Notes under the pieces: model-generated
The model's database searches: none
Seen by the model: only the letters and a program-made list of their open reading frames with translations
Told to the model about the DNA's origin: nothing
Shown: positions 1 to 47,335 of the stretch, in pieces
Layout of the letters: each line of letters opens with the position of its first letter
Numbering within the stretch: the stretch's first letter is position 1
Made by a program: the position numbers and the translations under genes
Source of the DNA: Hydrurus foetidus
Taxonomy: Eukaryota
Assembly: GCA_900617105.1 (NCBI GenBank)
Contig: UYFQ01000310.1
Location: 1 to 47,335 of the forward strand
Direction: 5' to 3'
Length of the DNA: 47,335 nucleotides

Positions 1-307
1 GAAGATAGAGATGTTAGATTCTTCATGATATGGTCCTAGACATGGTAAAGCAATTAAGTAGTCGATACTACGTTTGCAGCAAAATCACGACCATTTTTCA
101 CCTTTTCAATTTTCCCTTTCTGGTCACCCGAGACAATTAGTGGCAGATTCATTATCACTGAACGTTTTGCAACAGCGTGGACAAATGATGGAGATTCTGT
201 CGGCTATATAGTTGTGGTTCCATATTGTCCAGTAACTCAGTACTTGGACAGAAAAAGGTCCAATGTCACCGGGACACACTCAACCTCCCGCAAACAAAGG
301 ATCAGTA

Positions 308-536
308 GTTTCATGACAATGAAACTACTTTGAAGACAAAGTTCACAGCGAGATGTGTTGTTCATAGCATGTGCTTGAGGAACGTTGCATGAATGCTTAC
401 AGTAACGAAGTGCTTTGGCGATACTGAAGAATCATGAAAAGCGAACGTTCATTTGCGTGAGGTCAGAGGTTCGTACTAACTGATACATGGCGATAGTACA
501 GGGTACGTATGCATGTATATGTATAGCGAACGTACA
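308..536. repeat. Dispersed repeat; diverged inverted copy at 33541-33765
   Basis: gttcacagcgagatgtgttg...gtgcttgaggaacgttgcat...gcgaacgttcatttgcgtgaggtcagagg..ttcgtactaactgatacatggcgatagtacaggg is the reverse complement of 33541-33765, with scattered substitutions. Confidence 0.85.
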
Positions 537-760
537 ATGATCACAGAATCCGTGACGGGATGGATGGCACGTCAACTGGATGGACGATGAAGGCTTAAGA
601 ATTCGGAGATTGATCACTGTTCTCTGAAGTTGATGAGTTGTTGATTGTTGATTGTTGAGAGCGAGATGAGTTGCGCGGACAGAGGAGAAGAAGCGTTTCC
701 AATTAAAATAGTGTAACCATCATCTAAATGATCGTCAACTTGCCATCTGATTTGCTATAA

Positions 761-915
761 GGGCTAGCTTTCCAAATAAAAGCTAGCCAGCCAGAGAAAA
801 ATAAAAGCTAGCCAGCCGGGCTACTTGGGCTAGATTTTTCGACGAAATCTAGCCATACATCTAGCCTAGCCACTGGCTAGCGCTAGGCTAGCAAAATCTA
901 GCCTAGCCAGAACCC
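761..915. repeat. CTAG/GCTAGC-rich cluster, possibly the subterminal region of a DNA transposon
   Basis: More than a dozen CTAG-centred motifs in both orientations, including the direct repeat aaataaaagctagccagcc x2. Confidence 0.45.
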
Positions 916-998
916 CCAGCTGGTACCCGTTCAACGGAACTAAGCAACTTTTTTCACTAATGATTTTTTTCAAGAATTTCCTTTGAATTATATGGAGT

Positions 999-1378
999 TT
1001 CGTCACACATATATATTTCCTCATTTTCATCGTCATTCCGCAGGGAATCTTGGAAACTTGCGTCTTGCTTTCAAATCCACCAGAATATGGATTAACTGCA
1101 CTTGCTCAGAATTTATATCACATAGTCTGTAATAGTAACAAATCAACGTTGCTGAAGAAATCAACGAAAGTAGTCCAGCACCATGAAGCAAGCCGACCTT
1201 CTCTGGCTTCTATTCCTCACTGGCGTAGCAGCCATCAAAACAAATGAAGCCGATCTCGGAAAAGAAACGATGCGAACATATCAGCCCACAGTTGAACACA
1301 CACCCCTTCCAAGAGTGGAGATCACTTTCACCCCAGTATTTATAGAAAATGATTTACCTACGGCTCTTCCGACTGAAG
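999..1378 (+). repeat. ~380-bp direct duplication of the mucin-like gene upstream region and 5' end (second copy 7410-7788)
   Basis: Near-identical to 7410-7788 (offset ~6410); only a few differences, e.g. cagaatatgg vs cagaggatgg. Confidence 0.95.
1183..1378 (+). pseudogene. Truncated 5' copy of the mucin-like gene, fused to Copia LTR sequence
   Basis: MKQADLLW...LPTE identical to the 7593 ORF, then reads into the LTR (GWKSGRF...) to a stop at 1491. Confidence 0.85.
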
Positions 1379-1656
1379 GTTGGAAATCTGGGCGATTTAC
1401 ACGGAATTTCTTCCGAGTTCCCAAACGATCCCTGCACTTCCGACTGCTAGCAACGCTTGCTCAAAAGAGAAGAAGACGTTCTATTCGGTAAGTTGGATTA
1501 AACGACAGTGACATGCTGTCGATTACATCTAGCTAGCATAACATGAGTGCGAGGGTTGCGGTCAATGCTATCGCTGAATGTACGTACACCCGTGCATGAA
1601 AACAATCATACATCACGCAGGGTACATGATCCTAGTCTAATCCGGATATCACAACA
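1379..1656 (-). repeat. Copia-1 3' LTR (outer terminal base missing)
   Basis: gttggaaat...atcacaaca identical to 7132-7409; the T of the TG terminus is absent at the host junction. Confidence 0.95.
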
Positions 1657-1665
1657 CACCCCCAT
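1657..1665 (-). promoter_or_regulatory. Polypurine tract of Copia-1
   Basis: Minus-strand ATGGGGGTG immediately precedes the 3' LTR TG. Confidence 0.75.
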
Positions 1666-2165
1666 GATGGTTATTGTTTGAATAAGTGAATATGTTAATT
1701 AGCATATGCTTATATAGTATACTTATTGGTTATTGTTCATAATGTTTCACACAACACTCAGATAGGGAGCTTAGTGTTAGGGTATGGTAAACAGTAAATT
1801 TTCTTAAAAATATTTTTCACGGAATTTTTAATATTGACAAGTTGCGTCGTGATATGGTGTAAAATAAAACATGGGTGGTTGGATTAGTAAATGGGTATTA
1901 CTCGAGAAAAACTATTTCTAAACCGTCAAAAAGCCTCAGCTGGTGACCGGTCTCGAGTTCGATCCAACCGATGTTGGTGCCCTTAAATCCGCTAAAACGT
2001 CGACATTCGATGTCGCAAAAGCGGTGCATCGATGTCCCTCGCGGTCCTATCAAACAAATGTTGATTTAAAGCGAAATCAGATTTTTATTTTTATTTTGTA
2101 ATTTATCTGGAAAAAGCGCTATAAGTGGGTAAGTCAAAATCAATAAATAACTCCCCTGAATTTCT

Positions 2166-5100
2166 TTATACATTGAGCACTTGGTCGCGTAGCTCTTGGA
2201 ATAGCTTCCCCTGCAGTGGCTTGGTCAGCAAATCTGCAATCATTTCTTTAGTACTCTTGTAGGTTACAATAATATGGTCTGATTTAATTCGGTCATGCAG
2301 GAAGAAAAACTTGATGTCTATGTGTCTAGTTCTTTCACTGTTGGACCTACCGTTCTTAACTAACTGAATTGTGGATAGGTTATCTTGGTAAATTAAAGCT
2401 GGACCTACCTCATACTCTTGATGGATAAGGAAATTCCTAGTCCATAAAACCTGATTACCTGCTTCAGTCATAGCTACTAGTTCTGCCTCTGTGCTAGACG
2501 TAGTATTTAATTTCTGAGTGGAACTCTTACCATATATTGCTCCCTTACCTAGTGTTATAATACAGCCAGTGTGACTCTTCTTATCTGCATGTACAGCGTA
2601 TGATGCATCTATATAGGCTATAACCTTAACCGGAGTATCTACCTCTAGGGTCAGCGGCATAGCTCTGGTCTCTCTGATATACCGTATAGTATGCGCTAAC
2701 TTATTCCAGTCGTCGGTTCTAGGTTCTAAGACTCTTTTAGTTAGATATGCTATACATGTCAGTATGTCTGGTCTGGTTCTCTTACTTAAATATAACAACT
2801 TAGCTGTTAGTGAGTGGAATCTCTCACGTTCTTTATCTTTCAATAAAGGACTGTTAAGATCGATCTTGAATAGATTATCGTCGGCAGGTGTTCTAGACAC
2901 CCCCACAATCTCTATGCAATCGTCTAACAAGTCTTTTATGAAACCTTCCATGGATATGACAACTCTGCCTAACTGCTCAAAGTTAAAAGTCATACCTATA
3001 TAATTCAACACTCTGCCTCTACTCTTAGTCAGGCCTGGGTATAGGTTTTCTATCTCTGAAATTATACTATCTATACGCTTCTCATCCCTACTGCTGATCA
3101 TCATATCGTCAACATGGATAACTAAAGTAGTCTGAGTGGAATCTAGCTCAGTCCTATTGAATACACATATGTCTGATGGATTTACCTTATAGCCTAACTG
3201 TGTTAAGTCTGATGATATTTTATCGTACCATAACTTAGCTGACTCTACGCATCCATATAATGCTTTCTTAAGCTTAACTACTACTGTTCCTTTCTCATTT
3301 ACATACTTCTGATAGGACTTGTCAATGCTAACTAATATGTTAGTCAAATATTTATTCAGTCTCATCAGCACTGCATGGTCACCGTCTAGTGGCATATCAC
3401 TGTTGAGGAATGCACCAGGAAAATCGATCGTAGCGACCGCTCGATTTTCACTAGCAGCAATTGCAGCAACAATAAATACGCTAGTGGTGCTAACAGTTGG
3501 TGATGAACCGTTATCATATATATTTCTATCTTGTAAGTGACCTCCTGCTACAAGTCTAGATTTTAGCTTATCAAATTTACCATCTGCTGTATACTTATCT
3601 TTTAAAAACATACTGCTGGTTATGATACTTTTCCTCTGATTGTAACTAAGACTGTTGAGGTGAACTGCCTCCCACACATTCTTATCACACATCTGTTGTA
3701 ACTCTTTTTAATGGAATCTACGGCTATCTCGCCTAATTTCTGTACTCCTTCTGTTACGGTCATGTTCATCATGTACTTACACATAACTGAATCTTTGTAG
3801 CTAGGTATACTTAAACCTACTAATCTCTTATTCCATCTACCTGGCTGATGGTTTCTAGCACTACGTCTGGGTTGTTTATCTAGAATTTCCTCTGACTTGC
3901 TATTTTCTGTGGTGGGGGTATCTACCTCATCATCACTGTCTACACCAAATATATCATTCATTAATGCATCGGGGTCAGTTGGTGTATCGTCATACACTAC
4001 ATCCTCTCCTTCATTAACGTATATATCATTTGGTATGTATTCTGTTAATTGTTCGAACTCTGATTCGTAAGCTACATCAGAATTGCCATCGTATGAGTCA
4101 AAATTATTTGCTATCTCATGATGCACAAATTCGTCTTCTGTAGGGTAACTATACGGTGTTATCATGTCAGGTGTCTGCAACTCAAATTCATCGTTGGAGT
4201 AATCATTTCCATCGTCTTCGAGGATTTGATTACTCTGTTCGAAAATAGGTTGCTTGACATTCACTGACATATTTAATTTCCTCTCAGATGCTAACTTATC
4301 GAGGTAACTGATCACATCATCTGTCATGGGTAGGCTAGTAGCCTTTGTCCTCTTTACTACTTTTAAGTTAGCTAACAGCAGATAATACCATGAACCTTCT
4401 AGGTTGCCTGCACTAACTAATGCTATTGCTGCCTGTGATCTGGGTTTAGTCGAGTTGTCCACGGAATCGGTATGTACTTGTACGTAATCACCGAAACCGT
4501 GTTTCAACTCCTTATCTACGTTAATCTTTCTACCGTATAATTTCTCTCTGGGGCTGACGTAAGCTACACTGTTTCTAGTTGGTACTAAATTTAATCTGTT
4601 CACAACATATCTAAGTAACCAACTTTCTAGTAGCTCACTCAGTGAAAAAGGTACCGTGTTGATGATGGCACGAACACGTTCCTTGATCACTCTGATCTTC
4701 CTCTCAACTACAGCTACTGCTTCTCCTGCTCCAGTACTGTCTAATATAATACCTAGTGCGGCTAGCTTACTCTCAAAACTTATAGTGTTAACTGCCGACT
4801 CTCCGTCTATTCTTATCATAGTTATCTTAAATCCATACTTAGTAATGTGATGTATGTTGCTCTCTAAGTTCATCCATAAGGAAGACTTGTTTTTACGTGA
4901 GAGTTTACATATCATCACATATTCTAAGGGATTTGTAACAGTGACTAGATAGGGTATCGAGTTCACAAACATCAAATCTATGTACATAACCTGGTTCAGG
5001 AACTGCCTATCTACAACTGGCATCTCTTCCTCTAACTCAGTTTTGTGACTAGTTGTTTTCCCCTTAAGGGAACCCAAATCTGGTCCAAAAATATCTAATG

Positions 5101-5940
5101 CTCTAACTACATCTTGTGCTGTTATGTCACTCTTATCTAATTTCCCCTGACCTATTAATTTAATTAACTGTCCTGGGCTGGCGTAACCTAACTTTCTCTG
5201 ATACTCTCTAGCTAACTCTGCTGACTTAACTTGTCTAGCTGTATACAGTTTCTTCTTATCCTTAACTGTCATGACCATGATCGATTTATCGAACGATACA
5301 TTCTTGTAACTGACATTTCTGTCTAAGTCGCATAGATATATGTTCGTAGACTGATCATGGACAAATCTATATACAGGTCCTAACTTAATCATCCTAACTT
5401 TGTAACAATCCTGGTCACTGTCATAGCTAACTGACTCGCTCGAGCTGACTATGTTACCGAAGGATAATATATTTGCTATACAATTGCTATCGTAGTAAAC
5501 TGTTCCGAAGTCCGTCTCGCCACACTCCGTGATTATCAAGGGTTCCCCTGAGGGTTCACTCCATTAATAATCATCGGGGTAGCGGACGGCATAATACTAT
5601 AAAATAAATCTCCACTACAAAATACTGACTCTGCTGCACATGTATCTAACAACACTTGTCTCTCTGTAAATGTGGAACTGTGTGTATATACATTCGCACT
5701 AAAAATCACAGGGTCACCCCCACAATTTTTACTGTTCAGTGGACAAAAATTCTCCAATCTGCATGCTTTATCTAACAATGGCACAAACGCAGGGTAACCG
5801 GTCGACGTTGCAAATACGTCATGCAGTCCGGTTTCCCCACACGGAACATTTACATCCTTAGCTAGTGAATCAGGTAAAGAAACATATAAGGGACTTACTT
5901 TTCCGAGGAAGGGTGACGCGCAGGTGCGTTCTTCCTCGGG
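2166..5940 (-). CDS. pol: Copia-1 pol (protease, integrase, RT, RNase H); split by single-base frameshifts at ~5540 and ~3705
   Basis: LLDTCAAES (PR); YIDLMF..IRIDGE..VERKIR (IN); KSRLVAGG, LKKALYG, IHVDDM (RT); YIDASYA, SSTEAELVA, YQDN, RTRHIDIK, ADLLTKPL (RH). Confidence 0.93.
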
Positions 5941-7075
5941 GCTTCTTACACTCGTACGCATAGTGGCCCTCCTCCCCGCAGTTGTTGCAGGCTCCGTAAC
6001 GGGTACCGTACTCCTGTACGGCACCACCTCTCTCTCTCTGCGGGGTGGCCTCCCTATCCCTATAGGGAGTGCCTGCCCTCGCTGTACTCTCGCTGCCGGG
6101 GGTATCGTACCCTCCCTTCTCAGCTCCCTGACTGCCTCCGCGGCCTCTGCCGCCTCTCCCACCGGAACCCGCTCTCCCACCCCGACTGGCCGCGAAAACG
6201 TTTCGCTTCTCCGAGTTCGGGGGAGCTCCTCCGTGGACGGGCCTTCCCATAAGGAAGTTGGCCGCGTCCTGGTTGGCATCACCCATGGTCTGCGGCCATG
6301 GGCGAACCTTATTTTTAAACGTATTAATATATTCTGAATAGTTTGAATTCAGTGCAGTTATAAATAAGACAGCATGGAACTCATCTGTGTGTTCTGGCGC
6401 TTCTTCGTCTGCCAACCTGTAGGCTTCGCTCTTGACAAATAGCAGAGTCCGGCACCTACTATAGTATGCTGCTAGATCTTCGTGTTGAGTCATTTTATTG
6501 TTATAAAAGTTTCTAACTGCTGTAATTATGTTATAGGTTTCTCCATACCTTTTGTTGTTCATGTGTGTTGCAACCACACATGTCAACAGACCTAGTGGAT
6601 CACATTCCTCCATAGCTCTCTTTCCAGCAGGCATCTCGTTCACCCTTGTGATCGAGGCCTCTGACATTTGACCTAATAATACACCATATAGTTTTGCACA
6701 ATCTTTTATAAGTAATTCATCAGCAGCATCGTATTTCTTACGTGCTGTTTTCCATCTCTCTATCGCGACTAGGCCTGCTCCCTCCGGCGGATCTTCAGGT
6801 TCCACCTGCTCCACGTAGTCGTACAGGATTCCGTCGATACCTATAATTTCTTTGATAGTAGATTCATAAGTACTGTACATATATACTCGAAAACATTCCA
6901 GCCATTTCAGCACAGATTCTGGATCTGCCGCTTGTCCTCGCGGCAAATCCAGGTAAGCACCTACCTCGGGCTTCCTACCTTTAGATATGGGTTTATGAGG
7001 CTCTCCTTGCCCTCTACCATATCGACCCCTGCCCCCGCCACGGGACTGGAATCTCCCATCGCCTCGTCCTCTCAT
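5870..7075 (-). CDS. gag: Copia-1 gag
   Basis: RGG-rich N-terminus starting MRGRGDG (ATG at 7075); zinc knuckle CNNCGEEGHYAYEC; homologous to the Copia-2 gag. Confidence 0.9.
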   Translation of the reverse strand: MRGRGDGRFQSRGGGRGRYGRGQGEPHKPISKGRKPEVGAYLDLPRGQAADPESVLKWLECFRVYMYSTYESTIKEIIGIDGILYDYVEQVEPEDPPEGAGLVAIERWKTARKKYDAADELLIKDCAKLYGVLLGQMSEASITRVNEMPAGKRAMEECDPLGLLTCVVATHMNNKRYGETYNIITAVRNFYNNKMTQHEDLAAYYSRCRTLLFVKSEAYRLADEEAPEHTDEFHAVLFITALNSNYSEYINTFKNKVRPWPQTMGDANQDAANFLMGRPVHGGAPPNSEKRNVFAASRGGRAGSGGRGGRGRGGSQGAEKGGYDTPGSESTARAGTPYRDREATPQRERGGAVQEYGTRYGACNNCGEEGHYAYECKKPRGRTHLRVTLPRKSKSLICFFT

Positions 7076-7119
7076 CCTTGCAAAGCTTTTGCAACTTCTA
7101 GCTAATCTATCTAAGGATG

Positions 7120-7130
7120 ACTGTCGTTTA
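7120..7130 (-). promoter_or_regulatory. Copia-1 primer-binding site, non-tRNA, complementary to its own LTR
   Basis: Sense TAAACGACAGT directly follows the 5' LTR; it is the exact complement of LTR sense ACTGTCGTTTA (7262-7252). Confidence 0.8.
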
Positions 7131-7409
7131 TGTTGGAAATCTGGGCGATTTACACGGAATTTCTTCCGAGTTCCCAAACGATCCCTGCACTTCCGACTGC
7201 TAGCAACGCTTGCTCAAAAGAGAAGAAGACGTTCTATTCGGTAAGTTGGATTAAACGACAGTGACATGCTGTCGATTACATCTAGCTAGCATAACATGAG
7301 TGCGAGGGTTGCGGTCAATGCTATCGCTGAATGTACGTACACCCGTGCATGAAAACAATCATACATCACGCAGGGTACATGATCCTAGTCTAATCCGGAT
7401 ATCACAACA
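7131..7409 (-). repeat. Copia-1 5' LTR (279 bp)
   Basis: TGTTG...CAACA inverted termini; identical to 1379-1656. Confidence 0.97.
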
Positions 7410-7592
7410 TTCGTACACACATATATTTCCCCATTTTCATCGTCATTCCGCAGGGAATCTTGGAAACTTGCGTCTTGCTTTCAAATCCACCAGAGGATGG
7501 ATTAACTGCACTTGCTCAGAATTTATATCACATAGTCTGTAATAGTAACAAATCAACGTTGCTGAAGAAATCAACGAAAGTAGTCCAGCACC

Positions 7593-10500
7593 ATGAAGCA
7601 AGCCGACCTTCTCTGGCTTCTATTCCTCACTGGCGTAGCAGCCATCAAAACAAATGAAGCCGATCTCGGAAAAGAAACGATGCGAACATATCAGCCCACA
7701 GTTGAACACACACCCCTTCCAAGAGTGGAGATCACTTTCACCCCAGTATTTATAGAAAATGATTTACCTACGGCTCTTCCGACTGAAGATCCAACAGCAA
7801 AGCCAACTTACCAGCCAACGCCCTCACCAACATACCAGCCAACAGCCGTGCCAACAGCGAAGCCAACACCTTCACCAACGTACCAGCCAACAGCCGTGCC
7901 AACAGCGAAGCCAACACCTTCACCAACGCACCAGCCAACAGCCATGCCAACAGCGGAGCCAACACCTTCACCAACGTACCAGCCAACAGCCTTGCCAACA
8001 GCGAAGCCAACACCTTCACCAACGTACCAGCCAACACCTTCACCAACATTTGTGCCGTCACCTTCACCATCTTTGGTTCCTTCGGTCCTAGCTTCCCCAA
8101 CTCTTTGTCCTACGGGAGCTCCTTATGCTCATGGACGCACTTATAAACCGACGGAAAGTCAAGAGTGTTTCAAACCGACGAAAAGTCCAGTCAGCAAAAA
8201 GCCAACATACAGTCCAACCAAAAAAAATCCTCCTACCCGTCGACCATCTACCCCAAAACCCTCTAAAGCCCCGAAGACGCCTAAGCCATCAACGGGAATG
8301 CCAATATGTCCGCTCTCACAGCCAACACAGTCACCAAGTGTCGATTCTTCTCCACCATTCCCAAACAAGTTCACACCAAGCCCTTTCTCCGTACAGCCAT
8401 CACCTGAACCAACACCTTCACCAACGCACCAGCCAACAGCCGTGCCAACAGCGGAGCCAACACCTTCACCAACGAACCAGCCAACAGCCGTGCCAACAGC
8501 GAAGCCAACACCTTCACCAACGTACCAACCAACAGCCGTGCCAACAGCGAAGCCAACACCTTCACCAACGCACCAGCCAACAGCCGTGCCAACAGCGGCC
8601 AACAGCCAACACCTTCACCAACGTACCAGCCAACAGCCGTGCCAACAGCGAAGCCAACACCTTCACCAACGCACCAGCCAACAGCCGTGCCAACAGCGGA
8701 GCCAACACCTTCACCAACGTACCAGCCAACAGCCGTGCCAACAGCGGAGCCAACACCTTCACCAACGCACCAGCCAACAGCCGTGCCAACAGCGGAGCCA
8801 ACACCTTCACCAACGTACCAGCCAACAGCCGTGCCAACAGCGAAGCCAACACCTTCACCAACGTACCAGCCAACAGCCGTGCCAACAGCGGGGCCAACAC
8901 CTTCACCAACGTACCAGCCAACAGCCGTGCCAACAGCGGAGCCAACACCTTCACCAACGTACCAGCCAACAGCCGTGCCAACAGCGAAGCCAACACCTTC
9001 ACCAACGCACCAGCCAACAGCCGTGCCAACAGCGGAGCCAACACCTTCACCAACGTACCAGCCAACAGCCGCCAACAGCGGAAGCCAACACCTTCACCAA
9101 CGTACCAGCCAACAGCCGTGCCAACAGCGGGGCCAACACCTTCACCAACGCACCAGCCAACAGCCATGCCAACAGCGGAGCCAACACCTTCACCAACGTA
9201 CCAGCCAACAGCCGTGCCAACAGCGGAGCCAACACCTTCACCAACGCACCAGCCAACAGCCGTGCCAACAGCAGCCAACACCTTCACCAACGTACCAGCC
9301 AACAGCCGTGCCAACAGCGGAGCCAACACCTTCACCAACGTACCAGCCAACAGCCGTGCCAACAGCGGAGCCAACACCTTCACCAACGTACCAGCCAACA
9401 GCCGTGCCAACAGCGGAGCCAACACCTTCACCAACGTACCAGCCAACAGCCGTGCCAACAGCGGAGCCAACACCTTCACCAACGTACCAGCCAACAGCCG
9501 TGCCAACAGCGAAGCCAACACCTTCACCAACGTACCAGCCAACAGCCGTGCCAACAGCAAGCCAACACCTTCACCAACGTACCAGCCAACAGCCGTGCCA
9601 ACAGCGGAGCCAACACCTTCACCAACGTACCAGCCAACAGCCGTGCCAACAGCTAGCCAACAGCGGACCAACACCTTCACCAACGCCAGCCAACAGCCGT
9701 GCCAACAGCGGAGCCAACACCTTCACCAACGCACCAGCCAACAGCCGTGCCAACAGCGGAGCCAACACCTTCACCAACGTACCAGCCAACAGCCGTGCCA
9801 ACAGCGAAGCCAACACCTTCACCAACGTACCAGCCAACAGCCATGCCAACAGCGGAGCCAACACCTTCACCAACGTACCAGCCAACAGCCGTGCCAACAG
9901 CGGAGCCAACACCTTCACCAACGTACCAGCCAACAGCCGTGCCAACAGCGAAGCCAACACCTTCACCAACGTACCAGCCAACAGCCGTGCCAACAGCGGA
10001 GCCAACACCTTCACCAACGTACCAGCCAACAGCCGTGCCAACAGCGAAGCCAACACCTTCACCAACGCACAAGCCAACAGCCGGGCCAACACCAATGCCA
10101 ACAGTGGAGCCAACACCTTCACCAACGTACCAGCCAACAGCCGTGCCAACAGCGAAGCCAACACCTTCACCAACGTACCAGCCAACAGCCGTGCCAACAG
10201 CGAAGCCAACACCTTCACCAACGTACCACCAACAGCCATGCCAGCAGCTGCCAACAGCGGAGCCAACACCTTCACCAACGCACCAGCCAACAGCCGTGCC
10301 AACAGCGGAGCCAACACCTTCACCAACGTACCAGCCAACAGCCGTGCCAACAGCGGAGCCAACACCTTCACCAACGTACCAGCCAACAGCCGTGCCAACA
10401 GCGAAGCCAACACCTTCACCAACGCACCAGCCAACAGCCGTGCCAACAGCGGAGCCAACACCTTCACCAACGTACCAGCCAACAGCCGTGCCAACAGCGG

Positions 10501-13500
10501 AGCCAACACCTTCACCAACGTACCAGCCAACAGCCGTGCCAACAGCGAAGCCAACACCTTCACCAACGTACCAGCCAACAGCCGTGCCAACAGCGGAGCC
10601 AACACCTTCACCAACGTACCAGCCAACAGCCGTGCCAACAGCGGAGCCAACACCTTCACCAACGTACCAGCCAACAGCCGTGCCAACACCTTCACCAACG
10701 TACCAGCCAACAGCCGTGCCAACAGCGGAGCCAACACCTTCACCAACGCACCAGCCAACAGCCGTGCCAACACCTTCACCAACGCACCAGCCAACAGCCG
10801 TGCCAACAGCGGAGCCAACACCTTCACCAACGTACAGCCAACAGCCGTGCCAACAGCGGAGCCAACACCTTCACCAACGCACCAGCCAACAGCCGTGCCA
10901 ACAGCGGCCAACACCTTCACCAACGTACCAGCCAACAGCCGTGCCAACAGCGGGCCAACACCTTCACCAACGTACCAGCCAACAGCCGTGCCAACAGCGG
11001 AGCCAACACCTTCACCAACGTACCAGCCAACAGCCGTGCCAACAGCGGAGCCAACACCTTCACCAACGTACCAGCCAACAGCCGTGCCAACAGCGGACCA
11101 ACGTAGCACCGACACCATCACCAACGTACCAGCCAACAGCCGTGCCAACAGCGAGCCAACACCTTCACCAACGCACCAGCCAACAGCCGTGCCAACAGCG
11201 GAGCCAACACCTTCACCAACGTACCAGCCAACAGCCGTGCCAACAGCGGAGCCAACACCTTCACCAACGTACCAGCCAACAGCCGCACCAACACCTTCAC
11301 CAACGTACCAGCCAACAGCCGTGCCAACACCTTCACCAACGCACCAGCCAACAGCCGTGCCAACAGCGGAGCCAACACCTTCACCAACGTACCAGCCAAC
11401 AGCCGTGCCAACAGCGGAGCCACCTTCACCAACGTACCAGCCAACAGCCGTGCCAACAGCGGCCAACACCTTCACCAACGTACCAGCCAACAGCCGTGCC
11501 AACAGCGGACCAACACCAGCCAACACCCAACACCTTCACCAACGTACCAGCCAACAGCCAGCCAACACCTTCACCAACGTACCAGCCAACAGCCGTGCCA
11601 ACAGCGGAGCCAACACCTTCACCAACGTACCAGCCAACAGCCGTGCCAACAGCGGAGCCAACACCTTCACCAACGTACCAGCCAACAGCCGTGCCAACAG
11701 CGGAGCCAACACCTTCACCAACAGCCGTGCCAACAGCGGAGCCAACACCTTCACCAACAGCGGAGCCAACACCTTCACCAACGACCAGCCAACAGCTGAG
11801 CCAACACCTTCACCAACGTACCAGCCAACAGCCGTGCCAACAGCGGAGCCAACACCTTCACCAACGTACCAGCCAACAGCCGTGCCAACAGCGGTTCACC
11901 AACACCAGCCAACAGCGTAGCCAACACCTTCACCAACGCCCAGCCAACAGCCGTGCCAACACCTTCACCAACGCACCAGCCAACAGCCGTGCCAACAGCG
12001 AGCCAACACCTTCACCAACGTACCAGCCAACAGCTTCACCAACGTACCAGCCAACAGCGGAGCCAACACCTTCACCAACGTACCAGCCAACAGCCGTGCA
12101 ACAGCGGAGCCAACACCTTCACCAACGCACCAGCCAACAGCGTGCCAACAGCTGAGCCAACACCTTCACCAACGCACCAGCCAACAGCCGTGCCAACAGC
12201 GGAGCCAACACCTTCACCAACGCACCAGCCAACAGCCGTGCCAACAGCGGAGCCAACACCTTCACCAACGTACCAGCCAACAGCCGTGCCAACAGCGAAG
12301 CCAACACCTTCACCAACGTACCAGCCAACAGCCGTGCCAACAGCGGAGCCAACACCTTCACCAACGTACCAGCCAACAGCCGTGCCAACAGCGGAGCCAA
12401 CACCTTCACCAACGCACCAGCCAACAGCCGTGCCAACAGCGGAGCCAACACCTTCACCAACGTACCAGCCAACAGCGAGCCAACACCTTCACCAACGCAG
12501 CCAACAGCCTTGCCAACAGCGGAGCCAACAGCGGAGCCAACACCTTCACCAACGCCAACAGCGAAGCCAACACCTTCACCAACGTACCAGCCAACAGCCG
12601 TGCCAACAGCGAAGCCAACACCTTCACCAACGTACCAGCCAACAGCCGTGCCAACAGCGGAGCCAACACCTTCACCAACGTACCAGCCAACAGCGAAGCC
12701 AACACCTTCACCAACGCACTTGCCAACAGCCGTGCCAACAGCTGCCCCAACACCTTCACCAACGCACCAGCCAACAGCCGTGCCAACAGCGGAGCCAACA
12801 CCTTCACCAACGCACCAGCCAACAGCCGTGCCAACAGCGGAGCCAACACCTTCACCAACGTACCAGCCAACAGCGTGCCAACACCGGAGCAACAACTTCA
12901 CCACCACCACCAACAGCCGTGCCAACAGCGGAGCCAACACCTTCACCAACGCACCAGCCAACAGCCGTGCCAACAGCGGAGCCAACACCTTCACCAACGT
13001 ACCAGCCAACAGCCGTGCCAACAGCGAAGCCAACACCTTCACCAACGTACCAGCCAACAGCCGTGCCAACAGCGGAGCCAACACCTTCACCAACGTACCA
13101 GCCAACAGCTGCCAACCAACCAACCTTCACCAACGCACCAGCCAACAGCCGTGCCAACAGCGGAGCCAACACCTTCACCAACGTACCAGCCAACAGCCGT
13201 GCCAACAGCGGAGCCAACACCTTCACCAACGTACCAGCCAACAGCGAAGCCAACACCTTCACCAACGTACCAGCCAACAGCCGTGCCAACAGCGGAGCCA
13301 ACACCTTCACCAACGCACCAGCCAACAGCCGTGCCAACAGCGGAGCCAACACCTTCACCAACGTACCAGCCAACAGCCGTGCCAACAGCGGAGCCAACAC
13401 CTTCACCAACGTACCAGCCAACAGCCGTGCCAACAGCGAAGCCAACACCTTCACCAACGTACAAGCCAACAGCTGCCCCAACACCTTCACCAACGTACCA

Positions 13501-13997
13501 GCCAACAGCCGTGCCAACAGCTGAGCCAACACCTTCACCAACGTACCAGCCAACAGCGAAGCCAACACCTTCACCAACGCACTCGCCAACAGCCGTGCCA
13601 ACAGCGGAGCCAACACCTTCACCAACGCACCAGCCAACAGCGAAGCCAACACCTTCACCAACGTACCAGCCAACAGCCGTGCCAACAGCGAAGCCAACAC
13701 CTTCACCAACGCACTCGCCAACAGCCGTGCCAACAGCGGAGCCAACACCTTCACCAACGCACCAGCCAACAGCGAAGCCAACACCTTCACCAACGTACCA
13801 GCCAACAGCCGTGCCAACAGCGAAGCCAACACCTTCACCAACGTACCAGCCAACAGCTGCCCCAACACCTTCACCAACGTACCAGCCAACAGCCGTGCCA
13901 ACAGCTGAGCCAACACCTTCACCAACGTACCAGCCAACAGCCGTGCCAACAGCGGAGCCAACACCTTCACCAACGCACCAGCCAACAGCGAAGCCAA
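7593..13997 (+). CDS. Secreted mucin-like Pro/Thr-rich cell-surface protein, 3'-truncated by a Gypsy LTR; many frameshifts within the array
   Basis: Signal-peptide-like [17 protein letters not shown]; Lys/Pro/Ser unique segment with Cys residues; long [16 protein letters not shown] repeat that hops between reading frames; the LTR TG begins at 13998. Confidence 0.85.
7791..8048 (+). repeat. First block of the 48-bp coding tandem repeat
   Basis: ccaacaccttcaccaacg(t/c)accagccaacagccgtgccaacagcg(g/a)ag units. Confidence 0.9.
8409..13997 (+). repeat. Main 48-bp tandem array (~5.6 kb, >100 units, with 36-bp deletion variants)
   Basis: Unit encodes PTPSPT(Y/H)QPTA(V/M)PTA(E/K); built from 12-bp ccaac sub-repeats. 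Confidence 0.97.
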
Positions 13998-14270
13998 TGT
14001 AGCCTAGCACGTACGTTCACCGTACACTTTATATACGTTTGTATATATTCACGTATGTATATAATTCACGCACCCATAGTCTATTTTCATCCACATCAAC
14101 TGTCCACCGGTAACGGACGCTCATCAGCATCAGCACCCTTGTAGCCTATCGTTTGTGTCTGTTGTTAGCTGCTTGCTCGCTTCTTTCACAAACTGTAACT
14201 AACCTAACAGTTTACTCCAGCATACCGTCTTTACCCGGATTCTTCGTACTCGAATCCGGCCGCGACTACA
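13998..14270 (+). repeat. Gypsy-1 5' LTR
   Basis: TGTAG...CTACA; homologous to 19908-20181. Confidence 0.95.
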
Positions 14271-14371
14271 ATATTAATATTGAGAGTTGTTAGACGAACT
14301 CTCGTTACTGGAGAGCTAGATAGATTTTCCAACTGCCGACATCCGACGACCATCTGGCACTGATCACCAGT

Positions 14372-17300
14372 ATGGTTTCCAGCAACCGACGAAGACTTTC
14401 CAGGGTATCGGCCGTTTCGACGGCTCCCCTGTCGATTTTCCAGGAAGCGCCATCAACCGACGCCGTCGTCGATATCGTCGCCGACACCATGGACGCTAGC
14501 ACAACGGGAGATTCCGACTCGGCGAATCCTCCCTCGCTTCCAGATCCATCTTTTGCTGCGACTGACGTCGCAGCTCATCTATCTTTCGCCTCTAATCCCT
14601 TCTCGAATTTGGCCCCCGGCGTGGGAGGGGGAAACCCCTTGCAAAATTTTTTGCAGCCATCTTCCGCTCCATCTGGAGCTATTACAGCGGATCTAGCGAT
14701 ATCCCAAGCGGGGGAAGTCTCTGTTGAACATCAACAACTTCCCCAGCGAGTGGATGGAGTATCTTTGGAGCCGGCGCCTTCGCCGTCAGCACCATCGCCA
14801 TCATCATCCACGATGATATCCATCACCGCCGACACCACCGCCATCACCGCCATCGCCGCCACCGACATCACGCCGACACCTGTCATTGTGCGTGATGTTT
14901 TGCCTGCTTTGCCTGTGCTGCCTGTGTTATCTGCCGCAGTTTTGCCTGCAAACCCGGTGCAAACCGATTCCCTGTTGCTCACTTCAGACAGCAATGTCAT
15001 GAACAGAAATGTTCAGAGTGTTGCAACTTTTGCTACCGTTGGTGGTGTTACTAACGATGTTGTTGTTTCAAACCTTGCTGCACGCTATCTATTACCTCAT
15101 GAAAAGGTTAGAAAGCTCAGCAAGGTTCCAACTCATCTGGAAGTTTTAAGCATCACCAACGACCTTCGCAAGAATGGTTGCCCCTATACGTTTCTTGACG
15201 TGGTACCATTAGACGTCGAGCAATCTCTTGTAACACTCCTGCAAAGGCAGTATTGCACTGAGAGAGCAATTCGCGACGAGTGCGAAGAGTGGAAGTCATG
15301 GACTACCGAGAGATTCTGCAAAGAACTCCTCAAGGCAGTACCTGATGAGTCCATCGATACACCTTTGGGTCAGGCATCGTTCCTCGAGCAAGTCTCATCG
15401 TTCAATTTCAGATTTGATTTGAACAACATTGAGACTGACTCCTGTAACGATACTGCCCTTGGTGCATTGGTAGCAAATTTCCCAGCACTACTGCTGAGGA
15501 ACAGCTTAAGGCTGTTAAGATTCTAGAGCGTCAGTTGCCTACCCACCCCGTCAATTGGCAGCTCATCTTACGCCGCAAGGTGAACGGTGAGACTGTTCCA
15601 ATCAACGATTTGAAAGATTTTCGATTCGTTTGGTGGACGCAACTGACTACTCTCAGAAACTCAGCTAACGAGCTTCGGGCTGCTGGTTATGAGGTTACTC
15701 CAGGCCCAGCTACGCGTTCTAAAGATAAGCCTATCTCCAAACGCGCTGCTGAGCCTGATGAGGACACCATCAAACCACGTGCTAAGTCCGCGAAGACTGC
15801 AAAGTCTTCGAATCCCTCAACCACTCGCACCGTACAGGTCTGTGTTGGTTGTGGAAGATCTAATCACACTATCTCTGTGTGTAGATTTACTGCATCACCC
15901 TACTTCAATTCTTCTGACAGTGCATATGCTGATAGCAATGCATTTAAGAAACTGAAAAAGGATTACCCTGATGCATTGGTTGCAAGAGGAGCGTACGTGC
16001 CTACCACCTCCTCTTCTTCCTCTTCTTCTACTGCTACCGCGTCAGCCTCGGCTGTACCGGAGGGTCCGTCTAAGCCGGTCACTAAGCAAAAGAGCTTAAA
16101 GAAGACAAGTAAGTTATCATCAACTATTAGTTTCACTGATGTTGTTATTCCTTCTTCCATATTGGGAGCTCTTACGAACCTTTCGTCAGCTGACTTTCTA
16201 ACTGCTACTGTCACCTATGTGTCACAGCCCAGCCAGCCAAGAAATGAAGTCCAAGTGCTGATCGATACGGGATCGCTCGCCGGCAATTTTGTTGCCATGC
16301 GTGTAATTAAGAATTTTCATTTAGAAGAATTTATTATTTTCGACAAGACACTGACTGTTTGTTCAGCCTTAGATGGAAAATGTTATAACATTTCTAAGTC
16401 TATAAATTTGAAAATGACTTACTTTTCTGAACGTTTAAATAAAAATACTTTTTTAAATTTCAAAGCAATTATTTTAAACAAGTCTTCAGTCGATGTTGTG
16501 ATCGGACGAGTGACAATTCGGGAATCACAAATATTCCTCGAGTTGCCTAGTCAATTAGCATCGACTAATATAGTGCACAGGGCAGCGACCTCAGTAACAC
16601 CCCAAAGGGTTATTGTATCAGGTCTACTAGCTTCTCTCGTCATTCAATCCGAGAATACATCTCAACTGGCTATGCCAGATGATGATGAAATCGGTGAACA
16701 TGAGGCTAGTACCTTTTCACCTTGGTTACCGGATACCAATCCGGAACCGGTTGACCCAGTATCCCTGATTAACATATCGGGTACTCCTGAACTTCAGGAG
16801 TTGATTAGACTACTCTGTATTGAATACAGAGATATCTTTTCAAATACACTTTCATCTCAGCCTGCTTCTATTCCTCCTTTTGATCTGGTTGTTCAGGACC
16901 CTAAGTGGCGTGTCTCTAAAAATAGACAACCACCTAGACCTCAATCAGCAGCCAATCAGAAGGAGATTACTAGACAATTAAATATCCTCATTGAGCAGGG
17001 TATTATTGAGAAATCCACTGCGGCTTATTATAGCCAAGGATTTTTAGTAACTAAGGCTGACGGATCTAAAAGATTCGTTATAGATTACCGTAACTTGAAC
17101 GAATGTACGGAACATGCCTCTTGGCCCGTACCGAACATAACGGAAATGTTACAGAGAATCGGTTCTCAGAAACCGACGATCTTTGGCACGGTGGATTTTG
17201 CTCAAGCATACCATCAAGCCGCATTAACACTCGCTACTAAAAAATATACTTCGTTTATATTATATAGTGGTGTCTATCAGTTTACTAGACTACCTTTTGG

Positions 17301-19575
17301 TCTAAAGCAAGCACCTTCTTATTTTCAAGAGATGATTGCTACTGAAGTGTTAAATACGTTACTTTATAGAATTTTAGAAATTTATATCGATGACGTTAAC
17401 ATTTTTGGAAACAGTCCTGACAACTTTGTTGCACGACTGCGAGAATTCTTTTCTCGCGTTCGTCTCCATAAAATGATCCTTAAACCATCCAAATGTTATC
17501 TTGGCTATGCCGATTTAAAATTTGTTGGTAAGGTTATATCACAAGAGGGACTTAGAATGTCCCAGAGTAAAATCCAATTAGTTTTGGATTTTCCTTGTCC
17601 TACTGTATCCAAACAACTTAAAAGTTTTCTTGGATTGGTAAACTATTTCCGTGATTTCATCAGAAATCAGTCTACGATAGTAAGACCGTTACATGCGTTA
17701 CTTACAAATTATCAAAGAACAAAACGGATAGTATGGACACCAGAAGCAACTTCTGCTTTTAATGAAATAAAGGAACAAGTATCGAAATGTACTACCATTC
17801 ATTTCATTAGTGATACTGCACCAATCACGTTGCACACTGATGCATCTGATTATGGTATCGGTGGTTACCTCTTCCAGACTATTGATGGAAAGGACTATCC
17901 GGTTGCATTTGTAAGCAAATCTCTTTCTGGGTCTCAACTTCGTTGGTCCACTATTCAAAAGGAAGCTTATGCAATTTACTATTCTTGTATTTTTCTACAA
18001 TCACTTTTACGTGATAGATTATTTACAATTCGAACGGATCATAGAAATCTGTTATACATATATAACAATTCTAATCCAATGATTGTTCGGTGGTATGTAG
18101 CACTCTCAGAGTATACATATAAAATTGAATTTATTAAAGGTGTTGATAATGATATCGCCGACTCTATGTCTCGACTATGTCGTAACAATATGATCGACTC
18201 ACCTAAGGAATACTCTGCAGATATGATTCTTGCAGCAGCTATTATTCCGAAAATTCAACTCACCGATATGCAATACAATGCTATATCATCAGTTCACAAT
18301 TCTATGGTTGGTCATTTTGGACTAGCCAGAACTATGAAACGATTAAAAGCAAATCAACATAAGTGGGAATTCATGGAAAATCATGTTAGATATTTCATTG
18401 ACTTTTGCCCACAATGTCAAAAGATGAGTATGATTAAAATACCTATTCATGCTCATCCTTTTACGACTTCGTCGTATTACCCTATGGAATGTTTAAACAT
18501 CGACTTTGTCGGTCCATTTCCTGACGGAGGACATATCCTCGTTATCATTGATACATTCACTCGTTGGACTGAATTGTATCATACTACTGATTCAACTGCA
18601 CTATCCGCCGCCCAATGTCTAATACAACATTTTGGTCGTTTCGGAGCACCTCATCAGTTAAGATCAGATAACGGTCCCCACTTTATTGCTGACGTAATAC
18701 GTGAGTTTTTATCGTTTGTTGGTACTCGACACTGTTTAACATTAGCTTACTCTAAGGAGGAAAATGCTATTGTTGAACGTATGAACAAAGAGATTAACCG
18801 TCACATCCGATCACTCACATACGACAACACTTCATTAGAAGATTACAAATTAGCTTTACCTTTCGTTATGAGAATAATTAATTCAAATCATAGCGATCGT
18901 TTAAAGATATCTTCTGCACAATTACTGTTTGGTAACTGTGTTAATCTTGATCGTGGTATGTTCCGTCCGATTGACGAAGTTCCTCCTTCAAAGAAATCTA
19001 TGTCAGTCTATATGAGTAACCTTCTCAAGACACAAGATAGTCTTAGAAAAGCAGCTGCTAAAGAACTACTTCGCACTGACTTACTTCATATGACACATAA
19101 AAAACAATTACAACATACGGATTACCAACCCGGAACGTATGTATTGGTACATTACCGTACAGGTCACCCGCCTACACGTCTTCATACGTTCTGGCGTGGT
19201 CCTATGAGAGTTATTTCCGGATCAAATTCAAGGTTTACCCTTTATGATCTTATCTCTCATGTCGAAAAAGAATATCATGTTTCAGATATGAAACCTTTTC
19301 TTTTTGATCCACTACGTGTTGAACCATTAGACGTTGCTCGTCATGATTATATGGAATTTTATATTGAAAATATCCTTGAACATCGTGGTGACTTACAACG
19401 CAAAACCTCGTTAGAATTCCTTGTCAAATGGTTAGGTTATGCCGATGAAAACAATTCATGGACATCCTATGCCAATCTTCGTGATACCGAAAAATTACAC
19501 GAATACTTGACATCTAACAATCTTCAACGTTTAATACCTAGAAAGTTTACAAACGTTGTAGATACAAATATATAA
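14372..19575 (+). CDS. gag-pol: Gypsy-1 gag-pol polyprotein (one indel at ~15480)
   Basis: CVGCGRSNHTISVC knuckle; LIDTGS (PR); RLPFG, YIDD (RT); LHTDASDYGIGG (RH); HNSMVGHFG..CPQC, IDFVGP, RSDNG (IN); C-terminal chromodomain ENILEHR..FLVKWLGY..NSW. Confidence 0.95.
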
Positions 19576-19891
19576 TACTAAACAATATCCATGATGGATT
19601 TCAACCCTATTTTTTGTTTGTTGTCGGTCAACATTCTTTTTGGGAGTTTTTAGTCAGTAAGAGTCTGACATAATTGTTTAGATATTATACCCCGACTCTA
19701 AAGAGTGCCGCCGATGAAAATTGTGTCGACAACATTTTGATTTTCATATCCACACATACTACCGAATCTTTAACGATAGATAGGCGTATGGGATCCCTGA
19801 ATAATTTGAAGTAACACCTTTTTCAAATGAGCTATACGTTACCACATGTATTTTCACTCACATTCATTTTCTTTCAATTAACTTAAATTGT

Positions 19892-19907
19892 AAGGAGGAA
19901 GGAGTAG
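19892..19907 (+). promoter_or_regulatory. Gypsy-1 polypurine tract
   Basis: AAGGAGGAAGGAGTAG before the 3' LTR TG. Confidence 0.85.
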
Positions 19908-20181
19908 TGTAGCCTAGCACGTACGTTCACCGTACGCTTCATACACGTTTGTATATTACCCACGTATGTATATTATTCACGTACCCATAGTCTATTTTCA
20001 TCCACATCACCTGTCCACCGGTAACGGACGCTCATCAGCATCAGCACCCTTGTAGCCTATCGTTTGTGTCTGTCGTTAGCTGTTTGCTCTCTTCTTCCAC
20101 AAACTGTAACTAACCTAACAGTTTACCTAAGCATACCGTCTTTACCCGGATTGTTCGTACTCGAATCCGGCCGCGACTATA
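19908..20181 (+). repeat. Gypsy-1 3' LTR
   Basis: Homologous to the 5' LTR with roughly 15-20 differences; ends TA rather than CA. Confidence 0.93.
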
Positions 20182-21112
20182 AGTGCAGTCCGCATTCAGA
20201 TCAATGTACATAAGTTCGCCACAGCGGGAGAGATACTATTCGATGTACTCAACATCGACTTCATAGGCCCCTTCCCTGACGGCAAACACGTCCTTGTCAT
20301 CGTCGATTCATTTTCAAGATAGACAGAGCTGTTCCACTGTAGGGACAGTACGGCCAAGTCGGCAGGCGGCTGTCTCTTGGAACACTACGTCGTTTTGTTT
20401 CACCCAACCTTATACGCTCCGATTGAGGACCACACTTCGCCAATGAACTCATTGAGAAGTTCCTACTCGCGGTTGGTACACCACACAACCTCACCCTGGC
20501 CTATTCGAAGGAAGAGAACTCCAGCGTTGAGCGGGTCAACATGCGACCAACCGCCTTCACGGTCGTTCGAGTTCGAGACACAACAGATCATCAATACCAG
20601 CCAACAGCCATGCCAACAGATAGTTCAACAGCTCTACGGGGGTTTCACCGGGTAACTTACTCTTTGGCAACCGCCTCGACTTGAACAGAGGCATTCTCAC
20701 ACCCTTTCAACAAGCCCTCCCATCAAAGACACCAGACTCACGAATCATGGCTGACATGATCAACGCTCAGGATACAGCGCATAGAACGGTTTAAGAGATG
20801 GCGCAGGAGAATGCGGCCCAACGCTTAACGGAACATTCGGATCCAACCGTCTCCCCCATCGGTTCGTACGTTCTAGCACAGTACGCTACAGGCCCGCCTA
20901 CGCGATTACACACACGCTGGCAGGGCTCGATGAAGGTGATCTCCCACAGAGATTCAGAGTATGTTCTCTTGCACATCGTTTCTAAGAATACTAAGAAGAT
21001 TCACGCTTCAAAGCTCAAGATATTCCTGTTCGATCCAGCTAAAATCGAACCAACGGATTCGGTGCGTCGCGACTACATGGAGTTTTATATCGAAGCTATC
21101 ACAGCTCATGGG
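20182..21112 (+). pseudogene. Degenerate Gypsy integrase / start of chromodomain, from another family
   Basis: FDVLNIDFIGPFPDGKHVLVIVDSFSR*; GPPTRLHTRWQG; RRDYMEFYIEAI; stops and frameshifts. Confidence 0.85.
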
Positions 21113-21436
21113 CAGGTAGTGAGTGCCGCGACGATGAAGCCTGGAGCGCTCATTACCCGTGGGGTGTAATCCATGGCTAGATCCATGAGGTTAGGGCAAA
21201 GGCGGGACAAGGTGTCTGCCCATTTGTTCTGGGAGCCTGGCACGAAATGGATCTTGAAGTCCAGTTCTTGCATCGCTATGGACCAGCGAGTGACCATCGA
21301 GTTTGGGTTATTGTCATATACGTCAGATTCAGGTGATCTGTGTGTATAGTGAACACCCGGTCTCTTAGGAGAGTGCCCATCTGTTGGCAGCAATGAAAGA
21401 TCGCGTATGCCTCCTTCTATATCGTTGACCAACGAG
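21110..21436 (-). pseudogene. Inverted Gypsy RNase H fragment
   Basis: RWSTI*KEAYAIFHCC..LLRDRVFTIHTDHLNL..MVTRWSIAMQELDFKIHFVPG..ADTLSRLCPNL on the minus strand. Confidence 0.85.
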
Positions 21437-22168
21437 ATTTGGTGGCGTTGAATGACTTGCTGACAAACGTGATTGGTTGTTATAGTCTACGCTATACATC
21501 ACACACATGTATGTACAGCCACGCCGCACGCTGCATGTACCCACTAGTTTTCCGTACCAGTTTTTAGGTTTCTGGAGCTTTGACAACTTCAACATGCGAT
21601 GAACTTTCCATTGATTATCTCATCCTCCTTCCATTTCTTTATCTCTTTACTTCAAGTAAAAAGACCGTTTTCTTACCAAAACACTTACCGACTTCGGGCT
21701 CTTTGAGTCTGATCCCTTTCTTTTTTGGCCCTTTTGCCAGCTTGTCAACTGATCAGCCCTTTTGCGGATCCGTAGCACAGCATGAAACTCGTTTTCTCGT
21801 TCTCTACAAAGTCGACAAGTCTGTCCTTTGATCCTTCTCGTTGAAGCACCTTTTGAACGCCGACAAGCAGTGAAAGCCTCGGCACAGTGGAAGCTTTCAA
21901 CAAGAAGGGTAAGCTCAAAGATCATCTCGGTAGATTTGCTCCCTAGAACAACTCTACATTTTTCTCTCGTCTCCGCGTCAACTCCTATATGTCAACATCT
22001 AAGAACCCGCGCGGCAAGAAGACGTCGCTTCCAGATCCTGCACCTCCAGGAACAAGGGAAGCCGATTCTGAAGCAGCGATACCAGATCCTGATGAATCAA
22101 TCATGGATCCTGTTGGCGAGCTCCGCCAAATGTTTGACCAGCTTATCCTCGCTACATCAGCCCAGGGC

Positions 22169-22598
22169 TGTAGCCTTATTGCATTCCTAAGGGGATACAA
22201 TGTGTCTAGGTTAACTAGGTACAATAGGTATATTATACGCCCAGATTCCACTTTTAGGTCTTAGTTCCACATATGATGTAAATGCACTTTAGCGTACACA
22301 TCACTTGTATATACTCAACTGTAAGATACTAACACAAGTCTATTCCACCGACTCTCGCTTCCCTTGCCCGCCGCTTGCACCAACCAGCCACCAACATCAG
22401 CTCCAACGTCCTAGGCCCCGCCCCAGACCACAATATCGATATTCGGTCGATACCGAAGCCTTTTTTCGTGAGAAGTTCGTTTCTCCGCTCCATCAACTTT
22501 AAATCCATCACCTATTTCCGACAGTCGAAGACAATGGCTCTCCGACGCCAAGACAAGAGGATTAGCACCATCAACTCCCTTCGCCGACAACGACAGCC
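22169..22598 (+). mobile_element. Extra Gypsy-2-family LTR (22169-22432) plus leader and first gag codons, truncated by the next LTR
   Basis: TGTAGCC...ACCACA LTR, AATATCGATATT, then MALRRQDKRISTINSLRRQRQP, homologous to the Gypsy-2 gag start. Confidence 0.88.
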
Positions 22599-22983
22599 TG
22601 TAGCCTTATTGCATTCCTAAGGGAATACAATGTGTCTAGGTTAACTAGGTACAATAGGTATATTACGCTCAGATTCCACTTTTAGGTCTTAGTTCCACAT
22701 ATGACGTGAATGCACTTAGCGTACACATCACTTGTATATACTCAACTGTAAGATACTAACACAAGTCTATTCCATCGACTCTCGACTTTGCCTTCGTTTG
22801 CCCACGCCTTCCGTCCTCCGCTTTCCGTCCTCCGCTTTCTCCAACTTCGCCTCCCGTCCTAGGCCCCGCCGTCAGACCACAATATCGATATTCGGTCTTC
22901 ACCGAAGTTTCCTCCGAGAAAGTTTTTCTCTTTTCCGACTTTTTGTCTTCGACTCCTCCAACTTAAACCATCACGTCAAAGTT

Positions 22984-25900
22984 ATGGCTCTACGCCGCCA
23001 AGACAAAAAGACATCCTCCATCAACGCCCTTCGGCGAAAGCAGCAACCTCGTGCTGTAGCCGTCGCGTTCCGACAACGCTATGACGACCATCACAATCGT
23101 AGTGGAGACGCAGAGTCTCCTGGGCCACCTGCGGCTCAGGACCCCGCCGGCGACCTGTCTGCACCGATTCCTCAGCGGAATTCGGAGCCTGCGGTCATGT
23201 CTGTCATTGATATTCCTGTCATTTCGGCGTTATCTGCTTTGTCATTGCAACCAGCTTCGGCTGGACACCAGCTTCGGCTGTGATACCAGCTTCGGCTGCG
23301 ATACCAGATTCAAATGCGACACCAGCTATTGCTGAGAATCCTATTCCAAGGACGATGGCACCACCCCAGCAATATGTGCAGACGGGTGAGAGAGCTCCTA
23401 AGTTGAGCGCCGTGCCCTCTCGTCAGGAAGTACTACGGGTAATGGAGGTCCTCCTTTCAAATGGAACTCCATTTAAACCAGTTGACGTAGTCCATGTTTC
23501 CAACCATCAATCGTTTACAACGCTTCTCAAGCGTAAGTTTGCAACTGATCCCGATCGTCGCGACTCCTGTAACAATTGGAAACATTGGTCGAATCAATTG
23601 TTCTGTAGAGAACTCAATCTCACAGTTCCTACATCAGCTGTCAATCGAACTGACAAGCTGAGTTTCATTGAAACTGTCTCTCAGGTCGCACTTCAATTCG
23701 ACCTGAAGGATAAATCAGTGGAAGACAAGACAGATCAGCTTTTAGCTGATATTGTTGATGGATTCCCTGATGCAACACCCGCTCTCCAACTTCAGGCAAC
23801 CAAAATTCTCATCGATAAGTTGCCTGTCGAACCTATCAATTGGAGAGCAGTGTTACAGCGTAGTCTTAACAATACAACGCCAAGACTCATTACAATCGAA
23901 GACTTTCGATTCGTATGGCTTGCGCAGCTTGCTAAGCTACGAGAATCAATTGATGCCTTACGGTTCATTGATGTCTCTCCTTTGTATGGTGATCACTCTC
24001 GCCAAATCAAAGCTCCTCCTCGTTCCTCTCAGGACAAAATCAAAAAACGTCCACGAGAGAGCGAACAATCAGTGCAATCAGACAAGTCTGACAAATTCGA
24101 AAGACCTCTGTGCACAGGTTGTGGGAGACTTGGCCATTTCGTCGCCACGTGTTTCTACACTACGTCTCCGTACTATAACAGTACAGACGCACCCTATATC
24201 AACTCTGAGGGTCATAAGCAGTTGTTGAAAGTCGATTCAAAGGCTAAGTTTATTCCAACTTTACCTAAGACATCGACCTCTTCTTCATCGTCTTCCTCTT
24301 CTTCTTCCTCTTCGTCAAAACCTGCTACTTCAACAGCAGACTCGACAAACGCTGCGAAGAAACACAAAGGTGAGCAACTATGCAACCTAAATTCATCATC
24401 TATTCTTTCCGATGATCCAGAACTTATTCCTTTCTTCGTATCTCCCCTCTCACAGGAGGTTATGCTGGAAAAAAGTAATAGAGTCTTTACTCTCCTGGAC
24501 ACCGGCTCTTTTGCTGGCAACTTTATACATCGCCGCATTATAACTAATCATAATTTCACACAATTCGTTTCTAACTCTTCAAAGAAATTGTGTAAAGTTT
24601 GTAGTGGATTAGATAATCATTGTTATGATATTTCTGACACTATAGACTTAACTCTTTCTTATTTTTGCCCTGATTTAAATAATTATTATACTTTTCAAAT
24701 CACGGCTTATGTTTTAAACGATTCGAAATTTGATCTAATAGTGGGACGAAAAACAATTCGCGAATTGAATTTATTTTCACGTTTCCCCGATCAAATATCT
24801 GCCAATGCTTCATCAAGCACTACCTCATTAGCGGAAGTTTTATCTTCTGAACAAGTGGATATAACGTGTGGCTGTCAGCCTAAGGAGAAGTTGCAACCCT
24901 CTGATGGCTCCCCAAAGGTCGATCCTTTAACCCAAAAGGTGAAACCGGCAGTAACCCAAACACACGTTATTCTAGCTTCACTAATACAAGAGTCTGAAAG
25001 ACTTTTTGAGGCTGTGCCCCCTGATGAGGACGAAATCGACGACTCGATCAAGGACTCGTTTTCACCTTGGATAGATGAATTTCCTGATACTGACCCACTC
25101 TCGCTAATAAACTTAGCAGGTGATGAAGATCAGAAAAATAAACTTCGGTTACTAGTACACGAATTCAAGGATATATTTAGCAGTGAACTTTCGGCCACTC
25201 CTGCTGATATTCCACCGTTTGACTTTCATGTCAATGACGACCAATGGAGAGTCCTAAAAATAGACAACCTCCATGGGCTAAATCAACAGTTGATCAAGCT
25301 GACATTCTCAGTCAAATTAAAAACTTGAAAAACAAAATATTGTTGAAAAATCAAACGCGGCTTATTATAGCCAAGTTTTACTAGTTCCAAAATCTGATGG
25401 AACTAAGCGCATGTGTATTGATTTTCGGAATCTCAACAATTGTACCGAAGATAAATCACATCCTATTCCACACATCGGTGAGATGTTGCGTAGAATAGGT
25501 GCACATAAAGCAAAAGTGTTTGCTGTACTTGACCTCACTCAAGGTTACCATCAAGCACCACTTACACTTGCTGCACGTGCTTATACTGCATTCATACTTT
25601 TCTGCGGAGTATATCAATTCACTCGTTTACCCTTTGGGCCAAAACAAGCACCCTCCTATTTCCAACAGATTATGACGACTGTTGTGTTAGCAGGGCTGAT
25701 ATACTCTATATGCGAAATGTACATAGATGATTGCAATGTTTTCGGTAAAGACATTGACGAACTCATTTCTAGACTTCGTCTTGTTTTTGAACGCTTTAGA
25801 AAACACAAAATATTCCTTAAACCGAATAAGTGTTATCTAGGCTATGCCGAAATAGATTATGTTGGCAAAGTTCTATCTGCAGATGGACTTAGAATGTCAC

Positions 25901-27890
25901 AAGAAAAAATACGGACTGTCTTAGATTTTCCTAAACCAGTACTATCTAAACAACTCAAAAGTTTTTTAGGATTGGTTAATTATTTTCACGACTTTGTTAG
26001 AAACGCTTCTACTGTTGTATACCCGTTACATCAGTTGCTTCTTAACTATAATAAGTATAAGAAAATAACTTGGACAATAGAAGCTCTCAGAGCATTCAAT
26101 TTGATCAAATCTGAGATTTCAAAATGCACGACTATGCACTTTTAAGTGACACCGATCCGATTTACTTGCACACTGATGCATCGGACTATGGTGTAGGTGC
26201 CTATCTTTTCCAGTTAGTTGACGGTCAAGAAACGCCCATAGCATTTGTCAGTAAATCACTTAACAAAGCTCAGCTTCGTTGGGCTGTTATACAAAAAGAA
26301 GCATATGCTATCTTTTATTCGTGCACGTATTTAAAATCGCTATTACGTGATCGTACGTTCACATTGCGTACAGATCATCGTAACTTGTTATACATCAAGG
26401 ATAATTCAAATCCAATGATTGTTCGGTGGTTTATGGCCTTATCCGAATATTCATTTAAAATTGAATATATACCTGGTGCTAACAATGATATAGCTGATTC
26501 GATGTCTCGACTCTGTCGCAATAACATGGTTGATTTCCCTCAGGAATATACTCCTGATGCAATCATGTCTGCTAATACTATTGAAAAATTCAAACTAACA
26601 CGTGATCAGTACAATACAATCAGTAAAGTACACAATTCACAAGTTGGGCATTTTGGCCTTGAGCGCACTCTAAAGCGTCTCATTGACAAAAAGATAGTAT
26701 GGCAATATATGCGTCAGCATGTCAGGTGGTTCATAGATCACTGTTCGTGTTGTCAGAAAATGAGTATGTTAAAGATACCAATACATGCTCATGGTTTCTC
26801 GACTTCTACTTACACACCTATGGAATGCCTTAACATAGACTTCATAGGACCGTTTCCAGACGGCGGGTACGTACTCGTAATTATCGATACGTTCACAAGA
26901 TGGGTTGAACTGTTTCATACAGAAGATGCTACAGCACTTTCAACAGCTAAATGCCTCTTGCAACACTTCGGTCGTTTCGGCGCACCTCTCCAACTCCGTT
27001 CTGATAATGGGCCACACTTCATTTCCGAAGTTATTAAAGAGTTTCTAACTCTTATTGGCACTCAACATTGTCTTACTTTAGCATACTCTAAAGAAGAAAA
27101 TGCTATTGTTGAGCGCATGAATAAAGAAGTAAATAGACATCTTCGTGCATTAACATTCGATAATGTCACACTAGAAGATTATAAAACGTCACTTCCATTT
27201 GTGCAACGAATTTTAAATTCTAATCACAGTGATCGTTTAAAAATATCATCTTCTCAACTTCTTTTCGGAAATGTACTCAAACTCGATAGAGGTATCTTTT
27301 TACCTCCTGCTGAGCGAAATGTTACTGATGACAAACCTTTGTCAAAGCGTATGAGCAATCTACTCAAAACGCAAGACAGTCTTCTTAAAGCTTCTGCTAA
27401 AGAACTTCTTCGCACAGATTTGCTTCATCAAAGTCAGTCTCAAATTTTTCAGCATGTAGAGTATCCAAAAGACTCTTATGTCTTGGTGCACTATCGCGAT
27501 GGATCTCCTCCTTCACGTCTTCACACGCATTGGAGAGGTCCATTAAAAGTCGTTAGTGGCGAAAATTCGCGTTACACACTTTATGATCTAGTCACTCAGA
27601 AAACATCAGAATTTCATGTTTCTGCAATGAAACCTTTTCTATTTGACCCATCAATCACAAATCCGTTAGATGTTGCACGACGTGATCACATGGAATACTT
27701 TGTTGAAGATATTCTTGATCATCGTGGCAAACATCAACGTACCCACATAGAGTTTTTAGTCAAATGGTTAAATTACCCTTCAGACAAAAACACTTGGGAA
27801 CCTTACTCAAATCTTCGTGATGTTGATAAGCTTCATGATTATTTACGTCACAATAACATGACTAATTTAATCAATAAACAACACCGTTGA
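22984..27890 (+). CDS. gag-pol: Gypsy-2 gag-pol polyprotein with several single-base frameshifts
   Basis: MALRRQDKK start; CTGCGRLGHFVATC knuckle; LLDTGS; YIDD; LHTDASDYGVG; IN core; chromodomain FLVKWLNY..NTWEP; clearly homologous to Gypsy-1. Confidence 0.92.
23251..23327 (+). repeat. 18-bp coding tandem repeat in the Gypsy-2 gag
   Basis: ccagcttcggctg(n)gata x3-4 (PASAVI/PASAAI). Confidence 0.7.
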
Positions 27891-28088
27891 CTTTTATATA
27901 CATATATCCTTGAAACTTTATCCATGAGGATTCTCTCCCATTTTTTTTTACCTTAAGGTCTTTTTTGGAGAGTTAAGTCTGACATAATCGTTTCATGTTT
28001 TCATACACTATATATATATACATGTACTTTTCTTTCATTTTTTTATATCACACATTCGTGTGGATTTTGAAAAAGGAAGAAGGGGTAG

Positions 28089-28340
28089 TGTAGCCTTATT
28101 GCATCCCTATGGATACAATGTGTCTAGGTTTACTAGGTACAATGCGCCCAGATTCGAATTTAGGTCTTAGTTCCCTATATGACGTGAGTGCTCTTAGCGT
28201 ACACATCACCTTCATCTATTTAACTGTAAGATATTAACACAAGTCTTTATCACCTTGACTCCACGTCCGCTTGCCCACGCTTTCCGTCCTTTTCCCTTCC
28301 CAACTTCGCCTTCCGTCCTAGGCCCCGCCGTCAGACCACA
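28089..28340 (+). repeat. Gypsy-2 3' LTR
   Basis: TGTAGCC...ACCACA after the PPT; diverged from 22599-22881, with deletions. Confidence 0.92.
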
Positions 28341-29965
28341 GGAGCATTTATTAGCTACATTCAACAAGCACAAATATAAAGTAACTGACTGCACAGACAA
28401 AGAATTTGTAGGCATCAACATCACATGTGACGAGAGATTTAACTATTGTATCTCTCAAACAAGGATAATCGAATCAATATTGGAAGGAATAATAATGAAA
28501 AAGACAAAATACGAAGCACTCCCCTATCCTTTAGATAAACTAAGCTTAACAAGCAGATAATGCAACACCACAACAACTTGCAGAATGCAAGAAATTTCCA
28601 TACAGTCGTATTGTATCTGTCAGGAATACTACTTTAATGAGATGCTACATACTTTAATGACAATAATGCACGCATTAAACGTGCTATCCCGATACGGAAA
28701 TAATCCTGGACCTAGGCACATTGAATTTGCCAAACACTTACTCCGATATGTCAAATATTCGAAATCCGATGGACTAAAATTCAAAACCCATGACGGGCCT
28801 ACCGATATACGAACAATGACAAATATACTACAACTAAGATTCAAATGCGAGCAGATCTAGCTGGTTATCCATATAATAAACACTCACAAACACCATATCT
28901 AGGATACTTAGCAGACACATCAATATTCTGGTGCTCTACCGATCAGGGCAACATATCTACTTCAACCGCTGAATCTGAAATTAAAGCAGTAAAGCACACT
29001 CTAAAAGCCGAAGTCATAGCTAATAGGGGTGTACTAAATCAAATGGACTGGACTCAGTCACCCACAATAATTGAAGAAGACCATAAAGCGTGTGTAGATG
29101 CATCAATACTATCTCTCATGACAAGAAATCTTAGGCATCTCGAAAGAACAGAAAATTTCCTCAAGGAAAAATATGCCGATGGAACATGCATACTGGTAAA
29201 GGTCGCATCGGGCGATAACAAAGCAGACATAGGGACAAAAAAAGTACCAAGAGCTTTATTCTATCAGCTGACGGACAATATAATCGATGAATCACTTCGT
29301 GTAGTAAATCATAAATTTAACAAGACTGTCATGTTTACAAATGAAAACCAATACATCAGCCCACAAGTATATGATGGTACGGTCAATTGAACTCAAAATT
29401 ATAAATTCTACAAATTTGAACCTGAGATGATTAAAATAAATTTTCTTCAACGCCTGATAATACTCGCTCCGAATATAGAATAAATATTCAACAAAAAGGA
29501 AAATAAAATAAAAGTAAAGTAAAAATATAACGATACATAAACACAGACTGTATAATACCTAGATTAAAAAAAACTCAAAATACCCTCGACATTAGCTCAC
29601 GTTAAAGGAAGATTGCAATTGATAATACTTACATCCGTCCCAAGAAAAGTTCGCCGAATTAGTACAGGACAAGAGTCGGACTCAAGACCCCAAGCCCAAA
29701 CAAGACGTCACAATATTAGTTACATATGCAATTGTTTGTTACGGGGTGTGTAGGCTTACGACTGCCATAAGTGCATGTTACAGCCGTATATACCGTTAAG
29801 TCAATCATCAATTGGCATTATAGATAAATCACATTTTAGTGCTTAAATGCATGTTAAGGAACACACAATAGCATACAGTCAAGTAGCTTCCCCAATGCCT
29901 TTCATATCGTATGATATGCTATTGTTAAAGTACCTAAAATATAGCCTTAGTAGACCCGGGTAACA
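28341..29965 (+). mobile_element. Degenerate Ty1/Copia 3' relic of a different family (RT C-terminus, RNase H, PPT, probable 3' LTR from 29749)
   Basis: FVGINIT; ALNVLSRY..KHLLRYVK; ADLAG; STSTAESEIKAV; IEED; ADIGTK; CGGGGTG followed by TGTAGG at 29749; right end (TAACA 29965) uncertain. Confidence 0.8.
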
Positions 29966-30423
29966 TTTAGTACCAGATTCATCACCTACCATCCTTCCAG
30001 TATGTGTAAGTGTATGAACTACTACCTCATTTATCATATGCAGAGATTTATCTCCTGTAATCTGACATTTCGGGAACTGCAACGTCAGAGTAACTTCTAG
30101 ACGTTTGTCAGGTAGATTGCTTGCCACCATTCGTTACCTTCTGTGTCGCCAACCGAGTTTCTAACTCATAATTAAACTATTTTCTCGTTGCACGATATTA
30201 CATCGTGGGTCCTCACAAACTCAACTTGCTCTTGACCACGGCGCCACGCTCCCACGTTTGCTGTCAACCGACAAATCTGGCTCGGAGTTTAGCAGCCGAT
30301 CGTCGAGATTTATAGTGAGCATTAAGCGTAGAAGCAGTGCTCAATTACTATTAAATGGCAACAAACCCGAAGTGTTCCTTCTCGATGATTACAATCTCGA
30401 TGATAAAACTCAATGTTGCCTAT

Positions 30424-30984
30424 AATCTCTGTCGAGATATCTAATTTCACATCTCACGTGTATATAAAAGTAGCGCTGTTGCCCTCGCAAGCTTCTCTTC
30501 CTCCTGGCGCTGCTTTTCGGCTCTCTAGGCGACCAGTTACATCTTCTTCTGCACGTCTTTAGCTTTCATTCCTGCAGGGGTAAGTCCAGCACGCCTAACT
30601 TTCTCGGCATCTCTCACCGCTAGCTTGAGTGCCTTCTCATTTGCAGCGAGGTTCTCTCTGTCCTTCAGAACCTGCGCCCTCCTCACTATTTTTTCTGCTA
30701 GCTAAATCTCTGTCGAGATATCTAATTTCACATCTCATGTGTATATAAAAGTAGCGCTGTTGCCCTTGCAAGCTTCTCTTCCTCCTGGCGCTGCTTTTCG
30801 GCTCTCTAGGCGACCAGTTACATCTTCTTCTGCACGTCTTTAGCTTTCATTCCTGCAGGGGTAAGTCCAGCACGCCTAACTTTCTCGGCATCTCTCACCG
30901 CTAGCTTGAGTGCCTTCTCATTTGCAGCGAGGTTCTCTCTGTCCTTCAGAACCTGCGCCCTCCTCACTATTTTTTCTGCTAGCT
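30424..30984. repeat. Tandem duplication, ~281-bp unit x2 (3' end of the transposase relic)
   Basis: aatctctgtcgagatatc...ttttctgctagct at 30424 and again at 30705. Confidence 0.93.
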
Positions 30985-32088
30985 CCCTATCTTTTTCCTG
31001 CTGTTGCAGCACTGAATTCTTGTTGTCATTGCGTATCTGCAAGTAGTTGACAAAATTAGCTTTTGAATTCATGTGATTCATCATGTAGGCATGTCATCTC
31101 CATGGTACCAAGCTATCACGGTCTATGTGCCGATCGCCAGTTAGCTTGGGTATTCCAAGGTCATCCAAGAAAGCGTCTGAGATGCTGCCCTCGGACCGGA
31201 ACTGACGGATCACCTCAAGGGCGTGGAAGAAGAGAAGATCCTCTTCCTCCGGTGTAATGTCTGTGTAGCACTGTCTCAGCCATGATAGGTACGGCATAGA
31301 TTAGTACGAGAGGTCCGGACTCTCCTGCAGCATTGTTTAGACCAAACCATTTTACGAGAACGTTTAGACTCTTTGGTATAAAAGAGGATGAGATCGGGGT
31401 TTTGTTCTCATAGTCTTTGATAGCACAGACGAGTGAACCTGTCAGGTTTTCATTGACGACAATGATGGTCGCATCTGTGTTCCACTTGTGCTCCGCAAGT
31501 ATGTGCCTAGAGTAGGCTAGTAGCAGACATCCCCATATATAACTTAGTCGAATACATTCGTATGCCTTACGTCTCGCATCTGTCAGGAATTGAGGCACTA
31601 CGGATTTAATTTTCAGGTCCCTGGAGAGCCTTTGCTTAGTGTTTGTACTGATTTCTGCGATTGCATCAGCACCTCTTTTACCCTGTCTAAGGTTTGTATC
31701 GACAACGGCTTTGTTGACAAGCTGTAGAGTAGCCTCAAGAGGCATAGCGTTTCTGTTTGCAATATTCCTTTTTATCGTTTCAACAATTTCTTTCCTACCA
31801 ATAGAATCTACTGCACTTGGTCGTCCACCGCCGCCGTGAAATTGTTGCCGCATATTTTTTTTTCTATTCACGGTACTTTTAGGAATCTTGTACCTGCTGC
31901 TGAAATTTCTCAAGCTTGAACCTGTTATGCCACTCCACTCCACTCCTGTTATGCCACTCCTTGGTTAGTTCCGATGCTGCAAAGGTTTTTACTGCAGTTG
32001 TGAAGTCATGTTGAGATAGATTTCGATACTTCCCCCGATTGCGCAAATTCAACTCGCGAAATATCAAAGGAATGCTTCCTTCTGCCAT
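30818..32088 (-). pseudogene. pogo/Fot1-like (Tc1/mariner superfamily) transposase relic, frameshifted and internally deleted
   Basis: HTH-like SLRNFSSRYKIPKSTV then GRP; WNTDAT resembles the NxDET first Asp; NAAGESGPLVLIY motif; the later catalytic region is absent; possible CAGT-starting TIR ending at 32246. Confidence 0.6.
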
Positions 32089-32553
32089 TATCAAGAAGAA
32101 ATATTCTAAGTTTGGATGACTGGTTGTTGAGATCTTATGAGTAATGCCAAGATGGTCCATGAAATGTAATGAGTCAGAGAGTATGTACATGAAAATGAAA
32201 AAGCTGTTTCTAGTTTAGTGTCTATTTCTAGTTTTGGGACCCACTGCTGGGACCCTTTGCATGATCAGCGCATCCATTTTCGTCCAACGATGTACCGTCT
32301 TTTACGTTTGTACGTTATTTCATGCCAGTTTAACTGGCATTTCGGCATTGTCACATCAATTTATCGATCGCAGTAACTCAATTTGGATTCTCCATTCTAC
32401 AATACAACACAGCAGCCATAATTCTTCATCGTCAGCATCGCAGACGATGAGAAGTGAGTCATGCATTGGCCTCGGACCTCGGACAGCCCAAATTTCAGCA
32501 AGGTGTTGAAAGAATTCGCTTTATGTTTGCTTCATCAATCAGTAATGTCATTG

Positions 32554-32561
32554 TCTTCTTG

Positions 32562-32615
<54 letters not shown>

Positions 32616-32758
32616 TTCATGACTAATGCTTTTAAAATTCGTGTCGCAGATTATAGAGCAGCGAGCTGGACTTTATCAGCAGCTCCTGCAGGCGTTATCA
32701 GCTGCGCTGAGGAAGTGAGTTGATGCTCTCAAAGCTATTAACTATCATCATCTTCTTG

Positions 32759-32793
<35 letters not shown>

Positions 32794-32859
32794 GTTCATG
32801 ACTGATGCTTTTAAAATTCGTGTCGCAAATTATAGAGCAGCGAGCTGGATTTTATCAGC
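32554..32859. repeat. Two (CAT)n microsatellites within a local duplication
   Basis: tcttcttgat(cat)n gttcatgact.atgcttttaaaattcgtgtcgca.attatagagcagcgagctgga occurs twice. Confidence 0.88.
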
Positions 32860-33079
32860 TTATAGGGCATATTAAATTCAATCAGACTTTTGCAAGGAAT
32901 CGGACGACATCATCTGCATGCACATACATGGAGTGGAACATGCAGCATTTGAGGCATGCAAGCAAGTATAGATTGAAAATTCACAATTTTGAATTTTGAA
33001 ACGGCGGTCTGGTAGTGTCAGACCACTTGATTCTATTAAGATATGTCTGTAGTAATACAGTTGCAAATATAGTTACAAA

Positions 33080-33565
33080 TATATACATGTACGTTATGCG
33101 GCACGTACGTACGTAAGTAAGTACGCATGCAGATATGATAACATGCAAACGTACACACGTACTTACACATGTTAGTGCATACTCATTTATGGATACGTAC
33201 ACACATGTACTTACACATGTACGTACATAGTCAATATGCACGTACGTACGTACGCACGCACGCACGCATGTAGCATAGCGTACACTTGTATGGTCACGCA
33301 CACACGTACATACGTACGTGCACATGTTAGTACAAATTACTATATGCATACGTACACACACGTACTTACACATGTATGTGCACATATAATATGTACGTAT
33401 GTACGATCGCCAATAGCGTAGTACATAGATGTATAGGCGTACATACGTAAGTACCACTGTACTTACGCATGTACGTTCTTACACATACACATGCATACGT
33501 ACTCCTATAATATCGCCATATAGCAGTTAGTACTCACACATGTACGTTCATATACATATACATGC
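33080..33565. repeat. Low-complexity alternating purine-pyrimidine tract (ACGT/TACA/CATG)
   Basis: Long runs such as cgtacgtacgtacgcacgcacgcacgcatgta. Confidence 0.85.
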
Positions 33566-34444
33566 AAACCCCTGTACTATCGCCATGTATCAGTTAGTAC
33601 GAACCCTCTGACCTCACGCAAATGAACGTTCGCCTTTGATGATTCTTCAGTATCGCCAAAACACTTTGTTACTATAAGCATTTATGCAACGTTCCTCAAG
33701 CACATGCTATGAGCAACACATCTCGCTGTGAACTTTGTCTCAAGGTAGTTTCACTGTCATGAACTGTTCTGATAGCTCTTTTGCGTGGCTATCTGCAAAC
33801 TTTAATCAGAATTTAATACGTTGTACTTCACAGCTTCATCTACTCGATAGCTCACTGAATTGAGACAGTAGCCTGCAGCTGCTTCTCCACCTTCGCTGCG
33901 AACGCTAGAAGGTGACATCTTGTATTTAGTCCTACAAGTAGATAATCGAATTTCAAAACGATTCCAGTAGTTTTCAGCGAGTGAATGTCAATATTCGTGA
34001 AGTTCTGTGTTCCTTAAAAACATGAAACCCGCTGGACGACTTTGAGCGGGGGATGGATGTGCTGACCATGCAAAGGGTGTCGGAATAACTGTGTGTTAAG
34101 TAACCGTATAAGTCATTACGTATGTACGCTTGATGACGTTGCACCGTCGTGTGCTGTGTGGGGGTCGCTACTCCACACGGTCCAAGTTCCTTTTAACCCA
34201 GGATCATCGAAAGCAACGAAAGTACACCATATTTGACTGTGTGGGACAGCGCGATCTTGTCGGCTGTCTCCATGAACAATGTAAGACACGTTGCATTGTT
34301 AATTACCTTTAACCTCACAAACAGCAGAACTTTCTCTTCGAGCCGAGTCAGTTGCTAGCTACATGTGCAGAAGTTGCAGAAGGAGAGCGTACGCTGGAAG
34401 ATCTAGTGCGACATTCAGTGAGACTGAAAGCCAACCGTACGACG

Positions 34445-34455
34445 TAATTAACAAT
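34445..34455 (+). promoter_or_regulatory. Copia-2 primer-binding site, non-tRNA, complementary to its own LTR
   Basis: TAATTAACAAT is the exact reverse complement of LTR 34295-34305 ATTGTTAATTA. Confidence 0.8.
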
Positions 34456-34478
34456 AGCTTTCGAACTTTCAACTTGCA

Positions 34479-37400
34479 ATGAAAGGCAGAGGCAGAGGCC
34501 GAGAGCACAATCCCGCAGGCGGTGGAGCAAACCCTGCCAATAGTGGCAGAGGGAATGCTGGCCGTGGTGCGATGCCTCCACCAAGAACAGGAACGGTAGC
34601 CGCGATCGCCGCATTCCTGGATCTTGGAAGAAAGATGAACCATGGTAGCGTAAGCGCATGGATGAGAAAGTTTCGCGAATACACACGTGCAAACTACAAG
34701 TCCGATATCTGCGAAATATTCGGCAATGAGGGCATACCGGGTACTTACCCGCAATGTATCGCTCCGGTAGACATACCTCTCGATGCTGGGTTTATGGTCG
34801 CTACCAAATGGAAGAGAGCACTAGAGCTCTACGACAAGCTAGTCCTGACACTAAGGGAAGACCGAAAACAAGTTTTCGGTCTCATGCTGGGACAGATTGG
34901 TGAGCAGTCAAAGTCGACAGTAAGAGAAACGAAATCCGGCATTACGGCTATGCTAGAGGAGGACCCGCTATTGCTACTCCGAGCAATCATTCTGACCCAC
35001 CTCTCAGACCCGAGACTAGGTGCGGATCAGAATTTGCTGAGAGTACGCATGGCGTATGAGACCGTGAGAATGGAGCCGAACGACGCGTTGAAATTCTACT
35101 ACCAGCGCTTCAAAGCGCTGAAGACTGGTTACGAGGACACCATGCATACCCTAGGGGTCATGCCGAATACAACGAGGCCATGACCGCCCACAACGAAATA
35201 CGTTGTGGATGAAGTTCATGAACGGGTTGAATTCGGGGTACCGTCATAATATAGAGTACTACGAGCACAGACTCAAAGACTGGCCAGAGGCTCTCGAGGA
35301 CGCGTACCTCGAGATGGCCAAGGTAACACCGAAGAAAGCAGCTGCTGCTGCAACACCACCCAACCAGACCAACATTTTCGCGACGAAAACGGCTGGAGGT
35401 GAGAAACCAGCGGAGAAAGGTAAAGTCAATCGGAACGGGGGCAGAGGGAAGGGTGGGCGTACGTCGTACGGCACCCGTCCCGGGAACTGTAATCGGTGTG
35501 GTGTAGCTGGATACTACTCTTATGAGTGCACGGCCAAGGATAGCCAAGCGGGTGCACAAGCACCGAGTGGAAAGTCGGTAAACCAACCGAGATACATTAT
35601 TCCTCACCTGTACACTCACCCACACCTACACCCGTACATACACCTGCACTTGCATTCCCACACACACTTATACATACACGCACCGATCCTCCATGTTTGG
35701 CTGATTCCACTAGCGGAATTGAAACATGTGATCATATTGTTTTTAGTGCTAATACATGTAATATATATAACACGATTAGAAGTAGACACATACTGCTTGA
35801 TACATGTGCTGGTGAGTCGGTATTCAACGACTCATCCCTGCTGCACAGTGTCGAACACGCACCCACACCCGGGATTGTTAGCGGGGTAAATCCGAATGGA
35901 AAACCGCTGAAATCAAGAAACGTGGGGTGTCGGCGTTCGGCAATGTGTATTATAGCGTTGACTGTGCTGGTAACATATTGTCTTCTGGTATCGCTCTACG
36001 TGACTGTACTGATGTTAAGTACTTACGTGACTATGATTGTTACATAGTGCAAGATGTCAGCGGAAAATATTTTTATATACACTCACGAGATGAAACTATG
36101 AATATATACCACTGCAATCTTGATACTATGGTAACAGAATGCACGCCAATGTTAGTTACGACAGTAGAACAGAACAAGAAATATTCAGTTAGAGAAGTCA
36201 GAGACACGTCGTTAGCTAGAGACTATCAGCGTAGATTAGGATACGCTAGCGCAGCACAGACTATTAAGTTGATATCCCAAGGGAATTTGACTAATAGCAA
36301 AGTGACTGCGCGAGACGTACATAGAGCCATTGATATATGGGGACCGGACGTGGGATCCCTTAAGGGGAAGACCACTAGTCACCAGGCCAAGTTAGAAGAG
36401 AAGTTACCATTGATAGGTATAGAGTACAAGACAGAACAAATCATGTACGTAGATATAATGTTCGTCAACCAGGTACCATATCTAGTATCAGTTGTTCAGC
36501 CTATCGAGTTCCTATACGTTAGCAAGTTAGCTAACAGAGAACACAAGAGCATATGGAACAGTTTAAAGACTTCATTAGCAAGCATGGTAAAGTACAGATT
36601 CAGAGTTAAAATGATCCGAGTAGATGGCGAGGGTGCAATTAACACAGAATGGTTTCATAACAAAGTCGGCTTAAGAGGTATAGTATTAGACGTTACCGGA
36701 GCCGGAGAAGCCGTAGCCGTAGTCGAGCGTAAGATACGACACATAAAGGAGAGAGTCAGATCAGTGATTAATTCTCTGCCATTCTCATTAAACGAGAAAT
36801 TAGAAGTGTGGTTAGTTAAGTATGCAGTCAGTAGAATTGTATTAGCTCCCACACGTAACTCACTTAACGACATCAGTCCGAGAGAAAAATTAACCGGAAG
36901 AAATTTAGACGTAGATAAGGAGATTAAACATGGTTTTGGTGATTATGTCCAAGTGCATAATGATGTCATTAATAAATCTACCAAACCAAGAACAGCCGGG
37001 GCCATAGCACTAATGAGCTCCGGTAACCTAGAAGGTTCATGGTACTATATGCTGTTAGCTAACGAACGTATTGTAAAACGTACTAAAGCGACTGTACTAC
37101 CTATGCCTGATGAAGTGATATTACACTTGAATGTACTAGCTTCAAAAAGAAATCTGCCAATGTTAAACAGCCTGTATTTGAGAATAGTAATCACACTGTA
37201 TTCGATGGTGACGACGATGTTGAAGATGATAGTGCGTACATTGGTGATGTCGAATATGAAACTGTCGATAAAAATGCTAACGCAAACTACACCGATGAGA
37301 TTATTGAAGATAACGATCACAATGACAACGACACATATCTTGAATCACAACTCGACATGTCTGATGAAAATCAATAACCCACATTAGATGAGTACGTAGA

Positions 37401-39565
37401 TGACACACTAGAGTGTTTGCGCATCTGAAATGAGACACGTATATGATGAGATGACACTACATACAGAATCTCTATAATTTCCAATGCGCAAACACTCTAC
37501 TATATGTGAATGACACTACATATGACAATGACGAACTGTAATATGATGACACACATGATGATACACATGTACTCACACCGAAATATGATCAAGCTCTGAT
37601 AGATGACATATTTGGTATAAGTGATGATGAAGATGACTTCGCTGATGTAACTGTACACCCTGAAGTATTCACCCCACCTGACACCATAATAGACACCGCA
37701 TATGACCCACCTGTTATTATTCACCCGTGCTGCGTAGAAGTGGTAGAAATCACCAACTTGGAAAATGGGATAAGAAATATGTTGGTAACCTGTTTTACAA
37801 TCACACTCACCTGTACAAAATGACTGTTAATGAAGGAATTAATAAGTTAGGGGTGATAGCTGTTGATTCCATCACATCTGAACTGAAACAAATGTGTGAT
37901 AAGAATGTTTGGGAAGGTGTAACTTATGAATCCCTCACCCCACAACAAAAACGCACCATCATACCTAGTAGCATGTTCTTAAAAGAAAAGTATACTGCTG
38001 ATGGTATGTTTGAAAAACTGAAATCTAGACTAGTAGCCGGTGGGCACTTACAAGATAGAGATGTTTACAATAATGGCGCCTCACCTACTGCCAGCACATC
38101 CAGTGTATTCATATTGACTGCAATTGCTGCTAGACAGAACCGCGCTGTTGCCACTGTTGATTTCCCCGGTGCATTCCTGAATAGTGATATGCCGCTGACC
38201 GTTGACCATGTTGTACACATGCGCTTGAATAAACAACTGACTGCTGCATTAATTAAAATTGATGCAACATACAATAAATACGTGAACAAGAATGGAACGT
38301 GTATTGTTAAACTTAAAAAGGCACTATATGAATGTGTAGAATCTGCTAAGCTGTGGTATGATAAACTATCCTGTGATTTGATTAAACTCAACTATACTGC
38401 TAATGAACATGACATCTGCGTATTCAATAGAACTGAATTAGATAACACACAAACATCACTCGTAATTCATGTTGACGATGTGATTATCACTGCCTCAAAC
38501 GAATCTCGTGTCGATGATGTTATTCAGCAAATCGAAACTATATACCCCGGCCTAACTAAACATCGCGGAAAAGTTTTAAATTACATAGGAATGACTTTCG
38601 ACTTCACTAAGGAAGGAAGCGTTAAGACGACTATGCAAGGATTCGTGCAAGACCTCATTGAGGGGTGTAAGGAAATGCCGGGCACGGCCAACACACCTGC
38701 ACAATCTAACCTATTCACTGTACCTGACGAATGCGACTCACTTTTACCTGATGACTTGTGTGAGCGTTTCCATTCTATTACAGCGAAGCTCCTCTACTTG
38801 AGCGAGTGGACGAGGCCAGACATCTTGACTGCCGTAGCGTTCTTGACCAAGAGAGTGATAAAGCCCCAAAGGGACGACTACAACAAGTTGATGCGTACGG
38901 TACAGTACATACGGGGTATCCAGAACTTGGGCGTGACATTTGAAGTGCATGAACCTATACATGTTATTGCATATATCGATGCATCCTTCGCCATACACCC
39001 CGATATGAAAAGCCACACAGGTTGCGTTATTGCCCTGGAAAAGGGAGCGATCTATGCCAAGAGCGGTACCCAGCGTCTGATGACGAAGTCAAGCACAGAG
39101 GCCGAGCTCGTAGCGCTTAGCGACTCAGCTAATCAAGTACTATGGACCCGCAATTTCCTACGTTGCCAAGGAGACCATCAACCACCCGCACTTATCCATC
39201 AGGACAACCAATCCACCATTCAGCTGATACGGAACGGACGTTCGAACAGCGAACGTACGCGCCATGTCGACATACGGTACTTTTTCCTACACGATAGGAT
39301 GAGCACCGGCGACATAGATATACAATACCTACCGACAAAAGTGATGATTGCCGACATACTAACCAAACCCCTACAAGGAAAACTATTCCGGAAGCTCAGG
39401 AAGGAGCTGATCAACCATCACCCCACCGTCACGTACGCAGCCAACTGCAAGCCTGAGGAACGTACGGACAACACCGTGACTTGCTCACGACCCAAATCCA
39501 ACCCCAACTTCCAATACCCTTCAAAACCTACTACCACCTACAAGAGCGGAATGAAGACCATCTGA
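34479..39565 (+). pseudogene. gag-pol: Copia-2 gag-pol with multiple frameshifts and stops
   Basis: MKGRGRG start; CNRCGVAGYYSYEC (knuckle His to Tyr); LLDTCAGES; IRVDGE; KSRLVAGG; IHVDDV; YIDASFA; ADILTKPL. Confidence 0.92.
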
Positions 39566-39863
39566 GACCCGACCGATTCACACCACCGAATCGATCACCC
39601 CTGTTGCCCCTGACATGACTGCTACACCCTACTGCTGCCCTGTCATATCTACTGCCTCTTCCCGTCCGATCTGCTACCCCCCGTCATTTCTGCTGCCTTT
39701 CCAACATTACTGCTGCCCATCCTTCTTTACCTGCTACCCAACCGCTGCGCGCATTAATTAGGAGACGTACGGACGGACGACACGGACTACACGTGCCTAC
39801 ACCCCACTGAGAGAGAACCCTGACTCACGGACCCTAGACTTAGAATCGGAAAAAAACCCACAC

Positions 39864-40001
39864 TGGAGCGAGAATTTGGAGCGAGAACATCATGGAGCGA
39901 GACATTGGAGCGAGAAACACCACGGAGCGAGAACTAAGGAGCGAGATTTAGGAGCGTGGATCCTGGAACTAGGACCCTGGACCGGAGTTAATGGAGCGAG
40001 G
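39864..40001 (+). repeat. Short GGAGCGAGA direct-repeat cluster in the Copia-2 3' UTR
   Basis: About 7-8 copies of ggagcgaga separated by 4-8 nt variable spacers. Confidence 0.8.
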
Positions 40002-41047
40002 ACTCTGGACTGGACCCTGGATCGGAATCTGGATTCGATCATCTTATTCAATCAGTTAGCTGAGAAGATTTTAATAGCATACTACTTTTTGACTATAAAA
40101 TCACTTTCGCATTGTTTAACTCTACTGCTCGTACGGGTCAGCCAGAACGTACGATACTAATATTGCCCTGTGTGTACTAACGTATCTACCTTCACCCTAA
40201 AGGTCAACCTCACCATTACCTTAACTCCCTACCCTAAAACATCATGTTGTGATACACGACTCCTAGTCAAAGGAGCAATTTTGAATTTTATCTTTGCGTT
40301 TTAATCATCCGCATAGCCCCTACCCGACGACTCACGCCATAGGGGTGTGTCGGAATAACTGTGTGATAAGTAACCGTATAAGTCATTACGTATATACGCT
40401 TGATGACGTTGCACCGTCGTGTGCTGTGTGGGGGTCGCTACTCCACACGGTCCAAGTTCCTTTTAACCCAGGATCATCGAAAGCAACGAAAGTACACCAT
40501 ATTTGACTGTGTGGGACAGCGCGATCTTGTCGGCTGTCTCCATGAACAATGTAAGACACGTTGCATTGTTAATTACCTTTAACCTCACAAACAGCAGAAC
40601 TTTCTCTTCGAGCCGAGTCAGTTGCTAGGTACATGTGCAGAAGTTGCAGAAGGAGAGCGTACGCAGGAAGATCTAGTGCGACATTCAGTGAGACTGAAAG
40701 CCAACTGTACGACAAAGGGTCCTGGGAACTCAAGGGTGTGTTTTTAATTGGTACCAGTGTCAAAAAGGCTGTACCTTTTTGTTCTGAGTCCTGTTCTTCT
40801 CTCAGGAACCGAGAAACTTGGAAACCGAGTAGAATCCATGCTCTCACCCTGTTTGTCTGTAACCCACAGAGGCGAGTCCAGAACGATCACAACTACTGCT
40901 GGTTGTTGCCGACAAACATATTTTATATATTAGTGTCGTATAGATGTTAATATATCGCACGAGGTTGGACTGTTGTGTGGTTGAGTATGGGTCCATGGAT
41001 AGAGTATGAGATAGACAAATTAAATATCTCTCACATCTCTACCCAGG

Positions 41048-42600
<1,553 letters not shown>

Positions 42601-42696
42601 GTATCCCGTTGGTGATCGATGTTCCACTTTGTGATAAGTGAATGTAATGTTATATCGGTGGAGAGGATGATGTGTGTTATGTGTATGAGAGAATGA

Positions 42697-42919
42697 TTAG
42701 ATCTGAGATTGCAATACTTCTTTTATTTCAATCCAAAAGTTGCGGAAATCCTTCTCGTCAATTATCTCTCTTCTAGGATTGCATAACGCTAGAGTTTCTT
42801 TTTGCTTGTGAATTTTAATTTTCTTCGGTTTGTCCAACTTAGAATCTTTGAGAAGGAGATCTTCTATTGTTCCACCGCGGGAGAGAAAGTCAATTCGCCA
42901 GTTGTCTTCAGCAGACAAG
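42697..42919 (-). pseudogene. C-terminal RNase H remnant of the YR retrotransposon, cut by the Gypsy-3 LTR
   Basis: (H)LSAEDNWRIDFLSRGG resembles the HxxGxxNxxADxLSR RNase H end; lies directly upstream of the YR. Confidence 0.6.
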
Positions 42920-45900
42920 TGTGGCTCTGGATGGGGAAAGGAAGAGGGGATGTCTAAAGGTAGTAGTTAGTTACAGCGGGGAAAGCTAGAAGCTAGGGTG
43001 AACTTCTACGTGGAGGCTGTAAGTGGCTACGACAATACAACAGTCTGTAGTGTACAGTGGGTAGTGTACCGTAGTACTATCCGGTAGGATCGGGACCTTG
43101 GACCCGGAACTACCACACTACCCCCACTTATCCTTCTTTCTCAACGAAAAATCTAACCTACACTAAACTATGGCGAAACCCCCGTTTCTTTGTTTGAAAA
43201 TACCAATATTTAACTAACAACATAACAGAAACCGAAAATCAAAACTATTTACAATAAATACAAATGTGCATGTATATACAAAAGAAATTTCGAAGGGATT
43301 TCGGAGATATTGAGAAAGATAAGAATAAAAGAGTATGTACAAAAACAGAATCGTTCTGTTGTACGAGGGTCAAACGTAATTATGTCAGATTTTTACTGAC
43401 TAAAAAAACCATAAAACTCCCTTGTGAGGACAAAAATTAGGCCAAAAAATCTTCAAAAGATATTACGTTTGAGCCCAAACCTCGGTGGTTGATCCCTCAA
43501 GATTTCTGGGAACAAAACGCGACATGTTATTGTTCCTCAAGTATACATGAGTGCGTCACAGAGCCGGAGATTCTTCCAAGGCTCCCATGTATTATGTGAG
43601 TCATCATAGTTGAGCCATTTCGCATGGAACGACATCGTAGTCGGTTTCTTTGAATCACCCGAGTGATTAAGAACTTTCACAACGAAATACTCCATGTAAT
43701 CGCGACGTGCTGTATCAGCAGGTAAGCCCATCGAAGGGTCATAATTGAATATTTTAAGATTCTTTACATGTACACTATTGTGTTTATGTGTAATTAAGTT
43801 CGCGAGAACATACTCGGATCCTTCAAAGGATGCGACACGGAAAGGACCTTTCCATTTAGTGTGTAATCGAGTTGGAGGATGTTCTTGTTTTACCAAAACA
43901 TACGACCCTGTAGGGAATACTGTCAAACCGGATGTCGACTTTTTGTGTTTTTCATCACATTTTTGAAGTAAATCGATCGCCGCATCAAGAACCTTGTCCT
44001 GTATTTCGATCAAATCAGCGATGTGTGTTAAATTTGAAGATGTTATCATTGGTAACAAATGAGGTGTTAAAATCCCTCGATTCAAATCAAGTTTATCCGC
44101 GAATAGGATAGATGCCGGGCTTGCACCCGTACGTTTATTAACTGAACTATTAATAATTCGTTGTACGAACGGAATGCATTTTGCATAATGGACAAGAGAC
44201 GGTGTATCGAACACCAGTCCTTTTAAATGTCTATTTACCTCTTTGTTGACTCGTTCAACAATCGCATTTTCTGAGAGGAATAAGATAGAGTGAGGTTGTG
44301 GGGTGTACTCGTAAGATCTAAGAACTCTTTTATCAGATCATTAGCGAAATGGGATCCACGATCCGATCTTATCATGTTTGGCGAGCCGAATTGACCAAAA
44401 TGTGTAAATAAACTTTCTACTGCAGATTCAGCAGTAGCGTCCTTACACTAGAACATTTCTGTCCACCTGGAGAAGGTGTCAATTATGACGAGAATATACC
44501 CCTTATCGGGGAAGGGACCCACATAGTCAATATTCAACGTATCGAAAATTGCGTGAGTGGATGTTGAAAAATGAGCCGCATTGATTTTTGCATCAGCCGC
44601 ACTTAGTTTTTGACAACAGGGGCAGTTACGTATGTACGAACGGACGTGCTGTTTCATATTTTTCCACACTTGGTTCAGACTGTACAGTCGAGTGAGGGTA
44701 CGGTCGACACCGTTGTGACCAACAGTTGCATTGTGGCACATTTGAATATGAAGTATTTGTTCATCTATGGCCGGTTCGAAAACCGTTAAAGCCGCCACAC
44801 TTGTTGAAGAAGATGACGATGATGATGATGATGATAAAACATCTCTGATAATTGTCATCGGTAGAGCAATCTCAGTAAGGTTCGGACATAACCGTGACAG
44901 CGCATCGGCTAATTCGTTATCCGATCCTTTCACAAAATGAACGGTGAAATCGAGTTCTTGAATTGCAATTAACCACCGTGCTACAATCAAAGTAGGGTTT
45001 TGCTTCATATATGTCAAATTCATATGATCAGTATGAATAGTGAATTTTCTGTCTCGAATAAGATTATCGAGTTGTTGGCGGCAATAAAATATAGCGTAAG
45101 CCTCCTTTTGTATTGTCGACCAATCTATCTGCGATGCAGATAGAGATTTGCTAATAAAAGCGATTGGTTTCCACTCGTCATTAACGACTTGGAATAAGAC
45201 ACCACCGATTCCATAATCAGATGCATCAGTATACAATCTGATGGGTGAGGTTTCATCGATGAAATACATCAATGGACCACGAGATACCGCGATCTTTGTC
45301 TCATTGAATGCGTTTGTCCCTTTGGGGGTCCAAATAATTGAAGAGCTTTTAACCGCCTTTGGGTCCACCATCATGTGAAGTGGTTTAACCTTTTCCGAAT
45401 GAAATGGTACAAATTGACGGAAATAATTGGCTAAGCCAAGGAATCCCCGTAACGCCGTAACCTCTTTCGGAAGTGGAAAGTTAAGAACTGTCTCAATCTT
45501 TTCTTTCGACATGGATAAACCATCTTTGTCGATGACTCGTCCAACGTATTCGATACGCTTGAGACCGAATCGGCGTTTGTTTGCTTTGAGTTTAAGATTC
45601 TTAAGTCGAAATCTTTCAAAGACTTTTCTCAATTTCATGAGAAACTCTGCCTCGCCCCGGCCATATACAATGTAATCGTCGAGATACATGTCGCAACAGC
45701 TGTATATGAGACCGTGAAGGACCGTTGTCACCATCTGCTCTTGAAAGTAAGAGGGGGCACGACAAGGGCCAAAAGGCAATCTCGTGAATTGAAACACCCC
45801 CATGAGACATATAAATGCCATATAGATTCGGTGGGGTGTATATAAGGGAGCTTGATGGTAACCCGCGGTTAAATCCATCACCCCATAAATATCCAGTTTT

Positions 45901-47335
45901 CGATTACCGATCCTCTCAAAGAGGTGTTTGATATTTGGTAGTGGAAAGGAGGCCGGCTCAATGCATTCATTGAGTGCTCGATAATCGATGCAGGTTCGAT
46001 ATGTATCGGCTGTCTTATTAACCATTACAGGATGACTGTAGTATGCAGCGTTCGACCTCTCTATCACACCATCTTCCAACATCTCTTCGATAGAAGTGCG
46101 GAGATAATGTTCCTTTTTAGAGGATTGGGGTCGCACTGGTCTGCGGTTCGATGGAACCTCCCATTTTTGCCTAGGCAATTTGATTTTAAACGGTTTGAGG
46201 TCAGCAGCTTGCGGAGCTAGATTATCGCTGAATATATCAGCGAATTCAGAACAGAGAAAACGAAGATCCTTCTGAAGGCTTTCATCTCCTTCAAAATGAA
46301 TCTCAGACAAGAAATCATCCGGCCCATTAGGCGGTACATTCCGGCACGTCTTGTCACGCAAGAAAGGTGCGAGGGTATCAGTCTTATCATCGTCAATCTC
46401 GTCAACGGAGAGTGCGACACCGCTTGGCCATACGGCTTCCGCGTCATAGTCTGATGTAACAGTGTCCCCAGAGGTATGTGTGGGGATGGGAATCGAGTCA
46501 CCATCTAGGTGCGGGGTATCACCCGTACGTTTCGCGAGTACAGTCGAGACACTGTCCAGTCGCTCACAACCCACATCACCACATGGACTTTGGGTCATGA
46601 CTCCCTCGGTACCATCCTGGGTAACGTTACACGTGAACGTTGTATGACAACCTGACCCTACGACTTCCTTGGTTAGAGGTGCGTGCAGAATGGCCTTCTT
46701 AGGTGTTGGCCTTGGGCATAGACCGTATGGTTCTCTCCGATCCGAAAGTTTTGCCTTTGTGATAGTCTTCAACATATCGTACGTTGGGGTAATCGACTCT
46801 ACTTCCGGTTCTTCGGGTACGAACCCCTCAGATATCATATGGCTGGTATATTTGTGCCAGTGAAGCCGGTCGAGCTTGGCTATTGCTTCGCTTTCTTCAA
46901 ACTCGAGCCAACGAGCATCACGCTTCCTTTTGTTCTCAGCACTAAGCTCGAGAGAAATACCAAAAGCGAAAGGTGTCAATGACATAAAATCATATTTATT
47001 TACAGTTTTGCGACTTAATAAAAGTTCAATATCTGTGTTTCTATTAACCCACATTGTTAAAGGAATGGTATGACACTCGCCGTCATAGGAATGAAATTTA
47101 AGAATTAAATCAATCATTTCTTTATTTATATAGCACTGGCCATCGAAACCAGAGCAAACAGTTCTGCTAAGGTGTGACCCCCTTGTTTGTTTTTGCAAAA
47201 GTATTGCATTATCAACGTGCCAACACTCTCTATCGGAAGAAGGTTTTGCCAATTAAGCCTTTGCTCATTGGTAATCACTGACAGCGTCGCCTGATCAGTC
47301 ATGATTTTAACATGAAGCAAATCGGTTGCTTGACG
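42920..47335 (-). mobile_element. Ty3/Gypsy chromodomain element (Gypsy-3); 5' part lies outside the window
   Basis: 3' LTR 42920-43117 (TGTGG...CCACA); PPT GAAAGAAGGATAAGTGGGGGTAG; pol ORFs. Confidence 0.93.
43537..47252 (-). pseudogene. pol: Gypsy-3 pol (RT, RH, IN, chromodomain), interrupted near 44270-44450
   Basis: RTCIDYRALN, RLPFG, YLDD, LYTDASDYGIGG, HNATVGHNG..CPCC, IDYVGP, KWKGPF, HAKWLNY..NTWEP. Confidence 0.92.

Follow-up and report, generated by a model that had tools for sequence, protein, structure and literature searches.

How do LTR retrotransposons begin reverse transcription when a palindrome occupies the place of the tRNA primer-binding site (PBS)? The question is raised by a 47,335-nucleotide stretch of Hydrurus foetidus DNA (the window; contig UYFQ01000310.1), whose DNA is also present in metagenomes from freshwater, sediment and biofilm. 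LTR retrotransposons are nested in this stretch: Gypsy-1 (13998-20181), Gypsy-2 (22599-28340, preceded by an additional LTR and leader at 22169-22598), a third Gypsy element on the minus strand that is 5'-incomplete, and two Copia elements. All three Gypsy elements encode reverse transcriptase (RT), RNase H, an integrase and a chromodomain. Judged by their sequence, Gypsy-1 and Gypsy-2 are chromoviruses: Pfam matches and the protease motif give the Ty3/Gypsy order protease-RT-RNase H-integrase with a C-terminal chromodomain, the LTRs are of the TG...CA type with a polypurine tract ahead of the 3' LTR, and the closest relative with a solved structure is Ty3 Gag-Pol. The features are listed in Table 1.

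Table 1. Features of the two plus-strand Gypsy elements, in window coordinates.
Feature	Position	Strand	Basis or remark
Gypsy-1 5' LTR (TGTAG...CTACA)	13998..14270	+	93.5% match to 19908-20181; no target-site duplication
Conserved 12-nt palindrome AATATTAATATT	14270..14281	+	At the PBS position; comprises the final A of the LTR and 11 nt beyond it
Predicted U5/leader helix around the Gypsy-1 palindrome, 14262-14267 with 14285-14290	14262..14290	+	Fold -9.0 kcal/mol, z -1.8; register differs from the common register of the clade
Gypsy-1 gag, N-terminal frame	14372..15526	+	ORF list; first ATG 102 nt past the LTR end; no Pfam match
Gypsy-1 gag C-terminus, protease, RT, RNase H, integrase, chromodomain	15448..19575	+	Pfam (RVT_1, RT_RNaseH, Integrase_H2C2, rve, Chromo); protease motif at 16261
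Predicted clade-conserved four-helix RNA junction, Gypsy-1 3' UTR	19582..19677	+	
Gypsy-1 polypurine tract	19892..19907	+	From sequence
Gypsy-1 3' LTR	19908..20181	+	LTR comparison; ends TATA
Extra Gypsy-2-family LTR, followed by palindrome, leader and gag start	22169..22432	+	78% match to 22598-23037
12-nt palindrome AATATCGATATT, extra copy	22432..22443	+	
Gypsy-2 5' LTR (TGTAG...CCACA)	22599..22881	+	79% match to 28089-28340
12-nt palindrome AATATCGATATT, Gypsy-2	22881..22892	+	
Predicted Gypsy-2 U5/leader helix, AGACC 22874-22878 with GGTCT 22894-22898	22874..22898	+	Common register of the clade
Gypsy-2 gag-pol with chromodomain, several frames	22984..27890	+	ORFs, Pfam, protease motif
Gypsy-2 polypurine tract	28070..28088	+	From sequence
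Gypsy-2 3' LTR	28089..28340	+	LTR comparison

Both elements are interrupted and have no target-site duplication; they may therefore be inactive, which weighs against the reading that we favour below. As their LTR pairs are also just 93% and 79% alike, this suggests that they are recombined copies. Immediately upstream of Gypsy-2, the LTR, palindrome, leader and gag start are duplicated (22169-22598). The Copia elements lie at 1379-7409 (minus strand) and 34078-40714 (plus strand), the second with a 5-bp target-site duplication. The first has a 380-nt duplication (98.7% identical) on both of its sides, at 999-1378 and 7410-7788; within it begins a gene whose product looks secreted and carries a long PT-repeat array (Pfam PT, below the cut-off).

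A preliminary description of this DNA had reported a perfect 14-nt palindrome, CAATATTAATATTG, at 14269-14282 in Gypsy-1 and a 12-nt one in both copies of the Gypsy-2 junction; all are present at these places, as is the AGACC/GGTCT extension described for Gypsy-2. The 14 nucleotides of Gypsy-1 are indeed symmetric, but the conserved unit is the inner 12: the outer C..G pair is complementary in only 3 of 18 families, and we regard it as a chance extension in Gypsy-1. In both elements the palindrome has the form AAT-xyz-z'y'x'-ATT and begins on the last A of the 5' LTR, so that this A and the next 11 bases take the PBS position. The LTR ends were set independently of the palindrome, by comparing 5' with 3' LTRs. 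In Gypsy-2 the two part directly after CCACA. In Gypsy-1 the match extends one base past CA through a shared A, and we placed the end at CA because of the inverted termini TGTAG..CTACA. A perfect 12-mer palindrome begins at 19 of the 47,324 possible positions in the window, whereas the 5' junctions of its Gypsy elements have one in the same register in 3/3 cases. The palindrome is not an assembly error, since contigs from independent runs bear the same sites. One such contig crosses the Gypsy-1 site and differs by a single substitution and a single gap, both outside it (among the differences listed, 40 of 92). For Gypsy-2, 428 contigs from four runs gave no substitution at 1% or more inside the palindrome or within 22856-22897, a comparison that shows the sequence to be present and, as contigs drop rare variants, cannot show such variants to be absent; indels were listed just upstream of this interval.

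The preliminary description had named non-palindromic relatives as evidence that would speak against it. To avoid circularity, we looked for relatives by a protease motif common to 35 aligned Gag-Pol proteins rather than by the palindrome. Protease-pattern scans returned 16 and 24 loci, of which 34/40 were relatives; the other six (L001, L009, L010, L016, L028 and L029) were dropped as they held no retroelements. Many relatives (21/34) stop short of the LTR junction, beginning inside gag or being rearranged. Each of the 13 that reach it has AAT-xyz-z'y'x'-ATT on the last A of the LTR (13/13), and in one of them (L034) the LTR boundary was confirmed by the element's own 3' LTR. A profile search of the five bins with such contigs added five junctions, again all palindromic (5/5). 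Three additional sites (L109, L110 and L111) were picked by pattern and are hence biased. AAT and ATT are the same at all 24 sites, and eight centres occur between them: ATTAAT, ATCGAT, AATATT, ATATAT, TATATA, TACGTA, AGTACT and ACTAGT. The pattern search of the bins was itself mostly noise: among the 335 matches listed, 13 were palindromic (counted by eye), of which 10 lie at junctions of retroelements; the other 3 have no retroelement match and fall within ordinary genes or between genes. A palindrome within the integrase gene of L003 was discarded as it lies away from any LTR. Three of three scans of viral contigs found no relatives.

Some further observations come from this survey. The same palindrome signature stands upstream of a gag from a distant chromovirus lineage (L111:282-293, G004:C38), whose relatives are chromoviruses with a Pol 27% identical to that of Gypsy-1 and whose LTR boundary lacks an independent fix. 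Several bacterial genome bins (G001-G005) are rich in contigs with eukaryotic-type LTR retrotransposons (L002-L008 and L011-L015), which is likely binning contamination. A TGTAA..CTAAC motif occurs 44-134 nt upstream of the LTR end, with loose matches in 12/24 LTRs (in the window at about 14194-14205 and 22747-22760, and also in L017, L035, L073, L076 and L109); it is a candidate polyadenylation signal or branch-point-like motif.

These sites lack the signatures of known primers. As the preliminary description had claimed for the window, no TGG was found near the LTR end (0/24 sites; TGG occurs only 12 nt downstream, in 4/24), and a search of the window for tRNA genes gave none. The eight self-complementary variants also argue against a half-tRNA primer, i.e., one that pairs with internal host tRNA sequence. 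For a primer of the Tf1 type, which is encoded within the LTR, the best complements of the post-LTR bases in the window Gypsy elements were 7 and 8 of 11 (shuffles about 7.4), and across 22 sites the best were 6-9 of 11 (shuffles 7-8). When L034 and L038 were compared with their own 3' LTRs (partial for L038), the complements were 8 and 7 of 11. Both window Copia elements served as positive controls, each with an 11/11 complement of its post-LTR bases within its own LTR. We therefore rejected a Tf1-type primer for the Gypsy elements, where the best complement is at shuffle level, in agreement with the earlier claim that there is no LTR-internal complement. The sole complement of the site within each window Gypsy element is the site itself. 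We also considered the Conserved Hairpin Site (CHS) that fungal GalEa elements have. As in GalEa, the palindrome includes the last A of the 5' LTR and there is no tRNA PBS, at 24/24 sites. GalEa belongs to Ty1/copia, whereas the elements here have RVT_1 and the Gypsy domain order. A second, downstream repeat of the GalEa kind (CHSeq2) was rejected: the best match was 5-7 of 9, none above shuffles, at 24/24 sites. Thus two non-tRNA signatures do coexist in the window, the Gypsy palindrome and the LTR complement of both Copia elements. Of the second tRNA-independent mode that had been proposed, the palindrome at the PBS position and the missing tRNA and Tf1-type signatures stand as observations, and priming itself is what they suggest.

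Evidence for function comes from covariation, for which we aligned 23 sites (20 distinct), leaving out L111. The six core pairs are Watson-Crick in 120/120 cells, with 16 double changes, no single-sided change and no G-U pair; the central TA-to-CG swap noted between the two window elements is thus one of several compensatory changes across the clade. The flanking four-pair U5/leader helix is much looser: it is 70% paired in a register picked after inspecting the data (45% in an alternative register), shows 7 double and 11 single-sided changes, and has common G-U pairs, whereas the core has none. Its own pairing is only modestly above cross pairing (p about 0.009), and it is absent or shifted in several families, which counts against our preferred reading. 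When half-sites were swapped among 18 families, two of which had been picked by pattern, 100,000 trials gave 4.2 symmetric families on average and at most 13, compared with the 18/18 observed. In a quick tree built from 22 RT rows, the centres are scattered, and two relatives with near-identical RT (L024 and L031) have CG and TA centres, respectively.

Could such symmetry be without function? Methyl-CpG decay on the two strands may make the centre of a fixed AT-rich motif toggle between CG and TA, or the site may be bound as DNA by a dimeric protein. Both the TA/CG swap within the window and that between L024 and L031 are exactly the two transitions of CpG decay, and either alone could be its product. 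CpG decay is excluded as a general cause because the six other centres among the relatives need transversions, and CpG is not depleted in the two window pol regions (observed/expected 0.95-0.97). Furthermore, a single-change form occurs at 0/24 sites and in none of the contigs aligned to Gypsy-2, and a protein site would conserve letters rather than symmetry alone. We consider an absence of function highly improbable, as the covariation largely refutes it. On this comparative evidence, the palindrome is a real feature and its symmetry is under strong selection.

What the site does can be approached from its position. The right end of an LTR is defined by the start point of minus-strand synthesis. 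Because this start sets the LTR end and the palindrome abuts that end in every case, the palindrome lies at the primer position, and it very probably serves as primer site in a mechanism without tRNA. Our preferred reading, which we hold with moderate confidence, is that two element RNAs pair and that one of them, once cut, serves as the tRNA-free primer for reverse transcription of the other. The two packaged RNAs would form a symmetric 12-bp duplex, often lengthened by the short predicted U5/leader helix. By analogy with Tf1, the element's RNase H would cleave one strand where the duplex ends, behind base 10 or 11 counted from the LTR, leaving a 3'-OH that faces the partner's U5. RT would extend this end into minus-strand strong-stop DNA. 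Later, the 11-12 bases of the primer would be copied into plus-strand strong-stop DNA, and this copy would have to equal the original site for the second strand transfer. Such copying and matching would impose strict Watson-Crick symmetry, with each arm rewritten from the other, and this rewriting would yield double changes without lasting single-change intermediates.

The preliminary description had offered a hairpin or intermolecular pairing as options, and predicted energies separate them. For six sites, the isolated 12-mer has a hairpin of 0.0 kcal/mol, and its predicted dimer energies are -6.8 to -10.9 kcal/mol (37 C) or -14 to -19 kcal/mol (5 C). Pairing of two RNAs is favoured because the 12-mer dimerises but does not fold on itself, and the hairpin is the less likely form; the weakness of AU-rich 12-bp duplexes at 37 C weighs against the favoured reading. 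In a cis fold-back, the RNA would be cut just past the palindrome, and its 3' end would fold into a 4-bp stem with a 4-nt loop for RT to extend. A single RNA would suffice for this, and the uncut site with its flanking helix can form a hairpin in Gypsy-1 (-9.0 kcal/mol) and in several relatives. The symmetry alone is no proof of pairing in trans, as fold-back also demands full symmetry: the second strand transfer would require it there too, so a symmetric centre is compatible with a hairpin, although that transfer would be the sole force keeping it. The case against the hairpin is thermodynamic, drawn from modelled folds. Only four pairs, mostly A-U, are left after the cut, the 12-mer itself folding at 0.0 kcal/mol; the palindromic hairpin is absent from the best fold of Gypsy-2; and no duplex in cis is long enough to guide a Tf1-like cut. 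We consider fold-back priming unlikely.

Pairing in trans might also involve a different partner. The primer required under the preferred reading runs from the last A of the LTR through base 10, i.e., the same RNA shifted by one base. A separate short sense RNA of the element that starts at or near this A, from a second start site or as a processed fragment, would supply exactly this 11-nt primer, with Tf1-like ends and from another molecule. A contig from an RNA run crosses the LTR/leader junction, though contigs show no RNA ends; such a primer seems doubtful to us, more so than fold-back. It is about as improbable, if marginally less so, that the palindrome serves only as a dimer-initiation or packaging signal while a tRNA fragment, another host RNA or a protein primes. 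Palindromes do drive retroviral RNA dimers, with one lying in the PBS of HIV-2 (PMC5874298), and Ty3 dimerises via a 12-nt palindrome of its tRNA primer (PMC5371799). Here, however, the palindrome fills the primer position itself, a host primer would have to match eight self-complementary centres, and G-U pairs, which RNA-only helices tolerate, never occur in the core.

Separately from the junction, we observed a conserved element directly past the pol stop codon that fits a four-helix RNA junction, drawn by hand from the same sequences in which 90.5% of 294 cells are paired, with 45 double changes (0/500 shuffles as high). It ends in a 5-bp stem with a 7-nt loop and is loosely cloverleaf-like. 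Besides the Gypsy-1 copy, the window has it at about 27915-27992 (plus strand; this Gypsy-2 copy looks partly deleted) and about 43376-43470 (minus strand), and it also occurs in L003, L008, L020, L024, L025, L036, L038, L050, L063, L065 and L074-L076. Rfam gave no credible match in 13900-28500.

Taken more broadly, our preferred reading of two paired element RNAs would add a third way to start the minus strand, next to tRNA and Tf1-type self-priming: within the genomic dimer each RNA would prime its partner, and the symmetric 12-bp duplex between them would serve as dimer signal and primer site alike, with its symmetry rewritten in each cycle. At least two chromovirus lineages, whose Pol proteins are only 27% alike, may use it, as may fungal Copia elements by convergence, and the four-helix RNA of the 3' UTR may take roles of the tRNA. 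We put this wider proposal forward tentatively, as a serious possibility. If priming does occur in trans, the RNAs would dimerise and prime in a single step, with no need for a host tRNA. A practical consequence is that annotation tools that rely on the PBS will overlook such elements or label them wrongly.

To our knowledge, the priming of LTR elements that have no tRNA site has been worked out for Tf1 only. Diatom (Thalassiosira) Gypsy and Copia elements are said, in Repbase annotations, to self-prime via a 12-bp palindrome; if this is right, they share the length, the position and the proposal with the elements here, as an annotation without comparative or experimental test. In the literature covered, which excludes Repbase Reports and most subscription journals, we found no such statement on diatoms and no palindromic primer site described for Gypsy elements; the available portions of Maumus 2009 (PMC2806351) and Kojima 2024 (PMC10886601) do not mention palindromes.

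The nearest described counterpart is the CHS of the fungal GalEa Ty1/copia elements (CHSeq1/CHSeq2), a 10-nt palindrome in the same register, for which Donnart et al, 2017 state that it agrees with none of the known models and mention dimer-initiation sites (PMC5445492). The two have in common the missing tRNA PBS, a palindrome right after the 5' LTR that counts its last A, a possible U5/leader extension and the proposal of a PBS function (PMC5445492). The GalEa site is found in Copia elements, is 10 nt long, has two main variants and is followed 12-41 nt downstream by a second complementary repeat (PMC5445492), whereas the site here is found in Gypsy elements, is 12 nt long, has eight variants and lacks the second repeat at 24/24 sites. 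To the question that GalEa poses, the clade contributes covariation: eight symmetric centres, no wobble pairs and a near-identical pair of elements with a double change.

Self-priming of the Tf1 type is well known among chromoviruses, and Tf1/Tf2/Tj1, Tf1/sushi and Tcn1 elements resemble those here in being chromoviruses with no tRNA primer, a PBS that follows CA and starts with AT, and flanking U5/leader duplexes, the primer of Tf1 being its own RNA (PMC4600332, PMC6317226, PMC11042837, bioRxiv 2022.12.06.519325). In contrast to the elements here, whose site is self-complementary and has no complement in the LTR, Tf1 takes its primer from the 5' end of the transcript, encoded within the LTR, and its PBS is stated not to be palindromic (PMC5445492). 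The Tf1 PBS likewise begins with AT, and cDNA carries a copy of it (PMC11042837); a similar copying of the primer into plus-strand DNA would explain both the missing wobble pairs and the jumps between symmetric forms. The dimer-initiation palindromes of retroviruses, including that in the HIV-2 PBS, share the switch between hairpin and intermolecular duplex but coexist with a tRNA PBS (PMC5874298), whereas here the palindrome takes the place of the PBS. The GalEa Copia palindrome and Tf1-type self-priming in chromoviruses are known already; what is described here is a palindromic site across a chromovirus clade.

Follow-up and report, generated by a model that had tools for sequence, protein, structure and literature searches.

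How can a retrotransposon that encodes its structural protein and its enzymes in a single reading frame provide the former in excess over the latter? Many LTR retrotransposons have one open reading frame (ORF) and no recoding signal, and the source of their Gag excess is presented as open in the accessible text of two studies (PMC5580714; PMC3735527). Control of the Gag:Pol ratio by a retained intron, which an earlier note on the DNA analyzed here gave as established for Copia elements, is indeed described in these sources for BARE1 of barley (PMC3735527) and EVD of Arabidopsis (PMC5580714). The note had predicted a mini-intron of this kind in Gypsy-1, a chromodomain Gypsy element in a contig of Hydrurus foetidus, of which the whole stretch of 47,335 nucleotides that was analyzed is called the window in the following. 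The locus thus raises the question whether a Gypsy element obtains Gag in the same way.

Gypsy-1 and its gag/protease boundary

Gypsy-1 (Table 1) has the domain order Gag-PR-RT-RH-IN, as in Ty3/Gypsy elements (Metaviridae), the best solved relative of its reverse transcriptase (RT) is the Ty3 RT (E 7e-61), and its integrase is followed by a C-terminal chromodomain (Pfam Chromo, E 4e-9). Since chromodomain Gypsy elements of Ectocarpus fall outside the chromoviruses according to the available text of PMC12477816, the chromodomain alone is insufficient for assigning Gypsy-1 to this group. The LTRs of 273 nt are identical in 255 of 273 bases between the 5' and the 3' copy, and no self-priming complement of at least 7 nt was found inside the LTR. 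A target-site duplication was not found either, the 5-bp flanks being different, and this copy may therefore be recombinant or nested. The zinc knuckle that had been noticed upstream of the donor is present as a CCHC pattern, to which Pfam zf-CCHC gave no match.

In the window, the element is split into two ORFs (14324-15526 and 15448-19575) with a one-base frameshift near 15480. This frameshift is absent from the contigs of three of four RNA runs and from those of all four runs of a second, DNA-like set, and many relatives of Gypsy-1 are single proteins of 1500-1900 residues, indicating that the family is single-ORF and that the copy in the window itself is damaged or mis-assembled. The description as a single-ORF chromodomain Gypsy hence holds for the family, and for the chromodomain, but not for the window copy. 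Further one-base indels at 24042, 25251 and 25318 are, like the one at 15480, missing from most matched contigs, which suggests long-read assembly errors or decay in the contig. A programmed frameshift, whether at the gag/protease boundary or around 15480, was considered and rejected, as the shift in gag occurs in this copy only and no slippery heptamer is found in the 400 nt upstream of the catalytic Asp in Gypsy-1 or in its neighbor Gypsy-2.

Table 1. Features of Gypsy-1 and Gypsy-2 in the window.
Feature	Position	Strand	Basis or detail
Gypsy-1, whole element	13998-20181	+	~6.2 kb
Gypsy-1 5' LTR (TG...CA)	13998..14270	+	LTR comparison
Gypsy-1 gag to splice donor (exon 1 coding part)	14372..16108	+	ORF reading
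Gypsy-1 Gag CCHC zinc knuckle, C-x2-C-x4-H-x4-C	15841..15882	+	sequence pattern
Gypsy-1 candidate GT-AG intron	16109..16227	+	119 nt (3n+2), open in Gag-Pol frame, frame-shifting if removed
Gypsy-1 5' splice site GTAAGT	16109..16114	+	phase 1
Gypsy-1 branch-point-like motifs	16190..16202	+	CTGAC at 16190, CTAAC at 16198
Gypsy-1 predicted first protease beta-strand, inside intron	16195..16218	+	AlphaFold strand 23-30, block pLDDT 93
Gypsy-1 dual-coded stretch	16228..16247	+	unspliced: hairpin loop of the protease; spliced: Gag tail of six residues plus TGA
Gypsy-1 retropepsin catalytic DTG	16264..16272	+	sequence, model, structure match
Gypsy-1 RT, RNase H, integrase, chromodomain	17050..19509	+	Pfam RVT_1, RT_RNaseH, Integrase_H2C2, rve, Chromo
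Gypsy-1 polypurine tract	19892..19904	+	sequence
Gypsy-1 3' LTR	19908..20181	+	LTR comparison
Gypsy-2 candidate GT-AG intron	24370..24455	+	86 nt (3n+2), same place as in Gypsy-1, open in Gag-Pol
Gypsy-2 seven-residue spliced tail and stop	24456..24478	+

The splice signals that the earlier note had read at the boundary are all in place. The donor is where it had been claimed, both branch-like motifs were recovered, with candidate branch A residues 34 and 26 nt upstream of the end of the acceptor, and the acceptor TCACAG ends at 16227, the whole segment having the claimed length and being open within ORF 15448-19575. GTAAGT occurs a single time on the sense strand of the element and TCACAG a single time in its internal region. 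Removal of the segment would lead to a tail of six residues, the last two being Lys, followed by TGA at 16245-16247, 19 nt upstream of the catalytic Asp codon at 16264, and thus to the out-of-frame stop just before the protease that had been foreseen. The predicted products are a spliced Gag of about 585 aa versus a Gag-Pol of 1734 aa. Features of a major (U2-type) intron are present, namely a GT donor matching U1, a branch motif, a YAG acceptor and a U-rich body, as judged independently of the intron norms of the host. Other acceptors near 16168-16255 were also tried, and only the one at 16227 agrees with the joint described below.

Splice junctions in public assemblies

Is the segment ever removed? 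Four freshwater metatranscriptome assemblies, which consist of assembled contigs and not of raw reads, were compared with Gypsy-1 14280-19900 (5.6 kb), and contigs matched at 88% likeness, a level at which joints from other organisms are possible. The sole joint across these four RNA runs, found in run X2, connects 16108 to 16230 with two letters in between, which is 16108^16228 plus one substitution, silent if the spliced frame is read. This joint has a depth of 4.68 in one contig, a shorter side of 30 nt and no letters shared between the two sides. The junction that had been proposed for an RNA test therefore exists at the predicted bases in one contig of one of the four runs; in the other three, which have little or no cover there, it was not seen. 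The intron sequence itself is also found in runs X2 and X1, with a depth of 2.82 at 16179 in X2, indicating that X2 holds both forms of Gypsy-1, as far as contigs of possible DNA origin can tell. Contigs of the RNA runs span gag more fully than pol and those of the DNA-like runs are flat, albeit contig depth cannot rank the parts of an element and the contrast is therefore no sign of early termination. The Gypsy-1 junction is absent among 24 of the 27 joints listed for the second run set, which includes run X9, and none of 36 shorter-protein matches that were searched ends in the spliced tail.

Gypsy-2 has a counterpart of the intron, and its spliced stop lies 22 nt upstream of the catalytic Asp codon at 24498. 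This intron and its junction were predicted from sequence before the contig comparison and then matched to the base in run X9, where the exact GT..AG joint of 86 nt, 24369^24456, is seen in one contig with a depth of 689.6, near that of the unique flanks (581.7 and 655), a shorter side of 25 nt and three letters that fit both sides. X9 is probably DNA because its cover is flat and extends to a dead fragment and because it contains a contig of 72.7 kb. The Gypsy-2 junction is thus likely to be one intron-less retrocopy, a record of past splicing. It follows that an RNA contig alone is no proof of splicing in the sample from which it comes; the Gypsy-1 junction could similarly derive from an intron-less copy, and an RNA library may hold DNA. 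As a separate observation, the 5' end of Gypsy-2 (22169-22880) carries two LTR copies 430 nt apart.

Could both joints be mere deletions in DNA, arisen at AG/AGG microhomology in single dead copies, with no splicing in living cells? For Gypsy-2, the three shared letters, the DNA-like run, the depth of a single locus and many other deletions around the joint would fit such an origin. The Gypsy-1 joint, in contrast, has no shared letters, both joints agree to the base with predictions made beforehand, and deletions would leave unexplained the choice of CAG and GGT codons, the locked phase, the T-richness and the branch motifs found across families (see below), so that we regard deletion as very unlikely.

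Conservation of the splice signals in distant families

An alignment of 42 relatives, used as query, retrieved 55 metagenome loci and no loci in viral contigs, and a single query (P0001) retrieved none in either. Together with the two window elements these make 57 sequences, 42 of which have the protease site and 38 of which are open over the 300 nt before it; the four left out are short (L005, L044) or have a stop upstream (L014, L019). The 38 sequences fall into 24 families at <60% identity, 22 outside families plus Gypsy-1 and Gypsy-2, and the median identity between these families in the boundary region is 26%.

Donor-acceptor pairs were scanned over all nine combinations of phases, and the boundary was compared with windows in Pol and Gag. 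A phase 1 donor with a phase 0 acceptor was found in 14 of 24 boundary windows versus 2 of 222 Pol windows, and in the strict scan of outside families only in 12 of 22 versus 2 of 210 windows in Pol and none of 66 in Gag. This pair leads at all nine threshold settings (3-17 of 22 families, the best other pair reaching 0-4). The best donor is in phase 1 in all 24 families, the introns are 79-161 nt long and their length is 3n+2 in 23 of 24. The T content of the intron segments is 36%, compared with 18% on each flank, and in 11 of 24 families the acceptor is preceded, at a distance of 18-45 nt, by a CTRAY branch motif, as compared with 37 of 333 control CAG codons. At the protein level, Gln occupies the acceptor place in 76 of 79 usable full-length relatives (of 120 listed), where 34% would be expected. 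The thresholds were set after part of the sequences had already been viewed, and as the families are also akin to each other, the p values of the main tests (1e-8 to 1e-14) overstate independence. The strict scan misses ten of the 22 outside families. L049 and L052 have no convincing acceptor, making their introns doubtful, L021 and L042 need an AAG acceptor, and in two of the 42 protease-bearing loci (L014 and L019) the reading frame does not run through the intron. In these two the donor is kept and the intron is closed or out of frame (about 517-527 in L014 and about 666-700 in L019); like L021 and L042 they seem to use an AAG acceptor. With these exceptions, both splice sites, the shift of the frame and the early stop are kept in Gypsy-2 and in about twenty outside families, a conservation that the earlier note had named as a check in sister copies. 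A layout that is repeated across such diverged families and a junction at the predicted site indicate that the signals in Gypsy-1 are more than chance.

Alternatively, the signals might be by-products of protein constraint, a Lys-Gly patch and a Gln after the first protease strand, that are spliced as noise, while Gag excess is achieved by recoding or degradation. The acceptor does come after a conserved structural strand and Lys-Gly readily spells AAG/GT. However, the synonymous choice is constrained as well: when the acceptor Gln is placed from the protein alignment alone, 18 of the 19 outside families that have it use CAG, against a background of 337 of 987 (34%), three of the 22 outside families being without this Gln, and the Lys-Gly near the donor has GGT in 9 of 14 cases versus a background of 11 of 55. 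In addition, families differ in whether Gly, Ser or Cys codons make up the donor, and recoding would have to do without a slippery heptamer in the 400 nt before the catalytic Asp of either window element and with a frameshift found in the window copy only. The by-product explanation is therefore largely refuted and is the least probable of the alternatives considered here.

A putatively dual-coded protease loop and the predicted tails of Gag

What does the intron encode when it is kept? An AlphaFold model of Gypsy-1 16129-16608 (mean pLDDT 86) has a retropepsin fold, its structural matches being Ddi1 and retroviral proteases. In the model, strand 23-30 and strand 39-45, which runs into the catalytic Asp, flank the loop that bears the acceptor. 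The intron of Gypsy-1 is thus predicted to encode the linker between Gag and protease together with the first protease beta-strand. New relative to the earlier reading are this predicted reach of the intron into the fold of the protease and the tail that an overlapping frame would supply to the spliced Gag.

The loop with the acceptor is 12 to 71 residues long among relatives, and the tails read in the spliced frame comprise 1-55 residues; relatives with long loops have tails of 22-55 residues that are RGG-rich. For the 22 families that remain when L049 and L052 are left out, the tails consist of 28% Gly, 15% Arg and 15% Lys, together 58%, as compared with 18% for Pol read in the same frame. 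None of the eight loops with at least 20 codons has a stop when read in the spliced frame (258 codons, with a background of 9.7% per codon), and the third frame of these loops contains six stops. Under synonymous reshuffling the probability of an open spliced frame is 0.004-0.29 per family. The overlapping-frame tail of these relatives thus looks to be under selection. In an RT tree of 18 of the 24 families, the other six being without a matching RT motif, and with no named outgroup, long tails occur in two branches, six of the eight in one and two in the other. Short tails are found in Gypsy-1 (six residues), Gypsy-2 (seven) and four other families (1-5), and L007 has a loop of 19 codons yet a tail of five residues. 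In 20 of the 24 families, the distance from the spliced-frame stop to the downstream catalytic Asp is 13-34 nt. As the tails are very short in several families, it is the stop and not the tail that appears to be the constant feature.

These tails raise the possibility that the splice is real and selected but serves mainly to make a different Gag, acting as an RNA chaperone, in packaging or as a factor restricting copy number, with the ratio to Pol being set otherwise, for example by Pol degradation. The strongly basic or RGG-rich tails and the long loops kept open in the spliced frame would be consistent with this idea, as would precedents in the accessible text of two papers: the spliced RNAs of Cer1 encode a regulator and not Gag (PMC10309623), and a regulatory role was proposed for truncated Gags of sunflower (PMC7730604). 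On the other hand, the spliced product retains the whole Gag including the zinc knuckle, and the tails of both window families and of four others are short, which makes this alternative rather unlikely, albeit less so than the two discussed above.

Proposed mechanism

The junction in public data and the matching signals in about twenty distant relatives make optional splicing likely, yielding much Gag and little enzyme. With good confidence we therefore propose that 16109-16227 is an optional splice, the removal of which leads to a Gag-only mRNA and the retention of which leads to the Gag-Pol mRNA and genome. If the intron is kept, Gag-Pol mRNA and genomic RNA would result, with the linker and the first protease strand being translated. 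If it is removed, the frame would shift and an early stop would be reached, giving Gag with a short basic tail or, in relatives with long loops, Gag ending in an RGG-rich tail from the other frame. By analogy to BARE1 and EVD, the efficiency of splicing would set the excess of Gag over Pol. The basic or RGG tail may help Gag to bind RNA. Furthermore, some of the spliced RNA may be full length and become reverse-transcribed, as suggested by the probably genomic Gypsy-2 junction.

A wider proposal can be put forward only tentatively, and we would not quite call it probable. It states that in a whole clade of chromodomain Gypsy elements with a single ORF the capsid protein comes from a splice inside the first hairpin of the protease, that the loop (12-71 residues as protease) is dual-coded and gives the spliced Gag alone a selected RGG-rich or basic RNA-binding tail, that spliced and polyprotein Gags hence differ, that spliced RNA can be retrocopied into Gag-only elements, and that translated mini-introns are perhaps general.

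Comparison with known systems

The closest parallel is BARE1, a Ty1/Copia element with a facultative intron of 104 nt at the start of the protease (PMC3735527). According to the accessible text, BARE1, like Gypsy-1, has a single ORF and a short, U-rich GT-AG intron of similar length at the gag/protease boundary, which is translated when kept and the removal of which shifts the frame and leads to a stop within a few codons. However, BARE1 belongs to another superfamily, and Gypsy-1, which has Gypsy domain order, a Gypsy RT and a chromodomain, works like BARE1 without being its relative. The BARE1 stop comes three residues after Gag, whereas relatives of Gypsy-1 add up to 55 overlapping-frame residues, and replication of spliced BARE RNA was argued against (PMC3735527), whereas Gypsy-2 has a probably genomic intron-less junction. 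EVD, also Ty1/Copia, resembles Gypsy-1 in protease-centered splicing, a frame-shift stop and a Gag-only mRNA, found in many families (PMC5580714), and the accessible text presents this shGAG splicing as a Ty1/Copia strategy. The EVD intron removes the whole protease and its splicing is coupled to early polyadenylation (PMC12786077, accessible text); the Gypsy-1 intron contains only the first predicted strand. That splice efficiency sets the Gag:Pol ratio was measured for EVD (PMC5580714) and argued for BARE1 (PMC3735527), as far as these texts are accessible.

Among Gypsy elements, host splicing together with a genome that retains the intron is known from Ogre, CRR, the env elements Bagy2/Athila and Cer1 (PMC3735527; PMC6317226; PMC7197481; PMC3315495; PMC10309623), and the accessible text of PMC3735527 names for Gypsy splicing only env, Ogre and CRR. 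Unlike in Gypsy-1, the splice in Ogre lies between two ORFs and enables the whole polyprotein, that in CRR removes rt, and env and CERV are extra proteins. In the accessible text of these sources none of these elements is described as having a gag/protease mini-intron giving a Gag-only mRNA, and a full-text literature search found no Gypsy element with such an intron, albeit supplements and subscription papers may hold cases.

The splice solution documented for Copia is thus found conserved across Gypsy families at a median identity of 26%, which points to convergence. Any genome can be searched for its signature, which consists of a phase 1 donor, a CAG-coded Gln after the first protease strand and a stop ahead of DTG. 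Reading of the loop in two frames would also account for the unusual Thr/Glu/Ala-rich insertions, up to 70 residues long, that these proteases contain, and it predicts C-termini of Gag which DNA-based annotation overlooks. If the wider proposal is true, translated mini-introns may be a general, overlooked source of Gag excess in single-ORF Gypsy elements of intron-rich eukaryotes.

Neighboring features of the window

Gypsy-1 starts directly at the end of ~6.4 kb of 48-nt tandem repeats (7584-13997) that encode a protein rich in Pro and Thr (Pfam PT repeat), the N-terminal part of which has a hydrophobic stretch, and the start of the repeats is overlapped by an LTR of Copia-1. The PT-repeat gene is, we presume, reminiscent of stramenopile proteins. 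On the other side, a degenerate Gypsy integrase fragment (20182-22168) abuts the 3' LTR of Gypsy-1. A third chromodomain Gypsy occupies 43537-47335 on the minus strand, with its gag/protease boundary beyond the window.

In Copia-1 (about 5770-5900, minus strand), gag and protease are in different frames, with a strong donor (GTAAGT) downstream of the zinc knuckle. Removal of a 127-nt GT-AG segment would join the two in frame, which may be an Ogre-like splice or merely an indel of that copy. In Copia-2 (35155-35889) the frames of gag and protease differ as well, the shift being opposite to that in Copia-1, and one donor-acceptor pair of 70 nt is present at about 35812-35881.

Follow-up and report, generated by a model that had tools for sequence, protein, structure and literature searches.

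A putative optional intron at the gag/protease boundary of Gypsy-2, a single-frame Gypsy retrotransposon of Hydrurus foetidus, that likely sets Gag relative to Gag-Pol

The window, by which we mean the whole stretch of 47,335 nucleotides of Hydrurus foetidus DNA that was analyzed, is eukaryotic DNA and consists chiefly of LTR retrotransposons. One of these, Gypsy-2, carries the signals of a small intron at its gag/protease boundary. The features of this element, together with the homologous predicted intron of a second element, Gypsy-1, are as follows:

22599..22881, plus strand: 5' LTR of Gypsy-2, with TG...CA ends
22984..24369, plus strand: gag, from the ATG to the predicted splice donor, with a frameshift near 23263 in this copy
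24111..24152, plus strand: single CX2CX4HX4C zinc knuckle, seen in the translation and kept in the alignment
24367..24375, plus strand: predicted splice donor AAG/GTGAGC, cut before G 24370, inside a Gly codon
24370..24455, plus strand: predicted retained intron, 86 nt, GT-AG, phase 1, of 3n+2 length
24412..24416, plus strand: ATGAT, a possible but weak branch site 40 nt upstream of the acceptor, a strict YTRAY being absent
24427..24455, plus strand: polypyrimidine tract (24427-24450), then TCACAG acceptor ending at 24455
24456..24481, plus strand: tail GYAGKK in the -1 frame, then the stops TAA (24476-24478) and TAG (24479-24481)
24498..24509, plus strand: protease active-site DTGS, 22 nt past the start of the -1-frame stop
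24510..27890, plus strand: remaining pol, with protease, RT, RNase H, integrase and chromodomain
28070-28088, plus strand: polypurine tract
28089-28340, plus strand: 3' LTR of Gypsy-2
16109-16227, plus strand: homologous predicted intron of Gypsy-1, 119 nt (33 nt longer), with the branch motifs CTGAC/CTAAC

The Gag-PR-RT-RH-IN order, the TG...CA LTRs and the polypurine tract identify Gypsy-2 as a Ty3/Gypsy LTR retrotransposon, and its Gypsy domain order places it outside Ty1/Copia. Pfam matches were obtained, in order, to RVT_1, RT_RNaseH, Integrase_H2C2 and rve, and, as in chromoviruses, a chromodomain was found at the C-terminus of the integrase (PF00385, E 3.5e-13). In Gag, the zinc knuckle is followed by a Ser-rich run and then by a basic patch that reaches the donor. 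The pol region of this copy is broken by frame changes near 25252, 25318 and 26140, and most aligned contigs of the runs X5 and X6 carry an extra base behind 23263. The frame is open from 23211 to 25328, across the gag/protease junction, and full-length relatives of Gypsy-2 each consist of one frame of about 1500-2000 aa. A second Gypsy-2 LTR, with leader and gag start, adjoins the element on its upstream side (22169-22598). No target-site duplication was found at Gypsy-2, as the flanks of its two LTRs differ. A TGG tRNA primer site is absent directly 3' of the 5' LTR, where a short palindrome stands instead (22882-22897 in Gypsy-2, 14272-14283 in Gypsy-1); the palindrome of Gypsy-2 could pair back onto the LTR end, and priming in both Gypsy elements may be tRNA-independent. 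Elsewhere in the window (7600-14000), a long 12/48-nt repeat array flanked by a Copia LTR and by Gypsy-1 translates as a Pro/Thr-rich repeat protein.

An earlier note on this DNA had placed in Gypsy-2 a phase-1 donor at 24370, a pyrimidine tract, a TCACAG acceptor and an 86-nt intron, with a spliced product ending in GYAGKK and the TAA at 24476-24478, all of which we confirmed to the base. The acceptor lies at a codon boundary, its CAG being read as Gln in the Gag-Pol frame, and removal of the predicted intron would shift the frame and lead to the stop at 24476, ahead of the protease active site. With its GT donor, pyrimidine tract and YAG acceptor, the segment has the end signals of a U2 spliceosomal intron. 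The likeness to Gypsy-1 that the note had described was also found: the Gypsy-1 donor A/GTAAGT at 16109 is in phase 1, its acceptor TCACAG ends at 16227, and its -1-frame tail QPAKK is followed by a TGA (16245-16247), which leaves phase 1, TCACAG, the 3n+2 length and the KK-stop common to both elements. Scored with a generic donor matrix rather than one trained on the host, the donor ranks first of the 298 GT in the whole of Gypsy-2 and first of 340 in Gypsy-1. RNA folding over the intron gave no common fold signal in 12 elements (z between +1.2 and -3.8, Gypsy-2 -1.6). A third Gypsy element, on the minus strand at 47250-47335, is cut by the window end; it shows an in-frame CAG (Gln) ending at 47291 that follows a hydrophobic strand, with a -1-frame stop seven codons on, and its donor would lie beyond the window.

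The protein encoded from the Gypsy-2 donor codon onward was modelled over 140 residues, with a mean pLDDT of 83 and a retropepsin fold. Compared with structures, the modelled protease matched retropepsins, best the Rous sarcoma virus protease (E 6.7e-5), and a sequence search of solved structures returned weak matches only (Ty3 Gag-Pol, E 0.009). Residues 1-11 of the model are of low confidence, residues 19-26 form the first beta-strand, which is coded by the pyrimidine tract, and the acceptor Gln (residue 29) lies in the next loop, ahead of the catalytic Asp (residue 44). The retained intron codes for residues 1-29 of the protease region, the first modelled strand included, and since this strand belongs to the protease, the model indicates that the intron would have to be retained to make Pol. 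The same bases would carry both the splice signal and the protease strand.

The junction was compared in 16 loci of relatives, of which 6 were confirmed among 179 pattern matches in metagenome contigs and 10 among 93 in genome bins; none of the 47 pattern matches in viral contigs was confirmed. The Gypsy gag-pol contigs L007-L016 stand in records titled bacterial genome bins, most likely owing to eukaryotic contamination. In a blind scan of 18 elements, the best acceptor and then the best donor upstream of the catalytic Asp were selected, and 215 windows in pol served as controls. A phase-1 donor/phase-0 acceptor pair was returned for 12 of the 18 elements and for 34 of the 215 controls which, with the top-ranked donors of Gypsy-1 and Gypsy-2, agrees with the view of the earlier note that the arrangement is unlikely by chance. 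The six elements missed were L002, which is broken upstream, and L004, L005, L007, L012 and L015, where the crude scorer picked another site.

For the remaining comparisons L002, broken upstream of DTG, was left out, the acceptor Gln was set by eye and alignment, and the donor was then set by score. The resulting 17 elements represent 13 families that are 19-43% identical over the junction region; since these families share ancestry, the counts express retention under divergence and are not independent draws. The donor is in phase 1 in 17/17 elements (112/215 in the controls), and its codon is Gly, Ser or Cys, read as N-GT, in every one. The intron lengths range from 80 to 119 nt and are all 3n+2, and no intron holds an in-frame stop (17/17). 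CAG is the acceptor codon in 17/17 compared with 222/617 other Gln codons, a comparison that is partly circular because the Gln was chosen by eye. The -1-frame stop precedes the catalytic Asp throughout (17/17), exactly 19 nt before it in 11 elements, and the donor is the top GT of its own open frame in 11/17. At 15-45 nt upstream of the acceptor, 14 of the 17 elements have a strict YTRAY, compared with 28 of 103 control CAG codons; Gypsy-2, L003 and L007 lack it. The introns are more U-rich than both flanks in all 12 elements tested for this. The spliced-frame tails comprise 5-42 residues with a K+R content of 29%, compared with 15% elsewhere in the -1 frame, and this basic composition, together with the held stop position, suggests that the tail is a used protein end. 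Extended to further family members, as the earlier note had proposed, the design recurs in 17 analysable elements of 13 diverged families; phase, 3n+2 length, CAG acceptor, the basic nature of the tail and a stop ahead of the catalytic Asp are conserved, whereas TCACAG as a whole and the KK-stop, found in only 7/17 tails, are not.

At the protein level, 74 of 120 polyproteins are long enough to show the junction, and these span the RT tree of the clade, a tree built without named reference elements. Of the 74, 65 have a Gln behind the first protease strand (background 23%), and 46 carry a donor-like residue pair, defined by a narrow pattern, 25-40 residues before the Gln (background 6%). The acceptor Gln is missing in 9/74, some of which are strand mis-assignments, and one four-member subclade is truly Gln-less. 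This subclade (P0275, P0277, P0286, P0297) keeps a donor-like KKCK. The loop after the acceptor Gln takes insertions of up to about 70 residues (L001, L014, L015; P0246, P0252, P0290), which at the loci with DNA are open in both frames and give longer Gly/Arg/Lys-rich Gag tails.

Intron-less forms were sought in contigs, not reads, of the four runs X3, X5, X6 and X8 aligned to 22900-25400; X3, the sole sure RNA run, leaves the junction uncovered. Seven joints were listed across this interval in the four runs, five of them skips. An X6 contig joins 24367 to 24454 at a depth of 690, skipping 86 nt with GT..AG ends; the joint is seen in one contig of one of the four runs, with 25 letters on its short side and 3 nt of microhomology. 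This contig lacks exactly the predicted 86 nt; X8 bridges the Gypsy-2 site unspliced, and X5 lists no 86-nt joint. With a minimum microhomology of 3 nt, 4955 deletions of 40-200 nt are possible in the interval, and five skips were listed, so that a chance match to the predicted junction has a probability of roughly 1 in 1000. Another skip, 24398-24579 in X5 and X6, has non-canonical ends and was attributed to a diverged relative rather than to splicing. Both X6 and X7 cover the intron of Gypsy-1 and showed no joint there; X4 and X1 hardly reach Gypsy-1 and leave its intron uncovered.

Run X6 is probably DNA, judging by its longest contig of 72.7 kb and by rare variants whose depth nearly equals that in X7 (58/55, 75/72, 502/461). 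In that case the depth of 690, where rare variants reach 58-200, suggests several genomic copies without the intron, which would be retrotransposed spliced RNA; if X6 is RNA, the joint would be the splice itself. A form of the predicted spliced type was also found among the proteins. P0017 (406 aa, one member) tracks relatives that are 62-81% identical as far as the donor's basic patch and terminates in KLK-ESGASRK, whereas the relatives run on through about 31 residues of the peptide of a 95-nt intron to SLEPPR. In the L008 DNA, from the group of P0017, the -1 frame downstream of the acceptor encodes SGASKK and a stop. P0017 appears to be a relative's protein with the predicted spliced tail. 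P0101 and P0074/P0179 are proteins that stop at the donor codon without the predicted tail, and were not counted as spliced forms.

Taken together, we consider it likely, with good confidence, that an optional spliceosomal intron lies at the gag/protease boundary of this single-frame Gypsy element and sets Gag relative to Gag-Pol. If the intron is kept, one open frame would result in which the 3' half of the intron codes for the start of the protease, yielding Gag-Pol. If it is removed, the frame would shift, and after a short basic tail translation would end ahead of the catalytic Asp, yielding Gag only. Judging from BARE1 and EVD, the spliced RNA would be the main Gag message, the unspliced RNA would serve as genome and Pol message, and the splicing share would set the Gag:Pol ratio. 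Spliced RNA may also sometimes be packaged and copied back into DNA. The conserved splice-controlled switch between Gag and Gag-Pol that the earlier note had put forward is thus supported by the 13 families, the X6 contig and the spliced-type tail of P0017, with the effect on Gag:Pol itself argued by analogy with BARE1/EVD.

A real intron could also act as a brake that limits transposition, the spliced RNA being lost to nonsense-mediated decay or yielding an inhibitory Gag, and particle Gag coming from cleavage of Gag-Pol. The stop lies about 3.6 kb before the 3' LTR and would leave a long 3' untranslated stretch; only scattered AATAAA-like words were seen, and EVD is described as needing premature termination to escape quality control (PMC5580714). 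However, decay does not agree with the K+R enrichment of the -1-frame tail and the held position of its stop, nor with the nearly full-length spliced BARE1 RNA reported on polysomes in the extract of that study (PMC3735527). If X6 is DNA, its copy without the intron would likewise mean that spliced RNA survives to packaging, and we regard such a brake as improbable.

Two further explanations dispense with splicing. The tract and the Gln could reflect constraint on a protease strand and loop, with the GT an accident of a Gly/Ser codon and the X6 contig the product of a microhomology deletion; indeed, the tract falls on the modelled beta-strand (residues 19-26), and the X6 joint, with its 3-nt microhomology, is known from contigs rather than RNA reads. 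Yet protein constraint leaves unexplained the CAG in 17/17, the N-GT used for three different residues, the top-ranked donor and the fixed stop in the other frame, the Gln sits in a loop tolerant of large insertions, and the exact predicted segment was lost twice independently, in the X6 contig and in P0017. That there is no functional intron is accordingly very hard to believe. Equally implausible to us is that a Gag-only protein is made by -1 ribosomal frameshifting into the same stop. A G_GAA_AAA does stand just before the Gypsy-2 stop, and L004-L006 have a similar word, but in 10/17 elements no slippery-like heptamer occurs within 300 nt before the Asp codon, none is found at a common position, and the donor, the branch motif and the intron-less forms would be left unexplained. 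An optional intron remains our preferred reading.

The closest known system is BARE1 of barley, a Ty1/Copia element in which gag ends in a 104-nt alternative intron, with a stop three residues on; its authors call it the sole such small-intron case and name as Gypsy splices those of env, Ogre and CRR, which work differently (PMC3735527). BARE1 shares with the present elements a single gag-pol frame, a short 3n+2 intron after gag, a splice frameshift with a near stop and a U-richer intron. Unlike BARE1, the elements described here are chromodomain Gypsy (PR-RT-RH-IN) in a non-plant host with an intron that codes for the first protease strand. The intron-less form was found here in a probable DNA run, in contrast to spliced BARE1, for which amplification from genomic DNA failed. 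Gag-only splicing has been extended to Arabidopsis Ty1/Copia, Arabidopsis Ty3/Gypsy being described as free of such conserved splicing (PMC5580714). EVADE, the other shGAG RNAs of Arabidopsis Ty1/Copia and Drosophila copia likewise obtain a Gag-only RNA from a single frame by a splice frameshift and stop, but their introns are longer (about 3 kb in copia) and have the protease in their middle, and early termination goes together with the splicing (PMC5580714).

Among Ty3/Gypsy elements, the plant elements Ogre and CRR also use host splicing to set protein output, in the extracts of PMC6317226 and PMC3735527. The Ogre intron, as described there, lies between PROT and RT, contains stops and allows Pol when spliced, whereas splicing here would block Pol; the present intron lies upstream of the protease active site and is stop-free in frame (17/17). 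Tf1/sushi elements and plant chromoviruses share the chromodomain integrase and, in some groups, the single frame, but the strategies named for them in the extract are -1 frameshifting, stop read-through and a single frame, a gag/protease splice being left unnamed (bioRxiv 10.1101/2022.12.06.519325). Extracts of PMC12786077, PMC6317226, PMC9784723, PMC7765848, PMC4427930 and bioRxiv 10.1101/2022.12.06.519325 likewise contain no Gypsy case of a Gag-only splice. Our literature search, in which subscription journals were thinly covered, found this splice in print for Copia-type elements only and for no Gypsy element. Judged by its sequence, Gypsy-2 is of the BARE1/EVD type, with a single frame, a predicted intron after gag, and a frameshift with a near stop. 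It would work like BARE1 while belonging to Gypsy, a known Copia solution in the other LTR superfamily. A Copia element of the window, on the minus strand at 5699-5898, has, close behind gag, a strong donor AAA/GTAAGT at 5898, followed at a distance of 200 nt (3n+2) by a TTTTAG. This pair possibly represents a BARE1/EVD-type intron, and near 35745 a second Copia of the window has an FSAN acceptor-like word of the same kind.

The Gag requirement of retroelements far exceeds that for Pol. As ways to reach this excess, the literature, in the extracts covered, offers frameshifting, read-through and Pol degradation, and gives Gag-only splicing to Copia alone. It is conceivable, although we hold it rather doubtful, that a hidden coding mini-intron is a general route of single-frame chromodomain Gypsy elements to excess capsid, inherited in common or evolved anew among protists and fungi, in which free Gag would gain a basic C-terminal tail without a counterpart in Gag-Pol and spliced RNAs would be copied back as Gag-only elements. 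The clade described here gives a precise and testable splice site. Gene callers would misread such Gypsy elements and miss their main protein product.

Follow-up and report, generated by a model that had tools for sequence, protein, structure and literature searches.

A predicted U3 hairpin over the putative self-primer of two Copia retrotransposons and its uneven occurrence across an environmental Copia clade

Self-priming of reverse transcription by the 5' end of an element's own RNA means that the primer is present twice, once in each LTR, and how the second copy is prevented from interfering is not addressed in those parts of the literature that we found. Two Copia-type LTR retrotransposons in a 47,335-nucleotide stretch of Hydrurus foetidus contig UYFQ01000310.1 (hereafter the window) raise the question of whether the second copy is folded away by the LTR itself. 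The original prediction for this locus held that an upstream "anti-primer" arm, conserved in the LTRs of both elements, pairs with the start of the primer and folds away the second primer copy in the 3' LTR, which would provide a built-in switch between the 5' and 3' ends of the transcript. The observation of the arm is confirmed and its interpretation partly supported: on sequence grounds, we regard the arm as a real, optional hairpin at the U3/R border and not as a universal switch.

Both elements have an RVT_2-type reverse transcriptase (RT; RVT_2 E = 1.6e-20 and 4.3e-22), near-identical TG...CA LTRs and, in Copia-2, a target-site duplication, as expected of Ty1/copia elements. Copia-2 (34078-40714, plus strand) has a 367-bp 5' LTR (34078-34444) and a 3' LTR (40348-40714) with 98.6% identity to it; AAGGG flanks the 5' LTR and recurs after the 3' LTR as a 5-bp target-site duplication. 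Its gag-pol region (34458-39565, plus strand) is spread over several frames and has a weak zinc knuckle match in addition to RVT_2. Copia-1 (7409-1379, minus strand) has a 279-bp TG...CA 5' LTR (7131-7409) and a 3' LTR (1379-1656) that is identical over 278 bp and lacks the terminal A; its gag-pol region (2166-7213, minus strand), also in several frames, has zf-CCHC and RVT_2 matches, and a short target-site duplication was not found. Each element thus has one imperfect LTR end, the other being the CG at the end of the Copia-2 5' LTR, which is CA in its 3' LTR and in related contigs. Open reading frames upstream of the RT gave no Pfam integrase match at E<=0.01 in either element, the translation there being integrase-like by eye only, and neither an integrase downstream of RT-RH nor a Chromo domain match was found in either. 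Outside the Copia-1 LTRs lies a 380-bp direct repeat (98.7% identity; 999-1378 and 7410-7788) which, together with the missing terminal A, may reflect a large duplication via aberrant one-ended integration, or later recombination. A dispersed non-coding repeat is found near each Copia element, in inverted orientation and with 92.5% identity (310-536 and 33541-33763).

The window also contains two chromodomain Gypsy elements with perfect palindromes at the PBS position (14269-14282, 14 nt; 22881-22892, 12 nt), which overlap the LTR end. In the two Gypsy 5' LTRs scanned, no stretch of 8 nt complements the PBS position; these palindromic sites would represent neither tRNA nor Tf1-type priming, and recall the palindromic CHSeq1 of fungal GalEa. 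A Gypsy LTR and the start of its internal region are tandemly duplicated with 78% identity (22168-22587 and 22598-23037), and a ~6.5 kb array of 48-bp repeats (7600-14100), open in several frames, ends where a Gypsy LTR interrupts it at 13998.

The Copia elements have the layout of Tf1-type self-priming: the PBS, which is not of tRNA type, abuts the 5' LTR end, and its perfect complement lies inside the LTR. In Copia-2, the self-primer (34295-34305, plus strand; putative +1 to +11) is complementary at 11/11 positions to the PBS at 34445-34455, and in Copia-1 the self-primer (7262-7252, minus strand; likewise putative +1 to +11) is complementary at 11/11 positions to the PBS at 7130-7120. An 11-nt LTR/PBS complement would be expected by chance at ~1e-4 per LTR.

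The arm is encoded directly upstream of the primer. In Copia-2, the arm AACAATGTAA (34275-34284, plus strand) forms the 5' strand of a 10-bp stem, closed over a 6-nt loop (34285-34290) by TTGCATTGTT (34291-34300, plus strand), as had been predicted; the stem includes one G-U pair and has a predicted stability of -10.0 kcal/mol (z -3.59; none of 200 dinucleotide shuffles as good). The claim that this stem covers the primer start stands for the first six bases (34295-34300); its other four pairs involve bases -4 to -1, and the remaining five of the 11 primer bases are uncovered. In Copia-1, the arm TAATCGACAGC (7268-7278, minus strand, read 7278-7268) is the proposed PBS mimic, with 9/11 identity to the PBS, and is spaced by atgtc from the primer strand ACTGTCGTTTA (7262-7252, minus strand). 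Its nine pairs cover nine of the 11 primer bases at -8.0 kcal/mol (z -1.91; 11/200 shuffles as good), and an 81-nt segment around the hairpin folds no better than its shuffles (z 0.11). The 3' LTRs include the arm, as predicted, with arm and primer copies at 40545-40554 and 40565-40575 in Copia-2 (plus strand) and at 1525-1515 and 1509-1499 in Copia-1 (minus strand). To call the arm conserved in both elements was an overstatement: the LTR regions of Copia-1 and Copia-2 give no blastn match and the hairpin registers differ, so that we regard the two hairpins as analogous rather than as one conserved homologous hairpin.

Folding places a second hairpin directly 5' of the Copia-2 arm (34239-34273, plus strand), which is predicted to be stronger than the arm hairpin and to sequester bases that could act as competitors of the arm; a fold begun at -40 cuts this hairpin, and the Copia-2 arm is then mostly lost (0.24, p 0.33). 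Contigs of the Copia-2 family from four sequencing runs have, among the variants listed, a single stem variant, at 34278, where it is the majority letter and yields a G-U pair at a cost of 0.3 kcal/mol; the 6-nt loop has at least two variants.

Predicted folding of RNA with and without U3 agrees with the proposed behavior in Copia-2 and, in part, in Copia-1. RNA that begins at the primer and continues beyond the PBS is predicted to form 10.7 and 10.5 of the 11 primer:PBS pairs in the two elements, in line with the expectation that an arm-less RNA beginning at the primer would bind the PBS. Predicted primer:PBS pairing falls from 0.97 to 0.26 and from 0.95 to 0.04 once U3 is included. With the whole U3 added, the Copia-2 arm would fully replace the PBS (0.07 PBS versus 5.85 arm pairs), and the Copia-1 primer would be split between PBS and arm (5.0 versus 3.9 pairs), so that a U3-carrying RNA would fold the primer away completely in the former and only partly in the latter. 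In simulated 3' ends, the Copia-2 arm persists over all lengths tested (5.9-6.0 pairs). That of Copia-1 is predicted to be weak in RNA ending 20-60 nt past the primer (2.0-2.5 pairs), and to reach 7.2-7.7 pairs in longer RNA.

Whether the arm is general depends on relatives of the two elements. The RT-RH alignment comprised 74 sequences, namely the proteins of both window elements plus 72 of 120 matches, from which 65 metagenome loci and 21 genome-bin loci were obtained; the LTR region was examined in 52 of these 86 loci, the remainder being too short or stopping before the LTR. The RT tree is a quick tree of environmental rows only; named reference elements were absent from the RT matches, and no relative was found among viral contigs. 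In 43/52 loci, the sequence at the LTR end has a perfect complement of 9-22 nt within the LTR; five of the others were too short (L015, L062, and L078) or without a PBS side (L009 and L019), and a convincing LTR/PBS pair was not found in four (L010, L020, L037, and L085). Where there were several inverted repeats, the one at the CA end was picked by eye, and the PBS start was set at the edge of the perfect match in five loci. Removal of near-duplicates (L008, L016, L042, L068, and L080) left 38 families; the dinucleotide-shuffle tests and the test with folds begun at -40 cover 37 families, before L001 joined.

Across these 38 families and the two window elements, primers are 9-21 nt long, the PBS differs in all 40 elements and starts with TGG in none, and the distance from +1 to the PBS is 63-221 nt; the PBS is often within 45 nt of the gag ATG. 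Self-priming across this Copia clade is therefore, as far as sequence can indicate, well supported. Base -1 is C in 34/40 primers and base -2 is T in 31/40, but the primer definition itself required an A at +1 and a pyrimidine at -1; the pyrimidine-A context at the primer start is one that we take to be an initiator-like motif, and a transcription start at the first primer base is plausible. DNA similar to the window occurs in freshwater, biofilm, sediment, and air sequencing runs, with no RNA run among those listed, and the hosts of the clade are probably environmental microbial eukaryotes. Contigs of this clade also occur inside bacterial genome bins (L066-L086), most likely as eukaryotic contamination; one of these (L066) has 94% identity to the Copia-1 RT. 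Five of the genome bins from which such loci came gave no match to either LTR. In the LTR regions of two loci (L036 and L042), the primers are only 9 nt long and near-palindromic, a 42-nt block around the primer has 93% identity where the remaining LTR has diverged, and the PBS resembles GalEa CHSeq1. The long primers (17-19 nt) of two others (L006 and L032) are predicted to fold on themselves or on adjacent bases, a possible second route to masking.

Evidence that the arm extends beyond the window comes from a cross-family permutation in which each U3 (-35 to -6) was paired with each primer region of the 38 relatives, the window elements being excluded. Primer regions pair better with the U3 of their own family than with a foreign U3 (z -4.7, p 5e-5); the signal at the primer (z -4.66) compares with a span of -2.27 to +2.45 over 24 offsets beyond +-4 nt, and is retained with one row per tight clade (z -3.3 to -3.9; six random draws, 23 rows). 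The inverted match between U3 and primer is enriched (z +2.96), and the predicted opening energy of the primer is raised by its own U3 (z +3.1, versus -0.71 to +1.82 at 12 offsets beyond +-5). Dinucleotide shuffles give p<=0.05 in 8/37 families at the primer versus 33/542 tests at other offsets; in two further comparisons with shuffles (37 families), one of them with folds begun at -40, Fisher's combined p is 0.02 and 0.01. Among strong hairpins, the sense strand is the more stable in 12/13 cases versus 101/151 at control offsets. The masking gain is at least 2 kcal/mol in 10/38 relatives and at least 1 kcal/mol in 14/38; the enriched complementarity is carried by these 10-14 families, roughly a third of the total.

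Other results limit this generality. There is no masking gain from the family's own U3 in 18/38 relatives, so that for about half of the families the arm is not conserved, contrary to what a general switch would entail, and by opening energy the two window elements come no higher than 9th and 12th among the 40. With pairing restricted to the primer, bases -3 to -1 being excluded, z is -2.63, a size matched by one of five controls (+2.59); Copia-1 then ranks first and Copia-2 (-1.2 kcal/mol) ranks 12 of 40. Paired Wilcoxon tests against shuffles are not significant (p 0.24 and 0.12; 37 families), and at the control offset -75, 7/35 families pass the shuffle test. The antisense strand signal is nearly equal to that of the sense strand (z -4.0 versus -4.7), and DNA energies give z -5.5 and -4.6 (sense and antisense, respectively). 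Arms do not cluster on the RT tree (110/500 shuffles as low). All three of the sister families L043, L048, and L027 carry an arm, with a register that differs from one to the next; among sister families most LTR pairs are unalignable and the same helix is not kept; and in the window's own subclade an arm is predicted in two families (L002 and L024) and not in two others (L001 and L003). Primer masking by downstream sequence shows no enrichment (z -1.21). An origin as direct repeats via palindromic primers was ruled out, the direct match not being enriched (z -0.60).

The predicted outcome of the competition with the PBS is similarly divided. Without U3, the primer is predicted to be folded on the PBS at >=0.59 in 37/38 relatives. 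With 60 nt of their own U3, the PBS is predicted to keep at least half of the primer in 25/38, some of which have a strong arm (for example L038, L076, and L083), and primer:PBS pairing falls below 0.5 in the other 13, one of which is unpaired even without U3; shuffled U3 also disrupts the predicted pairing in several families. The arm as a general 5'/3' switch is thus not borne out among the relatives.

We consider masking of the 3' primer copy to be the likeliest role of the arm, a reading that we hold tentatively and at somewhat less than an even chance. By analogy with Tf1, the genomic RNA would have the first base of the primer as its start, so that its 5' end would be without the arm, and RNase H would cut after the paired bases and free the primer; the 3' end of the RNA would extend past the primer copy and carry arm and primer together. 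Given such a start and such an end, only the 3' copy would have the arm, and the hairpin would lower the odds of that copy taking the PBS, on the same or on a co-packaged RNA. The 5' primer, at 63-221 nt from the PBS, would pair with it co-transcriptionally, kilobases before the 3' copy exists. As the 5' primer can pair during transcription and about half of the families are without the arm, the benefit of masking is probably small; the lack of an arm in half of the families further means that it tunes priming and is not required, and that it carries less weight, as an accessory feature.

Several other explanations bear on the same data. The hairpin could instead act at the 5' end, blocking priming on upstream-started or read-through transcripts and perhaps leaving these as mRNA, which amounts to a fate switch that depends on the start site. 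In keeping with this, U3 addition is predicted to abolish primer:PBS pairing in both window elements and to lower it below one half in a third of the relatives, the PBS is often close to the gag ATG, and start-site choice sets the reverse-transcription competence of Tf2, where the portion of the source that we drew on places the alternative start downstream (PMC5341516); we nevertheless think it unlikely, since the PBS is still predicted to win with U3 in most relatives and shuffled U3 likewise disrupts the pairing in several families. Equally, the arms may be by-products of reverse transcription that confer no benefit, written as short inverted repeats at the U3/R border by fold-back template switches after the first strand transfer. 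Position specificity, the register differences between sisters, the patchy distribution, and the signal on both strands would all be accounted for by such an origin. Template switches would, however, leave Watson-Crick repeats without strand preference, whereas strong hairpins favor the sense strand 12:1 versus ~2:1 in the controls (a weak difference) and the common variant in the Copia-2 family is G-U compatible, and we judge this origin improbable. Chance local structure in short A+T-rich sequence in the two window elements, with the family signal due to composition or to a few rows, would fit the borderline status of Copia-1 (11/200 shuffles; p 0.096), the restriction of the Copia-2 arm to six of 11 primer bases, a primer-only test no stronger than one control, and the purine-rich U3 on a pyrimidine-rich primer in two families (L049 and L076) that fail the shuffle test. 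We nonetheless judge it unlikely, given a sharp peak at a position fixed beforehand (29 offsets) that is robust to pruning, and a z of -3.6 for Copia-2.

The location of the signal also admits roles other than masking. The hairpin could be under selection for a different task at the 3' end of the RNA, such as forming that end, stabilizing the RNA, or pacing the first strand transfer, which arrives beside the hairpin. The signal is strongest with bases -5 to -1 allowed (z -4.7 versus -2.6) and the opening energy peaks from -5 to +5, so that the hairpin is as much a mark of the U3/R border as of the primer; furthermore, the second, stronger hairpin of Copia-2 adjoins the arm, and TGTAA, which green algae use as a poly(A) signal, occurs inside both window arm regions. 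Upstream motifs are uncommon in the relatives (TGTAA within 40 nt in only 4/38, AATAAA in 2/38, and TATA in 6/38), the scarcity of TGTAA counting against a role at the 3' end, which we rate as quite unlikely. Least plausible, and in our view very improbable, is that the inverted repeat functions at the DNA level, as an element of the core promoter surrounding the transcription start: the repeat straddles the initiator-like motif and the signal persists with DNA energies, but the arm sequence differs in every family, which leaves no shared protein-binding motif, and only the sense strand tolerates G-T/G-U pairs.

If masking of the 3' copy is the role, the U3 arm is a concrete answer to the problem of the second primer. 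A broader proposal, slightly less probable than the masking role itself, is that LTR elements with self-priming, this large environmental Copia clade among them, have time and again evolved an anti-primer encoded in U3, which would cover the primer in any U3-carrying RNA. Were it true, only correctly started 5' ends would prime, and a cis-acting RNA switch would distinguish the identical LTR ends and co-vary with a fast-changing primer. The wide environmental Copia clade described here, with its family-specific self-primers of 9-21 nt, extends self-priming beyond Tf1/sushi elements and plant TAR. A published U3 arm over a self-primer was not found in our search, which did not extend to the primary Tf1 literature.

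Self-priming has been shown for Tf1, and predicted for Tf1/sushi elements, Tcn1, and the plant Copia lineage TAR, according to the portions of the sources consulted (PMC6317226, PMC4600332). In the part of the Tf1 account available to us, the RNA's 11 initial bases pair with the PBS and are removed by RNase H (PMC7175516). Around the primer:PBS helix, a Tf1/sushi comparison, available in part, describes a three-duplex "pretzel" (PMC10085805). In this clade such a structure is at most weakly supported: cross-family z values, which lack positional controls, are -2.07 for the duplex of PBS-downstream sequence with the LTR end, -2.59 for the LTR end with the preceding 60 nt, and +0.72 for the LTR end with post-primer sequence. 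The available portion of the source on CoDi elements yielded no PBS description (PMC2806351).

The 5' leader switch and the R-region hairpins of HIV-1 offer an analogy only: there too, identical LTR sequence folds according to the start position of the RNA, but HIV-1 is primed by a tRNA, and what its switch controls is whether the RNA is packaged or translated, as far as the excerpted source goes (PMC11331132). Like fungal GalEa, the window elements are Copia without a tRNA PBS and have a hairpin at the priming end, which in GalEa is conserved (PMC5445492, in the sections available). The GalEa CHS hairpin consists of two 9-nt sequences downstream of the 5' LTR, and, in the same sections, its authors found no LTR complement (PMC5445492); in the window elements, unlike GalEa, the complement is inside the LTR, an extra hairpin is at the U3/R border, and the CHS arrangement is not seen. 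For plant TAR elements (Ty1/copia; Houba and Osr-1), Copia self-priming is likewise predicted from LTR:PBS complementarity; TAR differs in its hosts, which here are probably environmental microbial eukaryotes, and the portion of the TAR source at hand does not mention an arm (PMC6317226). With Tf1 and Tf2 of Schizosaccharomyces pombe, and with Tf1/sushi elements generally, the window elements have in common a non-tRNA PBS that abuts the LTR and is matched by a perfectly complementary 11-nt stretch within it; a U3 arm is not mentioned in those parts of the Tf1/sushi literature that we found. Tf1/sushi elements are Ty3/gypsy chromoviruses, unlike the window elements, which are Copia with RVT_2 and no chromodomain integrase match, and whose clade differs further in having primers of 9-21 nt. 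Copia-1 and Copia-2 would work like Tf1, but are not members of the Tf1/sushi group.
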